A DNA stretch of 52,482 bases from the IMG/VR virus record IMGVR_UViG_3300005253_000354, positions 1 through 52,482 of that record; one strand, written 5' to 3'. This document shows positions 1 to 52,482 of this stretch, one piece after another (position 1 is the stretch's first letter; each line of letters opens with the position of its first letter). A program made the position numbers and the translations under genes. The notes beneath the pieces are model-generated. The model saw nothing but the letters and a program-made list of their open reading frames with translations. It made no database searches and had not been told where the DNA came from. Source of the DNA: a virus. Lineage: Duplodnaviria; Caudoviricetes.

Positions 1-47
1 CAACACGCAACACCCTCGCGCAACACCCTCGCGCAACACTTGGCGCA
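1..47. repeat. Short tandem repeat GCAACACCCTCGC (2 exact copies at 7-19 and 20-32, plus partial copies)
   Basis: Read directly from the sequence; non-coding region upstream of the packaging genes. Confidence 0.8.
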
Positions 48-234
48 ATGTCCCTGTCCAGGCCGCAGGGGTTAGACGGCCCGAGCCCTCGGACCTGGCC
101 GGCTGTAATCGAATCGCCGCGCCAACTTGCGTCGCCTATTGCGGGCGACCGTTGTGCAACGCTTCCCGGATTGTTCCGGATTGTTCCGGGCGCTTTCCCG
201 GTTGCCGACGCCAACCTCGAGGGGTCACAGGTGG

Positions 235-1587
235 ATGACCGGCGCGCTGCGCATCGAATATCACTCCGTCGCGACGCTGGTTCCCTATGCTCGGAATGCG
301 CGGACGCATGACGACGCCCAGGTCGCGCAGATCGCGGCGTCCATCCAGGAGTTCGGCTGGACGAATCCGGTCCTGATCGATGGCGCCGGCGGAATTATTG
401 CGGGTCACGGGCGCGTTTTGGCGGCGCTTCTCCTGGGCATCGAGAAGATCCCGTGCATTCAGCTGGGGCACCTATCTGAGGCGCAACGGCGCGCCTATGC
501 TCTCGCCGACAATAAGATCGCGCTTAATGCCGGTTGGGACGAGGAAATGCTTGCCGCCGAGCTCGTGGACCTGGAGGCCTTCGGCTTCGATCTCGACTTG
601 ACCGGGTTCGCTGCCGAGGAGATCCTGGCGCTCACGGCATCGCAAGAGGCGAGCGAGGGTGAGACGCCCGCCGACGAGGCACCCGGGCCGCCGGCGTTTC
701 CTGTCGCTCGACCTGGCGATCTCTGGCTGCTGGGGCGTCATCGTGTCTTTTGTGGCGATGCGACGGTGCCGGCGCATGTCGCGCGGCTGCTCGGCCGGGC
801 CAAGCCGCACCTGATGGTCACCGATCCTCCCTATGGGGTCGAGTATGATCCAGGCTGGCGAAAGAAGGCGGGGATTAGCTCGGAGGATGCCGCCGTCGGG
901 AGTGTCAGCAATGATGATCGGGCGGATTGGCGACAGGCATGGGCGCTGTTCCCCGGCTCGGTCGCCTACGTTTGGCATGGTGGTCTCGCTGCGCCAGTGG
1001 TGTTTGACAGTCTCCGGGCTTGCGGCTTTGAGGCTCGGGCACAGATCGTTTGGATCAAGACCCGGCCGGTAATTTCGCGGGGTCACTACAACTGGCAGCA
1101 CGAGACCGCGGTCTATGCGCAAAAGCCCGACCAAGAGGACCGCTGGCGTTTTTCGCAGGAGCATGAGCTCTCGGCCTACGCCGTTAAGAAGGGCGAGACC
1201 GGCGCCTGGAATGGCGGGCATAAACAGTCGACGGTCTGGTTTATCGAGCACATGAAATCCGAGACCGGCCATGGGACTCAGAAGCCGGTCGAGTGCATGC
1301 GCCGTCCCATCGTCAACAATTCGACGCCGGGCGCCGAGGTCTACGACCCTTTCCTGGGAAGCGGAACCACCATCATCGCGGCCGAAATGGAAGGCCGGCG
1401 GTGCCTGGGGCTCGAGATCGATCCGGCCTATGTCGATGTCATCGTGCAACGCTGGCAGGACTTCGTCGCCGCGGCCGCGATGCTCGAGGGCGACGGCCGG
1501 ACCTTCGAGGAAGTGGCGATCGAAAGGCGGGCCGAGATTGAAACCGCAGAAGCCGGCGAACTCCGAATCCAAGAAATCGCTCAATGA
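235..1587 (+). CDS. ParB/Srx N-terminal domain fused to N4/N6 DNA methyltransferase
   Basis: LVPYARNARTH..FGWTNPVLID..IAGHGRV (ParB-N), TDPPYG (catalytic motif), HGTQKP and DPFLGSGTT (SAM binding); start moved to ATG 235. Confidence 0.9.
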   Translation: MTGALRIEYHSVATLVPYARNARTHDDAQVAQIAASIQEFGWTNPVLIDGAGGIIAGHGRVLAALLLGIEKIPCIQLGHLSEAQRRAYALADNKIALNAGWDEEMLAAELVDLEAFGFDLDLTGFAAEEILALTASQEASEGETPADEAPGPPAFPVARPGDLWLLGRHRVFCGDATVPAHVARLLGRAKPHLMVTDPPYGVEYDPGWRKKAGISSEDAAVGSVSNDDRADWRQAWALFPGSVAYVWHGGLAAPVVFDSLRACGFEARAQIVWIKTRPVISRGHYNWQHETAVYAQKPDQEDRWRFSQEHELSAYAVKKGETGAWNGGHKQSTVWFIEHMKSETGHGTQKPVECMRRPIVNNSTPGAEVYDPFLGSGTTIIAAEMEGRRCLGLEIDPAYVDVIVQRWQDFVAAAAMLEGDGRTFEEVAIERRAEIETAEAGELRIQEIAQ

Positions 1588-2293
1588 CCTGAGCTCTAGG
1601 GCTGCGGTCGCGACCAAGCGCCGGCCGAAAAAGGTCACGCGCCAGCTGGCGACGCCGGCGGCGCGCGATGCGATCGCCGGCCTCGAGAACGGGCTCGACG
1701 TTTTCGGGTTTACCAAGGGGCAGTTCTCTTTCGTCGACTTGCTCGACGCGGTGCTCGACCTGACCGGCCCGGCCACGCTGACGGTGGCCACCTGGACGGC
1801 CGCCTCTGCCGATGCGGCGTTCCTCGGCGGTTGGTGTGCGCAGGGAAGGATTCGCCAGTTTCGCCTGCTCATCGACTATTCGTTTCTGACGCGCAAGGGC
1901 GGGGCCGACGCGGTCGACGAGGTGATCCGGAATTTCGGGCCCGGCGCGGTCCGGGTCACGCGGACACATGCGAAATGGGGCCTGGTCATGGGCGCCGATG
2001 CCGAGATCGCGATCCTCACAAGCATGAATCTGAACAAGAATCCGCGTTTCGAGTATCTTCATTGCACCTGGGACCCGGCCGTCGTCGCGCTGCTCGCCGG
2101 CATCGCCGACGAGATTTGGCAAAGTCCGGAGCTCGCCGTGGCCGCCAAGATGCGACCCCAGGAACACAAGAACATCTTTGGTGGATTGGGTCCGGCCAAC
2201 GCGGGCCCGGCGGCGCCCGCCGGCGGGCTCAACGCGGAGCTCGAGGGGATGGATCTCGGGGATTTCGTCGAGGAGCTCGATTTTAATCTTTGA
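1538..2293 (+). CDS. Phospholipase D-like (single HxK motif) putative nuclease
   Basis: THAKWGLV followed by ILTSMNLNKNPRFE, resembling PLD HxK...(G)SxN; the TTG 1538 start is a guess. Confidence 0.6.
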   Translation: MKPQKPANSESKKSLNDLSSRAAVATKRRPKKVTRQLATPAARDAIAGLENGLDVFGFTKGQFSFVDLLDAVLDLTGPATLTVATWTAASADAAFLGGWCAQGRIRQFRLLIDYSFLTRKGGADAVDEVIRNFGPGAVRVTRTHAKWGLVMGADAEIAILTSMNLNKNPRFEYLHCTWDPAVVALLAGIADEIWQSPELAVAAKMRPQEHKNIFGGLGPANAGPAAPAGGLNAELEGMDLGDFVEELDFNL

Positions 2294-2424
2294 TGGTTTG
2301 AAGGCGCCGGACGCGCCGTAGTTCGAGGCGCCGAGGGGCGGGAAAAAGCCCGGCGGCGGGCGTACACGCCGGGCCGCCCCGCTCCGGATATTTCCTGGCC
2401 CCGGGAACCGACGCGAGTGCGTCA

Positions 2425-2460
2425 AGCGGTCCTTACGCAGACAGCGGGGGGGGTCAACAG
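2425..2460. other. Possible cos/packaging-initiation region
   Basis: GGTCCTT...G-run just upstream of the terminase small subunit gene of a lambda GpA-type terminase; positional inference only. Confidence 0.2.
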
Positions 2461-2476
2461 ACGAGGCTGTGTCGCC

Positions 2477-3130
2477 ATGAGCATCGAGACGCCGATCGCC
2501 GACACGGCTGCGGAGATCGTGGGCGTCCGAGCGGCTGCGCGCGCTCTGGATATCAACCCCTCGACGGTCAGTCGCTACCTCAAAGACTTCCCGGAGCTCA
2601 ACCAGGGCGACGAGGTCGGCCCGAAGGTCGACCCCGAGGCGCTGCGCCGACACCGGTTGGCGAACATCAACCAGGCGCGTTCGGGGAGTCACGGCGGACG
2701 GCTGTTGGGTGAGAGTGCGCCGGCGCCCGCCGGCGAGGATCTGGCACCCGCCGGCGGCGGCGATGCAACGGTCACGAACAAGGCGAGAAAGGAAGCCGAG
2801 GCGCCGAGCTATGCGGTGGCGAAAGCGGTCCGCGAGACGGTGCTCGCCCAGCGGGCGCGGATCGATCTCGACGAAAAACGCGGTCTCTTGGTCGTGCGCC
2901 AAGAGATCGAGGACGCGATCTTCGAGGCCGGGACCGTCCTGCAGCGCGAGCTCCTCGAGCTCGGCTCGCAGTTGTCCGACCGTCTGGCTGCGATGGACTC
3001 TCCGCGGGAGATCGCGCTCTTGCTTGAGGGCGAGCACCGCCGCGTCCTGGCCGGCCTGGCGGCCACCCTTCGGGCGTCCGCCCGGTCGGACGAGGCGCAG
3101 GATAAAGCCATTGCGTTCGCCGAGGTCTAA
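2477..3130 (+). CDS. terS: Terminase small subunit (Nu1-like)
   Basis: N-terminal HTH (VRAAARALDINPSTVSRY), coiled coil with EKRGLLV motif, overlaps the large subunit. Confidence 0.8.
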   Translation: MSIETPIADTAAEIVGVRAAARALDINPSTVSRYLKDFPELNQGDEVGPKVDPEALRRHRLANINQARSGSHGGRLLGESAPAPAGEDLAPAGGGDATVTNKARKEAEAPSYAVAKAVRETVLAQRARIDLDEKRGLLVVRQEIEDAIFEAGTVLQRELLELGSQLSDRLAAMDSPREIALLLEGEHRRVLAGLAATLRASARSDEAQDKAIAFAEV

Positions 3131-5195
3131 GGCTTGGGCCGGCATCGTCGCCGGCGGTGCCGTCTTCGCCCGCGTCTTCGCGCCGGCGATCGACCCGCCG
3201 CCGGTGCTGAGCGTCGCCGAGTGGGCCGAGGCCAGCCGGATCGTGTCGCCGGAAAGCGGATCACCCTATCCCGGCGAGTGGAAGAACGACCTTGTTCCCT
3301 ACGCTGTCGAGCCGATGGAGTGTCTCTCGTTCAAGGATCCATGTCGCGACGTAATCTTCAAGAAGAGTCACCAGATCGGCGGCACCGAGATCGGAGTCAA
3401 CCTGTTCGGCTATTTGGTCGATCGACAGCCCTGTCCCGTCGTCATCGTGCTTCCGACGATCGACGAGGCGGTCAAGTACGACCGAGTCAAACTGACGCCG
3501 ACGATCGAAACGACGCCGGCGCTACGCTCCAAGGTGCGCGCGCAACGGAGCCGGGACGAGTCCGGCTCGACCATGGCTTTCAAGCGGTTCGCCGGCGGGT
3601 TCGCCCAGCTGGTCGGGGCGAATAGTTCGGTCGGGCTGCAGATGATCTCCGCGCGCGTTCTTATCGCCGAGGAGATCTCGGGCTGGCCGCAGGACGCCGG
3701 CAACCGCGGGGATCCGCTGGCCCAAGTCGAGAAGCGCTTGACCGCGTGGTCGCTCCGCGGCCAGAAGCGCTATTATTCGTCGACGCCGGACCTCACGGGC
3801 AGCTGTCGGATCTCGGCGAAATATGAGCGATCCGATCAGCGCCGCTATTATGTTCCCTGCCCTCAGTGCGGCACGTTCCAGACTCTCCGGTTTGAAAATC
3901 TCAAATGGAAGAAGAAGCGCCCGCCGTTCGGCGCCCATTTCGTCTGCGCCGCCAATGGCTGCGTGATCGAGCACCACGACAAGCGCGCCATGGTCGCGGC
4001 CGGGGCATGGGTGAAGACTTACGTCGACGATGACGAGGACGGCGAGGCGACGGACGTGCCGGGCCCGGTTATCGAGCCGAAAGACCTCGAGCGCTATCGA
4101 GCGCGCGCCAGCAACGGCCGGCAACCGGGCTTTGCGATCTGGCAAGCGTACAGTCCCTTTACCGATTGGGACGAGATCGTCGCCGAGCGCCTCGAGTCGA
4201 AGGGCGACCCCTTCAAGGAAAAGACCTTCACGCAGCAAGTCCTCGGCGAGCCATACGAGGAGAGCGGCGAGGCGCCGGACTTCGAGAAGCTGGTGGCGCG
4301 CGTCGAGCCCTATCCGCTCGGCAAGATACCGCCCGGCGGCCTGGTGCTGACCGGCATGGCCGACGTCCAGATCAACCGCATCGAATATGGCATCTACGCC
4401 TGGGGCATCGGCATGACCGCCTGGCTGGTCGACAAGGGCGTGATCCTGGGCGACCCGGCGCAAGTCGAGACCTGGGCCGGGCTCGACAAGGTGGTGGCGC
4501 GCGAATACGAGGACTGGCAGGGCCGCCGCTGGCCGGTCGAGGCCTTCGGGGTCGACGCCGGGTATCTCTCCAACATGGTCTATCTGTTCTGCCGCAAGCG
4601 CGAGCGGGTCTACGCGCTCGACGGCCGCGGCGGCCACCTGCACCCGCCGATCGGCACGCCCAAGCGCATGAGCGTGTCGTTTCGCGGCAAGCGCCTCGCG
4701 CGCGGCGTCATGCTCTGGCCGACCGGTACCTGGTCGCTGAAATCCTGGCTCTATGCCGCCGCGCGCAAGACCATCGAGGGGCCGGACGAGGACGGCAACT
4801 GGCCGCTCGGCTGCCTGCACTACCCGGACGCCTGCGACCTGGAATTCTTCAAGCAACTGACCGCTGAATACATCGTGCAGGTCGAGGTCAAGGGCGGTCT
4901 GCGCCGCGAGTGGCGCAAGATCAAGGGCCAGGCCAACGAGCAGCTGGACATCTTCGTCGGCGCCCGGGCCCTGGCCGCGCACCTGCGCCTCGACAACCTG
5001 AGCCGTGAGGACTGGGCCCGCATCGCGCAGGAGCGCGGCGCGCCGCCGGACCAGGTCCAGCGCGACCTGGCCGAACTCTGGGCACCGACGCCGGTGGCCG
5101 CGGCCGCCAAGGCTGGCGAGAAGACGCCCGCACCCGAACCCGGCCGCGACCCGGCGGACGCCGCCACCTCCACGCGCTCGCGCTGGATGAACTGA
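3111..5195 (+). CDS. terL: Terminase large subunit, lambda GpA family
   Basis: KSHQIGGTE Walker A, LIAEEIS Walker B, SSTP, SDQRRYYVPCPQCG, C-terminal nuclease (ADVQ, VDAG); TTG 3111 start estimated. Confidence 0.95.
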   Translation: MRSPRSKAWAGIVAGGAVFARVFAPAIDPPPVLSVAEWAEASRIVSPESGSPYPGEWKNDLVPYAVEPMECLSFKDPCRDVIFKKSHQIGGTEIGVNLFGYLVDRQPCPVVIVLPTIDEAVKYDRVKLTPTIETTPALRSKVRAQRSRDESGSTMAFKRFAGGFAQLVGANSSVGLQMISARVLIAEEISGWPQDAGNRGDPLAQVEKRLTAWSLRGQKRYYSSTPDLTGSCRISAKYERSDQRRYYVPCPQCGTFQTLRFENLKWKKKRPPFGAHFVCAANGCVIEHHDKRAMVAAGAWVKTYVDDDEDGEATDVPGPVIEPKDLERYRARASNGRQPGFAIWQAYSPFTDWDEIVAERLESKGDPFKEKTFTQQVLGEPYEESGEAPDFEKLVARVEPYPLGKIPPGGLVLTGMADVQINRIEYGIYAWGIGMTAWLVDKGVILGDPAQVETWAGLDKVVAREYEDWQGRRWPVEAFGVDAGYLSNMVYLFCRKRERVYALDGRGGHLHPPIGTPKRMSVSFRGKRLARGVMLWPTGTWSLKSWLYAAARKTIEGPDEDGNWPLGCLHYPDACDLEFFKQLTAEYIVQVEVKGGLRREWRKIKGQANEQLDIFVGARALAAHLRLDNLSREDWARIAQERGAPPDQVQRDLAELWAPTPVAAAAKAGEKTPAPEPGRDPADAATSTRSRWMN

Positions 5196-5206
5196 GGGGG
5201 GAGCTC

Positions 5207-5422
5207 ATGGCGACTCTGGCCCAACTCAAGACCCGTCGCGACGATCTCCAGGCGGCGCTCGATTCGGGCGTGCTGTCGTTGCGCGAGGGCGACAAGCAGG
5301 TGACCTACCGCACCGCCGAGGAAATGGCGCGCCGGCTCGAAGCGCTGGCCCGAGAGATCGCCGAGCTCGAGGGCACGGAGACCACCAAGGGCATCTATCC
5401 GCAACTCAACAAGGGCTGGTGA
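5207..5422 (+). CDS. Head completion protein gpW-like
   Basis: 71 aa between terminase and portal, GVLSLREGDKQVTYRT pattern. Confidence 0.85.
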   Translation: MATLAQLKTRRDDLQAALDSGVLSLREGDKQVTYRTAEEMARRLEALAREIAELEGTETTKGIYPQLNKGW

Positions 5423-6999
5423 TGAACCCCAACTGCTACATCGGGCGGGTCACGTTCAAGCCCGGATTCCAACCAGGCGCCAGTGCCTCCAAGCCGCTTC
5501 CGGCCTACGACGCGGGCGCCGGCACCAGCCGGCGGCAGAGCAGCTGGCTGGCCACGTCGTCGGGCGTCAACACGGCGCTGATCGGCCACGTCGCCACGCT
5601 GCGCAACCGCGCGCGCGACCAGATCCGCAAGAACCCCTGGGCCGGCCAGATCATCAGTTCTTTCGTCGCCAACGCGATCGGGACCGGCATCAAGCCGAAG
5701 TCCAAACACCCCAGAGAGGCGGTGCGCGAGACCCTGCATGCGGCCTGGCTCGACTGGACCGATGAGTCGGACACGGAAGGCGTGGGCAATTTCTACGCGC
5801 AACAGGCGCTGGTCGTGCGTGGGCTCTTCGAATCCGGCGAGACCTTCGTCCGGCTCCGCCCGCGCCGCCTGGGTGAGGGGCCGGAGGTGCCGCTACAGCT
5901 TCAGGTCATCGAGGCCGACCACGTCCCGCTATTCGAGAACCGCTTGCTTCCGGGACGGAACATCGTCATCGCCGGCGTCGAGTTCGACGCCCAGGGCCGC
6001 CGCGTCGCGTACCATATGTATCGGGAGCACCCGGGCGAGTTCCTCAGCGCACGGCCGCGCGGCCTGGAGCTCGAGCGGGTGCCGGCGGCCGAGATCCTGC
6101 ACGTCTTCGAGCGCCAGCGTCCGGGCCAGGTGCGCGGCGCGCCGCGCCTCGCCGCCGTGCTCGCGCGTCTCCATGACCTCGACCAGTATGAGGACGCCGA
6201 GCTGGTGCGCAAAAAAGTGACGGCGCTGTTCGCCGGCTTCATCACGCCGGGGCTGGACGTCGACCACGTCCCGCTGGTGGAGCGCGCGCCCGACAAGGAT
6301 GGCTGGGAGGCTCCGGCGTTTGAGCCCGGCTTGATGTCGATACTGCCCGCCGGGTCCGAGATCACGTTCGCCGCCCCGGCGGAAGTCGGCACGACCTACG
6401 ATCCCTTCATGAAGTGGAACTTGCGCGCGGCCGCCGCCGGCGCCGGGGTCACCTACGAACAGGCGACCGGCGATCTCTCGGACGTCAACTTCTCCTCGAT
6501 CCGCGCCGGCCTCCTGGAATTCCGCCGCGGTATCGAGCAGTTCCAGCAGGCCACGCCGGTCCGCCAACTCAACCGCCCGGTCTGGCGGCTCTGGCTCGAA
6601 CAGGCGGCGCTCGCGGGCGTCATCGACGCCAGCGACTTCCTGGCCGACCGCGGCGCCTATCAGCGGGTCCAGTGGATCGGCCAGGGCTGGCAATGGGTCG
6701 ACCCGGAGAAGGAACAGAAAGCCGCGGTCCGCGAGATCCGCGCCGGCATGACCAGCCGGGCGCGGGTCATCGCCGCGCGCGGTGACGACATCGAGGAGAT
6801 CGACCGCGAGATTGCCGAGGACAAGAAACGCGGCGACGGCCTCGGCCTGGTGCTCGATTCCGATCCGAGTGCGGTCAGCCTGACCGGCGCGACCCAAGCC
6901 AAGCCTGCGGGCTCGGCGCTGCCCGATCCGACCGAGGAAGCCGCCGTCCTCAACCCGCCGGAAGACGCGCCCGAGGAAAAGGAAGGTGAGGAAGAATGA
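5422..6999 (+). CDS. Portal protein, lambda family
   Basis: LRNRARDQIRKN, RPGQVRGAP, GDLSDVNFSSIRAG, WVDPEKE. Confidence 0.95.
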   Translation: MNPNCYIGRVTFKPGFQPGASASKPLPAYDAGAGTSRRQSSWLATSSGVNTALIGHVATLRNRARDQIRKNPWAGQIISSFVANAIGTGIKPKSKHPREAVRETLHAAWLDWTDESDTEGVGNFYAQQALVVRGLFESGETFVRLRPRRLGEGPEVPLQLQVIEADHVPLFENRLLPGRNIVIAGVEFDAQGRRVAYHMYREHPGEFLSARPRGLELERVPAAEILHVFERQRPGQVRGAPRLAAVLARLHDLDQYEDAELVRKKVTALFAGFITPGLDVDHVPLVERAPDKDGWEAPAFEPGLMSILPAGSEITFAAPAEVGTTYDPFMKWNLRAAAAGAGVTYEQATGDLSDVNFSSIRAGLLEFRRGIEQFQQATPVRQLNRPVWRLWLEQAALAGVIDASDFLADRGAYQRVQWIGQGWQWVDPEKEQKAAVREIRAGMTSRARVIAARGDDIEEIDREIAEDKKRGDGLGLVLDSDPSAVSLTGATQAKPAGSALPDPTEEAAVLNPPEDAPEEKEGEEE

Positions 7000-7928
7000 C
7001 CCACCTTCCGTTCTGGTCGCGGCGCCTGCTTGGCAAGCCGCATCTTATCAGCGAACGCGGCGCGTTGGCCGTGCTCGGCGCGATCGCGCCGCGCCTCGGC
7101 ATCGCGCGGGTCCTGGACGCATCCGGCGTGGCGCTCGACCTTGCCGCGCCGCTCTCGCCGCCGGCGGCTGCGTTTGACGACCACGAGTGCGATGGCAGCG
7201 AGCGAGGCGGCCGACTGTTCGCTTTCGACGAGTCGACGGGCATCGCGCACATTCCCATCGAAGGCGAATTGGTGCACCGCTTCGGCCACCTGAACCCGCA
7301 CTCGGGCATGACCGGCTACAACGCGATCAAGCTCAAGGTGCTCGCCGCCGCCGAAGACCCGGCGGTGAAGGGCACCCTGCTCGACTTCGATTCCCCGGGC
7401 GGCGAGGTCTTCGGCGCCGACGGCGCCGCCGAGGCGATCTTCCTGGCGCGCGAGGCGAAACCGATCTGGGCCCTGGTCAACGAGATGGCGACCAGCGCCG
7501 CCTACTGGCTGGCGTCCGCTGCGAACGTGGTGATCGCGCCGCCGACCGCCGACACCGGCTCGATCGGCGTCGTCATGGTGCACGTCGATATGTCCCGCGC
7601 CCTCGACATCGAGGGGCTGACGGTGACGTTGATCCATGCCGGCGCCCACAAGGTCGACGGCCACCCCTTCGAGCCCTTGCCCGAGGGCGTGGAGGCGGGA
7701 TTCCAAGCCGAAGTCGACGAGATCCGCAACCTGTTCGCGGGCAAGGTAGCGCGCAACCGCGGGATGACCGCGGCCGCGGTGCTTGATACCGAGGCCCGCG
7801 TCTTCATGGGCGCGGCGGGCGAGACCGCCGGGCTGATCGATGCGGTCGCCTCCGAGGACGAAGTTATCGACGAATTCGCGGCGCGCCTGGCGCGCGCGGA
7901 GACTGTGGCCCTGCTCCCCACGGGCTGA
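6996..7928 (+). CDS. Head maturation protease, S49 family
   Basis: DSPGGEV, SAAYWLASAA, GSIGVV, AGAHKVDG. Confidence 0.93.
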   Translation: MTHLPFWSRRLLGKPHLISERGALAVLGAIAPRLGIARVLDASGVALDLAAPLSPPAAAFDDHECDGSERGGRLFAFDESTGIAHIPIEGELVHRFGHLNPHSGMTGYNAIKLKVLAAAEDPAVKGTLLDFDSPGGEVFGADGAAEAIFLAREAKPIWALVNEMATSAAYWLASAANVVIAPPTADTGSIGVVMVHVDMSRALDIEGLTVTLIHAGAHKVDGHPFEPLPEGVEAGFQAEVDEIRNLFAGKVARNRGMTAAAVLDTEARVFMGAAGETAGLIDAVASEDEVIDEFAARLARAETVALLPTG

Positions 7929-7951
7929 ACCCGAAAACGAAAGGAAGCACG

Positions 7952-8455
7952 ATGCGAAACCCACTCGCAGGGATCGGCCTGCGCGGCAAGCGGGCCGACG
8001 ATGACGACGCCAAGGCCGAGGAAGACGAAGACGAGATGAAGGCCGCCGCCGAAGCCGAGGCCGCCGAAGCCGAGGCTGCGAAGGCGCAGGAGGAAGACGA
8101 GGACGAGGACGACGAGGACGACGACGACGAGGACGAGCCGTTCTCCAAGAAAGACGCCCGGCGTCTGGCCGCCAAGGCGGAGCGCAAGGCGGCGCGCGAA
8201 TTGCGCGGCTACGCCCGCGAGGTGGCCGACCTCTGCACGCTTGCCGGCAAGGCGGAACTGGCGGCCGAGTTCATCGCCAAGAACGTCTCCGTCGCCGACG
8301 TGCGCAAGACGCTGCTCGGGCAGCGCGCCAGCGCCTCCTCGGCCGCCGAGATCGCCGGGCACACCGGCCCGGATTCGGGTCGCACCACGGCGGCGCTGTG
8401 GGACAAGGCCGTGGCGCGCACCAACGCGCGTTTCTCACCCGGGACCCCGGCGTAA
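7952..8455 (+). CDS. Acidic scaffolding-like protein
   Basis: Poly-D/E tract, helical C-terminus, between protease and decoration protein. Confidence 0.65.
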   Translation: MRNPLAGIGLRGKRADDDDAKAEEDEDEMKAAAEAEAAEAEAAKAQEEDEDEDDEDDDDEDEPFSKKDARRLAAKAERKAARELRGYAREVADLCTLAGKAELAAEFIAKNVSVADVRKTLLGQRASASSAAEIAGHTGPDSGRTTAALWDKAVARTNARFSPGTPA

Positions 8456-8476
8456 CCCGACCCCTTTTGCGTAATC

Positions 8477-8506
8477 CAAGCCCCGCGCGAGATCGCGCGG
8501 GGCTTG
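8477..8506. promoter_or_regulatory. Perfect 13-bp hairpin CAAGCCCCGCGCG-AGAT-CGCGCGGGGCTTG upstream of the decoration/capsid genes
   Basis: Inverted repeat seen directly, no U-tract; possible mRNA stabiliser or processing site. Confidence 0.6.
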
Positions 8507-8522
8507 AATCGGAGGAACCATC

Positions 8523-8909
8523 ATGCTCGTTAAAACCGAAGCCCGCCACACGGCGGAATTCATCCTGTCCGAGGGACCGGGCGGTATCTCGCGCGACAAC
8601 GGCACCGTCCTCAAGGGGCAGAAGCTCAAGGTCGGCGAGGTCGTCCAGAAGGACGGCGCCGGCAAGCTGATCGCCGCCGACGGCAACCTGACGTCCGCCG
8701 GCGACGTTCAGACCGAGGTTGCCGGCATCGTGATCGACGCGATCGACGCGAGCGCCACCGGAGCGGACGCGGATGTCGCGGCCGCGTACATCGCGCGCCT
8801 CGCGGAGGTCAACAACAACCTCCTGACCTATCCGGCCGAATCGACGGCCGGCGGGGAGAAGGCGGCGGTCAACGCCAGCCTCGCCAAGCTCTTCATCATC
8901 GCGCGCTAG
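8523..8909 (+). CDS. Head decoration protein (gpD-like)
   Basis: EFILSE..SRDNGTV..ARLAEVN pattern, directly before the capsid gene. Confidence 0.85.
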   Translation: MLVKTEARHTAEFILSEGPGGISRDNGTVLKGQKLKVGEVVQKDGAGKLIAADGNLTSAGDVQTEVAGIVIDAIDASATGADADVAAAYIARLAEVNNNLLTYPAESTAGGEKAAVNASLAKLFIIAR

Positions 8910-8969
8910 CTCGACACCGCGCGCCAAGTGTCCCCCGGCGTCGGCCGGCGAGAAACGGAGTAAGGAATC

Positions 8970-9986
8970 ATGCTCGACATCTTCACGGACGACGCCTTCA
9001 GCCTCGTCCCACTGACGGACGCAATCAACAAGCTCAAGTTCGTTCCCGGCCTGATCGGGAGCATGAACTTGTTCGTGGAGAGCGGCGTTCCGGCGACCTC
9101 TATCGCGCTCGAGGAGCGCGATGGCATCCTGGTCCTGGTCGCGCCCACCCCGCGCGGCGGCCCGGGTACGACGATCGACAAGCGCAAGCGGAACTTACGC
9201 AGCGTGGTGGTCCCGCATTTCGAGATCGACGACGCGATCATGGCCGAGGAGGTCCAGGGCGTGCGCCAATGGGGGTCCGAAACCGCGCTCGAGTCGGTCA
9301 TGGGCCAGGTCTCGGAGCGTGTCGCGGTCCACTCGCAGTCGCTCGAGGCGACCCAGGAGTTCTCGCGCATCGGCGCAGTCAAGGGGATCGTCACCTACGC
9401 CGACAATACGACGCTGAACCTGTTCGAGCTGTTCGGCGTGACCCAGGAAACCGAGATCAACTTCGATCTGGACAACGCGAGTCCCGCCGCGGGCGCGCTG
9501 CGCAGGGCCTGCGGCAAAGTCATCCGGCAGATCGCGGGCATCCTCGAGGGCGTACCGTTCACCGGCGTTCACGCCTTCACCGGCGACAATTTCTACGACG
9601 ACTTGATCGCGAACACGGAGGTGCGCGAGACGTTCCTGCGTCAAACAGAGGCCAAGGAGCTGCGGACCGGCTACGTCGACGGCGGGCAGTCGTTCGGGTC
9701 CTTCGAGTTCGGCGGGATCGTCTGGCAGAACTATCGCGGCAAGGTCGGCACGACGGACTTCGTCGACACCGACAAGGCGCACATCTTCCCGGTCGGCGTG
9801 CCCAACTTGTTTCGGACCTACTTCGCGCCGGCGGATTACGTCGAGACGGTGAACACGCTCGGCCGCCGGCTCACGGCCAAGCAGTTCCCGATGCCGAACG
9901 ACAAGGGCGTCGAGCTCGAAGTGCAGATGAACACGCTCAATCTCTGCACGCGGCCGCAGTCCCTGGTCCCGGGCAAGCGTACCTGA
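8970..9986 (+). CDS. Major capsid protein (lambda gpE-like)
   Basis: DIFTDDAFSL..LTDAIN, PRGGPG, TYFAPAD, EVQMNTLNLCTRP. Confidence 0.95.
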   Translation: MLDIFTDDAFSLVPLTDAINKLKFVPGLIGSMNLFVESGVPATSIALEERDGILVLVAPTPRGGPGTTIDKRKRNLRSVVVPHFEIDDAIMAEEVQGVRQWGSETALESVMGQVSERVAVHSQSLEATQEFSRIGAVKGIVTYADNTTLNLFELFGVTQETEINFDLDNASPAAGALRRACGKVIRQIAGILEGVPFTGVHAFTGDNFYDDLIANTEVRETFLRQTEAKELRTGYVDGGQSFGSFEFGGIVWQNYRGKVGTTDFVDTDKAHIFPVGVPNLFRTYFAPADYVETVNTLGRRLTAKQFPMPNDKGVELEVQMNTLNLCTRPQSLVPGKRT

Positions 9987-10010
9987 TCGGCCTAGCGATC
10001 ACGGTGACCG

Positions 10011-10047
10011 ATGCCGAGGGGCCCCGCCGGGGCCCCTTCGGCATTTG
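10011..10047 (+). terminator. Hairpin terminator or attenuator after the capsid gene
   Basis: ATGCCGAGGGGCCCC-GCC-GGGGCCCCTTCGGCAT followed by a short T-run. Confidence 0.6.
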
Positions 10048-10060
10048 ACCCGAAGGCACC

Positions 10061-11515
10061 ATGGCAACCGAGTGGTCGGTCCCGCCGGCGTGGCCGGGCG
10101 AGACCGTGTTCATTTTGGGCGGCGGGCCGTCGCTCGCGGGCCAAGGGGCTCAGCGCCTGGCGGGTCGGCGCGTGATCGCCGTCAATTCCAGCTACATCGC
10201 CCACCCCTTCGCCGACTACCTGTGCTCGGCGGACCGGCCCTGGCTCTACGAGCACCGGGCGGCGCTGGAGAAGGCGTGGCGCGGGCGCGTGGTCACGGTC
10301 ACGGACGCGATCGACTGGGACGGGCTGCTGCACCTGCGCCAGGTCGCCCCGCCGATTCCGGGCAAAGCCGGCGGGGTCGCGATCAGCACAGACCCGCGCG
10401 CGCTCAGCGTCCGGCGCACCTCGCTGCAGGCCGCGATCAACCTGGCCGTCCTCTTGGGCGCCAAGCGGATCGTGCTGCTGGGCGCCGACGGGGGGCGCGA
10501 CTCCGAGGGCCGGGCCCATCACCACGCACCGCACAAGCAGGCGCCGAAGCCGGGCTGCTGGGACGAGCAGCTGGTCGACTTGGCGACCACGGTCCAGCCG
10601 CTTATCGACCTCGGCGTCGAGGTCTTGAACGCCAGCCCGGGGAGCCATTGGGACCTCTGGCCGATCGTGACGTTGGACGCGGTCCTTGCGGAAGAGGAAG
10701 AAGAGATGGGGTCGCGCGCAGAGATCCTCCCGGGCAACGAAACCCCGACCGCCTATGCGGTAAATCGCGAGCATAGCAGCCCGCGCTTCGCCGCGGCCTG
10801 GGCGGCGGGCTGCGGCGGCGCGGTCGAGGCGGCCGACATCCTGCGCCCGGGGCCGATCGCGCTGTTCGGCTCGCCGCGGCGCTGGGGCCTGATCGCCCAG
10901 GCGCGCGCCGAGGGGCGGACCTGGTACTACGCCGACCACGCTTATTTCGGGCGCCAGGGCTATTACCGGGTCACCCGAGACGGCTTCCAGCACGACGGCC
11001 GCGACAGCCTCTGGCCGCGTGGTGCGCCGGAGCGTCTCGAGGCCCTCGGGGTCGAAATCAAGCCCTGGCGCGAAAGCGGCGACCATGTGCTGGTCTGCCC
11101 GCCCGACGCCGGCTTCGCGCGTTTGTTCGGCTTCGACGCGGCGGCCTGGACGGCCCACGTGACCGCGGCGCTCGAGGCTTTGACACCGCGGCGGCTCCGG
11201 GTGCGCCCGCGCGCCTGCGCCGATCTGGCGCCCTTGGCCGACGACCTGGCCGGCGCCTGGTGCCTGGTCACCTATGTCTCCAACGCTGCCGTCGAGGCGC
11301 TCTGCGCCGGGGTGCCGGCGATCGTCACCGGGCCGTGCGCGGCGCGCCCGCTGGCGGCGACGAACTTGCGCGCGGTCCTCGACCCGCCGCGGCCCTCGGG
11401 TCGCCGGCGCTGGGCCGAGGTGCTGGCGGCCAATCAATGGACCCTGGACGAGATCCGCGCCGGCGATGCCTGGCGCGCGCTCGGTCCGGCTGAGTTGCGG
11501 GAGCACGCGGCATGA
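10061..11515 (+). CDS. Two-domain protein: Maf/MptE-like (DUF115-type) glycosyltransferase-related domain plus capsular-polysaccharide-modification-like (KpsS-type) domain
   Basis: VFILGGGPSL..VIAVN..LGAKRIVLLGAD in the N-half; RVRPR..LVTYVSNAAVEALCAGVP..QWTLDEI in the C-half; acidic linker EEEEEM. Confidence 0.65.
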   Translation: MATEWSVPPAWPGETVFILGGGPSLAGQGAQRLAGRRVIAVNSSYIAHPFADYLCSADRPWLYEHRAALEKAWRGRVVTVTDAIDWDGLLHLRQVAPPIPGKAGGVAISTDPRALSVRRTSLQAAINLAVLLGAKRIVLLGADGGRDSEGRAHHHAPHKQAPKPGCWDEQLVDLATTVQPLIDLGVEVLNASPGSHWDLWPIVTLDAVLAEEEEEMGSRAEILPGNETPTAYAVNREHSSPRFAAAWAAGCGGAVEAADILRPGPIALFGSPRRWGLIAQARAEGRTWYYADHAYFGRQGYYRVTRDGFQHDGRDSLWPRGAPERLEALGVEIKPWRESGDHVLVCPPDAGFARLFGFDAAAWTAHVTAALEALTPRRLRVRPRACADLAPLADDLAGAWCLVTYVSNAAVEALCAGVPAIVTGPCAARPLAATNLRAVLDPPRPSGRRRWAEVLAANQWTLDEIRAGDAWRALGPAELREHAA

Positions 11516-12255
11516 TCAGATTCGAGGCCGGCGGCTGGTGGCTGCCCGATGGCGAAGAGCACCTGCAGCAATGGATGAACCAGGTCCGCGCCCGCGAGGC
11601 CGGCCCCGGCGGCGAGACCCGCCTGACCTACCAGTACCACAAGTACAGCGCCTGCCGGCCGTTCACGAAGAGTTGGCGCACGGCCGTCGACGTCGGCGCC
11701 CATGTGGGCTTGTGGTCCTGGGTGATGGCGCGCGACTTCGGCAACGTGGTCGGCTTCGAGCCCATGCCCGAGCACGCGGCCTGCTGGCGCGAGAATATGG
11801 CCGGCGCCGAGAACGCGAGCCTGCTGCCCTTCGCCCTCGGTGCCGAGCCCGGCACCGTGCTGCTCAAGACCCGCACGCCGGGCTCCTCGGGCGACACCGG
11901 GGTCGACCCGGCGGCGGAACGCTCGAGCCTGCGGGCGACCGTCCACGTCCCCGGCTATGACGCGGACGCCGCCGAAGGGGTGGTGGCGGAGCTGCGCCGG
12001 CTCGACGACTTCGAACTGGCCGATGTCGACTTCATCAAGATCGACTGCGAGGGATATGAGCTCTGGGTGCTCCAGGGCGCGGTCGAGACGCTCAAGCGCT
12101 GCCGGCCCTGCCTGATCGTCGAGCAGAAGCCGGAGACCGGCATGGAGGAGCGCTACGGGGTCACGGCGAAGCAAGCGATCGACTTTCTCGAGGGCCTGGG
12201 CGCGCGCTTACGCAAGGTCATCCAGGGCGACTACATCTTCTCCTGGGATGGCTAA
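11512..12255 (+). CDS. FkbM family SAM methyltransferase
   Basis: VDVGAHVG, GFEP, ALG, RLDD, FIKIDCEGYE..VLQGA. Confidence 0.92.
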   Translation: MIRFEAGGWWLPDGEEHLQQWMNQVRAREAGPGGETRLTYQYHKYSACRPFTKSWRTAVDVGAHVGLWSWVMARDFGNVVGFEPMPEHAACWRENMAGAENASLLPFALGAEPGTVLLKTRTPGSSGDTGVDPAAERSSLRATVHVPGYDADAAEGVVAELRRLDDFELADVDFIKIDCEGYELWVLQGAVETLKRCRPCLIVEQKPETGMEERYGVTAKQAIDFLEGLGARLRKVIQGDYIFSWDG

Positions 12256-12934
12256 TCCGATTTTCGTCACCGGCCTGCCGCGCAGCGGCACCTCGCTGGT
12301 GGCCGGGATTCTGGCTCTTTGCGGCGCCTGGACCGGCGACACCACTCCGCCCAGCCCTTGGAACCGCAAGGGCGGCTTCGAGAATGAGGCGCTGAAGGAC
12401 CGCTTCGTCAAGCCGTATCTGGCGCTGGGTGGCGTCGACCCGCTCGGCCTCGACCCGCTGCCGAGCCTAGCCATGCCTCCGCTGGTCGCGCCCGATCTGT
12501 GGCGCCAGCTGGTGTCCGGCATGGTCCACGAGCTCGGCCTGCCGCCCGGCCAGCCGTGGCTGTTCAAGGACGCCAAACTCGCATTGGTCTGGCGCCAGTG
12601 GGCGGCGGCGTTTCCCGAGGCGCGCTGGCTCGTGGTCCGGCGCCGGCGCGACGGGGTCGTCGCCAGTGCGCTGCGCGCCGAGCCCATGGCGCGCCGCCTG
12701 GGCTACGACTGGGCACGTTGGAAGCGTTGGGCACAGGACTATCTGGCCCACCTGGAGGAGCTGAAAGCGGGCGTCGAGGGCGTGGTCGAGGTCTGGCCGG
12801 ACCGCGATGTCTTCGCAGACCAGGCACGCATGAAGCCGGTGGTCGAGGGCCTGGGCCTGACCTGGCGTCCCGAAGCGGTGGCCGACTTCGTCGATGCCCG
12901 GCTCTGGCATGAAGGCCCGGGGGTGGCCCGATAG
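12248..12934 (+). CDS. Sulfotransferase family protein
   Basis: IFVTGLPRSGTS (5'-PSB loop), WLFKD, FPEARWLVVRR..VVAS. Confidence 0.85.
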   Translation: MANPIFVTGLPRSGTSLVAGILALCGAWTGDTTPPSPWNRKGGFENEALKDRFVKPYLALGGVDPLGLDPLPSLAMPPLVAPDLWRQLVSGMVHELGLPPGQPWLFKDAKLALVWRQWAAAFPEARWLVVRRRRDGVVASALRAEPMARRLGYDWARWKRWAQDYLAHLEELKAGVEGVVEVWPDRDVFADQARMKPVVEGLGLTWRPEAVADFVDARLWHEGPGVAR

Positions 12935-13749
12935 TGAGTTACGGTGATGAGATCATGGCGGCCGGTCAGGCGCGTGCCGAGGCCGCGCGCCGCGGCGGTG
13001 CGGTCCACATCGTCGACCGTCAGGGCCTGCCGCGCTGGTCGGACCTGTGGCGCGGCCTCGACTACATCGCCGCGCCGCGCGCGGCGGCCGCCGGCCAGGT
13101 GGTCAGCGGCCCGGGCGCGCGGCCGTACCTCAAGAGCCTGAGCCGGGCAGCCGGGGCTGACTTCACCGACTGGCGCGCGCGCGACCATCCCGGCGCCCTC
13201 GCGCTCGATCCGGCCGAGCGGGACTTCGCCGGACGAGCGACAGCGGGGCTCGGGTCCTTCGTCGTGGTCGAGCCCAACTTGATGCCGGCCGCCAACCCGA
13301 ACAAGCAATGGGGCTGGGACCGCTGGGTCGACCTGGCGACGCGCATCGGTGATCTCACCCCGGTGCAGCTCGGCCCGGCCGGGACCCGGCCGCTGCCGGG
13401 CGCGCGCCGTCTCGAGACGCCGAGCTTCCGGCTGGCCGCTGCGGTCCTCGCCCGGGCCCGTGCCGCGGTGCTGCCCGAGGGCGGCCTGCACCACGCTGCG
13501 GCCGCTTTGGGCGTGAGCGCGGTGGTGATCTTCGGCGGCCACACCGACCCCGAGACCACGGGCTACCCGGGCCACGTCAACATCGCCGCCTGCGGCACCG
13601 CCTGCGGCCAGTGGCGGCCGTGCCGGCACTGCGCGGCGGCCATGGCGGCGATCGCGCCGGCCGAGGTCGAGCGGGCGTTGCGCGGGGCGCTTTGCTCCAG
13701 AGGTCAGAAGACAGAAGACAGAAGTCAGAATAGGAGAATCGAACCATGA
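12934..13749 (+). CDS. Glycosyltransferase family 9 (heptosyltransferase-like)
   Basis: GDEIM, NKQW..W, VQLG, EGGLHHAAAALG..VVIFGG, CGxxxxCxxC. Confidence 0.85.
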   Translation: MSYGDEIMAAGQARAEAARRGGAVHIVDRQGLPRWSDLWRGLDYIAAPRAAAAGQVVSGPGARPYLKSLSRAAGADFTDWRARDHPGALALDPAERDFAGRATAGLGSFVVVEPNLMPAANPNKQWGWDRWVDLATRIGDLTPVQLGPAGTRPLPGARRLETPSFRLAAAVLARARAAVLPEGGLHHAAAALGVSAVVIFGGHTDPETTGYPGHVNIAACGTACGQWRPCRHCAAAMAAIAPAEVERALRGALCSRGQKTEDRSQNRRIEP

Positions 13750-14753
13750 CACGAACGTTGAAGACCGCAACTCTGGACAAGGCGGCGGGGATTTGGGCTG
13801 GGCACTTCTTGCTGCCGAGCCGGTTCTCGAAGAACAACCCCAAGGTCGCGATCGCCGGGCGGGAGTGGGCTTTGCAGAACTTCGACAATGCCGACTTCAA
13901 GGACGAGTTCGCGCATCTGCTGGCCAAGTTCAAGCGCCAGATCGGCCCCGACGCGCTGGCCGATTTCGAGCGCGAGGCCAAGGACCGCTTCACACCGCGC
14001 GACGACAAGGTCTTCGCCGACCTGCTGGCCGAGAAGCTGGCGATCGATCCGAACGGCATCCATATCCCGGGCAAGATCGGCACGGTGATCCTGGGCTCGC
14101 AGCCGGTCGGGCGGCGCATCACCCGCCACGGCATCAAGCCAGCCCGGTGGAACGTCTATGCCGGCGAGTCGGAGGAGCGCGCTCTCGGCCACCTGCGTGA
14201 GATCGGCAAGGCCGGCCCCGGGGCGGACCCGATCCCGCCGGCGGATACCTTGTGGCCGAACGAGACCGATCACCTGGGCGTGCCGAGCCAACTGATGGCG
14301 CTCAACACCAACGTGTCGGTGGAGTTCGCCATCGCCGGCCTGGACGCCGCCCGGGTGCTGCTCGACGAAGGCTCGCTCGGGGCGGTGATCCAGTGCCGCG
14401 ACGGCACCCAGCCGGTCGACCCGAACGCGGCGCTGACCGGCGCCAACCTGGCGACGCTCACCTGCTCGGCCGTGGCCTTCGGCGCGGCCGGGGACGCTGC
14501 GCCGGGCGCCTTGGCGACGGCCGCGGCGATCACCGACGACGCCTCGGCCGATGCGACCGGCAGCGTGACTCATTGCCGCGCGTCCTCCTCGAGCGTCGCC
14601 GACACGCCGCTCAACGACCACATCGACGGCAGCGCCGGGCTGACCGCGGGGACCTTCGACTTCGAGTTCAACACCGACGCCTTCGTCTCGGGCGCCGTGA
14701 TCTCGATCACCGCCTGGACCGCGACCCAGCCCCAGGGACCGACGGCGACCTAG
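13746..14753 (+). CDS. Putative virion structural protein; C-terminal domain from ATG 14295 resembles a common small phage virion protein
   Basis: GTQP..LATLTCS..AFG..ITDDASADATG pattern; N-terminal half unrecognised. Confidence 0.55.
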   Translation: MTRTLKTATLDKAAGIWAGHFLLPSRFSKNNPKVAIAGREWALQNFDNADFKDEFAHLLAKFKRQIGPDALADFEREAKDRFTPRDDKVFADLLAEKLAIDPNGIHIPGKIGTVILGSQPVGRRITRHGIKPARWNVYAGESEERALGHLREIGKAGPGADPIPPADTLWPNETDHLGVPSQLMALNTNVSVEFAIAGLDAARVLLDEGSLGAVIQCRDGTQPVDPNAALTGANLATLTCSAVAFGAAGDAAPGALATAAAITDDASADATGSVTHCRASSSSVADTPLNDHIDGSAGLTAGTFDFEFNTDAFVSGAVISITAWTATQPQGPTAT

Positions 14754-14763
14754 GAGGCATGCG

Positions 14764-14925
14764 ATGACCCGCTGGTTGCTGGTCACTCTCGCATGGCGGC
14801 CGGACGGGGTGACGGTGACCGGCGTCGACCTCTACGCCACCGAGGCGATCTGCGACACGATGGGCGCCATCGCGCGCGCTTGGTTCGGCGTGGACTGGGG
14901 CTGCGTGATGCAGATGTGGGTCTAA
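14764..14925 (+). CDS. Hypothetical 53-aa protein (not in the ORF track)
   Basis: AGGAGG RBS, MTRWLLVTLAWRPDG...QMWV, fills the gap between its neighbours. Confidence 0.55.
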   Translation: MTRWLLVTLAWRPDGVTVTGVDLYATEAICDTMGAIARAWFGVDWGCVMQMWV

Positions 14926-14928
14926 GCC

Positions 14929-15762
14929 GTGCCTATCGTAGACGCCAACGACCCCACGGCGAACGACGGGCAGTACAACGTCGCGTCCGGCATCTGGCTG
15001 ATCCGGGGTCAGGTGTGGCGCGAGACCGACCCGGGCTTCATGTCCGTCATGTCCCGCTTCGATGAGCGCAAGGAAGTACGCCTCGGCCATGGCCGGGCCA
15101 TGATGCTCGGGTTCTGCGAGAACCGGGCGAAGATCCTCGTGGCCGGGCTCGGGTTGACCGCGAGCGACCGGATACTGCTCGTCGGCTCGGCCTTTGGCTG
15201 GCTGGCCGAGTGCTTGGAGAAACAGGTGCCCGGCCTTTCCGTGGTGTCGCTAGATACGTCGACCTGGGTACAGGCGACCAAGGACCAGACTGAGACGGCG
15301 AAGATCGAGGCGGCGGTGCAGGCAGCGGGCATCCTGCCCGTCATGTCGCGCTACGCCGAGATCGTGGCTTCGCTGGACGACGGCGGGCCGAGGGCGCGTG
15401 TTCTCATCGGGGCCGAGGACGTGCTGAGGGCCAACGACCGGGCGAAGCTCAAGCAGGCCCACGGCAGTTTCACCTGGGCTATTACCGAAGTGGTGTTCAC
15501 CTGGCTGACCGATGCGGAGTGCGTTGCGATGGACGCGGCGATGCACAAGGTCGCGGCCAAGGTGGCACACATGGTTCAGCCCTACGCCACGAAGTTCGAC
15601 GACAGCGTGGAGCCGGAGCCGGTGTGGAACTGGAAGCACCTGGAGGCGACCGGGCAGGGGGTGCGTCAGCAGCTTCTTGATCAGCCCTGGTACACGGTGA
15701 GCAACTGGAAGGCGCTGCTGCCCGACAGCACGTTCGTCGGCGTCGGTGGGGGCGTGGTCTGA
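14929..15762 (+). CDS. Class I SAM-methyltransferase-like protein
   Basis: RILLVGSAFGWLAE (motif I-like), VVSLDTS, TEVVFTWLTD. Confidence 0.5.
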   Translation: MPIVDANDPTANDGQYNVASGIWLIRGQVWRETDPGFMSVMSRFDERKEVRLGHGRAMMLGFCENRAKILVAGLGLTASDRILLVGSAFGWLAECLEKQVPGLSVVSLDTSTWVQATKDQTETAKIEAAVQAAGILPVMSRYAEIVASLDDGGPRARVLIGAEDVLRANDRAKLKQAHGSFTWAITEVVFTWLTDAECVAMDAAMHKVAAKVAHMVQPYATKFDDSVEPEPVWNWKHLEATGQGVRQQLLDQPWYTVSNWKALLPDSTFVGVGGGVV

Positions 15763-18266
15763 TGGCGCTGCCGGTCACGATTTCCTCGACTATCGTTGGG
15801 CAACAGAACTCCTACCATGGTCCATTCAAGTCTTCGGAAAGTGCCTTCTACACAATTTTGATGGACAGCATTGTTAAGAGTTCTGTTGAAGCCCACAAAG
15901 CGACTGATCCGACGATCAGTTTCACCGAACAAGACTCAGTAAATCGGCCGGCATTTGGGTCAACTGTCTTATCTATTAACGCATATCAAGATGGGGACAA
16001 ACTACATATTGCGGGCCAGGGCACTAACGATAATGTTATGTATGGCCGCTTCGATATGTCCGGCGACACCTGGGACGCCATCGACGGGGCCTCCGACCGG
16101 GACATCCTGATCGACGGCGCGCCGGACGGCTTGGCGGACGCCTGCGATCTGGTGGTGCGCTCGGACGGCGATATCGTGGTGGTCTACCAGAAGGTCATGG
16201 ACAAGGTCATGGGCAACCCCTTCGAGCGGGTTGGCCTGAGCGTCTCGACCAGCGCGAACCGGGGCGAAACCTGGTCGGCGGTCGTCACGCTGAAAGATCT
16301 CGGCGTCGAGCGCGACATGACCGGGCCGAGGATCGTGCTGAGCGCGTCGAGCGGGGAGGCATATGACGATTATAGCTTTATTGTTTGGGCCGACGACTTA
16401 GGGGCGACAAGAAATATACGAGAAAGAGCATTAAGTGGTACAGATGTTCTACAAACTGATCGAGTCATGGGGTCTGGTAGTGATAATCCTTACCTTTTCA
16501 CTCATGGTATTTCTTTTGACCGTGCTGGCACGACAAAAGTCCGCATTGGCTTTGTGACAACCACAAACGGCCTACAGGTAATAGAATTTGACGCGGCGAC
16601 CGATCCTAGTAGTTTTACAGCTTCTGAAATATGGGACGGTACAAGCAGTGCTGAGGATGTCCGTCTTGTTAATTCTTCTATAGTTGCTTGTCTTGGTCTC
16701 GACGGCAGCACTCAACATATGCTGGCGGCGCGTGCTGATAATTCCGACCTCTACTCCGCAGACGACGCCGACAGCGACACCTGGACCACGCCGGCCAGCA
16801 CCTTCGTAGGCACTATTAATCACGTAAGCAACCGCACCTACGACCGCTCCGGCACCAAGCTCGCCCACATCATCGACGACGCCGGGACGGTCAAGTATGA
16901 TGAGGACAGCATCGTCGGCGCCCCGCCCAGCGGTGCCGGCGCGCAGATTTTCCAGCCGCTCAACCAGGCCGCCAGCGGCGGCATGCAACCGGCCGCCGTG
17001 GGGTCCTCGGTCCTGGCACCGCCGGCCACCGCCGCCACCGGCGGCATGGCGCCCGCCGCGGTCGCATCCACGGTCCTGGCGCCGCCGGCCCAGGCCGCCG
17101 CCGGGGGCGAGGGCATCCCCGGCGCCGGCGCCACCCTGCTGGCGGCCTTCGCGCAGTCGGCGATCGGGGTCGAGCGCTTCGACGGCGCCGCCGCCTCGGC
17201 CTTTGCCGCCCCGGCGCAGAGTGCCGTAGGCGCGGAACGTTTCCCCGGCGCTGCCGCCCAGACCCTGGCGTCGCCGGTCACCGCGGCCACCGGCGGCATG
17301 GCACCGGCCGGCCTGGGCGCGAGCCTGCTGGCGCCGCCGGTGCAGAGCGCGCTCGGCGCGGAACGCTTCGCCGCCGGCGCCGCCAGCCTCTTGGCGGCGC
17401 TATTGCAAGGCGCCGTGGGGGGCATGGCGCCGGTGGGCGCCGCCGCGTCGGTCTTCGCGCCGCCGGCCCAGAGCGGCCTGGGCGCGGTGATCTTTGCCGG
17501 CACGGCCGCCTCGGCCTTCGCCGAGCTCTTGCAAGCCGCTGCCGGAACCTCGGTGGAAGCGTTCATCGGTACCGCCACCAGCCTGCTCGCCGCGCCGGTG
17601 CAGGCCGCCGTGGGCGGCATGGCGCCGGCGGGGGCTGCGGCGTCGGCCTTTGCCGCCCCGGCCCAGGCGGCCCTCGGCGCCGAAACCTTCGCCGGCCCGG
17701 CCACGAGCCTGCTCGCGGCGTTGCTGCAAGATGCCGTGGGCGGCATGGCGCCGGTGGGCGCGGCGGCGATCGTCTTCGCGCCGCCGGCCCAGGCGGCCAC
17801 GGGCGCAGTAATTTTCATCGGCAGCGCCGCCAGCCTGCTGGTGGCACCGGTCACCTCCGCCGTCGCGGTCCTGCAACCCAGCGGCGGCGCCACGAGTCTC
17901 CTGGCGGCGCCGCGCCAGGCGGCCACGGGGTCGGTGGCGGCGGGCTTTACCGGCGCCGGCGCGAACTTGCTGGCGCCGCCGGTCACCTCGGCCGTCGGCG
18001 GCATGGCGCCGTCCGGGGCGGCCGCGTCGACCTTCGCCCTGCTGGTCCAAACCGGGACCGGGGCGCAAGTTCTGGTCGGCACCGCCGCGAGCCTGCTCGC
18101 CGCGCTTAATCAACTGGGTGCCGGGGCCGTGGTTATCGCCGCGGCGGTGCCGATCGAGATCCTCGCCATCCGGCCGCTGGTTGCGTCCGCGGTCGGCTTC
18201 CGGCCGGGCGCCCTTAACGCGATCCGGCCGATCACGATCACGGTCACGGGAGTGCGCGATGTCTGA
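15762..18266 (+). CDS. Large fibre/spike-like protein: N-terminal Asp-box beta-rich domain plus Ala-rich ~21-aa repeat shaft
   Basis: STSANRGETWS Asp-box; repeats like GAAASLLAPPAQAATGGMAP from ~16930 to ~18130. Confidence 0.65.
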   Translation: MALPVTISSTIVGQQNSYHGPFKSSESAFYTILMDSIVKSSVEAHKATDPTISFTEQDSVNRPAFGSTVLSINAYQDGDKLHIAGQGTNDNVMYGRFDMSGDTWDAIDGASDRDILIDGAPDGLADACDLVVRSDGDIVVVYQKVMDKVMGNPFERVGLSVSTSANRGETWSAVVTLKDLGVERDMTGPRIVLSASSGEAYDDYSFIVWADDLGATRNIRERALSGTDVLQTDRVMGSGSDNPYLFTHGISFDRAGTTKVRIGFVTTTNGLQVIEFDAATDPSSFTASEIWDGTSSAEDVRLVNSSIVACLGLDGSTQHMLAARADNSDLYSADDADSDTWTTPASTFVGTINHVSNRTYDRSGTKLAHIIDDAGTVKYDEDSIVGAPPSGAGAQIFQPLNQAASGGMQPAAVGSSVLAPPATAATGGMAPAAVASTVLAPPAQAAAGGEGIPGAGATLLAAFAQSAIGVERFDGAAASAFAAPAQSAVGAERFPGAAAQTLASPVTAATGGMAPAGLGASLLAPPVQSALGAERFAAGAASLLAALLQGAVGGMAPVGAAASVFAPPAQSGLGAVIFAGTAASAFAELLQAAAGTSVEAFIGTATSLLAAPVQAAVGGMAPAGAAASAFAAPAQAALGAETFAGPATSLLAALLQDAVGGMAPVGAAAIVFAPPAQAATGAVIFIGSAASLLVAPVTSAVAVLQPSGGATSLLAAPRQAATGSVAAGFTGAGANLLAPPVTSAVGGMAPSGAAASTFALLVQTGTGAQVLVGTAASLLAALNQLGAGAVVIAAAVPIEILAIRPLVASAVGFRPGALNAIRPITITVTGVRDV

Positions 18267-18642
18267 TAAGGCGGTGGCGATCGACTACCATGCCGGCGAC
18301 GGGCGGCCGTTGGACTTCCTGCTCTACGACGAGGACCCGCTCGACCCCGGCGAACCGGACCTGACCAAGCCGGTGGACTTGAGCGCGGCGACCGCGATCC
18401 GTTTCGCCGTTGCCGATGCGGTGACCGACACGCCGCATTTCACCAAGGCGCTGACCGATGTCATCACGGTCCTCACCGGCCCCGAGGCGGTCGACAACCG
18501 GGTCCGCGTGCCCATGCTCAAGGCCGATACCAAGGACCTGACGCCGGGGCGGAAGTACTACGAGCTCGAGGTGACCGAGGCCGGCGACGACTGGACCGGT
18601 CCGCACGGGCTGTTCGACCTGCATGCGAGTCTCTTGAGATGA
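18259..18642 (+). CDS. BppU-N-like adaptor protein
   Basis: GD..PVDLS..ADTKDL..YYELEV..T pattern; ATG 18259 overlaps the upstream stop. Confidence 0.55.
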   Translation: MSDKAVAIDYHAGDGRPLDFLLYDEDPLDPGEPDLTKPVDLSAATAIRFAVADAVTDTPHFTKALTDVITVLTGPEAVDNRVRVPMLKADTKDLTPGRKYYELEVTEAGDDWTGPHGLFDLHASLLR

Positions 18643-18971
18643 CAATAGATTTCGCCGGCCTGCTCGACGCGCCGGCCTATGAGATATTCGGCGTCGAGGC
18701 GGTCTTGACTCCGGTCGGGCGATTGCCGCTGACGCTCGACGTCCTCAACCACATCGTCGAGGTCGAGGAAGCGGGCGACTCCGGCGTCGTGGTGCCGACG
18801 GTGCGGCCGGCGGTCGACCTGCAACTGGCCGACTTGGCGCCCGCCGGCTTCGGGCGCGAGGACCTGGTCAAGGCCGAGGTCACGTTCGGCGGCGTCCGCT
18901 ACCGGGTGCTCGCCACCGCGCCGACAAGCAACGCCCGCGAGCTGCGCCTGATCCTGATCGAGGATGCGTAA
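18639..18971 (+). CDS. Head-tail joining protein (gpFII-like)
   Basis: DF..LLDAPAYEIFGVEA, size and position. Confidence 0.65.
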   Translation: MTIDFAGLLDAPAYEIFGVEAVLTPVGRLPLTLDVLNHIVEVEEAGDSGVVVPTVRPAVDLQLADLAPAGFGREDLVKAEVTFGGVRYRVLATAPTSNARELRLILIEDA

Positions 18972-19411
18972 TGGATCGGCGTGAAGACATCCTGGTGCGG
19001 TTGCTGGCGGTCCTGAAGACCGTCGGCGCGGCCACGGTAGAGCGCAACCTGCAAGTAGCCGACGACGGGAATTTCCCGGCGCTGCAGATGATGGACGGCG
19101 ACGAGGAGGCCGACGATTCCCCCTTCGGTCGCGCTCGCCCGGCGAACGCGCCCAACATGATCGCCATGACACCGCACGTTCACATCCTGTTGGGCGAGGT
19201 GCCCGAGGACGTCGGCAGCGAATTGAACAGATGGCGCGCGCGGCTGCTCAAGGCGGTGCTCAACGACACCGCGCTTGGCAACCTGGTCACCACCAACGGC
19301 GAGATCCGCTATGAGGCCTTAGCGGTCAGCCTTCAGCGCGGCCGCCAGATTATCGGCGAGATGGGAATCGTCTTCACCTTCGTCTATCCGCTTAAGCCCG
19401 CCGAACTGTAA
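18971..19411 (+). CDS. Tail terminator/completion protein
   Basis: DRREDILVRL..ERN..PAL..DGDE..FTFVYPL, precedes the tail tube gene. Confidence 0.65.
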   Translation: MDRREDILVRLLAVLKTVGAATVERNLQVADDGNFPALQMMDGDEEADDSPFGRARPANAPNMIAMTPHVHILLGEVPEDVGSELNRWRARLLKAVLNDTALGNLVTTNGEIRYEALAVSLQRGRQIIGEMGIVFTFVYPLKPAEL

Positions 19412-19545
19412 CCGTCGAGCATTTGTAGCCTTCCGCCGACGCGTAACCGGCACCGGCCCCGGCGCGGGGTTGGTCTTGGCCGGCCGCGCCAACCCCAAGA
19501 CAGCCCGCTCGGCCACCCCAACTAGCGAGAAGAGGAAACCCCGTC

Positions 19546-20058
19546 ATGGCATTCCGTCTCCTGGGCAACTGCCCCGAAGTCGAGTTCGACCCGGAAGTCG
19601 AGACGCGCGAGCACTTCACCAGTCAAGAAGGCGTGCAGAAGAAAGACAAGACCGTGCCCCTCAAGACCAGCGGCACGCTGCGCATCGTCATGGACGAGCT
19701 GGTGGCGGACAATCTGGCGCTCGCGATCGGCGGCGTCGTTTCGACCAATACCGCCGGCGAGAAAGAGATCGACATCCTGTCCAACACCGTGATCGCGGCC
19801 AAGGTGCGCGTCGTCGGCACCAACGACGTCGGCCGCAAGATCACCGCCAACTTCAACCGTGTCGAATTCACCCCCTCGTCGGCGTTTAACCTGATCTCCG
19901 AGGAGTTCGCGACGTTCGAGGCGACCGGCGAGGTCCTGGCGGTGGCCGGCAAGTTCGGCATCATCACTTTCGCGGACCCGGGCACCGCCGGCGACACGCC
20001 GCCCGACATCGAGAACTACACCATTCTCAAGGGCGTCGTCTCGATCGAGCTTATCTGA
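19546..20058 (+). CDS. Major tail (tube) protein
   Basis: LGNCPE..EHFTSQEG..KD..DE..NL..VGTNDVG; GAGGA RBS. Confidence 0.8.
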   Translation: MAFRLLGNCPEVEFDPEVETREHFTSQEGVQKKDKTVPLKTSGTLRIVMDELVADNLALAIGGVVSTNTAGEKEIDILSNTVIAAKVRVVGTNDVGRKITANFNRVEFTPSSAFNLISEEFATFEATGEVLAVAGKFGIITFADPGTAGDTPPDIENYTILKGVVSIELI

Positions 20059-20501
20059 TGGTCGGCCTCATAGACATCGCGCCGGCGGTCGAGACGGTCC
20101 CGGTCGGCGATAAGGACGTCGCGGTCTACGGCGTCTCGGTGCACGGCATCGCCGACCTGCTCCGGCGGTTCCCCGAGCTGAGCAAGCTGTTCACGGGGAA
20201 GCTGGACAAGCCCGAGCACCTGATCGATCTGGGCCCCGACATCGTGGTCGCGATCATCGCGGCCGGCACCGGGGCGCCCGGCGACAACGCCGCGGAGGAC
20301 GTGGCGCGGCGCCTCGGGGTCGAGGTGCAGATCGCCTTCCTCGACGCGATCTTGCGCCTGACCATGCCGGGTGGCCTCGGCCCTTTCGCCGAGCGGCTGG
20401 CCCGGCTCGGCGTCTTGTTCGGGGTCGAGGACGACAAACCAGGCGCAGCCCCATCTGGCAAGAAGCGGGCTTCGAGATCGCGGAAGCGGTTGAAGCGCTG
20501 A
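20058..20501 (+). CDS. Tail assembly chaperone (gpG-like)
   Basis: Follows the tube gene; LLRRFPEL..AIIAAGTG..LTMPGGLGPF. Confidence 0.75.
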   Translation: MVGLIDIAPAVETVPVGDKDVAVYGVSVHGIADLLRRFPELSKLFTGKLDKPEHLIDLGPDIVVAIIAAGTGAPGDNAAEDVARRLGVEVQIAFLDAILRLTMPGGLGPFAERLARLGVLFGVEDDKPGAAPSGKKRASRSRKRLKR

Positions 20502-20704
20502 TCGAGATCGGCCACCCGAACGCCGGGGACTACACGCCGCGCCGGGTCCACGCCTTCCTGTTCCTCGCCGACCGCCGGCGCCGGCGCGAGCTGGCCGAAC
20601 GCCTGAACCTCGACGCCATGGCGGCGCGCGGCGACCCGAAGAAACTCAAGAGGCTGGTCAGAGACCTGGCCAAGGACCGGCCACCGGGCGCGGAGGACGG
20701 ATGA
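20468..20704 (+). CDS. gpT-like extension in the -1 frame of the chaperone gene
   Basis: Open -1 frame GFEIAEAVEALIEIGH..YTPRR..AARGDPKK..DG*, with no ATG until 20618. Confidence 0.65.
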   Translation, partial: GFEIAEAVEALIEIGHPNAGDYTPRRVHAFLFLADRRRRRELAERLNLDAMAARGDPKKLKRLVRDLAKDRPPGAEDG

Positions 20705-20716
20705 CCGGAGGTAACG

Positions 20717-20908
20717 ATGATGCATAAGCGACACGAGCGCATACCCGCCGATCGGATCAAAAACCTCCGCCCCTTTGGCCGCGGCTGCGAGTTGCGAATC
20801 ATCGTGGGAAAGAAGCCCATGCCCGAGCTAATCGCAGATGTCCGATCCGCGGCGGCCGACCCGACAGTCAAGGCCATTCTTCTCGACATGGATGTGTCGA
20901 AACCATGA
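20717..20908 (+). CDS. Small hypothetical protein
   Basis: GGAGG RBS; overlaps the next gene (ATGA). Confidence 0.55.
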   Translation: MMHKRHERIPADRIKNLRPFGRGCELRIIVGKKPMPELIADVRSAAADPTVKAILLDMDVSKP

Positions 20909-21573
20909 CCTTCAAAGTTCTCTACCGCGCGGCCAAGGGCGAGTTCGAGGAGGCCATGGCCGAGATGAAACGGCCCATGGCCGAGGCGGCGACGGCCGCT
21001 ATCGAGGAGGCGGGCGCGACGATAAAGGTCGGAGCGCGTGCCGACATCGCGCGCGCCGGCTTCTCCAAGCGGTTCCAGAACGCGCTCCGGGTCGATACCT
21101 TCCCGCGCCGGCCCAAGGTCTCGATCGACGCGGCCGCCTTCATCTTCAGCAAGGTGCCCTACGCCGAGGTCTTCGAGAGCGGGGCGACGATACGCGGCAA
21201 GCCCCGACTGTGGATCCCGCTCGAAGGGACGCCGAAGAAGATCGGGCGCGATCGGATGACCGCCAAACGCTTCGCCCAACGGATCGGCCCCTTGACGTTC
21301 CTCGATCGCGGCGGCCGCCGGCCGCTGCTCGGCGCGCGCGCGGCGCTTACCCGCAGCCAGGCGAACAAGGCGCGGCCCAAGGTCTCGCTCGCGGCGTTGC
21401 GCCGGGGTGCCGATGGCACGGCCACCGGGCGCACGGTCCTGCGCACGGTGCCGCTGTTTCTGGGCGTCAGCTCCATCGTGGTGCCGAAGAAGTTTTCGGT
21501 GCGCAAGATCATCGACAAGGCGGCGGGGCGTCTCGCCGAGATCTACGTCCGGAAGATCGGGAAAGGAATCTGA
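20905..21573 (+). CDS. Basic neck/tail-completion protein (DUF6441-like)
   Basis: AGFSKRFQN..FESGATIRGKPRLWIPL..VPLF. Confidence 0.7.
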   Translation: MTFKVLYRAAKGEFEEAMAEMKRPMAEAATAAIEEAGATIKVGARADIARAGFSKRFQNALRVDTFPRRPKVSIDAAAFIFSKVPYAEVFESGATIRGKPRLWIPLEGTPKKIGRDRMTAKRFAQRIGPLTFLDRGGRRPLLGARAALTRSQANKARPKVSLAALRRGADGTATGRTVLRTVPLFLGVSSIVVPKKFSVRKIIDKAAGRLAEIYVRKIGKGI

Positions 21574-21576
21574 GCC

Positions 21577-23859
21577 ATGGCCAAATCCCGAACCACCCTC
21601 AAGCAGCGCATCGCCCTCGACGGCGGCAAGGACATCGAGGAGGAGCTCGCCAAGATCGGCAAGGTCGGCGAGAAGGCCTTCGCGCTCCTGAAGAAATCCG
21701 CCAAGGAATTCGAGGGCCCGGGCAAGCGCCTGTCGGCCGCGGTCAACCGGCTCAAGAACCGGATGCTTCTATTGCGCGCGGCGGGCAAGCGGGTCGGCGA
21801 TTCCTTCCGCAACATGGCCCGGCGCGGCCGGGCGCTGCGCCAGGGCCTGGTGCGCATCGGGCGCAACCTGGCGCTCGTCGGTGCCGCCGGCCTGGCGGCC
21901 GCGGCGGCGCTCTTCAAATTGGCCAAGTCCGGGGCGGCGGCGGCGGATGCCGCCGGCAAGACCGCGCAGGGCGTGGGCCTGACGGTCACCGAACTGGGCC
22001 GCCTGGTCTTCGCCGCCGAACAGTCGGGGATCTCCCAGGAAAAGTTCCTGAACATACTCACCCGCTTCAACCAGGGGCTCGGCGAGCTGGCGGAGGAGGA
22101 GCGCAAGGCCGGCAAAGCCACCAAGAAGACGGGCGATCTGACGGACCGTGCCCGGGAGGCCTACGATCAGTTCGGGGTCACGGTGCGCGATATGAGCAAG
22201 GAACTCGCCGGCACCGCCAAGGGCTTAATCGATGTCGACGCCACGGGCACCCTGGCCGCGCGCGCGCTGAAAGGTGCCGGCATCACGGCCCTGGACGCTA
22301 CCGGCAACATGAAGCCGCTGGTCGGCCAGATCCTCGAGTTTGCTAACGCCTTCGCTGGCGTGCCCGCCGGGGTCGAGAAGGTGAAATCCCTGATCGACAT
22401 CACCGGGACGCGCAATGCGCGGCTCGCCGCCCCGTTCTTCAACCAGACCGCCGCCGGCATCCGGAACCTGGGCGACGAGGCCGAGAGACTCGGCGTGGTC
22501 TTCTCGGAGAGAGATTTCAAATCCGGCCGCGATACGATCGATGCTTTGAACAGGGCCGTGGTCTCGCTCGTCGGCAGCGGGGTCCTCAAAGGCCTGACCG
22601 ACGAGATCGGCTTGATCTTCAATGAGGATTTGAGCCGTGCCGCGGACGCTTTCACCGCGGCGCTCCGACGCAACCGCGATGCCATCGTAGCGTTTTCCGA
22701 AGGTAAAATTAGGCAGGCGATCTCGCTGGTCGAGGACCTGGTGGCTGCCATCCAGTTCCGCGATGTCGATGTGAGCGAGAGTGGCGCGTTCATTCTCGAG
22801 GCGCGCGACGCCGTGATCGCCTTCGCCCAGGACGTTAAGGCCGCCTTCGACGATGTCATCGTGCCGGCGTTCGAGGCGCTGGTCGAGGCCGCCGACTTCG
22901 TCGCCGGGGCGCTGAACGATGTTTTCGGGACCGATCTCACCGGCCGGCAACTCCTGATCGCCGCCGTGGTCGCGCAACTGCTCGGCATCTTTACCGCGCT
23001 CGCGTCCGTGGTCGGCCTGGTGGCCGCGGGTTTCGTGGCGTTCGCCGCCGTCGGCAGCTTGGTCGTTAACGCAATCGGCGTCATTGCCGCCGCCGCCGGC
23101 GTGCTCTCCGCGGCACTGCTCGCCATCGGCGCCATCCCCGCGCTCATCGTCGCCGGGCTGGCGGCGGCCGTCGTTGCGATCGTCGTCTTCTGGGACGACA
23201 TCACGGCCGCTGCCCAAGCCGCCTGGACCTTCATCACCGGGCTCTGGGGCGATCTGGCCGACGTCCTGGGCGGCTTCGCCGACGCCGCGGCCGAGCGCCT
23301 GGTAGCTGCGTTCCGCGGCGCCGTGGCGACCATCAAAAGCCTCCTGAGCAGTCTGATTTCCTTGGCAAGGCGCGCCTTCAAGGCCGCCAGGGAGGCGCTC
23401 GGCCTCTCGGGCGGCGGCAGCGCGTCGGGCGCCGGGGTGCCGGTCCTGGCCGGCGGCGGCGCGGTGCGCGGGCCGGGCACGCCGACCTCGGACTCGATCC
23501 TGGCGCGGCTGTCCGATAAGGAGTTCGTCATCCAGGCCCGGGCGGTGCGGCACTACGGCGCCAACCTCTTCGCGGCCCTCAACTCCATGCGCCTGCCCAA
23601 GTTCTCCGGCGGCGGCTTGGCGGAGGGCATCGCCCGATCGCTCACTTTGCCGCTCATGCCGATCCCCGTCTTCGCGGCCGGCGGCCCCGTCAACGTGCCG
23701 GCGCTGGCCCCGGCGGGCAAGGCCGGGACTCCGTTCACCATCGTCCTCGATGGCCAGAGCTTCCCGGCGCGGGCCGACCAGGAGGTCGCCGAGGCGCTCG
23801 GCCGCGTTGCCTTGAGCCAGGCGCGCGCCAGCGCCGGCCGGCCACCCAGGAGGCTGTGA
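21577..23859 (+). CDS. Tape measure protein
   Basis: Long Ala-rich helical protein with hydrophobic stretch and AGGGAVRGPGTPTSDSILARLSDKEFV motif. Confidence 0.92.
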   Translation: MAKSRTTLKQRIALDGGKDIEEELAKIGKVGEKAFALLKKSAKEFEGPGKRLSAAVNRLKNRMLLLRAAGKRVGDSFRNMARRGRALRQGLVRIGRNLALVGAAGLAAAAALFKLAKSGAAAADAAGKTAQGVGLTVTELGRLVFAAEQSGISQEKFLNILTRFNQGLGELAEEERKAGKATKKTGDLTDRAREAYDQFGVTVRDMSKELAGTAKGLIDVDATGTLAARALKGAGITALDATGNMKPLVGQILEFANAFAGVPAGVEKVKSLIDITGTRNARLAAPFFNQTAAGIRNLGDEAERLGVVFSERDFKSGRDTIDALNRAVVSLVGSGVLKGLTDEIGLIFNEDLSRAADAFTAALRRNRDAIVAFSEGKIRQAISLVEDLVAAIQFRDVDVSESGAFILEARDAVIAFAQDVKAAFDDVIVPAFEALVEAADFVAGALNDVFGTDLTGRQLLIAAVVAQLLGIFTALASVVGLVAAGFVAFAAVGSLVVNAIGVIAAAAGVLSAALLAIGAIPALIVAGLAAAVVAIVVFWDDITAAAQAAWTFITGLWGDLADVLGGFADAAAERLVAAFRGAVATIKSLLSSLISLARRAFKAAREALGLSGGGSASGAGVPVLAGGGAVRGPGTPTSDSILARLSDKEFVIQARAVRHYGANLFAALNSMRLPKFSGGGLAEGIARSLTLPLMPIPVFAAGGPVNVPALAPAGKAGTPFTIVLDGQSFPARADQEVAEALGRVALSQARASAGRPPRRL

Positions 23860-23863
23860 GCCC

Positions 23864-24289
23864 GTGTCGGATACCGATCTCGTCCTGACCGGCATCGGCA
23901 TACCCGACTTCTCGGCGCGGGGCCTGCGCGAGAACCTGCGCCCGATCGACGGCGGCAGCCTGCGGCGCACGGTCAACGGCGCCCTGGTCGACGTGACCGA
24001 GTCCTCGTTCCGGAAATATGCGCTCGCGATCACCGGCTCGGACCAGGAACCGCCGGCCTTCGATTCCATCTGGCGCGGCCAGTCGGTCACGGTCGATGCC
24101 CTGACCAAGCTGTCCTATCCGACCAGTGGCGGCTCCCCGGGCCGGACCGTGGTGCCCGGCTCGAGCGTGGTCAACGGCAGCTTCACGGTCTATCGGCCGC
24201 GGCTCACCATGCTGGTGGTCGACTGGACCCTCGAGCGCGACGAATGGGGCGCCGTGATCGGCTGGTCGCTGGACTTGGAGGAGGTCTGA
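23864..24289 (+). CDS. Distal tail protein-like
   Basis: Directly after the tape measure gene; SARG..LRRTVNG..FRKY..YRPRL..WSLDLEEV. Confidence 0.6.
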   Translation: MSDTDLVLTGIGIPDFSARGLRENLRPIDGGSLRRTVNGALVDVTESSFRKYALAITGSDQEPPAFDSIWRGQSVTVDALTKLSYPTSGGSPGRTVVPGSSVVNGSFTVYRPRLTMLVVDWTLERDEWGAVIGWSLDLEEV

Positions 24290-24585
24290 TGCCCCTGCCG
24301 ATCTTCATCGACATCGACGGCACGCTGACGGATTCCCCCCATAAGGGGGGCTCGGGCCTGCCCGAACGCATCGCAGCCGTCGAGGCCTTGATCGCGCGCG
24401 GCCGGGAGGTGGTGCTCTGGTCCGCGTGCGGCACTGACTACGTCCGGGACTTCGCGAAGAAATACGGGCTGCGCCCGATCGCGTGTATCGGCAAGCCTGA
24501 TAAGGCGGTCGACGACCGCCCGACCATCCGGCCGGCCGGAAGCATGCCAGTGGTGTGCCCCGAGGACTTCTTCGACTGCGCCTAA
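24289..24585 (+). CDS. Minimal HAD-superfamily phosphatase
   Basis: IFIDIDGTL (motif I), LWSA (II), GKP (III), VDD (IV). Confidence 0.75.
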   Translation: MPLPIFIDIDGTLTDSPHKGGSGLPERIAAVEALIARGREVVLWSACGTDYVRDFAKKYGLRPIACIGKPDKAVDDRPTIRPAGSMPVVCPEDFFDCA

Positions 24586-24605
24586 CCGTCGAGGGTGATG
24601 AACAA

Positions 24606-24770
24606 ATGTTTATTGCTTTTCCACCATCCGCGCCGCCGTGGCGTCGGCTTGAAGTGATGACGATCTTGTTCCCGGAGCGCAGAAAATGGGGATGGGTCTT
24701 TCATGAGAGCGAGCGCTGGCTTTGTCTTGGGCGGCTTGAAATCCACTTGCCGATTTTCGAGCGGTTCTAG
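24606..24770 (+). CDS. Small hypothetical protein
   Basis: GAGGG RBS, lower GC, fills the gap. Confidence 0.4.
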   Translation: MFIAFPPSAPPWRRLEVMTILFPERRKWGWVFHESERWLCLGRLEIHLPIFERF

Positions 24771-24775
24771 GAGAT

Positions 24776-26554
24776 ATGACCCTCTACTTCGCCTGGGTCG
24801 ATGCCTCGGAGACCACTTTCGGGGTCGAGCACGAGGTCGAAGACGAGCAGGTCTTCCGCCTGACCATACGGCACGAGGAGGGCGAGTTCGCCAAGGCCGA
24901 GGTCGAGATCGCCAACCCGCGCGTCGGCCTCCTTGGAGCCGGGCGCAAGCGTTGGGCCTGGATATCCTTCGACACCGCAGCGACGCCGGGGGTGGTGCCG
25001 CTGTTCTTCGGCCGCCTGCTCGGCCTGCCGCAGCGATTGGCGGGCGAGACGGTGACGTTGGAATTCCTGGCCCGACCGGCCGACTTCGACGCTAGGAAGG
25101 ACGCGGCCGCGGCGGCGCTCAAGGTCGCGCCATTCTGGGATCCGGTCTGGATCGAGCCGGAGCGCCGCGACGATCCCGATGCGGTGCTGGAAGCGCGGGC
25201 CGCGCGCTGGCACATCGACCGCACGACCCACGCGGTCACCGCCTCGGACGTCAACGCCGGCGAGGACGGCACCCTCGACTTCGGCGCGCCGGGCGACGCG
25301 ACGGTGTTCTATTCCTCGCTCGAGGCGGCGCCCCTGCAACCCCCGGCGCGCCGGATCCGGGTCGAGGCCGAGGTGCTCTGGGACCAGGCCGGTGCCGGTT
25401 CCGTGGATTTACGTCAAAGCCTGATCGCCGCCTTCGTCGCCGCCGGCACCTCGGCCGGCCACGTCATCACGAGCTACACCGGCGAGGGCCTGGAGGGCGA
25501 CTGGCCCGATCCGGGCGCCCGCATCGGCGCCGGCTGGCGGGTCGGCGCATCCAAGGTCCTGCGCGGCGAAGGCGTCTGGATCAACCAGATATTCCAGCCG
25601 GTGACCATGGGACGCTCGCTCGTGAAGTTCCCTTTGTGGACCTTCGCGCCGACCTTCACCGTCGAATTCGAGGCCGAGCGCTCGCGCTCCGAACGCGTGG
25701 TCTTCGAGCTCGAGGCCGACACCCAGGAGATGCTGACCGACGTCGGCGATGCCGAGGTCCTCGCGCTCGATCTCAGCTCCTTCGAGATTGCCGAGGCGAT
25801 CGACGATCAGGGCAGCGCCGGCTTTACCACGCCGATCGGCGATGTCCGCCGCAACAGCTACTTCGTGACGGATCGGGGCAAGCAAAGCCTGGAACATCTG
25901 ATCGCGCGCGCCCGGGCCGAGCTGCTGGAGCGGGCGCGGGCGGTCGAGATCGGGTTCGAGACGACCTGGGCAGAGGCGCTCGACCTCTCGTGCCGGCTGA
26001 GCGCCCGCGTCGTCGATGCCCGCCTGCCCGGCGGCGAGGCGACCGGCAAGGTGGTCTCCTACGTTCTCGGCATCGAGGGCGACAGCGGGCAGTTTTCCGC
26101 CGAGGTCACCATCGCCTGCACCGTGGGTCAGGGGACCAGCGTCTCGGCGGCGGCGGGGTCGCCGGACTATGTCGAGGACGGTTACGTCGAGGACGGCTAT
26201 CAGACCCGGAGCGGCGCCATCGTCTTGGCGGTCGCGGGGGAGGTCGGCTACACCGATTACGACGATCAGGGGCCGCCCAATGACGGTGCCGCCGACGATG
26301 GCGTGGACCTCCTGCGCATGACGCCGGCGCGCTCGATCCTCAGCTTGCAGGTCTTCGACGGCCAGGACGCCCAGGAGGCGGTCCTGGACCAGGGCTTCAC
26401 CTCGCTCGCGGTCGCCATCGAGGCGCTCAACGAGGCCTTCACCGAGGTTGACCTGTCCCTGGTGCCGCTCGATGGCGGGCCGTTCGCGCACACGATCGAC
26501 GTCACGGTGACCGGGCTGGCGGTGCCCAAGACCATCGACCTGGAGGCGACGTGA
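24776..26554 (+). CDS. Tail tip/hub protein
   Basis: YFAWVD..EGEFA..NPRVGLL..PLFFGRL; large gene in the tail-tip position. Confidence 0.7.
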   Translation: MTLYFAWVDASETTFGVEHEVEDEQVFRLTIRHEEGEFAKAEVEIANPRVGLLGAGRKRWAWISFDTAATPGVVPLFFGRLLGLPQRLAGETVTLEFLARPADFDARKDAAAAALKVAPFWDPVWIEPERRDDPDAVLEARAARWHIDRTTHAVTASDVNAGEDGTLDFGAPGDATVFYSSLEAAPLQPPARRIRVEAEVLWDQAGAGSVDLRQSLIAAFVAAGTSAGHVITSYTGEGLEGDWPDPGARIGAGWRVGASKVLRGEGVWINQIFQPVTMGRSLVKFPLWTFAPTFTVEFEAERSRSERVVFELEADTQEMLTDVGDAEVLALDLSSFEIAEAIDDQGSAGFTTPIGDVRRNSYFVTDRGKQSLEHLIARARAELLERARAVEIGFETTWAEALDLSCRLSARVVDARLPGGEATGKVVSYVLGIEGDSGQFSAEVTIACTVGQGTSVSAAAGSPDYVEDGYVEDGYQTRSGAIVLAVAGEVGYTDYDDQGPPNDGAADDGVDLLRMTPARSILSLQVFDGQDAQEAVLDQGFTSLAVAIEALNEAFTEVDLSLVPLDGGPFAHTIDVTVTGLAVPKTIDLEAT

Positions 26555-26931
26555 CCTTCACCGTCAAGCGCGCCTTCATCTTGAGCGGCTTCTTCGGGAG
26601 GCAGGCGGCGCTGGTGCGGCGCATCCCGCGGCGCCGGCCGCCGGGCGCGAGCGGCGAGGCGTTGCTGCGCTGGGGCAAGCCTAGCGCGTTTCAGTTCACC
26701 AGCGGCGGCGGTTTCACGCAACCGACCATCAACATCCTGCCGTCGGGCGACGAGGCCGAGGCGGACGATGCGGCGCTCGGCCTGATCTTCACCGAGACCG
26801 GGCGCCTGACCACGATCGTGCGGGTCAGCAATCCGCTCGACGCCAACGACTTCGTCGACGTGGAGCGCATCGACCGGATCTCCTTCCAAGGCCCGGACGG
26901 CGTGATCCGGACCTTCGTACTCAATAACTGA
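26551..26931 (+). CDS. Tail-associated hypothetical protein
   Basis: Coupled to the hub gene; VRVSNP..VDVERID. Confidence 0.6.
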   Translation: MTFTVKRAFILSGFFGRQAALVRRIPRRRPPGASGEALLRWGKPSAFQFTSGGGFTQPTINILPSGDEAEADDAALGLIFTETGRLTTIVRVSNPLDANDFVDVERIDRISFQGPDGVIRTFVLNN

Positions 26932-26935
26932 ACAG

Positions 26936-27676
26936 ATGCCTGTCCGCCTCGATCCCTGGCAGAACATCGTCAACGTGTCGTGGAGCGCGGCCCCTCCCCC
27001 ACCGCCGCCGCCTACTCAAAGACCCGCGATCGCCGGTGGCACCTGTACGGAGTCCAACGTAGCCCTCCCCCTGGACCTGGATTTCACCTGGGGGTCCGTC
27101 CAAGGCTTTCCGGCCATAATCGGCGACATGCTTCTGGCCCATGTCTCGGCCGGCGGGGTGACCACGATCTCGCCGCCGGCGGGTTGGAACGAGCTCTTCC
27201 ATACGACCTTCAGCCCGTTTTATACGCAAAGCGCCTTCTACCGATTCAAGGAGGCCGGCGATCCCGACCTATGGACCTTCACGCAAAGCTCGGACAAGGG
27301 GATGGCCGGATGCGCGTCCGCCGTCAGACGGGCCGCCGCCAGTCCAATAGCTGCGCTGACGATCAACCACATCCCGGTGGGCGAGTTCCCCGACTCCCTG
27401 CCGATGTTCATCCAACCGGAATTGCCTCTGATCCTCGGTTTCGTGGACACCAACAACAAATTCTTCCTCCAGCAAAATTACCCCGAACCGCCGAATCCGG
27501 TGTGGTTCAAGCGCTACCGATTCAGGTCCGACGGCACATTCGATCACGGCATGATGCTGTTTAACGCCTCCGAGGGGGTTTTCACCGGACCGGGAACCTT
27601 GCCGGCCACGCGGTTTTCGCCGTTCACCGGCAATTCGGAGATCGTAACCGTCGTGGCAATCGCGCCGGCACCATAA
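26936..27676 (+). CDS. Putative tail fibre/receptor-binding protein
   Basis: RLDPWQNIVNVSW anchor, poly-Pro linker, GDMLLAH..PAGW beta domain. Confidence 0.55.
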   Translation: MPVRLDPWQNIVNVSWSAAPPPPPPPTQRPAIAGGTCTESNVALPLDLDFTWGSVQGFPAIIGDMLLAHVSAGGVTTISPPAGWNELFHTTFSPFYTQSAFYRFKEAGDPDLWTFTQSSDKGMAGCASAVRRAAASPIAALTINHIPVGEFPDSLPMFIQPELPLILGFVDTNNKFFLQQNYPEPPNPVWFKRYRFRSDGTFDHGMMLFNASEGVFTGPGTLPATRFSPFTGNSEIVTVVAIAPAP

Positions 27677-27694
27677 CCAGGAGCTCATTCGGAC

Positions 27695-28900
27695 ATGGGA
27701 CACACCTCCGGCCTCATCTTCCGCACCGCCGGTTCCTGGGGTCCGGGCAAGGGCTCGAACCTCATACCCGCCGAGATCGACCAGAACTTCGACAATGTGG
27801 ACGAGCGGCTCGATACCCTGGAGACCAACCCGCCGACGCCGGTGGAGATCTCCTCGATCTCGGTCACGGGCGCCTCGATGACCGTCAACATGGCCGACGG
27901 CAGCAAGTTCGGTCCGTTCACCCTGCCGACCGCCGCCTTCGTCTTCCGCGGCGACTGGGCGCCGCTCACGCAGTATTTCGAGAACGATGTCTTTTTCGAA
28001 CCGGGCGACGGCATCTTCTTAGTTCTCACCGACTTCGAATCGGCCACCGCCTTCGATCCCGGCGGCGCCGAGATCGCCAAGTTGCTGCCCGACGCCGCCC
28101 GCTGGTTCACCGGCTCGGGCGTGCCGTCCTCCTCTCTCGGGAATGAAAACGACCTGTATCTCGACACCGCCAACGGCGATGTCTACGAGAACCAGGGCAC
28201 GCCCGGCTGGGCGCAGATCGCCAACCTCACGGGCCCCACGGGTCCGGCCCCGGCCACCCTCGACGATGTCGGCGATGTCGACTATGGCACCCCGGGCCCG
28301 GCTGACGGCGACGTGCTGGTGCGGCGCGGCGGCGGCTGGGTGCCCGAGGCAGGCGTCGGCCGCCAAACGATCTGGATGCCAGCCGCGGCCCTGCAGCCGA
28401 CGGTGACTGCGGGCGCCGGCGACCATATCACTCAGGGCGGGCTGACGACGGTTGAGCTTACGGCCGGTCGCCCGAACATCACATACCTGCCCTTCGAGAC
28501 AGCCACCAAACAGAACGCGCAATTTTCGATCTCCATGCCGAAGTCGTGGGACCTTGGAACCTTCACCTACGAGGCAATGTATTCCCACGCGGGCGGCCAA
28601 ACAGGGGGCCTCGATGGCGTCGCCTGGGGCTTGAGCGGGGTGGCGGTTGGGGACGGCGAGACGGTCGACGTTGTATTTGGCACCGAGGTCGTTGTGACCA
28701 AAGACGCGAGCGCGGCTGATTCCGAGCACAAAACAGCGGAGAGCGCAGCGGTCACGGCGGCAGGGGCAATCGCCGCCGGCGACACCGTCTATTTCAACCT
28801 TGCTCGCGTGGTCGCGGACGCCGCGGACGATTTGGACGTCGACGCGCGAATGCACGGGATCAAGCTGTTCTATTCCACCAACGCGCTCACAGATGATTAA
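27695..28900 (+). CDS. Tail fibre-like protein
   Basis: WGPGKG..EIDQNF, FRGDWAP, GxP..LGNENDLYLDT..GDVY, LDDVGDVD..DGDVL. Confidence 0.7.
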   Translation: MGHTSGLIFRTAGSWGPGKGSNLIPAEIDQNFDNVDERLDTLETNPPTPVEISSISVTGASMTVNMADGSKFGPFTLPTAAFVFRGDWAPLTQYFENDVFFEPGDGIFLVLTDFESATAFDPGGAEIAKLLPDAARWFTGSGVPSSSLGNENDLYLDTANGDVYENQGTPGWAQIANLTGPTGPAPATLDDVGDVDYGTPGPADGDVLVRRGGGWVPEAGVGRQTIWMPAAALQPTVTAGAGDHITQGGLTTVELTAGRPNITYLPFETATKQNAQFSISMPKSWDLGTFTYEAMYSHAGGQTGGLDGVAWGLSGVAVGDGETVDVVFGTEVVVTKDASAADSEHKTAESAAVTAAGAIAAGDTVYFNLARVVADAADDLDVDARMHGIKLFYSTNALTDD

Positions 28901-28909
28901 GAGACCGGC

Positions 28910-29653
28910 ATGCTGCGATTGACCAACTTGGCTGGCTTTTCAGCGGCGAAAGCGCGGGGCCAGGCTATTCCCGGAAACCCGCCGGTCACCGACCCCGACT
29001 TTGCCAGCGTTAAGTTATTGCTCGGTTTCAACGGCGTCGACGGGGCGACCATCACAGCCGACGAAAGCGACAACGCGGCCGTGTTAAATTCCTTCATCGA
29101 GAATGCGCAACTCGACCAGGCGCAGCAAAAATGGGGCAGCGCCTCGCTTTTGTTGGATGGCGACGGGGATGCGGTTCACTGGGATGACGATGCGGATTTT
29201 GCCATAGGGTCGGGTGAATACACGATCGATGCCTGGCTTCGCCCAGCGTCCGTGCCTGGTGTAAACGTCGTCTTTTTAGAACAGTGGTCAAGTGTGCAGC
29301 GCTCCATTTCATTTGGGACACATGCGACTGGAACTCAAATCAGTTTGCGGACTTCGACGACTGGCAACACGACAACCTCGACGCTGCTTTCGGGGACACT
29401 CACTTGGAATGTCGACCAGTGGTATCACGTCGCGAGCGACCGGGATTCTGGCGGTGTAATTAGAATTTATCGCGACGGAGTTTTCCTCGCGAAACATACT
29501 CAGGCCACCACCTTGCATGATTCAACGCGGGTGCTCGAGGTCGGCACTGATTTTGATGGGCATATCGACGACCTCCGGTACACGGTCGGCGTCGCCCGTT
29601 ACGCCAGCGACAGTGGCTACACCGTTCCGACAGAAGCCTTTCCGCGTCAATGA
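28910..29653 (+). CDS. LamG/concanavalin A-like lectin domain protein
   Basis: VKLLLGFNG, SLLLDGDGD, YTIDAW, QWYHVA..IYRDG, FDGHIDDLR..GVARY. Confidence 0.85.
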   Translation: MLRLTNLAGFSAAKARGQAIPGNPPVTDPDFASVKLLLGFNGVDGATITADESDNAAVLNSFIENAQLDQAQQKWGSASLLLDGDGDAVHWDDDADFAIGSGEYTIDAWLRPASVPGVNVVFLEQWSSVQRSISFGTHATGTQISLRTSTTGNTTTSTLLSGTLTWNVDQWYHVASDRDSGGVIRIYRDGVFLAKHTQATTLHDSTRVLEVGTDFDGHIDDLRYTVGVARYASDSGYTVPTEAFPRQ

Positions 29654-29720
29654 GTGGGACCATCGACTGGACCGTCACCTTCTTCGAGATCGTCACCCAA
29701 CCCTAACCAGGGGAGAGATC

Positions 29721-30073
29721 ATGCGAAATTTTCCCTGAGCCGCCTGCGGGCGGCTTCGTTGATTCTTGCCGCCGCATTACTGGCAGCGGGGGCGGCGCTT
29801 GCGTTTTCGGGCCCGGCCCGGGGCGAACAAACGGTCTGCGATCTGCGCCACAAGGTCGTCGAGCACCTGGCAAGCAAGTACGGCGAGGCGGTAAGCGCCT
29901 GGGGCGTCTCCGCGGCCGGCGCGCTGGTCGAGGTTTTCGAGAACCCGGAAACCGGCACCTGGACCATCACCGTGACCGCGCCCGGCGGCACGGCCTGCCT
30001 GGTCGGCGCCGGCGACGGCTGGCGCCACAAGACCGCGCCCGTGCCGCCGCCGCGCCGCGACATGGCGCTGTAA
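29721..30073 (+). CDS. Secreted protein with signal peptide; start uncertain (best ATG lies in a different frame)
   Basis: Hydrophobic leader, then C..R..VVEHLASKYGE..EVF..TGTWTITVT..ACLVGAG, a pattern typical of small alphaproteobacterial periplasmic proteins. Confidence 0.65.
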
Positions 30074-30084
30074 CGGGGACGGGC

Positions 30085-30321
30085 ATGGGGGAACCGGGGC
30101 TCGCCGAACTGCACGCCGGCCTGGCCGCGCTGAAGGCGGCGATCGAGACCGAACTCAAGGGCGTCAACGCGCGCATCGGCAAGATGGAAAAAACCCAGGC
30201 CTGCCTGGTCGAGCAGATGACCGCCGGCCGCACCACGGTCAGGGTCCTGCGCTGGGTCGGTGCCACCGTGCTGGCACTCGCCGGTTTGGCCGCGGCGTTC
30301 TGGGAGAGGATCGGCGGATGA
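30085..30321 (+). CDS. Coiled-coil plus C-terminal TM protein (holin-like)
   Basis: Directly upstream of the endolysin; one TM helix. Confidence 0.55.
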   Translation: MGEPGLAELHAGLAALKAAIETELKGVNARIGKMEKTQACLVEQMTAGRTTVRVLRWVGATVLALAGLAAAFWERIGG

Positions 30322-30722
30322 AGATCACCGCACCCGATATCGAGGTACTGGCGCGCACGGTCTATGGCGAAGCTCGGGGCGAGAGCGCCCTCGGCAAGCT
30401 GGCGGTCGCTTGGGTCGTGGTTAACCGGGCCAAGCGCGCCCGCAGCGGCCTAGCCGCGGCCTGCCTCAAGTCGATTCACTTCTCCTGCTGGAACAACGCA
30501 CGCGCCAACGATGCCAATCAACTCGCCATGATGACTGCCGATCTGTCGGACCCGGTTTTTGCGCGCTGCGTAATCGCCGCGTTACAAGCCGCGCATGGTC
30601 TCGCGCCCGACCCGACCGGCGGCGCGCGCCACTACCACGCGCTTGGCGTCCGGCCGCGCTGGGCCAGGGGCAAGAGCTACGAGACCATCGGCCGTCACCG
30701 TTTCTATCGCGGCATCGACTAG
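30318..30722 (+). CDS. Endolysin, cell wall hydrolase SleB/Hydrolase_2 family
   Basis: LARTVYGEARGE..AVAWVVVNR..FSCWN..DPTGGARHYHA..IGRHRFY. Confidence 0.93.
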   Translation: MKITAPDIEVLARTVYGEARGESALGKLAVAWVVVNRAKRARSGLAAACLKSIHFSCWNNARANDANQLAMMTADLSDPVFARCVIAALQAAHGLAPDPTGGARHYHALGVRPRWARGKSYETIGRHRFYRGID

Positions 30723-30731
30723 GAGTTCCCC

Positions 30732-30863
30732 ATGAAAGCCAAGCTGATCGCCGGCGTGCTCGCCGGTGCGTTCCTGCTGGGCGCGGCCTGGGCCTTCGGG
30801 CCCGAGGTTGCGCAAGACCTGTTCGCCACCGTGGCCGAGTTCGTGACCGGGGGTATGGAATGA
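30732..30863 (+). CDS. 43-aa membrane peptide (lysis accessory candidate; not in the ORF track)
   Basis: AGGAG RBS; MKAKLIAGVLAGAFLLGAAWAFG... Confidence 0.6.
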   Translation: MKAKLIAGVLAGAFLLGAAWAFGPEVAQDLFATVAEFVTGGME

Positions 30864-31159
30864 AAAAAACTTTCCTCGCCGCCTTGGCGGCGTTGCTTCT
30901 GCTCGCCGGTTGCTCGACGGCGCAACGAGCGGCGCTGACCGCCGGCATCGAGCACGCCCGCCAGGCCAAGGATATCGAGGCCGGAGTGCTCAAGGCCTCG
31001 CTCTGCGCCATGTCGATCGGTGCCTATCACCGGGTCAATAACGAACCCGAGCAGCGCGCCATCGACGTGCTCTGCGGCGGCCAGTGGGAGCGCCCGGTGA
31101 CCGCCGACGACGTCCGCGCGCTGCGCGAGCTGGGCGAGCTTCTGAGGGCGCCCGAATGA
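30860..31159 (+). CDS. Lipoprotein (spanin candidate)
   Basis: MKK + hydrophobic core + LAGC lipobox, in the lysis cassette. Confidence 0.75.
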   Translation: MKKTFLAALAALLLLAGCSTAQRAALTAGIEHARQAKDIEAGVLKASLCAMSIGAYHRVNNEPEQRAIDVLCGGQWERPVTADDVRALRELGELLRAPE

Positions 31160-32094
31160 CCCCTGGCGTCTCGTTCCTGGACGGCCGGGTCCACGCGCTC
31201 GATCGCGACGGGCGGCCGGTAATCCACGGTTGGGCGCCCGAGGCCTTCGCCTGGCTGGCCCTGCGCCTGGGCGGCGAGACCGGCCGGCCGGTGGTTCTGG
31301 TCCATGGTTTCGGCTACGACCCGCGGGCGCGCTCGCGCGATAACCCGCACCATCGGGGGCCCTTGGGCGGGGCCGGCAGCTTCGCCCGCTGGCGCCGCGA
31401 CCTCATGCCCGCCCGCTTGAGGGTTGGCCAGCTCGACCGGCCCGAACCAAAGGGCCGCTGCCCGGGCCTCGGCTTCGGCTGGTACTCGGTGCCGCTGGGC
31501 CTGCGCGGGGTGCTGGGCGCCTGGCGCCACGGGCGCTGGAACCGCTACCGCTATGCCTGGGACCTGGCCGAGGCGGCCGGGCCGGCGCTTAGCGTCATGC
31601 TGCGCCGCCTCGGCGGGCCGGTGGATGTCCTGTGCCATTCCTTGGGCTCCCGGGTCGTCATCGAGGCCCTGGGGGCCGACACCGCGTTGCCGGTGAAAAA
31701 CGTGGTGTTCATGAACGGCGCCGAGTTCGCCGTGCCCGCGGGCCTCCGCGCGAGGGCAAATAGCCACATCCGCTTCGTCAACCTGGTGGTCGCGGCCGAC
31801 GATGTCCTCGCCAAGCTCGACACCGCCTTCGCGCCGGTCTCCGGCCAAGGCGCGCCGATCGGCCTGGACGGCCTCCGGGGCCTGGGATCTGGCGCGCCCG
31901 ACAACTGGATCGACATCGCGCTCGACGACCCGGAGGTCCAGCTTTGGGGGGCCATCCATACGTGGCACCTCCAAGGCGACAACCCGAAGAAATGGGCCGA
32001 CCACTGGTACACCTACCGCCACGCGGGCAACCACGGCCTGATCCGCGCCGCCCTGGCCGGCGAGTTCCTCGACCCGCCGCCGTCGGTCATCTGA
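31156..32094 (+). CDS. Alpha/beta hydrolase
   Basis: VLVHGFGY oxyanion motif, CHSLG nucleophile elbow, DDVL acid, DHW histidine. Confidence 0.85.
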   Translation: MTPGVSFLDGRVHALDRDGRPVIHGWAPEAFAWLALRLGGETGRPVVLVHGFGYDPRARSRDNPHHRGPLGGAGSFARWRRDLMPARLRVGQLDRPEPKGRCPGLGFGWYSVPLGLRGVLGAWRHGRWNRYRYAWDLAEAAGPALSVMLRRLGGPVDVLCHSLGSRVVIEALGADTALPVKNVVFMNGAEFAVPAGLRARANSHIRFVNLVVAADDVLAKLDTAFAPVSGQGAPIGLDGLRGLGSGAPDNWIDIALDDPEVQLWGAIHTWHLQGDNPKKWADHWYTYRHAGNHGLIRAALAGEFLDPPPSVI

Positions 32095-32116
32095 CCTAGT
32101 ACACGACCTGCCGACC

Positions 32117-32158
32117 CGCCCGCCGTCGCCCTAACGGGCTATGGCGGGCGCTTTTTTT
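32117..32158 (+). terminator. Rho-independent terminator ending the late operon
   Basis: CGCCCGCCGTCGCCC-TAAC-GGGCTATGGCGGGCG followed by T7. Confidence 0.85.
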
Positions 32159-32183
32159 GTGCGCGGAACGGCCCGCGAACATC

Positions 32184-32423
32184 CTCCCCGGGTCTCCCCG
32201 GGTAACACCCGGAACGAACCGGAACCAGGCGGAACCAGCCGGAATCCGACGGTCCGCGCGGATCGGACGATTGTAAAGATTTACAAGGACTTAGTGCTGC
32301 CGCGCGAAGGAAACGAGAAGAAAATCAACCCTCCCCCTCACCCTGGGACGGGGCGAACGCCATTGTTGATTTAAGTTGATTTAACTCGATTTACGGCGCT
32401 TGCCCCGGGTTCCTCCCCGGGTC
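32184..32423. other. Putative attP region
   Basis: At the integrase 3' end; tandem CCCCGGGT sites at 32184-32203 and 32403-32423, CGGAAC repeats, inverted repeat TTGTAAA-GA-TTTACAA at 32271-32286, GTTGATTTAA x2 at 32365-32384. Confidence 0.55.
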
Positions 32424-33421
32424 TTGGCCGCCGTGCGCGCCGGCAGCAGGCCGATCACGCGGCGCGCGTGGCGGGCGTCGGTGGCGATGTAGGCGGCGAT
32501 CGACTTCTCGGACAGCCAGGTGCCGGCGTCCTTGATGCCGCGCGCCGTGACCAGGGCCTGGTCCAGGTCGCCGGCGAACAGGCGGCGCGCCATGTGCGGG
32601 GTGAAATAGACCCCGGCCGCCGCACACACCGGCTTGAGGTCGTCGTAGAGGCGCTGGCGCCGGCGCCAGGGGAAGACGTAATCGTCGGGATCAAGATTCT
32701 TGACCCGCCGGCGCAGCATGGCCCGGGTCCGGGCGTGCAGCTCGATCGCCTTCCAGGCGCGCGACTTGGGGATCCAGACGTCGGCCTGGCGATCGGCCAG
32801 GCGCAGATGGCGGACTTTGAGCGAGAGCGTCTCGCCGACGCGCCAGCCCTGGTGCAGGACCAGGACCAGCCAGTCCTCGACGTCGCCCTCGGCGGCGCGC
32901 AACAGCGCCGCGACCGCTTGCGGAGAGGGGCGCGGGCGCTCCGGCTCGGCCTCCTTTAGGCGGCGGATGGTGAGGTACGGGCAGAGCGCCGGCCAGTTCT
33001 CGGAACCGAAGTGGAGGATGGCGGCGGCGGGGGCCACGACCTGGCGGTTCTTGGTGGCGGCCTTGGCGTTCGGATAGAGGACGTGGGCGGCGGCGTGGAT
33101 GTCGGCGGCGGTGAGATCAGCCACGGGGCGGGCGCCGAGCAGGTCCTCGAGGCGGGCGATGTAGCGGCGCTCGTCCCGGCCCGGACGGCGCGCGGCGCGG
33201 TAGCGCGCGGCTATCTCGGCGAAGGTCTTGGGTGGCGCCGGCGCGGGAACGCGATGACCGAGGCGCTTGGCGGCCTCGAATTCCCCTGCAAGGCATCGCG
33301 CAGCTCGGCGGTCCCGTGCCGCTTCGAGGACGAACTCCCACTCCTCGGTTCCGAGATAGACCCGGGCGAGCCAGTGCCGGTTGCCCTTGCGGGTGCCGGG
33401 TGGGTAGACGGTGAACCCCAT
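32381..33421 (-). CDS. int: Tyrosine integrase
   Basis: GWRVGE (R), PKS (K), HMARR (HxxR), GTW, AAY (Y). Confidence 0.9.
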   Translation of the reverse strand: MGFTVYPPGTRKGNRHWLARVYLGTEEWEFVLEAARDRRAARCLAGEFEAAKRLGHRVPAPAPPKTFAEIAARYRAARRPGRDERRYIARLEDLLGARPVADLTAADIHAAAHVLYPNAKAATKNRQVVAPAAAILHFGSENWPALCPYLTIRRLKEAEPERPRPSPQAVAALLRAAEGDVEDWLVLVLHQGWRVGETLSLKVRHLRLADRQADVWIPKSRAWKAIELHARTRAMLRRRVKNLDPDDYVFPWRRRQRLYDDLKPVCAAAGVYFTPHMARRLFAGDLDQALVTARGIKDAGTWLSEKSIAAYIATDARHARRVIGLLPARTAAKTRGGTRGKRRKSS

Positions 33422-33609
33422 ACTTGCTCCGTGATGGCACGGGCCTGGGCGGGCGTGAAACGGCGCCCGCGGCGGCCCGGGTTATACCACTCGCGCTCGG
33501 GAAAGTCGCGCACGACCTCGGCGACGTAGCCGTAGGCGGTCGATAGCTTGACCTGCCAGGCGGCGGCCAGGTCCTTCATGGTCAGCAGCTCGACGGCGCG
33601 CGGGGTCAT
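33211..33609 (-). CDS. Excisionase-like HTH protein overlapping int
   Basis: LLTMKDLAAAWQV..GRRFTPAQ, low-complexity tail overlapping the int start. Confidence 0.65.
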   Translation of the reverse strand: MTPRAVELLTMKDLAAAWQVKLSTAYGYVAEVVRDFPEREWYNPGRRGRRFTPAQARAITEQVWGSPSTHPAPARATGTGSPGSISEPRSGSSSSKRHGTAELRDALQGNSRPPSASVIAFPRRRHPRPSPR

Positions 33610-33615
33610 CGGGTT

Positions 33616-33930
33616 TCAGGCTTCGGGATCTATTTCTGCGCCGTCGAACGCCCGCCGCTCGGCCCAGCCGAGGCTGGGCCCGCCCCTGGCCCAGGCGTCG
33701 GCGCGGCGCTTGCGCTCGCGCGTGACGATGCGGTTGAGGACCTTATACGCCAGGCGGAACTTGGCGCCGAGGGCATCGGGGCCCATGCCGGCGTCGGCCA
33801 GGCGGACGATCTCGGCGCTGACGGCGGGGGGAAGTGCGGCGGCGGACGCCGGTAGCGGCACAGGTGCGGCGCCCGCCGCCTGGGTTGCCGGCGGCGTGGA
33901 TACGTCACCGCCGGACGGGGAGGGGGTCAT
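33616..33930 (-). CDS. Hypothetical protein, possible HTH
   Basis: Coupled within the leftward operon. Confidence 0.5.
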   Translation of the reverse strand: MTPSPSGGDVSTPPATQAAGAAPVPLPASAAALPPAVSAEIVRLADAGMGPDALGAKFRLAYKVLNRIVTRERKRRADAWARGGPSLGWAERRAFDGAEIDPEA

Positions 33931-34235
33931 GCGACGGCTACCTTGTCCGCCGGCAGCGTGGCGTAGCGGGGCAGGAAACAGTCCTCCAACTCGCCGCTCT
34001 CGCGGTTCAGATGACGCCGAATCCCGAATACGTCATCGGTGAAGTCGCTGTCTGGCCCGGCCAACAAGCGGTCGAGATCAAGCGGGCAGCCGTTGCAATG
34101 GGCGGCCGTCACGTCCATCAAGAAGTCGAGCTTGTCGGCCGGTATCTCGGCATCTTCGGCGAACTTGAAAGCGCGCTCGGCGATCCGCTCGATGATCGCG
34201 GCGTCCTCCTTGCTGGCCTTGAATGAGATTGTCAT
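33927..34235 (-). CDS. Conserved phage protein (DUF6874-like)
   Basis: MDVTAAHCNGCPLDL..DVFGIRRHLNRESGEL..CFLPRY. Confidence 0.75.
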   Translation of the reverse strand: MTISFKASKEDAAIIERIAERAFKFAEDAEIPADKLDFLMDVTAAHCNGCPLDLDRLLAGPDSDFTDDVFGIRRHLNRESGELEDCFLPRYATLPADKVAVA

Positions 34236-34645
34236 TGTGGGTTCCTTCGCTTGCTTTCCCGCTCGACTCCCGAGCCGTCGATATACTGGGCCTTGAGATA
34301 GGGGCGGCCGATCAGCGGCTGGATAAACCGCTTGTCGAAGCCGCGGCCCTTGAGGGGACGTGCGGCCTTGGGCCAGGCCCCGGCCAGCTTGCGGGCAATC
34401 CGCTCGGCCTTGGCCTTCATGCCAAGATCGCGCGCCGATTTGGTCCTGTGGCACGGGCGCCCCAAGGCCTGCCAGTTGCCCGGGCCGTTGTTCCCGCCCA
34501 GGCTCAGGGCCTGCCAGTGATCCCATTCGACCGACCCGCATTCGGAGAAGGGCCGGCCGCAGGCGTTGCAGAGATGCCGCTGCCGCTTGAGTACGGCCGC
34601 CTGGATAGCCTTGGTGGGGCGGCGCCGGCACTCGGGAGCGAACAT
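34232..34645 (-). CDS. HNH endonuclease
   Basis: CNACG..EWDHWQALSLGGNN..NWQAL..CHRTKS. Confidence 0.8.
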   Translation of the reverse strand: MFAPECRRRPTKAIQAAVLKRQRHLCNACGRPFSECGSVEWDHWQALSLGGNNGPGNWQALGRPCHRTKSARDLGMKAKAERIARKLAGAWPKAARPLKGRGFDKRFIQPLIGRPYLKAQYIDGSGVERESKRRNPQ

Positions 34646-34699
34646 GGTGGGTCCTTGCAGTAGGCCTGGGATTGGTTGGGAGCCACGCCGGGTGAATTA

Positions 34700-34757
34700 G
34701 CGAGGGGGAGGGTAGGGGGAAATTTCCGAAACGTCAAGTGCGATTTCGGAAAAATCC
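34700..34757 (-). promoter_or_regulatory. PL-like promoter with operators
   Basis: TTGACG on the minus strand (34732-34737); GGAAATTTCC at 34718-34727 and GGAAAAATCC at 34748-34757. Confidence 0.7.
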
Positions 34758-34817
34758 GCTAGGAACATTCGGGCATCGGTGCGCTGGGGATAACCCGCGC
34801 CGGCGCCGGCGCGCCTC

Positions 34818-35579
34818 TCAGTTGGCTGGCTTGCAACTCCAGAAGCCGCAGGGGTTGACCAAGTAAAGGCCATTGGGCCGGCGGGTTACGCGGTATTCCC
34901 ATAAAAGCAGGTCTTTGCCGAGCGGGCCGCAAAACACGCGAATGGCCCTGCCGCGATTGGTCTCCCTGTCCGGATAGGCCACCGTTACCGAGGGGCAGTT
35001 ATAGCCGCCCGAATCGATGACCCCGGCCAGAGTCCGTTTTACCCCCGGTGTGAGGTCGATCCCCTGGGGCAGCGCAGCCGCTCGTTCTTGTTTCGCCTTT
35101 TTCGCTGCCTCTTCAGCCTCCATCTCCAAGTTTTCGATGTGCTTGGCTTCTTTCACGCCCCGGGCTTCCCTCACGGGCTTGGCCTCTTCCAGGCGCTCGG
35201 CTTCCGCGAGGCGCGCGGCTTCTTTCAAGCGTTCGGCTTCTTTCAGACGCGCCGCCTCCTTCGCTCGCTTGGCCGCCTCGACACGCCGGGCTTGTTCCAC
35301 GCGCTCGGCTTCCGTGACGCGCGCGGCTTCTTTCACCCGCTGAGCCTCTTCCGCGGCGCCCGTCGAAACCAGGGCGGCGTCGTCAACCGCGGCGACGTCG
35401 GTCTCCGGGCTGCTCGCGGCGTGTAAGAACGCGCCGAAATTAACCATCAGAAGCCCCGCCAGCGCAACGACCGCACCGTCCTTGCGGCTTCTGATTCTGA
35501 ATATGGTGAGTGGCTTGATGACAGAGATGGCGCCGACGAGAAGGACGACAAAGCCGGCCAAAAACAATGCCGTGCCCAT
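34818..35579 (-). CDS. Membrane protein with two TM helices and a 6-aa repeat coiled coil
   Basis: N-terminal TMs; EAARLK/EAERLK repeats; Cys-containing C-terminal domain. Confidence 0.7.
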   Translation of the reverse strand: MGTALFLAGFVVLLVGAISVIKPLTIFRIRSRKDGAVVALAGLLMVNFGAFLHAASSPETDVAAVDDAALVSTGAAEEAQRVKEAARVTEAERVEQARRVEAAKRAKEAARLKEAERLKEAARLAEAERLEEAKPVREARGVKEAKHIENLEMEAEEAAKKAKQERAAALPQGIDLTPGVKRTLAGVIDSGGYNCPSVTVAYPDRETNRGRAIRVFCGPLGKDLLLWEYRVTRRPNGLYLVNPCGFWSCKPAN

Positions 35580-35591
35580 GGACAGTCGTCC

Positions 35592-36164
35592 CTACGCCCC
35601 GGCTTGGCTGCGGCCTGTGAGGATGGCCGCACGTTGGCGCTGTAGCCACAAGCCTCGGCGCCGGAGCGCGCGCTTCGCCAGCTCGTGATATTCGGCCTCC
35701 GAGGCCACCTTGCCGATCTCTTCGTGCATCTGGGCGGCGGCCGTAACCAGCTCGCGCGTCTCCAAGGGCAAGCGCTCAGCCTGGTGCAAAGTCTGCAACT
35801 CCTCCGCCAGCCACCCGAGAAGTTCCGCAAGATCCACGGGCACCGCCTCGACCAGGTGCGGCTTGGCCGTGGCCGGCATGCGTTCGTAGTCGGCACCCCG
35901 ATCGCCTAGCCCGGTCACGGGCAGCAATTCCCAATCCTCGAGGCCGAGTTCTGCCGCGATGGCGGGGCGGTCGTCCTCGTCGAGCTTCCAGGGCGAGCGC
36001 TTCCAAATGTAGTCGTCAATGAATTTGGAATTGCGGTGTCGGCCGCCGCGCTTGGGGAGTGCGCGGGTCAACTCCGCGAGCGTCTTCCCCAACTTGGCGG
36101 CGCGATCAACGATCAAGCGCCGGGTCGCGTCGAGATTCTCGATATCACGCTTCGCCTCTCCCAT
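35592..36164 (-). CDS. CI-like repressor
   Basis: Divergent from a Cro-like gene; N-terminal XRE-like region (TLAELTRAL..DYIWKRSP..L..DR..IA..LG). Confidence 0.65.
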   Translation of the reverse strand: MGEAKRDIENLDATRRLIVDRAAKLGKTLAELTRALPKRGGRHRNSKFIDDYIWKRSPWKLDEDDRPAIAAELGLEDWELLPVTGLGDRGADYERMPATAKPHLVEAVPVDLAELLGWLAEELQTLHQAERLPLETRELVTAAAQMHEEIGKVASEAEYHELAKRALRRRGLWLQRQRAAILTGRSQAGA

Positions 36165-36189
36165 GGCTCCTAGGCTGCGCCGGAACCTC

Positions 36190-36248
36190 GGAAATTTCCA
36201 ATGTGACTTTTCCGATTGACAGATTCGGAAATTTCCCATAGATATGGT
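36190..36248 (+). promoter_or_regulatory. PR-like promoter with operators
   Basis: Perfect TTGACA at 36216-36221; GGAAATTTCC palindromes at 36190-36199 and 36227-36236. Confidence 0.75.
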
Positions 36249-36308
36249 GGTCTGCAAGGTCCAGACCGCTAGATCATGTACAAATGTCCGATTCTGAAAA
36301 TCATGAAA

Positions 36309-36647
36309 ATGTCTCATACAGAACAGTTCTTGTCCGAGGTTCACGATTTCGTGAACGAGACTGGGATAAGTCCAACGGCGCTTGGCAAGGCCGCCGTCGG
36401 CGATGGCTCGATCATCGTCGAGGTGAGAAACGGCCGCAGCCCGACGCTGCGGACCGTCGACAAGATCACCACCTACATGGCCGCCGAGCGCCTGCGCCGC
36501 GCCGAGGCCGGCGCGCGGCGCAGCACGGCCTGCGAAGCCCTGGTGCCCCAGCAGGTCGAAAGAGAGGTCTATCGCGCAGCCACGCGCGCCTTGAACCGCC
36601 TCGGTACCGGCTGGCGCGCGCGCCTGTTGCGGTGGTTCCGGCCATGA
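36309..36647 (+). CDS. Cro-like protein
   Basis: FLSEV..F..TGISPTALGKAAVGD..VRNGRSPTLRTVDK, typical of alphaproteobacterial phage Cro-like proteins. Confidence 0.8.
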   Translation: MSHTEQFLSEVHDFVNETGISPTALGKAAVGDGSIIVEVRNGRSPTLRTVDKITTYMAAERLRRAEAGARRSTACEALVPQQVEREVYRAATRALNRLGTGWRARLLRWFRP

Positions 36648-36678
36648 GCCGGGCGAAGCCCAAGCAAGGAAAAATCAC

Positions 36679-37053
36679 GTGATCAGCGCCGAAGAAGTGG
36701 ACGCCAACTATGCCGAGCTCAGCGCTCAGATCGACCGCCTGGAGGAACTTGAGATGCCCGCATGGTCAGGCACAGAAGTCGGAAGTCAGAAGCCGGAAGC
36801 TGTGGCGCCCGCCCCGAGATGTATCGGATGCCGTTACTTTCTCCGTTTTGACGTCGAATTCGATCCTGGGCATTGCCACCGTCACGCGCCGACCGCCGGC
36901 AAGAGGGGTACTGCCCAATGGCCCTCAGTGTGGGGCGAGTATTGGTGCGGGGACTTCGAGGAGGTCTGCGAAGCGTCCACCCTGGCGGCGGCGGATCGTC
37001 GAGCTGCGCCATCGGGCTTCTGGGCGCGGGTCCTGGGGTGGTTCCGAGGGTGA
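36679..37053 (+). CDS. Hypothetical Cys-rich protein
   Basis: CIGC..GHCHRHAP..WP..WCGDF. Confidence 0.65.
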   Translation: MISAEEVDANYAELSAQIDRLEELEMPAWSGTEVGSQKPEAVAPAPRCIGCRYFLRFDVEFDPGHCHRHAPTAGKRGTAQWPSVWGEYWCGDFEEVCEASTLAAADRRAAPSGFWARVLGWFRG

Positions 37054-37092
37054 GGAGCCGACCGCCGGGCGTTTAGACCGAAAGGACCGATC

Positions 37093-37665
37093 ATGGAGAC
37101 CATCCACTACGAGATCACCGGGACCGCGCCGCTGCTGATGCAGTCGGAGCGCACGGTGAACCCCTTCGACCCGCTGACCAAAGCGATGAAGGTGATTACC
37201 GGCAAGAAAAAGAAGACCGAGGAGGACAAGATGGATCTGGCCCGCCTGGAGTTCGAGGCCGGGCTGTATTTCGACGCCGATCTCGGCCCCTACATCCCCG
37301 GCCTCAACCTGGACGCGATGATCCGCGACGCGGCGAAACTGTCCAAGCTCGGCAAGGCGGTCCAGCGCGGCACCATGGTGGTCGAGGACAAGAACCGGCT
37401 CGAGTACGACGGCCCACGCTCTATCGCCAAGCTGTGGGCGGACGAGCGCTTCGTCGATCTCAGGAGCGCAGTCGTCCAGCGCGCCCGGATAATGCGCTGC
37501 CGGCCGATCTTCCGCGCCTGGCGGGTCGCCTTCACCGTGGCCTTGGACCCGAAGATCCTGGACGCCGCCGAAGTCCGCCGGATCGTCACCGACGCCGGGC
37601 GTTACATCGGCCTGGGCACCTATCGGCCGCGCTTCGGCCGCTTCGAGGTAACCGGCGATGATTAG
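37093..37665 (+). CDS. Stand-alone RAMP (Cas7/Csm3-like) RNA-binding protein
   Basis: N-terminal strand EITGTAPLLM, YIPG..AMIRDAA, RCRPIF..W, C-terminal Gly-rich loop AGRYIGLGTYRPRFGRFEV. Confidence 0.75.
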   Translation: METIHYEITGTAPLLMQSERTVNPFDPLTKAMKVITGKKKKTEEDKMDLARLEFEAGLYFDADLGPYIPGLNLDAMIRDAAKLSKLGKAVQRGTMVVEDKNRLEYDGPRSIAKLWADERFVDLRSAVVQRARIMRCRPIFRAWRVAFTVALDPKILDAAEVRRIVTDAGRYIGLGTYRPRFGRFEVTGDD

Positions 37666-37669
37666 TTGT

Positions 37670-38408
37670 AGCGCGGCTCTGCATAGCACGGCCGGGCTGG
37701 GCCGGGCGAGGCAGGGCAAGGCACGGAGAGTTCGGCGATTTTCACGACGGTGCGGCATGGTGTGGTCCGGCCTGGTTTGGCAAGGCTCGGCCCGGCGCCG
37801 CTCGGCTTGGCACGGCTTGGCACGGCTTGGCACGGAGATTTGAATGATTAGCGAGGTTGTGGCGCTGCTGGGCGCGGCGCGGCTGGGCCGGGCGGGGCAA
37901 GGCTTTGCTGGGTGCGGCATGGCGGGGCGCGGCACGGAGATTTTGACGATTGTCACGAGTTCATCGCGGCGTGGCCGTGCATTGCCCGGCACAGCTTGGC
38001 ATGGCGCGGCTTGGCCTGGCGAGGCACGGAGACTTTGCGGATTTCACGCGGCTCGGCGGGGCAGGGCCAGGCCTGGCCTGGCAGGGCACGGCCTGGCGGG
38101 GCAAGGCACGGAAACTTTGCAGATACCACGCGGCGCCGCTTGGTTTGGCCTTGCTGGGCTCGGAGCGGCTGGGCAAGGCAGGGCGCGGCTTGGCACGGAG
38201 ATTTCAGGAATTTTACGCGGCAGGGCGCGGCGGCGCGTGGCCAGGCCCGGCTCGGCGTGGCAAGCCGCAGCTCGGCTGGGCGCGGCTCGGCCAGGCCCGG
38301 CAAGGCACGGAGACTTTGCGGATTTCACTCGGCGCGGCAAGGCATGGCGGGGCAAGGTCCGGCGGGGCGAGGCGCGGCGGGGCTTGGCAAGGGACGGGGA
38401 TTTGAATC
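37670..38408 (+). ncRNA. Array of 8 putative guide-RNA units, (GGY-NN)n-GGAGA-linker
   Basis: Units start at 37670, 37749, 37861, 37968, 38050, 38132, 38219, 38331 with 11, 17, 15, 12, 12, 13, 18, 13 pentamers; the repeat structure is certain, RNA function is inferred. Confidence 0.75.
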
Positions 38409-38945
38409 ATGATCGAGGCTAAACCGATCGAGGTGCATCCGGCCTGGCGCCAAGCGCTGGCCGGGTTCCACGAGCAGGGCTTCGAGGCCGGCGACCTGGT
38501 CGGCTTCGACTGGCTCTACGAAGCGTTCAAGATCACCCGGCCGGGACCGGCGACGCGCTACGAGGACGCCAAGAAGGCCGAGCTCGCCTTCGTCGCCGCG
38601 ATGGAGCCGTTCCGCGGCGCCCTGCTGCGCGAGCACCAGATAGCGCTCGATAACGTGCGCGGCCAAGGTTACCGGATCGTGCCGCCGCCCGAGCAGACCG
38701 AGTGGGCCGAGACGGCGGGGCTGCGCGAGGCCAAGCGCGCGCTCGGCAAGATGGGGCACCGGCTCAGCTTCGTCGACATGCGGCAATTGAACGCCGCCGA
38801 GCGGCGCGCCAACGCCGACGCCTTAACGCGGTACGCCATGCTCGCCGGCCTCACCAAACGCATCGAGAAGGTCCGGCGCGAGCCCGAGGCGGTCCTTGCG
38901 GCCGACGAAGCGGCTCGCGCAATTGGCGGGCCCAATGATGCCTGA
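38409..38945 (+). CDS. Accessory protein with winged-helix-like motif, coupled to the array
   Basis: NVRGQGYRIV wing motif, helical C-terminus; its RBS is the end of the last array unit. Confidence 0.7.
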   Translation: MIEAKPIEVHPAWRQALAGFHEQGFEAGDLVGFDWLYEAFKITRPGPATRYEDAKKAELAFVAAMEPFRGALLREHQIALDNVRGQGYRIVPPPEQTEWAETAGLREAKRALGKMGHRLSFVDMRQLNAAERRANADALTRYAMLAGLTKRIEKVRREPEAVLAADEAARAIGGPNDA

Positions 38946-39177
38946 TCCCCGATCCCTGGCCTCTGGAACCCCCTTCACCTGCCCCGGCTGCGGCGCCGAG
39001 ACCGACGACCTCGATGCGCTCGCCGAGACCTGTGTCGATTACGTCTCCGGCATCGGCCGCTGCCCGGCGCGCGCCGAGGTCCTGGACCGCCGGCGCCGGT
39101 GCCAGCACTTCCGCCAGCTCCTCGCCGGTGATCCGGTGGGCGAGCCGTTCATCGCCGGCGACGGAGGGCCGGTATGA
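38935..39177 (+). CDS. Small Zn-binding hypothetical protein
   Basis: CPGC plus further Cys; overlaps its neighbours. Confidence 0.5.
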   Translation: MMPDPRSLASGTPFTCPGCGAETDDLDALAETCVDYVSGIGRCPARAEVLDRRRRCQHFRQLLAGDPVGEPFIAGDGGPV

Positions 39178-39641
39178 CCGCAATCCGTCAAACGCGCGCC
39201 GCTGCCGGCCAACCCGGCGCGCAGCAAATCCCCGCCACCTCGGTCAACCCGGCCTATTGGGCGGTGGTGCAGGGCCGGCTTGCGGGCGCGCACCCGGAGA
39301 CGCCAACGGCCGTCAACCCGCACCGCATCCGCGACGCAGGCGGCAGGTTAATCAAGACATGCCGCTCGCGGACCAGCCGGGCCCTGGCGCTGTGCTGGGA
39401 CTACGGCTTCGCCGGCATGCCGCGCGCGCGGCCGAAACCCCGTGACACAGTTTCACGTGGAACAACGCTCCGGCCGCCGCGCGACGATTGGCGGGACCAC
39501 GAAATCGAGGTGCTGCGGCTGGCGCGCTCGGGCGGCCAAGGCCACCTGAGCGACCGGCAACTCGCGGTCATCGTCGGCAAGAGCCACGACGCGGTGCGCG
39601 CGAAGCTGGCGCGCGGGCGGCGCTTGAGCGAGAGAGCGTGA
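39174..39641 (+). CDS. Hypothetical protein with C-terminal HTH
   Basis: WRDHEIEVL..SDRQLAVIVGKSHDAVRAK. Confidence 0.6.
   Translation: MTAIRQTRAAAGQPGAQQIPATSVNPAYWAVVQGRLAGAHPETPTAVNPHRIRDAGGRLIKTCRSRTSRALALCWDYGFAGMPRARPKPRDTVSRGTTLRPPRDDWRDHEIEVLRLARSGGQGHLSDRQLAVIVGKSHDAVRAKLARGRRLSERA
39449..39464. promoter_or_regulatory. parS-like site AGTTTCACGTGGAACA
   Basis: 15/16 match to the bacterial parS variant TGTTTCACGTGGAACA. Confidence 0.55.
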
Positions 39642-39644
39642 GCG

Positions 39645-40046
39645 ATGGTCGCGCGCTACACGGCCGAGGAGCTGGCCACCATCCGGGAGCTCTTCCCGGC
39701 GGGCGGAGCCGTGGCCTGCCACGCCGTCCTGCCGGACCATACGCTGGGGTCGATCGCCCAAAAGGCAAACCGGATCGGGGTGCGCCTCGACAAGCCGGCC
39801 TACAACGCCGCCATGCGCGCCCGGCGCGCGCGGCAGAAATCCTACAAATACAGCAAGCCGAGGCCGGAGCCGTGCGCGGACGCGCGCCCCCGGGCCTGCC
39901 TGCGCTGCCGCGGGGACTTCCCCAGCGAGGGCATCCACAATCGGATCTGTAAGCACTGCCGCGAGAAGAACGCCAAGACGACGGTCGCGGTTACGCTGTC
40001 CGACGGTTTCGGCGGCTACGTCCCGCCGCACCGGGGGTTGTCGTGA
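39645..40046 (+). CDS. HTH plus Zn-finger protein
   Basis: YTAEELATI..SIAQKANRIG; RACLRC..FPSEGIHNRICKHC. Confidence 0.65.
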   Translation: MVARYTAEELATIRELFPAGGAVACHAVLPDHTLGSIAQKANRIGVRLDKPAYNAAMRARRARQKSYKYSKPRPEPCADARPRACLRCRGDFPSEGIHNRICKHCREKNAKTTVAVTLSDGFGGYVPPHRGLS

Positions 40047-40366
40047 GCCGGCCTCCGGAGCGGACGCTTGGCGAGACCGAGCTGCGCGCGCCGCGCCGCC
40101 GGCATCACTCGAACCCGGCATCCGACACCCAGGACCCGCCGCGCGCGAGCGACGCGCTGGTCCGGGCCGCCGACCGCGCGCTCGAGGCGGCGTGCCATTT
40201 CATCGACGGGGATCTCGACTACGGCGCCCTGCGCCTGCTGGCCCAGCGCTACCGCGCCGAGGTCGAGCGCGCGGGGCTGGCGACGGCGCGCGCCGGGGTT
40301 GGCCAGGGCGGCCGGCGCAACGAAAAGAAGTCCCATTTCGTACAATCTGACCCATCGGAAGATTGA
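40043..40366 (+). CDS. Hypothetical protein
   Basis: Overlapping starts and stops within the early operon. Confidence 0.5.
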   Translation: MSRPPERTLGETELRAPRRRHHSNPASDTQDPPRASDALVRAADRALEAACHFIDGDLDYGALRLLAQRYRAEVERAGLATARAGVGQGGRRNEKKSHFVQSDPSED

Positions 40367-41247
40367 TGGCCGAAAACAGCAAAATCGAGTGGACGGACGC
40401 GACCTGGAACCCCGTCGTCGGCTGCTCGGTCGTCTCGCCCGGCTGCACCAACTGCTATGCCATGCGCATGGCCGGAACGCGGCTCAAGACGACGAAGCCC
40501 TACAGCGGGCTCACCCAGGATACCAAGGCTGGGCCCGTCTGGACCGGCGCGGTGCGGTTCCTCGAGGAGCGTCTTACCCAACCGCTCAAGTGGCGCAAGC
40601 CGCGACGGGTGTTCGTGAACTCCATGGGAGACCTGTTCCATGAGGATGTGCCCGATGATTGGATCGATAAGGTCTTTGCCGTGATGGCTGCCTCGCCGCG
40701 CCACACCTTCCAGGTTCTGACCAAGCGGCCGGAGCGGATGCGCGAGCATGTGCTCCGCCTTTCGAGGACCATAAACCCGCTCGAAGCGGAAGCCCGTGCG
40801 TTCGGCCACACCTTCAATTTCGAGGGTCATTCGCTCCTGCGTTGGCCGATCCCAAATATCTGGCTCGGCACATCGGTCGAGGACCAGCGCCGCGCGGATG
40901 AGCGGATGCCCCATCTGCTGAACGCGCCGGCAGCAGTGCGGTTCCTGTCGTGTGAACCCCTGCTAGGGCCGATTGACTTGCGGGAAGTATCAACCGCAGG
41001 CGTGGGTGCCGCCGCTGGGAACAAGATGGCCGACTGCCTTCATTGGGTCATCGCCGGCGGCGAGAGCGGCCCGCGCGCGCGGGGCATGGATCCAGCCTGG
41101 CCACGATCGATCAGAGACCAATGCCGAGAGGCGGGCGTGCCGTTCTTCATGAAGCAGATGTCGCGCAAGGCGCCGATCCCCGCCGATCTCATGGTGCGGG
41201 AATTTCCAAGGTCGGATTCTGCACCAAGTAGCGAGGAGCCGAAATAG
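40366..41247 (+). CDS. DUF5131 / phage Gp37-Gp68 family protein
   Basis: SKIEWTDATWNPVVGC..SPGCTNCYA, FVNSMGDLFH, LTKRP, SCEPLLG, GGESG, PFFMKQ. Confidence 0.93.
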   Translation: MAENSKIEWTDATWNPVVGCSVVSPGCTNCYAMRMAGTRLKTTKPYSGLTQDTKAGPVWTGAVRFLEERLTQPLKWRKPRRVFVNSMGDLFHEDVPDDWIDKVFAVMAASPRHTFQVLTKRPERMREHVLRLSRTINPLEAEARAFGHTFNFEGHSLLRWPIPNIWLGTSVEDQRRADERMPHLLNAPAAVRFLSCEPLLGPIDLREVSTAGVGAAAGNKMADCLHWVIAGGESGPRARGMDPAWPRSIRDQCREAGVPFFMKQMSRKAPIPADLMVREFPRSDSAPSSEEPK

Positions 41248-42023
41248 TGGCCCGAATCATCTCCTGGTTTAGCTGCGGAGCACCTAGCGCGGTGGCCACC
41301 AAATTGGCCCGCCCGGACGTGATCGCCTATTGCGAAGTCAAGGAGGAGCACCCGGACAACATGCGGTTCCTGCGTGATTGCGAGAAGTGGTTTGGCCAGG
41401 AAGTTCTGATCCTGGGGAACGACAAATACGGCCGCTCGGCCCGTGAGGTTTGGCGGCAAACCCGATTCCTGGTTGGCCCCACGGGCGCCCGTTGCACCAC
41501 CGAGCTGAAGAAGAAGGTTCGCCAGCAATTTCAAGAGCCGGATGATGTGATTGTGATGGGCTACACGGCCGATGAAACCGACCGGGTTGCGAAGTTCCAG
41601 GGGGCCAATGCCGAGGGGCATAACCTCTGGCCTATCCTGATTGAGCGAGGTCTGACCCGAAGCGACTGCAAGGCCGTGGTCGAGAGGGCGGGCATCGAAC
41701 TTCCGGCCATGTACCTCCTGGGCTATCGGAACAACAACTGCATCGGCTGCATCAAGGGCCAGGCCGGCTACTGGAACAAGATCAAGGACGATTTCCCCGA
41801 GGATTTCCAGGAAACAGCCCAGATCGAGGCGGAACTAGGGCGCACTATCTGCAAGCGGGAATGGACCAATGGAGGCGGTGAGCGGCAGCTAGAGCGGTTT
41901 CCGTTGACTGAGTTGCCGCCGGACCTCGGCGACTATCCCAACGAGACGGATATCGAGTGCAGCCTGTTCTGCCGGATGGCCGAGCAAGATATGTCCGTTA
42001 TTGACACTCAGGAGAAGGGTTGA
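41247..42023 (+). CDS. PP-loop (PAPS reductase-like) protein with Cys clusters
   Basis: SWFSCGAPSAVA, EHPDN.RF, CTTELKK, NNNCIGCIKG, ECSLFC. Confidence 0.75.
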   Translation: MARIISWFSCGAPSAVATKLARPDVIAYCEVKEEHPDNMRFLRDCEKWFGQEVLILGNDKYGRSAREVWRQTRFLVGPTGARCTTELKKKVRQQFQEPDDVIVMGYTADETDRVAKFQGANAEGHNLWPILIERGLTRSDCKAVVERAGIELPAMYLLGYRNNNCIGCIKGQAGYWNKIKDDFPEDFQETAQIEAELGRTICKREWTNGGGERQLERFPLTELPPDLGDYPNETDIECSLFCRMAEQDMSVIDTQEKG

Positions 42024-42202
42024 TGCGTTGCGTCTATTTCTACGGTTGCCGCTTCGCTGGTAGGTGTAAATCCGAGTGCGGTGATGCTCGCCCTTCTGAC
42101 CCAGAGGAGGCGAAGCAGGCACTTCAAGACCGGATGAAATGGGAACAGGATCATCGACCGCCCGGCTCCGTTTATCAACGATCTGAGGCCGGCGATGATT
42201 GA
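42023..42202 (+). CDS. Small hypothetical cassette gene
   Basis: AGGAG RBS, coupled to the upstream stop. Confidence 0.5.
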   Translation: MRCVYFYGCRFAGRCKSECGDARPSDPEEAKQALQDRMKWEQDHRPPGSVYQRSEAGDD

Positions 42203-42362
42203 CCCCGAATCCGAGCGGAATTGGCCCGAAGATTTCTCGCACGAGAACGGCAATTACTTCTGCCGTTGCTGTCACTGCGGGAAGGATTTCATCGGCCATA
42301 AGCGCCGGGTGGTCTGCAAGGTATGCTCGACCGGCTCCGTTAAAGACACAGGAGAAAGCTGA
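42195..42362 (+). CDS. 55-aa Zn-finger cassette gene (not in the ORF track)
   Basis: MIDPESERNWPEDFSHENGNYFCRCCHCGKDFIGHKRRVVCKVC. Confidence 0.7.
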   Translation: MIDPESERNWPEDFSHENGNYFCRCCHCGKDFIGHKRRVVCKVCSTGSVKDTGES

Positions 42363-42546
42363 TGGAGTGGGCGTGGCCTCAGTGGGTTTACGCAGGTCTT
42401 TTCGTTTTGAACATCGTCCTCTGCGTATCGAAGCATGGCGAGTCCCGCGAACCATACAACGGACCGCTCGCGACCATCTGTGCGGCGGTTTCTATATGGA
42501 TTCTTTATGAAGGCGGCTTTTGGACGCCAGTCCAATGAGGTCCGTT
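42336..42546 (+). repeat. 211-bp exact direct repeat, copy 1
   Basis: Identical to 43553-43763; starts and ends with TCCGTT. Confidence 0.92.
42362..42538 (+). CDS. 58-aa two-TM membrane protein, copy 1 (not in the ORF track)
   Basis: MEWAWPQWVYAGLFVLNIVLCVSKHGESREPYN...ILYEGGFW; AGGAG RBS. Confidence 0.75.
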   Translation: MEWAWPQWVYAGLFVLNIVLCVSKHGESREPYNGPLATICAAVSIWILYEGGFWTPVQ

Positions 42547-42565
42547 TGTAAGACGGGAGACAACG

Positions 42566-42931
42566 ATGGCTGAACGCATCCAGAGTCAACGCACGAAGGG
42601 TTGGAAAATGCCGCCCAATACGGTCTACGTCGGGCGGCCTAGCCGGTGGGGAAATCTTTGGACGATAGGGACCGTTGCTTGTGGCTGCCGCTCCGTTGGG
42701 GAGTGTACCCACAATCAGTTTCGAACGGATACCGCCACCGAAGCTGTCGAGGCCTACCGCCAATGGTTACATCAACATCGACCTGCGCGCCTGGAAGCAA
42801 AACTCGCGCCGCTACGCGGCAAGAACCTAGCCTGTTGGTGCCCGCCGGGCCATCCCTGCCATGCGGATGTGCTGTTGGAGATGGCGAATGGGTCCGATTC
42901 CGGACGATCTGACGGGGGCGAGAAAACATGA
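42566..42931 (+). CDS. DUF4326 domain protein
   Basis: VYVGRPSRWGN..LRGKNLACWC..CHADVL. Confidence 0.88.
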   Translation: MAERIQSQRTKGWKMPPNTVYVGRPSRWGNLWTIGTVACGCRSVGECTHNQFRTDTATEAVEAYRQWLHQHRPARLEAKLAPLRGKNLACWCPPGHPCHADVLLEMANGSDSGRSDGGEKT

Positions 42932-43200
42932 CCGATTCGATGGTTTTCCCGAGCGAAATGACGCCCGAGCTTCAAGACATATTGGGCCGGCCAAACTTCG
43001 TTTGCGGCCCTATCGCTCATATCTTCCAAGCCGCCGGCGCGGACATCCCACGGAAAGCCGAGGCCGAGCAGGCGTTCGTTCTGCATTGGATGATCAAGCT
43101 GTATCTGACGCATGGCGATCGCTGGCGTGAAATCGGCGAGGAAGAGCTTAAAGAGGTCCGCGCGGCTGCGTCCGTATCTGCACCAGCACCGGAGGACTGA
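42928..43200 (+). CDS. Hypothetical cassette gene
   Basis: ILGRPNF.C..IA..IPRKAEAEQA; coupled. Confidence 0.7.
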   Translation: MTDSMVFPSEMTPELQDILGRPNFVCGPIAHIFQAAGADIPRKAEAEQAFVLHWMIKLYLTHGDRWREIGEEELKEVRAAASVSAPAPED

Positions 43201-43203
43201 AAA

Positions 43204-43425
43204 ATGACCCTGTTAGTCCCGCTTGAAGACTACGGAGACATCGCCCGCCAGTATCGAGGCACCTCCGCCTGCGGGGCCATTCTGGGGCTGTTGAAAGAGG
43301 TTGTGCAACAGCGGAAGGCGCTGGCCTTCGCCGCCTCGGTCATCAAGAGCGGCGAGCCTTGGACCGAAACATGCGAGCGAGAGATAGGGTCGCTTCTGTC
43401 CCCTATCGAGGCAGATCATGACTGA
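43204..43425 (+). CDS. Hypothetical cassette gene
   Basis: GGAGG RBS; SVIKSGEPWTETC. Confidence 0.6.
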   Translation: MTLLVPLEDYGDIARQYRGTSACGAILGLLKEVVQQRKALAFAASVIKSGEPWTETCEREIGSLLSPIEADHD

Positions 43426-43579
43426 TTTAGAAGTCATAGAAAAAGCGGTAGCCGAGACAGTGAATATAGCCGCCGTGGCCGAGCGATGTCTGTCTGAGGA
43501 GACGATCGCTCGCATTGCGATCGACATCTACAAAGCCACGCTAGCGGAAAAGTCCGTTAAAGACACAGGAGAAAGCTGA
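43418..43579 (+). CDS. 53-aa hypothetical cassette gene (not in the ORF track)
   Basis: MTDLEVIEKAVAETV...EKSVKDTGES; GAGG RBS. Confidence 0.55.
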   Translation: MTDLEVIEKAVAETVNIAAVAERCLSEETIARIAIDIYKATLAEKSVKDTGES

Positions 43580-43763
43580 TGGAGTGGGCGTGGCCTCAGT
43601 GGGTTTACGCAGGTCTTTTCGTTTTGAACATCGTCCTCTGCGTATCGAAGCATGGCGAGTCCCGCGAACCATACAACGGACCGCTCGCGACCATCTGTGC
43701 GGCGGTTTCTATATGGATTCTTTATGAAGGCGGCTTTTGGACGCCAGTCCAATGAGGTCCGTT
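43553..43763 (+). repeat. 211-bp exact direct repeat, copy 2 (contains a second copy of the 58-aa gene at 43579-43755)
   Basis: Identical to 42336-42546. Confidence 0.92.
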
Positions 43764-43792
43764 ATTGCGCCAGCTAGGCCCGAGGAAGATTG

Positions 43793-44689
43793 ATGCCCAG
43801 AATCGCGTCAAAATCAGCTTCTGAACCGAGACGGCCGGCGTTACGCTGGCACGGCGGGAAGTGGCTGCTCGCGCCCTGGATCATCGAACATTTCCCGGCG
43901 CACCGGATCTACGTTGAGCCTTTTGGTGGGGCAGCCTCGGTACTAATCCGCAAGCCGAGATGCTACGGCGAGGTCTACAATGACCTGGATGGCGAGGCGG
44001 TCAATCTGTTCCAGGTGCTGCGCTCCGATCGCGCCAGCGAGCTGGTCGAGAATTTGCGCCTGACCCCCTTCGCGCGGGAGGAATTCGAAGCGGCATACCA
44101 GCCCGGCCAGGATCCTGTGGAGCGCGCCCGATGCCTAGTGGTGAGGTCCTTCCAGGGGTTCGGATCGGACGGCTTCAACCTAGGCGCGCGGCGAACCGGC
44201 TTCCGGGCGAACGCCAATCGCAATGGTACGACGCCGGCGCAGGACTGGGCCAACTATCCGGAAGCCCTCGGCGCCTTGATCGAGCGATTCCAGGGCGTGG
44301 TGATCGAGAGCCGGGACGCACAGGGCTGCATGGGTCAGCACGACGGACCGGGCACGCTGCACTACGTTGACCCGCCCTATCTGCCGGAAACACGGTCGAC
44401 CAAGAAAAAGAACGGCGAGCGGTATCACGCCTACGCGCATGAGCTGACGGCCGAGGACCACGCCGATCTCTTGGCCTACATCCAGGACCTCAAGGGAATG
44501 GTGGTGCTCTCAGGCTATCCCTCGGCGCTCTACGACGACGCGCTGCCGGCGTGGTTCCGCGTCGAGCGCAAGGCCCTGGCGGACGGCGCCCGTGAGCGTA
44601 CCGAGGTCCTGTGGGTCAACCCGGCAGGATGGCGGGCGCGCGACCATGGGCTGTTCGGTGGGTCGGTTTGTGAGGCACCCGATGGTTGA
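43793..44689 (+). CDS. Dam-like (D12 class) DNA adenine methyltransferase
   Basis: WHGGKW, YVEPFGGAASV, EVYNDLD, YVDPPY. Confidence 0.93.
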   Translation: MPRIASKSASEPRRPALRWHGGKWLLAPWIIEHFPAHRIYVEPFGGAASVLIRKPRCYGEVYNDLDGEAVNLFQVLRSDRASELVENLRLTPFAREEFEAAYQPGQDPVERARCLVVRSFQGFGSDGFNLGARRTGFRANANRNGTTPAQDWANYPEALGALIERFQGVVIESRDAQGCMGQHDGPGTLHYVDPPYLPETRSTKKKNGERYHAYAHELTAEDHADLLAYIQDLKGMVVLSGYPSALYDDALPAWFRVERKALADGARERTEVLWVNPAGWRARDHGLFGGSVCEAPDG

Positions 44690-45137
44690 CACCTACCCGA
44701 TGCCCAAAGACGGCTGGACGTGCTTCCACTGCGGGGAGGCCTTCAAGAAGGCCGGCGCTGCCGCCGATCACTTTGGCGACGATCCCACGCATGGAGAACC
44801 GGCGTGCGTTTTGAAGTTGGCCAACGGTGATCGAGGTCTGGTCGTGGAATTGCGCAAGGCCGTCCGGCGCGGCCAACGCTTCGCCGACAAGAACGAATCT
44901 CTCGAATATCAATTGGATGCCGCGACGCGGGGCTACGCGCGCATCGCCGGCGCTCGAAACGAGCATGAGGCTTTCATGGAATACGACGCTATGGAAGGCC
45001 GGGCGCTGACGGCCGAGGCGATCATTGCAGACATGGCGCGCCGAGTTCCGGCAATGGTCGAGGCTTCACGCCGGCGCGTCTGTTCCCTCGGCTCCGTTAT
45101 CGGACGATCTGAGCCCGAGGGAAAAACCGATGCCTGA
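44682..45137 (+). CDS. Hypothetical protein with C2H-type Zn finger
   Basis: WTCFHCGEAF..A..HFG..PAC. Confidence 0.65.
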   Translation: MVDTYPMPKDGWTCFHCGEAFKKAGAAADHFGDDPTHGEPACVLKLANGDRGLVVELRKAVRRGQRFADKNESLEYQLDAATRGYARIAGARNEHEAFMEYDAMEGRALTAEAIIADMARRVPAMVEASRRRVCSLGSVIGRSEPEGKTDA

Positions 45138-45315
45138 CGCGCCATTTCAAACTTGTCCGACGTGCGGCACGCCAAAAATCGAGAGGTCTCACGCGCTCGT
45201 TCTCTACTTCCGGAATGATGCCGACCGCGAGGAATTTGCGGCTGTCGTTAAGGCCGAAATGCCCAACGCTACGGTGTATCCGGTTGGGTCCGGCGAAGGC
45301 CAGAAAAATGGCTGA
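45130..45315 (+). CDS. Small hypothetical cassette gene
   Basis: CPTC; LVLYF..ADREEF. Confidence 0.55.
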   Translation: MPDAPFQTCPTCGTPKIERSHALVLYFRNDADREEFAAVVKAEMPNATVYPVGSGEGQKNG

Positions 45316-45538
45316 AATCACCGAAAACGACATCAAGATTATGCAACAGCACAGCCCAACCGAATGGGGCTTGCCAACGTCGTTGGGGACACCGAAAGAC
45401 TATGCCTGTCTTTGTAAGCTAGGGCTCTTGGAGTTCATGGATTTCTTTGAAAATGGGCGGCACACGATGAAATTTGGCCTGTCACGGGACGGCAAATCTT
45501 TGCTCGATGATTCGGTTAAGCCGGGAATGAGAAAATGA
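45308..45538 (+). CDS. Small winged-helix-like cassette gene
   Basis: LCKLGLLE..LSRDGKSLL. Confidence 0.5.
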   Translation: MAEITENDIKIMQQHSPTEWGLPTSLGTPKDYACLCKLGLLEFMDFFENGRHTMKFGLSRDGKSLLDDSVKPGMRK

Positions 45539-45628
45539 GTAACAATCGTGCGTCGAGTTGTCCACGAAACCGCCCACAGGATGGGCCGTGTACGGGCGGC
45601 TACGTATCTGCACCAGGAAAGCATTGTC

Positions 45629-45928
45629 ATGATTGAGGGCCAAAAACACTGTCTGAACGCCCTACATGGGCTCACCTACCCGGGCGAGACATGCGTACCA
45701 TTCGTGCCGATCCAAGACCTAACAGGCTACGATCGAAGCACAGTTCGGCGCCATGTGAGGGCCTTGGCTCGAAAGGGACTTGCGACCTATCACCGGGGCC
45801 TCTGGACCGAGGACGGCGAGCCGGCGGGTGCTGGATACTGCATCACAAAGACCGGGATAGAGACCGTCGAGGCCCTTGAGTCCCCCAACTGCACCACCGA
45901 AGCGCCCACCCCGGCGCCTGAAAAGTAA
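45629..45928 (+). CDS. Winged-helix protein
   Basis: TGYDRSTVRRHVRALARKGL..GYCITKTG. Confidence 0.7.
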   Translation: MIEGQKHCLNALHGLTYPGETCVPFVPIQDLTGYDRSTVRRHVRALARKGLATYHRGLWTEDGEPAGAGYCITKTGIETVEALESPNCTTEAPTPAPEK

Positions 45929-46101
45929 GGTCGAGATGAGTTTCGCACACCCCGTTTTTAGCCCCCCGAGCACCAGAACCGTGCCTGGTGATATAATGCG
46001 ACAGCCTTACGGGGCAGCGCGGCGTGCGGAACTGTGGTGCAAAACCCCGATTCCGGCTATGCCGCGGAAACCCATGGAGAAAAGTACAGGGGGGAATCGC
46101 G

Positions 46102-46740
46102 ATGCTGATCGGATATGCACGGGTCTCGACCGAAGACCAGAACCTCAATCTACAGCGGGACGCCCTCAAAAAACACGGCGTCGAACCGGATCAAATTTAC
46201 GAGGAACATATCTCCGGCACCAAGGCCAACCGGCCCGAGTTGATGGCCTGCCTGCGGGCGCTGCGGGAGGCCGACGTGTTGGTGGTCTGGCGGCTGGATC
46301 GCCTGGGGCGCTCGCTGCCGGACCTGATCAAGATCATCAACGACCTGAGCGAGCGCAAGATCGGCTTCAAGAGCCTGACCGAGGAGATCGACACCACCAC
46401 GGCCGGCGGCAGGCTGATCTTCCACGTCTTCGGGGCCGTGGCGCAGTTCGAGCGGGATCTGGTGTCCGAGCGCACCAAGGCGGGCCTCAAGGCCGCCAGG
46501 GACCGCGGCAAGCGCGGGGGCCGGCCGGCGAAGCTCAAAGCCAAAGACGTGCGGATGATAAAGCAGCTCCTCAAGGACAAGACCGTCACCAAGGGCGATA
46601 TCGCCAAGCGGTTCGGCGTGAGCCGCGCCACGGTCCACCGAGAGCTTTTGAAGAACCGGAAGGACACCGAGGCCAAGGAACTGGATCGGCTTCTCAAGGC
46701 CCAGAAGCGGGCCGCGAAGGCGGGAAAACAGAAGGAATGA
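46102..46740 (+). CDS. Serine recombinase (resolvase/invertase family)
   Basis: MLIGYARVSTEDQ, VWRLDRLGRS, IDTTTAGGRLIF, ERTKAGL..GGRP, C-terminal HTH. Confidence 0.96.
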   Translation: MLIGYARVSTEDQNLNLQRDALKKHGVEPDQIYEEHISGTKANRPELMACLRALREADVLVVWRLDRLGRSLPDLIKIINDLSERKIGFKSLTEEIDTTTAGGRLIFHVFGAVAQFERDLVSERTKAGLKAARDRGKRGGRPAKLKAKDVRMIKQLLKDKTVTKGDIAKRFGVSRATVHRELLKNRKDTEAKELDRLLKAQKRAAKAGKQKE

Positions 46741-46744
46741 GGCT

Positions 46745-46930
46745 ATGCCCCTGACAGCAGAACAGACAGTCGATGATCTCGCCAACGCGATAGCTGGGCT
46801 GGGTATGGAACTGACCGATGTGGAAATTTTGGCCGAGGCGGTCGAGGAACTAGGCTCGGTCAAAGCTGTGGAAGCGGAGATGCAGCGGCTTGCCGGTGTG
46901 ATCTTGCGGGCGTTTCCGGTGAAACACTAA
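46745..46930 (+). CDS. Hypothetical protein
   Basis: GAGG RBS, follows the recombinase. Confidence 0.55.
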   Translation: MPLTAEQTVDDLANAIAGLGMELTDVEILAEAVEELGSVKAVEAEMQRLAGVILRAFPVKH

Positions 46931-46939
46931 CGAGCTATT

Positions 46940-47350
46940 ATGGCCCGTTTTGATGACATCTCTATCGGCGCCCAACTCATGCGTACATACACGATGCGCG
47001 GATGGCGTGGCGGCATTGATGATACCAGCGGGCCGCCGACCGATCTGTCTCAACAAACTTGGTATTACATCGTGACCGATCTTTGGTTTGATCCCGTCAA
47101 AGGCGATACCAACCCGAAGAAAGGGCAGATGGTCGGCGTGCGGCGCCTTAACGGTCACGGTGAAGCCTTTGGGCGCAAGCAAGGACACACTCGGCGGGGT
47201 CTTGCCTCAAACGGATTTCACTACGCCGACCGAGATTACATCTCCGAATGCAAAGCCTTCCTTGCAGCGAAGGAGGAAGGCAAAGTCGTTGGCATCGGGA
47301 TGGGTCTGGTTCTTCGCCAGCGTCCAAAACTGCCGGGGCACAGATTGTAA
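46940..47350 (+). CDS. Hypothetical protein
   Basis: Lower-GC ORF with WYYIVTDLWFDP. Confidence 0.65.
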   Translation: MARFDDISIGAQLMRTYTMRGWRGGIDDTSGPPTDLSQQTWYYIVTDLWFDPVKGDTNPKKGQMVGVRRLNGHGEAFGRKQGHTRRGLASNGFHYADRDYISECKAFLAAKEEGKVVGIGMGLVLRQRPKLPGHRL

Positions 47351-47386
47351 TTGGAAAGTGCGAAATAGAGCGCAAGGAGCTACAGC

Positions 47387-47590
47387 ATGAGCCTTTGGAA
47401 AGCGATCTTGAAGTGCAGCGATTGCGGTCAGACGCTCAACACGGCCGAGCATGTGCCGAAGGATCAAAAGGGTCGAGTAGCGATGTCGAGCGGGTTCGCC
47501 GCCGGCTCTTGCCCAAGAGGCTGTCGTGCAACCTTCTCCGATTTGAATCTCAATACCGACCTAGAATGGGTCGAGGAAGCCGGCGCATAA
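47387..47590 (+). CDS. Zn-ribbon protein
   Basis: CSDC..CPRGC; AAGGAG RBS. Confidence 0.6.
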   Translation: MSLWKAILKCSDCGQTLNTAEHVPKDQKGRVAMSSGFAAGSCPRGCRATFSDLNLNTDLEWVEEAGA

Positions 47591-47607
47591 AGGAGGCCTT
47601 CCGCCCC

Positions 47608-48579
47608 ATGACCGCACCCGCCGAAACCCCCGACATCGACGCCCTCGCGCGCAGGATCGGCGCCGCCTGGCGGCGCGGGGTCGAGGCGATCCTGGAGACC
47701 GGCGGGCTGATGGCGCAAGCGCGCGAGGACTTGGGCGACGACGATTGGGCGGCGTTCATCGTGCGGCTGCCCTTCGGGCCGCGCTACGCCCGGATGCTGG
47801 TGCGGATTGGGGCCGATTCGCGACTAGGGAAACACGTTTCCCTGCTGCCGACCGATACGCTCATCATCTACAACATCACCCAACTCTCCGACCAGAGATT
47901 CGACGAGCTCAAGGCTGCCGACGCGATCCACCCGGGCATGGCGCGGGGCGATCTCGACACATTATCGAAGGCGGACGCGCGGGCCGACAAAGAGCGCGAT
48001 TTGGGCGCGCGCACGGCGGCGGGCAACGCGGAGCTCGCCGAGCGCGGATCCTGGCGCAAGTACAACGTGATTTATGCGGATCCGGCCTGGCGCTTCGAGA
48101 CATACAGCGCCAAGGGCAAGCGCAAGTCGGCGGATAATCACTATCCAACCATGTCCACTGACGAGATCGGCGCGCTCGAGGTAGGCGGCTTGGCGGCTGC
48201 GGACTGTGCGCTGTTCCTCTGGGCGACCGTGCCCCTGCTGGTCGAGGCCGGCATGACGCTGGCCGCCTGGGGCTTCCGCTACAAGAGCCACTTCGTGTGG
48301 GTCAAGGACAAGGCCGGGACCGGCTACTGGAACCGCAACCGCCACGAGCTCCTGCTGGTCGGGACGCGCGGGGCGATCCCGGCGCCGGCGCCCGGCACTC
48401 AGGTCGACAGCGTGCTCGAAACCGCGCCGGGCGAGGTCCTGGCGCACAGCCAGAAGCCGCAGTCCGCGTGCGCCATGATCGAGGCCTATTACCCGAGCTG
48501 CCCCAAGATCGAGCTATTTGCCCGGCCGCCGGCCGCCGACGGTTGGGACCTTTGGGGGAACGAGGCACCAGCGCCATGA
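47608..48579 (+). CDS. MT-A70 family adenine methyltransferase with N-terminal helical domain
   Basis: IYADPAW, HYPTM, LFLW, WGFRYK, HELLLVG, HSQKP, IELFAR, WGNE. Confidence 0.92.
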   Translation: MTAPAETPDIDALARRIGAAWRRGVEAILETGGLMAQAREDLGDDDWAAFIVRLPFGPRYARMLVRIGADSRLGKHVSLLPTDTLIIYNITQLSDQRFDELKAADAIHPGMARGDLDTLSKADARADKERDLGARTAAGNAELAERGSWRKYNVIYADPAWRFETYSAKGKRKSADNHYPTMSTDEIGALEVGGLAAADCALFLWATVPLLVEAGMTLAAWGFRYKSHFVWVKDKAGTGYWNRNRHELLLVGTRGAIPAPAPGTQVDSVLETAPGEVLAHSQKPQSACAMIEAYYPSCPKIELFARPPAADGWDLWGNEAPAP

Positions 48580-48965
48580 CCTGGAAACCCGCCGAATTCG
48601 AGGTCGCGACCGATTTGGGCGCGTGTCTGCGCCGCGGCGAGATCCTGCCGCCCTTCGGCGTTCACGAGGACGATGATGGCTGGCAAATGCCCTGGGTGGT
48701 CACCCACCTGCCGACCGGGTGCATGCTGCCGTGCCGCTTCGTCAACCAGGACGCGGCCAAGCTGGCGGTTTCCGAGATCGCCGGCTTCGGTGACTGGGAC
48801 TTCGACGAGATCGACGCCCGCGCCGCGGCGCTCCAGGCGGTCATGACCCCGACCATCGACGAATGGTGCGCGCGCGGGTTGTGCGAGCGCAGCACGGACG
48901 GGCTAAAGCCCGGGGACCGCGACGTGATCAAGCACCAAGAGCGCTTCAAGGGCGGTGCCTCATGA
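48576..48965 (+). CDS. Hypothetical protein
   Basis: WVVTHLPTG motif; coupled start. Confidence 0.65.
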   Translation: MTWKPAEFEVATDLGACLRRGEILPPFGVHEDDDGWQMPWVVTHLPTGCMLPCRFVNQDAAKLAVSEIAGFGDWDFDEIDARAAALQAVMTPTIDEWCARGLCERSTDGLKPGDRDVIKHQERFKGGAS

Positions 48966-49197
48966 GCACAATGTTATCAGAGAGAAGTGGTCGCTGGGGC
49001 CGGATATCGCTCCGGCGGCATGGGGACAACATGAAAGCCCGGTTGCTGATCACTTCGATCCGGGACGCGTCCCGGATGCAGATCATGTCGGTCCCCGTCG
49101 GGTCTTCACCAGCGGATCCTAATCGGGAATTAAGGGCCCACCGCTGCCCAGCGACCGAGGGTCAAACTAAACGCCGATTCGGAAAAGGTCAACCATC

Positions 49198-50349
49198 GTG
49201 AGCGTCGGCCAGGTCCACCTCTACGTCCGCGATCGCGACTTCCGCGCGCTCGGCAAGGGCAGCCACGCGCTCAAGCAGGTGCTCGAACGGCTCGCCTGGT
49301 TCGCCGACGAGGACGGGATGTCGGTGTTCCCCAAGATGCAGACCATCGCCGACGCGCTCGGCGTGACCAAGCGCGGCGTGCGATTCCGCATGCGCGCCTT
49401 GGAGGAAAAGGGTTTCGTCACCGTGGTCGAGGAGGCGCGTCAGCACCGCCCGCGCGTCTACCGTATCGACGTCGACAAGATCCTCGGGTTGCCGTTGACG
49501 GAGACCGGGCGCAACCGGCTCGCCCGCGAGACCCTGGCGGCGCCGAAGGACCCTGCGGAGCCAGGGGGGAAATCTACGTCATCCGGCGAATCCAGGGGGG
49601 AAAAGTCTGTCGCCCAGGGGGGAAATCTAGGTTACCCAGGGGGGAAATCTACGTCGCCCCATATAGATGAAGAATCACTTCAAGAATCAAAACAAGAATC
49701 ATCCGCGCGCGAGGCCGGGGGCGCTCACGGCCCTGGGGGGGCCGACGCCCCCCCTGCCTGTGCCGTCTGGCGCGACAACCAGGCCGCGCTCGAGGCGCTC
49801 GCCAGCTGGCCGCTGCTCGAGCGCGCCATCCCCGACCATGACGACGGCGAGGTCCTGACGCTTGCGGTCGAGGCGCCAGTGGTCGGCTTCGCCATATTGG
49901 CCTGGGCGGCGCGCGAGGCCGAGGCGGTCCTGGGGCGCCGCCTGGCGTGCCGAGTGCGGCGCTGGGTGCAGCCGTCCTTGATCCAAAGAGGCATTCAAAA
50001 AGTGGGCGCCACCGACGCCAGCGCGCACCGCCGAGACGGCGAGATCGTGACCTTGCAGGACCCGGCCTGGCGGATGTGGCAGGCCAAGGCGACGGAACTC
50101 GGCGCCCCGGAGATCGGCGCCATCACGGCGCTCTGCCTGCCGGACGACCTGGACCAGACCGGCTTGACGCTGTTCGTCGGTTCGGTGGCGATTGCCAACA
50201 TGCTCGCCGAGGACGGCGGCAAGGCGGTCGCCCGGGTGCTGGGCGTGCCGATCCGGACGCGTTTCCTGTGGTGCATGGATATGGTCCTCGACGCGCGCGC
50301 GGCGGCCGACCGCGGCGAAACGGGCCTGCAAGGAAGGGAGGCGATATGA
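49198..50349 (+). CDS. Replication initiator (N-terminal HTH, lambda O-like layout)
   Basis: LAWFADEDG..FPKMQTIA..GV....RALEEKGF; internal iterons. Confidence 0.8.
   Translation: MSVGQVHLYVRDRDFRALGKGSHALKQVLERLAWFADEDGMSVFPKMQTIADALGVTKRGVRFRMRALEEKGFVTVVEEARQHRPRVYRIDVDKILGLPLTETGRNRLARETLAAPKDPAEPGGKSTSSGESRGEKSVAQGGNLGYPGGKSTSPHIDEESLQESKQESSAREAGGAHGPGGADAPPACAVWRDNQAALEALASWPLLERAIPDHDDGEVLTLAVEAPVVGFAILAWAAREAEAVLGRRLACRVRRWVQPSLIQRGIQKVGATDASAHRRDGEIVTLQDPAWRMWQAKATELGAPEIGAITALCLPDDLDQTGLTLFVGSVAIANMLAEDGGKAVARVLGVPIRTRFLWCMDMVLDARAAADRGETGLQGREAI
49561..49702. other. Putative replication origin
   Basis: Four CCAGGGGGGAAA iterons (49561, 49592, 49614, 49636) followed by A-rich AAGAATCA x3. 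Confidence 0.75.
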
Positions 50350-51047
50350 CCGAGACCATCGGCGATACGCTTGGCGGCGTGCCCCTGGACGAGATCGAAA
50401 TCCTGGATTGCCGCTGCGCCGACGGGGCCATCGTCAAAGCCAGGCCGCGGAAGGACCTGCCTTGGCCCGCCGTCTTCATGGGCACGCACCCGGAGCGCGG
50501 CCTGTGCTTCTTCCGGGTGCGGCATCGCGGGGCGGCAAACGGCGGAGCCGGGGCGGTCGAGGTCTGGGAGTGTACCGAGGCGGTGCGCCGCGCCTTGGCA
50601 AGGCGCCGGCAAAGGGCCAACGCGCGGGCCAAGGACGGCGAGGCCCGGCGCCTCCAGAAGCGGCACCGTAAGGTCGAGGTCAAGCCTGGTTTGCCGACCC
50701 CGGAGCGTCGCCGGCACGGGCCGGTCGCCCGCGAGGCGATCCCGAACCTGGAAGACGAGCACGGCGGGTCGCCCAACGTGACCGTGCACCGGGCGCCCGA
50801 CCGGCTCGTTGCCATGCACAAGCGCGGGACGTTGACGAGCGCGCAGCTCGAGGCGGCGGAGCGCTTCCACCGGGCCTTCATCGCCGGGGCGTGCGACCCG
50901 GGGCGCGTCGCCAACCTGCACCGCATTCCCGGCGCTGAGGGCGCCGCCCTGCCCGATGCCATGCTCGATGCCAAGCACGAGGTGTTCGCGATCTATGATC
51001 ACCTCGGCGGGCGCGGCCCGTTTGGCGCCGGGGTGGTGGTGGATGTG
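50346..51047 (+). CDS. Late-regulator-like protein (DUF6456-like), native C-terminus apparently lost at the junction
   Basis: PTPERRRHG..MHKRGTLTSAQLEAAERF..LGG; the reading frame continues to 51341 in foreign DNA. Confidence 0.6.
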
Positions 51048-51109
51048 GGCATAGCCGAGACAGTCGAGGACGCCACTGACTGTGTGGCCACCCCAGACGA
51101 TGGTAACGG

Positions 51110-51709
51110 TTACTTACCTGTGGAGTCGGCTGGTAGGTCGGAGTCTAGCGCGGGAGATGCGAAGGCTATGGCAGCCAGCCCTGCGCCATCCAACGCGCGG
51201 GCAGCATCCGTGATGAACGAATCCCAGGGGCGCAGATCATTGGAGTCTACTGTGGCAGGGTGTCCAACAGGAATGCCGGTGTTAGCTGTACCAGGTGCCG
51301 CGTCCGCTTCCATTGCTTCATCCAATAAGCCAGTCATATAGGCATGGACTATATGGGGTGCAAGGGTGTCTGGCCAGATCGTGGCTGCACGCAGGTAGCG
51401 ATCAGTTGTCAAGTCCATACGTGCAGGGATGGACGCTTCCAGGGTGGCGCGTACCCACTCAACCGGCCCGTTGTATTCAATCACCCGGCGCACTGAGTAG
51501 TGGCCAGCCTCAGCACTACTCATAGCTCGTGTGTCCAGCTTTTGGAATTGTGAATGCGCACGCTGCATGTCATGCTCGGCAAGCAGGGCGTCGCGCAGTG
51601 CAGCATATGCCCTGGGTGAGTCACTGGCATGCAATATAATGTTTCGTTCTTGCAAGTGCCTGACCATATTGCGGGCCAGGCTATCTAGACTGCGTCGGTG
51701 TAAGTTCAT
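51110..51709 (-). CDS. Hypothetical protein (foreign segment)
   Basis: AAGGAG RBS; RVIEYNGP..WV..TL. Confidence 0.6.
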   Translation of the reverse strand: MNLHRRSLDSLARNMVRHLQERNIILHASDSPRAYAALRDALLAEHDMQRAHSQFQKLDTRAMSSAEAGHYSVRRVIEYNGPVEWVRATLEASIPARMDLTTDRYLRAATIWPDTLAPHIVHAYMTGLLDEAMEADAAPGTANTGIPVGHPATVDSNDLRPWDSFITDAARALDGAGLAAIAFASPALDSDLPADSTGK

Positions 51710-51733
51710 TGTTGCTCCTTCCTTATGGCAAGA

Positions 51734-51949
51734 CTACCAATCAGAGTCACGTGAGTTGTCAGGGCCAAACAGGAACCAGTCTGTGTTAGCTCCATAGCGG
51801 GTGTTCCGATGCTTGCCACGTGGCCCACGGTGTTCAGGGCAGCGCGATGTTGTGCCTTGGTAGTTTTTGCTAGGTACGTGCCGGTTAGCGCAGCCAAGCT
51901 TAGCACACTCTACCTCATTGTCTGTGTGTTCATCATGTTCATCGCTCAT
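51734..51949 (-). CDS. Small Cys/His-rich hypothetical protein (foreign segment)
   Basis: Coupled to the upstream gene; CAKLGC..CPEH. Confidence 0.45.
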   Translation of the reverse strand: MSDEHDEHTDNEVECAKLGCANRHVPSKNYQGTTSRCPEHRGPRGKHRNTRYGANTDWFLFGPDNSRDSDW

Positions 51950-52328
51950 CATTGATTGCACCTTCACCATAACAACAGTGCTGCCCCTGCCTGCTAACCT
52001 CACTCAGCTGCCCGCCAATATCCACAATCACCTGCTCCTTACCTTCCACCTCAGCGCGCAGGTTGCGAATTATGATAGCGGGCTCCACCCCACCAGCATT
52101 GTCGTTGGCATAGAACGCGGCCAGTTTAGCAGCGATCTGGTCATGCGCCGCCTGCGCCTCGGTTAGTTGGATGCGGTAGATGTTAGCGGTAGCCCAGCCA
52201 ACAATGGCGCATGGGATTGCTAGCGCCAGCAGGATCAGTGCGAGTTCCAGTTGCCAATATGGCACTACCTTCATAGGCTTGGTGTATATAGCAGGAAGCT
52301 GGTCGTCGTGCTTGTCATCAGGCATCAT
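51939..52328 (-). CDS. Hypothetical membrane protein (foreign segment)
   Basis: AGGAGG RBS; one TM helix. Confidence 0.55.
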   Translation of the reverse strand: MMPDDKHDDQLPAIYTKPMKVVPYWQLELALILLALAIPCAIVGWATANIYRIQLTEAQAAHDQIAAKLAAFYANDNAGGVEPAIIIRNLRAEVEGKEQVIVDIGGQLSEVSRQGQHCCYGEGAINDER

Positions 52329-52482
52329 CAACCTCCTGCACCCTCACCTGACTCTTAGGCATCCACCCCTGCTTGCGACTCCTCACCATCACCGCCCTAG
52401 CCACCACCTCACGTGCCATCTTATCAGTAACCTCACCTGGCCGTTCGATGCCCACCTTTTCAGCACACACAGGCCCATACCC
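52318..52482 (-). CDS. Partial CDS, DUF6011-like C-terminus
   Basis: GYGPVCAEKVG motif at the window edge. Confidence 0.5.
   Translation of the reverse strand, partial: GYGPVCAEKVGIERPGEVTDKMAREVVARAVMVRSRKQGWMPKSQVRVQEVDDA

Follow-up and report, generated by a model that had tools for sequence, protein, structure and literature searches.

Positions 37093–38945 of the window, the whole 52,482-nt stretch of phage DNA that was analysed, most probably (about 0.88) encode a type II-like VIPR (Viral Interference Programmable Repeat) system of a temperate phage, of which guide 2 is predicted to act against another phage. VIPR is a CRISPR-like RNA-guided DNA silencer first described in 2026, and the preprint that describes it counts 664 loci and reports experiments so far in two clades, SUSP1 and a P. 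fulva prophage (bioRxiv 10.64898/2026.04.26.720920). The locus, which lies in a marine-sediment phage, is a further example of this already described family, and the picture of what VIPR is remains unchanged by it. An earlier note on this DNA had likened the locus to such systems and warned that the locus might be a member of them and not wholly undescribed. That caveat was correct, as the systems are published (bioRxiv 10.64898/2026.04.26.720920) and both proteins are homologous to SUSP1 Vipr and Vap1.

Besides an integrase, the contig carries phage genes for terminase, portal, protease, capsid and tape measure. Class 1 CRISPR-Cas features (a repeat-spacer array, adaptation genes or a multi-subunit effector) have not been found in these 52 kb. 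The lack of cas1/cas2 that had been claimed agrees with 0 PADLOC Cas model matches among the 50 contig ORFs (E <= 1e-5), and the claimed lack of a classical CRISPR repeat agrees with Tandem Repeats Finder, which returns only pentamer-based periods (5, 10, 15 and 20). The phage's own capsid protein has its best match at 56% identity among 401 Pseudomonadota genomes, and nothing closer than 56% is present in 301 genomes of the order to which that best match belongs.

Features of the VIPR locus; the boundaries of the vrRNAs are inferred from sequence
Feature	Position	Strand	Description or basis
vipr (190-aa Vipr, minimal Cas7-like RAMP)	37093..37665	+	phrog_4652, SUSP1 homology, predicted fold
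vrRNA1 (inferred)	37670..37748	+	11 pentamers 37670-37724; tail 37725-37748; first four pentamers degenerate
vrRNA2 (inferred)	37749..37855	+	17 pentamers 37749-37833; tail 37834-37855; predicted target
vrRNA3 (inferred)	37856..37962	+	16 pentamers 37856-37935; tail 37936-37962
vrRNA4 (inferred)	37963..38049	+	13 pentamers 37963-38027; 22-nt tail 38028-38049
vrRNA5 (inferred)	38050..38131	+	12 pentamers 38050-38109; 22-nt tail 38110-38131
vrRNA6 (inferred)	38132..38218	+	13 pentamers 38132-38196; 22-nt tail 38197-38218
vrRNA7 (inferred)	38219..38330	+	18 pentamers 38219-38308; 22-nt tail 38309-38330
vrRNA8 (inferred)	38331..38408	+	13 pentamers 38331-38395; tail GGGGA TTTGAATC runs into vap1 start codon
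vap1 homologue (178-aa accessory protein)	38409..38945	+	phrog_5926, BLASTP

The Vipr and Vap1 homologues

The first ORF of the locus, which the earlier note had singled out for its Gly-rich C-terminal loop, is confirmed. Its product ends in ...AGRYIGLGTYRPRFGRFEVTGDD, and the loop (G173–F184) aligns with the G-loop of SUSP1 Vipr. The protein falls into phrog_4652 (E 9.6e-60), as SUSP1 Vipr does (E 1.4e-96), and it shares 35.3% identity with the phiSUSP1 gene over 98% of the query (E 5e-32). Its nearest known protein, at 79% identity, is encoded on a 1032-nt contig, and other relatives reach 39–51% in metagenome and viral contig collections and 47–49% in genome contigs.

An AlphaFold2 model built from an 85-sequence alignment (pLDDT 96.1, pTM 0.89), which replaced a single-sequence model of pLDDT 33, has revealed the likely architecture of the protein. 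The best Foldseek matches of this model are Cmr/Csm RAMP chains (E 1.7e-5), and 41 matches lie at E <= 0.001, those listed being all CRISPR effector chains. In VIA-align against 48,161 chains, CRISPR-Cas effector chains occupy ranks 1–23, with Z 11.3 for 6s6b_I (rmsd 3.4, 148 aligned residues) and Z 10.5 for the Csm3 chain 9g9a_D. The glycine-rich loop is located at the C-terminus of the model and a beta-hairpin, residues 121–140, occupies the thumb position. On this predicted structure Vipr is a minimal RAMP with a single RRM core and has the Cas7/Csm3/Cmr4 fold, so that the RAMP/Cas7 fold proposed beforehand is borne out by the model.

The protein encoded by the second gene matches phrog_5926 (E 6.2e-26), the family that also holds SUSP1 Vap1 (E 1.1e-75). 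BLASTP aligns it to SUSP1 agp038 with 30% identity (E 1e-12), to Medea1_0008 with 37% (E 1e-31) and to LESphi2 P21_8 with 37% (E 1e-28). It has no Pfam match, and its structural Atlas neighbours are viral hypothetical proteins. A winged-helix regulator was considered for this protein and rejected, the TM scores being only 0.33–0.36, under the bar of the tool.

The pentamer array and the predicted target of guide 2

Between the two genes, on the + strand, are eight head-to-tail units, each harboring 11–18 phased GGY-NN pentamers, above the minimum of four set for VIPR arrays. The last base of the vipr stop codon is 37665 and phasing begins with the pentamer at 37670, which leaves the gap of four bases that the earlier note had described. 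Its eight units are likewise recovered, as a regular expression locates eight anchors at 37720, 37829, 37931, 38023, 38105, 38192, 38304 and 38391. These read GGCAC-GGAGA in six units, GGCAC-GGAAA in one and GGGAC-GGGGA in one, in keeping with a unit end given as GGCAC-GGAGA or a near variant. The count of 95 pentamers beginning with GGC or GGT holds as well, and only the total had to be revised, from about 111 to 113. In the 105 variable units, the first position is G in 91 and the second in 102, and the third is C in 96 and T in 8. The last two bases do vary freely, since all four bases are used in near-uniform proportions (G 58, C 56, T 54, A 42).

The 732-nt region contains 76 phased GGY pairs, in which the next GGY follows exactly 5 nt on; no more than 10 were counted in any of 1006 windows of equal size from both strands of the rest of the contig, and 1000 first-order Markov shuffles gave at most 14. 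Four such pairs lie on the complementary strand of the array region. The periodicity of the array is far outside chance. The neighbourhoods of vipr homologues were also found to carry GGY arrays: 30 of 44 loci, with redundancy kept, have them beside vipr on the same strand and none of the 44 on the other.

Potential targets were searched with the published 1-nt-skip (xNN) rule, by which one base is passed over between successive NN pairs. Units 1–14 of guide 2 match a fragment of an uncultured phage (L051:651-692) at 28 of 28 informative bases. The viral contig collection was scanned with units 1–10 of this guide, that is, 20 fixed bases, and gave this single match; the four units outside that scan match too (8/8 bases), a pattern with a frequency of 1.7e-5 per position in 575 kb of sequence. 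In all, guide 2 agrees with the site at 29 of 32 bases, the maximum for 300 shuffled guides being 22. The site is located within a 584-aa ORF assigned to phrog_4523, 'major head and protease protein' (E 3.9e-176), and all 14 skipped bases fall at the third codon position. The closest cultured relative of the target gene has 42% identity, and the 14-unit pattern, allowing up to 3 mismatches, is present in 0 of 401 Pseudomonadota genomes. By these matches, guide 2 is predicted to target a fused protease-major-capsid gene in another uncultured phage. This statistically clean target is part of a structural gene, as opposed to a gene for a regulator or a satellite recombinase. With at least guide 2 apparently directed against the protease-major-capsid gene of a foreign phage, the role of the system would be inter-phage competition.

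A target that follows the xNN rule was obtained for one guide of the eight only. The exact full-length patterns of guides 4, 5, 6 and 8, and the exact pattern of units 5–14 of guide 7, have 0 matches in the viral contig collection; being exact, these patterns would miss imperfect targets. None of the other seven guides scores above null level on the 6972-nt fragment that holds the target.

It could be argued that the same VIPR machinery is used to control genes of the phage itself or of its host, for instance in the lysis-lysogeny decision, and not to attack competing phages. The locus does belong to a rightward block adjoining a divergent junction, some 3.7 kb separate it from the integrase, and seven of the eight guides lack a target within the sequences searched. 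Against this, the guides do no better than shuffled ones on the 52-kb genome of the phage itself, the best self-matches covering 58–68% of the NN positions; the single strong match is a foreign phage capsid gene; and natural type II VIPR targets, according to the preprint, are mostly satellites and prophages (10.64898/2026.04.26.720920). Gene control is therefore judged improbable in comparison with the anti-phage function predicted for guide 2. The label 'cro', which had been given to the ORF at 36276-36647, could not be sustained by any Pfam or PHROG match; this ORF is the first gene of the rightward block at the divergent junction, and only its position fits the label. The divergent ORF at 35592-36341 likewise has no Pfam or PHROG family match. 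As a separate observation, a related phage from another study has had its entire VIPR cassette exchanged, a replacement that is evidence of cassette exchange. A contig from one sequencing run carries 1941 different letters where the window has 37044-38968.

The G1 pocket and the proposed maturation of the guides

In SUSP1 Vipr, the residues that contact GGY are reported to be H17, D177, R138, W178, R179 and K33 (10.64898/2026.04.26.720927). The protein studied here retains K33, R138 (R137 here) and R179 (R178 here); it has Y177 instead of W178, and the pair contacting G1, H17/D177, is swapped together for Q17/T176. Among the 85 homologues, R137 and R178 are invariant and K33 is found in 78. 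The H/D pair is present in 46 of them and the Q/T pair in 34, a recurrence that argues for a working alternative to H/D; Q17 and T176 always co-occur, neither appearing without the other, which points to a conserved alternative pocket. Q/T would be a natural variant of the G1 pocket, at a position whose alanine mutant is inactive in SUSP1, as the D177A mutation is described to abolish silencing (10.64898/2026.04.26.720927, section 5).

This substitution is also an argument for regarding the locus as a decaying or inactive remnant, in which the G1-binding aspartate has been lost, slippage duplications have lengthened the array and the guides have ceased to function. T176 takes the place of the aspartate at which an alanine substitution inactivated the SUSP1 system (10.64898/2026.04.26.720927, section 5), guide 2 ends with three copies of GGCTT-GGCAC, and several units start with degenerate pentamers. 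Nevertheless, Q17 and T176 occur jointly in 34 of the 85 homologues and never apart, both ORFs are intact and coding-like (GC3 of 0.91 for vipr and 0.88 for the vap1 homologue), GGY is kept in 95 of the 113 pentamers, and a 28/28 match to a phage gene is unexpected for a drifting guide, so this explanation is very unlikely. Hardly credible at all is that the tract, instead of being a guide array, is a repeat acting at the DNA level, as iterons bound by a protein or as a G-rich structure, or codes for a low-complexity protein stretch. Open frames do span it, three on the + strand and one on the - strand (ORFs of 192, 166, 151 and 355 aa), but a 5-nt period cannot keep a reading frame, the composition filter retained no ORF in 37666-38408, the arrays beside vipr homologues are always on the strand of the gene, and the SUSP1 arrays are, as reported, sequenced Vipr-bound RNAs (10.64898/2026.04.26.720920).

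The guide-array reading, preferred here, can be set against what is described for homologues, where Vipr protomers polymerise along the guide RNA, one per pentamer (10.64898/2026.04.26.720920, 10.64898/2026.04.26.720927), each holding its GGY and presenting the NN pair (10.64898/2026.04.26.720927). The filament binds double-stranded DNA with one base skipped between NN pairs, and this binding silences transcription (VIPR preprints 10.64898/2026.04.26.720920, 10.64898/2026.04.26.720927). The cryo-EM preprint on a homologue (10.64898/2026.04.26.720927) is in line with the earlier note's proposal that a single protomer binds each repeat and presents its NN.

When the eight unit ends are aligned, 14 of 42 columns are invariant, with the common motif GGCAC GGAGA yTTTG..GAT, and of the seven internal units, four have a linker of 17 nt after GGAGA and three a longer one. 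RNAalifold finds 0 conserved pairs in the tails, and single tails fold no better than their shuffles (z -2.0 to +1.7) apart from the one at -2.0. Rfam gives no family in 36000-39500 at E <= 1, and hence no hammerhead was found, and the tail motif GGCACGGAGAYTTTGNNGAT has 0 matches in the viral contig collection. A tail hairpin or pseudoknot is a feature of the SUSP1 clade and does not define the VIPR family. In the interval 35500-39300 there are 0 terminator-like sites, and its + strand has one promoter-like site, at 38384-38413, over the start of vap1.

Since no promoter-like or terminator-like site belongs to the array itself, vipr, the array and vap1 would share one transcript, whose early expression is suggested by its position. 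This single transcript might then be cut within the short, unstructured, AU-richer 22-nt tails to give eight guides, and host RNases could trim the RNA left uncovered by the Vipr filament. Each repeat tract closes with GGAGA, a GGR pentamer that should not be accepted by the pyrimidine pocket, so this may be where the filament stops. The tail of vrRNA8 looks like the vap1 ribosome-binding site. It is tentatively proposed, as a possibility less likely than its contrary, that the locus represents a sub-type of type II VIPR, in which eight guides reside in the vipr–vap1 mRNA without promoters, terminators or structured tails of their own, the single-stranded 22-nt tails would be cut by a host RNase or by a Cas6-like Vipr, the last tail would be the vap1 ribosome-binding site, coupling guide release to Vap1 translation, and the Q17/T176 G1 pocket would replace H17/D177. 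A natural, compact multi-guide array lacking individual promoters, terminators and structured tails bears on guide maturation and on the design of multiplexed arrays.

Comparison with known systems

The type II VIPR of SUSP1, which comprises Vipr, Vap1 and four vrRNAs (bioRxiv 10.64898/2026.04.26.720920, 10.64898/2026.04.26.720927, 10.64898/2026.10.15.759431), resembles the locus in that both proteins are homologous and fall into the same two PHROGs, phrog_4652 and phrog_5926, the GGY-NN pentamer guides are on the gene strand and are followed by a tail beginning with GGR, the system is phage-borne without a CRISPR array or cas genes, and the target predicted here follows the 1-nt-skip rule, its skipped bases being wobble positions. 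The identity, however, is only 35% for Vipr and 30% for Vap1. SUSP1 has GGT-NN arrays about 150 nt apart, one upstream and three downstream of vipr-vap1, in agreement with the preprint, whereas the eight guides here lie head to tail between vipr and vap1. Its tails are about 40 nt long and form a pseudoknot according to the preprint, and those here are about 22 nt without predicted structure; its repeats are GGT-rich, and those here GGC-rich. SUSP1 is a lytic Ounavirinae phage by the taxonomy of its record, and the contig studied here encodes an integrase.

The 'staggered' vrRNA arrays of the VIPR preprint (10.64898/2026.04.26.720920, fig. S18 legend) are similar in that guides abut, the end of one being the start of the next. 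They differ in that, as far as the legend describes them, they overlap by 1 nt within the array, while the repeat tracts here are set apart by a conserved 22-nt tail.

The Pseudomonas phages LESphi2 and Medea1, the nearest comparison for the P. fulva prophage type II clade, with the membership of LESphi2 in that clade presumed, are closer, with identities of 42% and 51%, respectively, for Vipr and 37% for Vap1, and share the GGC-rich repeats. The LESphi2 locus belongs, as here, to a temperate phage, whose CI/Cro genes it adjoins. It differs in having three arrays upstream of vipr and tails that contain, by eye, inverted repeats of the GCTGC...GCAGC kind. Medea1 differs in having one array after vap1.

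With the RAMPs of class 1 CRISPR (the Cas7 family: Csm3, Cmr4 and the Cas7 domains of gRAMP/Cas7-11), Vipr shares the fold (Z 9–11 over 130–156 aligned residues), the C-terminal glycine-rich loop and the beta-hairpin at the place of the thumb. Unlike them, it shows only 10–16% identity, is matched by no PADLOC Cas model, and is accompanied by no repeat-spacer array, cas1/cas2 or partner subunits. The VIPR guide advances in steps of 5 nt, of which 2 bases are read; the class 1 CRISPR backbone advances in steps of 6 nt, of which 5 are read.

Vipr, its fold and its accessory gene

The locus is supported as an RNA-guided system of the VIPR (Viral Interference Programmable Repeat) type by homology, protein fold, an accessory gene, the grammar of its array and one rule-conforming target, in line with what the earlier note had proposed. 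The vipr gene is the 190-aa ORF already described at 37093-37665. Its product has no match in Pfam and is assigned in PHROGs to phrog_4652, a family of function unknown (E 9.6e-60). Of 50,697 phage records searched in translation, 131 have a vipr match, among them Escherichia phage phiSUSP1 (SUSP1; E 5e-32, with 35.3% of residues identical over 98% of the query), in which VIPR systems have been characterised (bioRxiv 10.64898/2026.04.26.720920). The matched SUSP1 gene has a 146-aa gene directly 3' of it and GGT-NN pentamer tracts around it, one upstream and three downstream, and the layout of vipr, vap1 and four vrRNAs (the guide RNAs) given in the preprint agrees with these tracts (10.64898/2026.04.26.720920). 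The SUSP1 proteins fall into phrog_4652 and phrog_5926, the same two families as the two proteins of the window.

The 178-aa product of 38409-38945 is homologous to that of the gene 3' of vipr in other phages, with 30% identity to its SUSP1 counterpart (E 1e-12) and 37% to those of the Pseudomonas phages Medea1 (E 1e-31) and LESphi2 (E 1e-28), and a vap1 homologue lies directly 3' of a vipr homologue in two bacterial genomes too. Judged by this homology, the gene is vap1, the type II accessory gene. A Pfam search of Vap1 gave no match, and its structural likeness to winged-helix regulators is below threshold.

The suggestion that Vipr is a RAMP protein was confirmed by Foldseek and by a second structure alignment of its AlphaFold2 model (alignment of 85 homologues, mean pLDDT 96.1). 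Foldseek against the PDB returned 41 matches at E <= 0.001; every listed one belongs to a CRISPR effector complex, a type III-B Cmr chain coming first (E 1.7e-5). The independent all-against-representatives alignment places the same families at the top, with 6s6b_I at Z 11.3, Csm3 at 10.5 and the Cas7 domains of gRAMP at about 10, the first non-CRISPR chain being an RNase P protein at rank 24 (Z 7.7).

The SUSP1 Vipr residues that hold the GGY are named in a cryo-EM preprint (10.64898/2026.04.26.720927). Vipr of the window keeps K33, R138 and R179, has Y177 in place of W178, and carries Q17 and T176 where SUSP1 has H17 and D177, the pair that binds G1 (the first G of GGY). Among the 85 homologues this pair is H/D in 46, Q/T in 34, H/E in 3, C/D in 1 and H/M in 1, and Q without T, or T without Q, never occurs. 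Because D177A is described there as inactive in SUSP1 (10.64898/2026.04.26.720927), the coupled Q17/T176 swap looks like an alternative means of reading G1. The swap is independent of the compact array, since Q/T relatives with arrays in the usual place after vap1 do occur.

The pentamer array and its relatives

The array begins, as had been seen, four bases past the vipr stop codon and covers 739 nt (37670-38408), with GGC or GGT at five-base intervals. It is split by eight anchors (GGCAC-GGAGA or a close variant) into the eight units recognised before, of 11 to 18 pentamers each; of the earlier hand count, the figure of 95 GGY pentamers holds, and the total is 113 rather than 111. Over the 105 variable units, position 1 is G in 91, position 2 is G in 102 and position 3 is C in 96 and T in 8, while positions 4-5 use the four bases about equally. 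This periodicity is far above chance: the tract holds 76 GGY pairs in phase and its opposite strand 4, each of 1006 other contig windows has 10 or fewer, and each of 1000 Markov shuffles 14 or fewer. Given the 5-nt period, all three forward frames are open over it, and long spurious ORFs run across it because GGY-NN repeats hold no stop codons. By a crude filter, every ORF across the tract lacks coding-like composition, and gene callers may report these ORFs as Gly/Ala/Arg-rich proteins.

Four of the seven internal units have a tail of exactly 22 nt past GGCAC (GGAGA-CTTTGCGGATTTCACGC or a variant), and 14 of 42 alignment columns are invariant over the eight tails. RNAalifold predicts no pair in them, and seven of the eight single folds are no better than those of shuffles. 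The unit 2 tail (37834-37856, GGAGATTTGAATGATTAGCGAGG) is similar to the unit 8 tail together with the vap1 start (38396-38420, GGGGATTTGAATCATGATCGAGG), which suggests that the array may have grown via a duplication spanning the array-vap1 junction.

Within 35500-39300 there are no terminator-like sites, and the plus strand has a single weak promoter-like site, over the vap1 start. The guides would be cut out of the vipr-vap1 transcript, and the exposed, AU-richer tails would be the obvious cutting place for a host endonuclease. Each of the eight tracts is closed by a GGR pentamer (GGAGA, GGAAA or GGGGA). Because the third-base pocket of Vipr excludes purines, according to the cryo-EM preprint (10.64898/2026.04.26.720927), this unit may end the filament, that is, act as a stop signal. 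In 57 distinct tracts of relatives, the in-phase pentamer is GGR after the tract in 20 and before it in 3.

These relatives are 44 loci with vipr homologues, from 3 phage records, 2 genome contigs, 15 viral contigs and 24 metagenome contigs, some contigs being present twice, from two collections. The homologue neighbourhoods, in which the earlier note had advised looking for GGY arrays, were scanned with a simple GGY-NN tract caller from 1.5 kb upstream to 2.5 kb downstream of the homologue, and tracts were found on the gene strand at 30 of the 44 loci and on the opposite strand at none. They lie most commonly about 500 nt downstream (after vap1) or upstream of vipr, and those that start less than 200 nt past the vipr stop are confined to a few distant relatives (39-49% identical). 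The tail motif of the window is in none of the relatives' loci examined and is absent from viral_contigs. In one low-GC relative (L020/L043, 1688-2359; 31% G+C), which is 39% identical over the C-terminal part, five to six long GGT-NN tracts (14-26 units) with AT-rich, short tails begin 48 nt past vipr; this array, too, is compact and sits immediately behind the gene.

Predicted guide targets, host phage and probable cassette exchange

Targets were sought on both strands by the published rule, in which NN is kept and each GGY becomes one free base. Against their own phage genome the guides reach at best 58-68% of informative positions, the level of shuffled guides, which agrees with the VIPR preprint, where no self-targeting is reported (10.64898/2026.04.26.720920). 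The exact patterns of full-length guides 4, 5, 6 and 8 and of a ten-unit stretch of guide 7 have no site in viral_contigs; that of guide 2 units 1-10 has one, on an IMG/VR contig of 6972 nt. The next four units, outside the query, match 8 of 8 bases at the same site (a pattern that occurs at 1.7e-5 per position over 575 kb of examined sequence), giving 28/28 bases over 14 units and 29/32 without the constant last unit, against a best score of 22 for 300 shuffled guides on that contig. The match ends within 37804-37833, where three copies of GGCTT-GGCAC at the end of the guide look like a slippage duplication.

A 584-aa ORF assigned to phrog_4523, 'major head and protease protein' (E 3.9e-176), contains the site, and all 14 skipped bases fall at third codon positions of this ORF, as is likewise described for natural VIPR targets in the preprint (10.64898/2026.04.26.720920). 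The 14-unit pattern, with up to 3 mismatches, is found in none of 401 Pseudomonadota genomes. In portal and terminase the target phage is distantly related to the window phage, translated pieces sharing about 35-60% identity, and the capsid genes of the two are unrelated. On the 6972-nt fragment, about one sixth of the target phage, the scores of the remaining seven guides stay at the null level. In our reading, at least one guide would target a competing phage, through a structural gene essential to it.

The window, a complete virus record of 52,482 bases with 66.5% G+C, is a temperate tailed phage, as follows from its gene set of PHROG matches, with structural genes and an integrase. The VIPR locus sits within a rightward gene block that starts at a divergent junction near 36300; the label 'cro' given earlier to the ORF upstream of vipr is backed by no family match. 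Downstream of the locus, 40363-41244 matches phrog_2045 and the PADLOC candidate-defence models PDC-M41B (E 1e-73) and PDC-M30B (E 1e-68), and 41247-42020 encodes a PAPS-reductase-like, SspD-like protein; together, the pair may form a DNA-modification module.

Features of the window phage, contact codons of Vipr and spurious ORFs through the array
Feature	Position	Strand	Remark
Large terminase	2709-5192		PHROG
Portal			PHROG
Head protease			PHROG
Major head protein	8970-9983		PHROG
Tape measure	21577-23856		PHROG
Integrase	32381-33418	minus	PHROG
HNH endonuclease			PHROG
Replication initiator			PHROG
Spurious ORF	36925-37992	-	355 aa, through array
Vipr residue 17	37141-37143
Vipr residue 176	37618-37620
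Spurious ORF	37844-38422	+	192 aa, through array
Spurious ORF	37912-38412	+	166 aa, through array
Spurious ORF	37950-38405	+	151 aa, through array
Two DNA methyltransferases (PHROG)	43790-44686 and 47248-48576		late-right part of contig
DNA invertase (PHROG)	46024-46737		late-right part of contig

The sequencing runs listed as containing the locus include no RNA run, and DNA contigs of four runs were aligned to the window. One of 4748 nt, from a run of a different study (X7), differs little from the window at the flanks 36500-37043 and 38969-39167, and between them 37044-38968, exactly the vipr-array-vap1 cassette, is replaced by 1941 other letters; short contigs of several runs join parts of the window array to other GGY-NN runs. 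From these alignments, the cassette looks like an exchangeable module between related phages, and variant arrays exist within the same habitat.

Comparison with known VIPR systems

Systems of this kind are already known from three bioRxiv preprints of 2026 and are mentioned in a fourth, and the locus is therefore a further example, not the first. Its own interest is modest and lies in the compact in-operon array, whose tails are short and unstructured by prediction, in the Q17/T176 pocket, in the predicted capsid-gene target and in the cassette swap. Unlike the published type II examples, its array sits between vipr and vap1, its eight units abut, each next tract following immediately after a tail, and these tails share sequence and are without predicted secondary structure.

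Follow-up and report, generated by a model that had tools for sequence, protein, structure and literature searches.

This locus raises the question of what an array of G-rich pentanucleotides, situated in the 743-bp gap (37666-38408) between two + strand early genes, does for the phage that carries it. The window, i.e., the whole stretch of DNA analyzed here, is an IMG/VR virus record of 52,482 bp with an estimated completeness of 68%. It codes for a lambda-type terminase, a portal, an S49 protease, a decoration protein, and a gpE-type capsid, and it also encodes an integrase, divergent early genes, and an O-like replication initiator; the feature of carriage by a virus or provirus is thus present. 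The named relatives of the terminase, at 49-57% identity, were from Inquilinus, Hoeflea, Parvibaculum, Rhizomicrobium, and Azospirillum, with one Burkholderiaceae sequence and one Bacteroidota MAG lower in the list, and the best genome match of the terminase was an Alphaproteobacteria MAG, at 46% identity. These terminase sequences suggested that the host of the phage is probably an alphaproteobacterium.

The array was parsed into 5-mers backwards from a constant AC in each unit, with the register fixed by the tail and not pentamer by pentamer. This yielded, within 37670-38420, eight tracts of 11, 17, 15, 12, 12, 13, 18, and 13 pentamers, 111 in total, and reproduced all 111 of the variable dinucleotides (NN) that a preliminary description of this DNA had read by hand as eight strings, U1 to U8. 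The pentamers started with GGC in 88 cases and with GGT in 7, amounting to 95 GGY, and the 16 non-GGY pentamers started with TGC (6), AGC (4), CGC (3), GGA (1), GCC (1), and GGG (1). Pentamer positions 1 to 3 carried 1.30, 1.93, and 1.51 bits of information, versus 0.03 and 0.09 bits at the two N positions, in agreement with the earlier statement that the strings differ between units over a conserved scaffold, unlike a decaying microsatellite. The pattern (GGCNN)4GGC occurred 27 times in the window, exclusively on the + strand and always within 37690-38388, with a shuffle expectation of 0.04 and with none of 100 shuffles attaining 27.

The terminal AC proved constant, as had been described, in 8/8 units, and it marks the junction of tract and tail (GGCAC followed by GGAGA). 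The dinucleotide TA, said never to occur, was indeed absent here (0/111 versus ~3.7 expected from the marginal base frequencies, which is weakly unusual), but its absence is not family-wide, as GGCTA units are present in other arrays. The conserved block GGAGAYTTTGCGGATTTCACGC of units 4 to 7 is the 3′ tail of each tract, and this corrects the anatomy given in the preliminary description. The tail (~22 nt) is conserved in all eight units, with 14 invariant columns when the eight were aligned, and RNAalifold returned a consensus structure of 0 pairs on this alignment. Tract and tail together form units of 79-112 nt.

We then considered the two genes that flank the array. The upstream gene, vipr (37093-37665, + strand), encodes a 190-aa Cas7-like RAMP protein, which phmmer matched over residues 2-186 to the PDB chain 36pp_D, "SUSP1 Vipr protein," with an E value of 1.5e-32, and which belongs to phrog_4652 (E 9.6e-60), the PHROG that also holds SUSP1 gp039. 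Its identity was 50.8% to the homologue of Pseudomonas phage Medea1, the closest named one, versus 35.3% to that of SUSP1. When its AlphaFold2 model (mean pLDDT 95.0, pTM 0.88) was compared with PDB using Foldseek, there were 69 matches at E ≤ 0.001, with Cmr4/Csm3 chains at the top (E 7.8e-6). The matches listed were all chains of CRISPR effector complexes, of the Cas7 family and of types III, IV, and VII, and the Cas7-like matches ranged from 7.8e-6 to 5e-4 in E value and from 0.45 to 0.58 in TM score. This agrees with the RAMP architecture of the described Viprs, which comprises an RRM core, a glycine-rich loop, and a thumb.

The G-loop GLGTYRPRFGRF is retained in the window Vipr, and its pattern G-L-G-x5-F-G-R-F is invariant or nearly so across 34 homologues. 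In SUSP1 Vipr, H17, K33, R138, D177, W178, and R179 are reported to hold G1, G2, Y3, and the skipped target base (10.64898/2026.04.26.720927), H17 and D177 being guanine contacts. The contact residues K33, R138, and R179 of SUSP1 are kept as K33, R137, and R178 in the window protein, and Q17, T176, and Y177 replace H17, D177, and W178; the Q17/T176 pair was also found in 3 of 7 aligned relatives. By analogy with SUSP1, the window Vipr should polymerize along GGY/NN tracts.

The downstream gene (38409-38945, + strand) encodes a 178-aa vap1-like accessory protein. It falls into phrog_5926 (E 6.2e-26), as do SUSP1 gp038 and Medea1 gp08, and BLASTP gave 30% identity (E 1e-12) to SUSP1 gp038, the product of the gene after vipr in that phage, and 37% identity (E 1e-31) to Medea1 gp08.

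VIPR (Viral Interference Programmable Repeat) is a CRISPR-like system described in 2026 from Escherichia and Pseudomonas examples, and the preprints portray Vipr as a stand-alone RAMP that is mostly phage-encoded (10.64898/2026.04.26.720920, 10.64898/2026.04.26.720927, 10.64898/2026.10.15.759431). The guide, termed vrRNA, is described as a run of 9-16 GGY/NN repeats with an invariant tail at its 3′ end, and the vrRNA caller of that study had a minimum of 4 pentamers (10.64898/2026.04.26.720920). One protomer is reported to sit on each repeat with GGY buried, and the NN bases pair with DNA while every third base is skipped (10.64898/2026.04.26.720920, 10.64898/2026.04.26.720927). According to the first of these preprints, this 1-nt skip rule places the skipped bases at wobble positions, natural targets are mostly coding sequences on either strand and are described as having neither a PAM nor self-targeting, binding of the Vipr-vrRNA complex silences transcription, and type II systems, i.e., those of SUSP1 and P. 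fulva, add vap1 (10.64898/2026.04.26.720920). The preliminary description had reached this gapped-code reading, in which a string specifies a target as NN-x-NN-x, from the sequence alone.

We assign the locus to VIPR because the Vipr protein, the vap1 homologue, the GGY/NN tracts with their tails, and the phage setting are all present. In our judgment, it is highly probable that a type II-like VIPR system has its guide-RNA array in this region, within the early operon of a lambda-like temperate phage whose host is probably an alphaproteobacterium. The eight NN strings all differ, each giving an address of its own.

The eight putative vrRNAs follow one another on the + strand. vrRNA 1 (37670-37748) consists of 11 pentamers at 37670-37724, with an unbroken GGY run in the last 7 only, and a tail at 37725-37748; vrRNA 2, or U2 (37749-37860), has 17 pentamers at 37749-37833 and a tail at 37834-37860; and vrRNA 3 (37861-37967) has 15 pentamers at 37861-37935 and a tail at 37936-37967. 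The next four end in 22-nt tails: vrRNA 4 (37968-38049) with 12 pentamers at 37968-38027, vrRNA 5 (38050-38131) with an uninterrupted series of 12 GGCNN pentamers at 38050-38109, vrRNA 6, or U6 (38132-38218), with 13 pentamers at 38132-38196, and vrRNA 7 (38219-38330) with 18 pentamers at 38219-38308. vrRNA 8 (38331-38420) comprises 13 pentamers at 38331-38395 and a degenerate tail, which overlaps the ribosome-binding site and the ATG of the downstream vap1-like gene. Two units exceed 16 pentamers by the parse of the preliminary description, and their 5′ limits are uncertain.

Contigs from four public DNA runs (two studies, with two of the runs possibly the source of the record) contained the same eight units, none gained or lost; the public runs listed for this DNA included no RNA run. 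They differed from the window at four single bases (38393, 38398, 38423, and 38433), and the differences at 38393 and 38398 turn the last unit canonical, to GGCAC and GGAGA. Rfam gave no match on 36500-39500 at E values up to 1, and scanning for promoters and terminators brought up nothing of use within the array. The tail pattern GGCACGGAGANTTTGNNGATT had 0 matches in viral contigs and 33 in metagenome stretches, all of which we regard as chance since a GGY/NN run lay beside the match in 0/33; one of these loci held a single 4-unit run elsewhere. Thus, no near relative with the same tail was found in the viral-contig and metagenome collections searched.

By homology with SUSP1, the + strand would be transcribed and cut into eight vrRNAs of ~80-110 nt, each a tract with its ~22-nt tail, and each pentamer would be bound by one Vipr protomer, with GGY buried and the two N bases presented. 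The resulting filament is predicted to invade double-stranded DNA, reading NNxNNx... with the third bases skipped, and to block transcription at the target, the vap1-like protein helping. The purpose would be to stop a rival prophage or a co-infecting phage from building heads, and synonymous mutations would offer no escape.

Tracts of this kind are widespread among viruses. A distant BLAST of the array against phages gave matches in unannotated gaps of Mycobacterium phages, and the matched gap of the Mycobacterium phage Quico, situated in its early operon, consists of a single long GGCNN tract. A relative reached through the upstream protein has GGCNN tracts with conserved blocks of its own. 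In viral contigs, (GGCNN)8GGC was found in more than 137 stretches, and the 80 loci examined among these had a GC content of 0.39-0.71, with the tracts on a single strand in 79/80. High GC is not the explanation of GGCNN tracts, given this span of GC and the one-strand orientation. A tblastn match to Vipr lay within 2.5 kb in 39/80 loci, with none at E 1e-3 in the other 41, and a vap1 match was found in 2/80.

Next, we searched for the targets of the eight strings. In the 52-kb window with the array masked, all eight guides scored at shuffle level at any spacing (30 shuffles per guide), and the best self scores at the 1-nt skip were 15/22 to 23/36, i.e., 62-68% of the informative bases. The viral collection was scanned for exact patterns only, using 3′-proximal seeds of U4 to U8 without the terminal AC; 3′-proximal seeds were chosen because the R-loop is reported to grow from the tail end of the vrRNA (10.64898/2026.04.26.720927).

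For U6, a 16-base seed at the 1-nt skip matched viral contigs at least 119 times, and the 119 matches listed all lay in one motif, D-G-K-A-L-F-H-A-D-H, on the antisense strand and with the skipped base at codon position 3. The matched protein is a major capsid protein of the Phage_capsid_4 / Mu gpT type. In the provirus L374, the matched gene encodes a 603-aa protease-capsid fusion, and its neighbors are an integrase, a primase, small and large terminase genes (the latter 35% identical to that of the window), a portal, and a decoration gene. The best U6 sites, in L274, L263, L257, and L211, had 24/26 informative bases (92%) and code for GKALFHADHGNKA, the predicted target of vrRNA 6 in the rival protease-capsid gene; both mismatches fall in glycine codons, and the skipped base is again on codon position 3. 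Beyond the seed, 8/10 bases matched, with P = 0.0185 (20,000 random NN draws, 63 distinct flank variants). On these contigs, U6 scored 24/26 at the 1-nt skip versus 15-17 at the other spacings, a contrast that is circular because the loci had been chosen with a 1-nt-skip seed. A U6 site with ≤3 mismatches was present in 2/301 alphaproteobacterial genomes, versus 0/301 for the reversed pattern.

U2 was then scored on the 119 U6 loci, which had not been chosen with U2. It reached 26/34 (76%, below the cut-off of ≥80% of NN bases given for target matching in the VIPR preprint [10.64898/2026.04.26.720920]) at the 1-nt skip and 19-21 at 0-, 2-, and 3-nt spacings, where the scores were at shuffle level only; a score of 26 was attained by 1/4,000 NN-order shuffles and 0/2,000 base shuffles. 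Over its first 14 units, U2 matched 25/28 bases in L236. Each U2 site shares its strand with the U6 site and is separated from it by 210, 213, or 222 nt, its skipped base again falling on codon position 3; both sites are therefore in one frame of one gene. The best joint targets were L257, which is the same record as L374 (U6 24/26, U2 24/34), and L236 (U6 22/26, U2 26/34), and a perfect target was found for neither guide in the loci searched. Thus, U6 and U2 match two conserved stretches, 70-74 codons apart, in a fused protease-major-capsid gene of integrase-bearing proviruses, whose GC is similar to that of the window and whose terminase and portal genes are related to its own. The capsid of the window itself is of the lambda gpE family and unrelated to the matched protease-capsid. 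From these matches, U6 and U2 appear to target a capsid gene that rival phages carry. Cultured phages with the matched capsid family amounted to 118 records, all at <60% identity, and RcKemmy (U6 16/26, U2 21/34) and Ralstonia YO375_1 (U6 19/26, U2 21/34) are not targets.

For the remaining guides, the U5 seed (9 NN) had 0 matches in the viral collection; the U8 seed (9 NN) had 2, with the remaining bases at chance level (3/8 and 1/8); and the U4 and U7 seeds (8 NN) had 26 each, with best scores of 20/24 and 26/36 and no meaningful extension. Part of the U4 and U7 matches came from groups of related phage sequences of low or mid GC, so a seed on a conserved motif alone is not proof of targeting. 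Six guides were thus left with no target found, U4, U5, U7, and U8 by one exact viral-collection seed each and U1 and U3 unseeded. One outlier to the skip rule was recorded among 32 tests on the G057 prophage region: U4 at a 3-nt skip scored 19/24 there, whereas its shuffles peaked at 17.

The preliminary description had proposed that each string specifies a gapped target, which is the published vrRNA rule (10.64898/2026.04.26.720920) and which our search supports for 2/8 strings. Its expectation of hits above shuffled controls at some spacing stood for U2, at the 1-nt skip only, and a U6 match at 1 nt was obtained on seed-chosen loci, but it failed in the window itself and the limited search gave no target for the other six strings. 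Its further suggestion, that a skipped base on codon position 3 defeats synonymous escape, also belongs to the published rule, one preprint speaking of a codon periodicity "preventing mutation-based escape" (10.64898/2026.10.15.759431), and the codon phase of both U6 and U2 fits it.

Other explanations were weighed against the reading of the array as the guides of a working VIPR system. The repeats may be real VIPR-type RNA but, in place of arming the phage's own Vipr against rivals, act as decoy or "solo" guides that redirect a competitor's Vipr, or they may be a decaying array without matching guides; satellites and phages are reported to carry vrRNAs that redirect the Vipr of other elements (10.64898/2026.10.15.759431), the degenerate pentamers (16/111) would suit such an array, and so would the 6/8 guides for which the limited search found no target. 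We consider this improbable, since the array is flanked on the same strand by vap1 and by an intact and highly conserved vipr, two guides match one gene in codon phase, and internal degeneracy is described as frequent in working vrRNAs (10.64898/2026.04.26.720920).

Alternatively, the repeats might act as DNA, either as an iteron- or centromere-like array that binds a protein or as a G-rich R-loop stretch for replication in the early region. In favor of this, the region is G-rich, strictly periodic, and strand-asymmetric, it occupies a gap between genes of the early operon, and a replication initiator gene follows ~11 kb downstream. Against it, GGY/NN tracts flank Vipr homologues in phages with a GC of 0.41 to 0.70, the SUSP1 tracts are reported as sequenced RNAs that co-purify with Vipr (10.64898/2026.04.26.720920), a 5-bp period would set successive sites on opposite faces of the helix, and the NN content finds codon-phased matches in the coding sequences of other phages, for which a binding array has no need; we hold this explanation to be very improbable. 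The lowest probability goes to a Gly/Ala/Arg-rich repeat protein, such as that of the 192-codon open frame at 37844-38422, or to an expanded microsatellite without function. Every frame is indeed open through the array, since the array lacks TA and most stop codons, but units 3 to 8 measure 107, 82, 82, 87, 112, and 90 nt (2, 1, 1, 0, 1, and 0 modulo 3), and therefore the reading frame shifts from unit to unit. Moreover, the best ORF of the array (37950-38405) has a GC3 of 0.74 versus 0.91 and 0.88 in the flanking genes, positions 1 to 3 are conserved with positions 4 and 5 near-random, which is the opposite of slippage decay, and neither Pfam nor Rfam gave a match.

Taken as a type II-like VIPR array, the locus extends VIPR to a phage from marine sediment, one with alphaproteobacterial sequences as its named terminase relatives. 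The array is larger than those described and laid out differently, its eight guides lying between vipr and vap1 and their tails being short and free of predicted structure, and it offers a concrete candidate for a natural target, namely, a pair of sites in a protease-capsid gene carried by rival proviruses. Confirmation would add structural late genes to the regulators and recombinases reported as natural VIPR targets, and the Q17/T176 pair would represent an alternative way of holding the first guanine. A more specific reading, which we regard as tentative and to which we give a clear minority chance, is that this is a variant specialized for inter-prophage wars in Alphaproteobacteria, with an unusually large eight-guide array between vipr and vap1 and at least two guides converging on one structural gene, the protease-capsid gene of a rival temperate phage, and not on regulators or recombinases. 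In this reading, the last tail provides the ribosome-binding site and the start of vap1, and excision of the last guide could set the level of the vap1 product. Were that true, VIPR would sterilize the virion production of a co-resident prophage through two wobble-proof sites in one late gene.

Among known systems, the trp RNA-binding attenuation protein (TRAP) has the same spacing, as its oligomer reads a conserved triplet every five nucleotides, (G/U)AG-NN, with two non-conserved spacer bases. The spacers of TRAP carry no information, and TRAP is a ring protein unrelated to Vipr; in the window array the "spacers" are informative, and a TRAP-like gene is absent. A TRAP-like ring protein, a Csr-type sponge, an R-loop origin, and iterons had been candidates for this locus and were dropped after the match to PDB 36pp.

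The backbone of Class 1 CRISPR-Cas complexes, i.e., Cas7, Csm3, or Cmr4 on crRNA, resembles VIPR in its RAMP fold, in the protein filament on a guide RNA with periodically flipped bases, and in an array that alternates constant and variable parts. It differs in having a 6-nt period with one flipped base, in contrast to the 5 nt of VIPR with three bases buried and two presented; in VIPR, furthermore, the target is read discontinuously, and the constant part is a tail and not a palindromic repeat. No cas1, cas2, or nuclease gene was detected among the 30 window proteins scanned against Pfam, and the RAMP fold is the only likeness to a Cas family. A CRISPR-Cas array as such, with near-identical direct repeats around unique spacers, was also considered and rejected: the ~22-nt tails, which form the constant part, vary from unit to unit, and the variable stretches are in turn built of pentamer repeats.

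Closer likeness is seen with the Pseudomonas VIPR loci, i.e., those of the P. fulva prophage clade, compared here through their preprint description, and of Medea1 (NC_074658, gp09-gp08, where the VIPR locus is unannotated), which share with the window the temperate-phage setting beside the immunity region. Medea1 has the closest named Vipr (50.8%) and a vap1 of 37% identity, but its vipr and vap1 overlap, with a short GGY tract downstream of vap1. The P. fulva vrRNAs are described as lacking the pseudoknot marker of SUSP1 (10.64898/2026.04.26.720927), as the window tails seem to do, and their guides are reported to be directed mostly against lysis-lysogeny regulators of resident prophages (10.64898/2026.04.26.720920), in contrast to the capsid gene predicted as the target here.

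The type II system of SUSP1 is alike in its homologous Vipr (35%, E 1.5e-32), its vap1 (30%), and its phage-encoded location, and in guides made of GGY+NN pentamers and a 3′ tail, a one-base skip on the wobble position (for the window, in the U6 and U2 matches), and no self-target; its vrRNAs, reported at ~100 nt (10.64898/2026.04.26.720920), are close in size to the window units of 79-112 nt. The two differ in that SUSP1 has one vrRNA upstream of vipr and three downstream of vap1, whereas the window has eight between vipr and vap1. In addition, the SUSP1 pentamers are mostly GGT and those of the window GGC-rich (88 GGC, 7 GGT), a ~40-nt pseudoknot tail in SUSP1 stands against a ~22-nt tail with no predicted structure, and H17/D177/W178 stand against Q17/T176/Y177. 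Finally, SUSP1 is an Escherichia phage whose VIPR target is the recombinase of a satellite, whereas the window phage probably has an alphaproteobacterial host and its predicted target is the capsid gene of a rival provirus.

A related viral contig (L011) carries the gene order vipr, vap1, array, ssb, and at its positions 4040-4345 three to four GGCNN tracts were found, each followed by a conserved block (..GGGCATGA..AAAAGGCCCGA.TTTTC..) that differs from the tails of the window array. The tails thus vary from clade to clade, and the GGY/NN part is constant. A single tract of about 45-50 GGCNN units also lies in an unannotated gap of the cluster F mycobacteriophage Quico (NC_028751, about 37314-37573; 2486-2745 of the fetched locus L025), immediately upstream of gp57, a protein of the Vipr family phrog_4652; this tract is interrupted by 4-nt steps and shows no obvious tails. 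The same BLAST hits were obtained from related phages, including Florinda, Saal, BobaPhett and others. In X1, a public sequencing run from the same sediment metagenome, other short contigs with GGCNN tracts (records 3-5) matched the window array over 36-47 bases only, with 5-7 differences, and further VIPR arrays seem, judging from these sequences, to coexist in that sample.

Exact searches with the seeds of two guides each gave a cluster of matches on one motif. For the fourth unit (U4), 19 of the 26 seed matches (L321-L346) lay in a single conserved motif, D/E-x-PTFIAFLEAYYEF, read on the sense strand, in phages with a GC content of 0.29-0.40 (most 0.29-0.31), and for the seventh unit (U7), about 11 of 26 (L347-L372) fell on the motif AYGH(L/I)FGWDAQEA. 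Extension along the guide beyond the seed was absent for both clusters. They are probably chance matches multiplied through related contigs; alternatively, they could be distant homologues of the real targets.

At window positions 38393, 38398, 38423, and 38433, where the window reads G, G, A, and G, the contigs from all four public DNA runs that cover the region read C, A, C, and C. With the first two substitutions, the anomalous final unit reads canonical GGCAC GGAGA instead of GGGAC GGGGA; the other two fall in the vap1-like gene and alter its codons 5 and 9. The discrepancy reflects either a strain variant or a repeat-assembly difference.

Alongside the VIPR locus, the window phage carries a heavy load of DNA-modification genes. 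Its gene content includes a ParB-domain/N6_N4 methylase fusion (127-1587), a DUF5131 gene adjoining a PAPS-reductase-like gene (40363-42023), a D12-class adenine methylase (43790-44689), and an MT-A70 methylase (47248-48579). The terminase ORF as called (2709-5195) encodes 828 aa, with an N-terminus about 130 residues longer than those of its homologues, which have about 670-720 aa and cover 75-84% of it; the real start probably lies downstream.

Tail 2 of the array (37834-37860; GGAGATTTGAATGATTAGCGAGG...) is similar both to the vipr stop-codon junction (37652-37675; ...GATGATTAG...) and to the junction of tail 8 with the vap1 start (38396-38420; GGGGATTTGAATCATGATCGAGG). Part of the array looks as if it originated by duplication across a formerly direct vipr-vap1 junction. 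Such a junction would have resembled that of Pseudomonas phage Medea1, where vipr and vap1 overlap.
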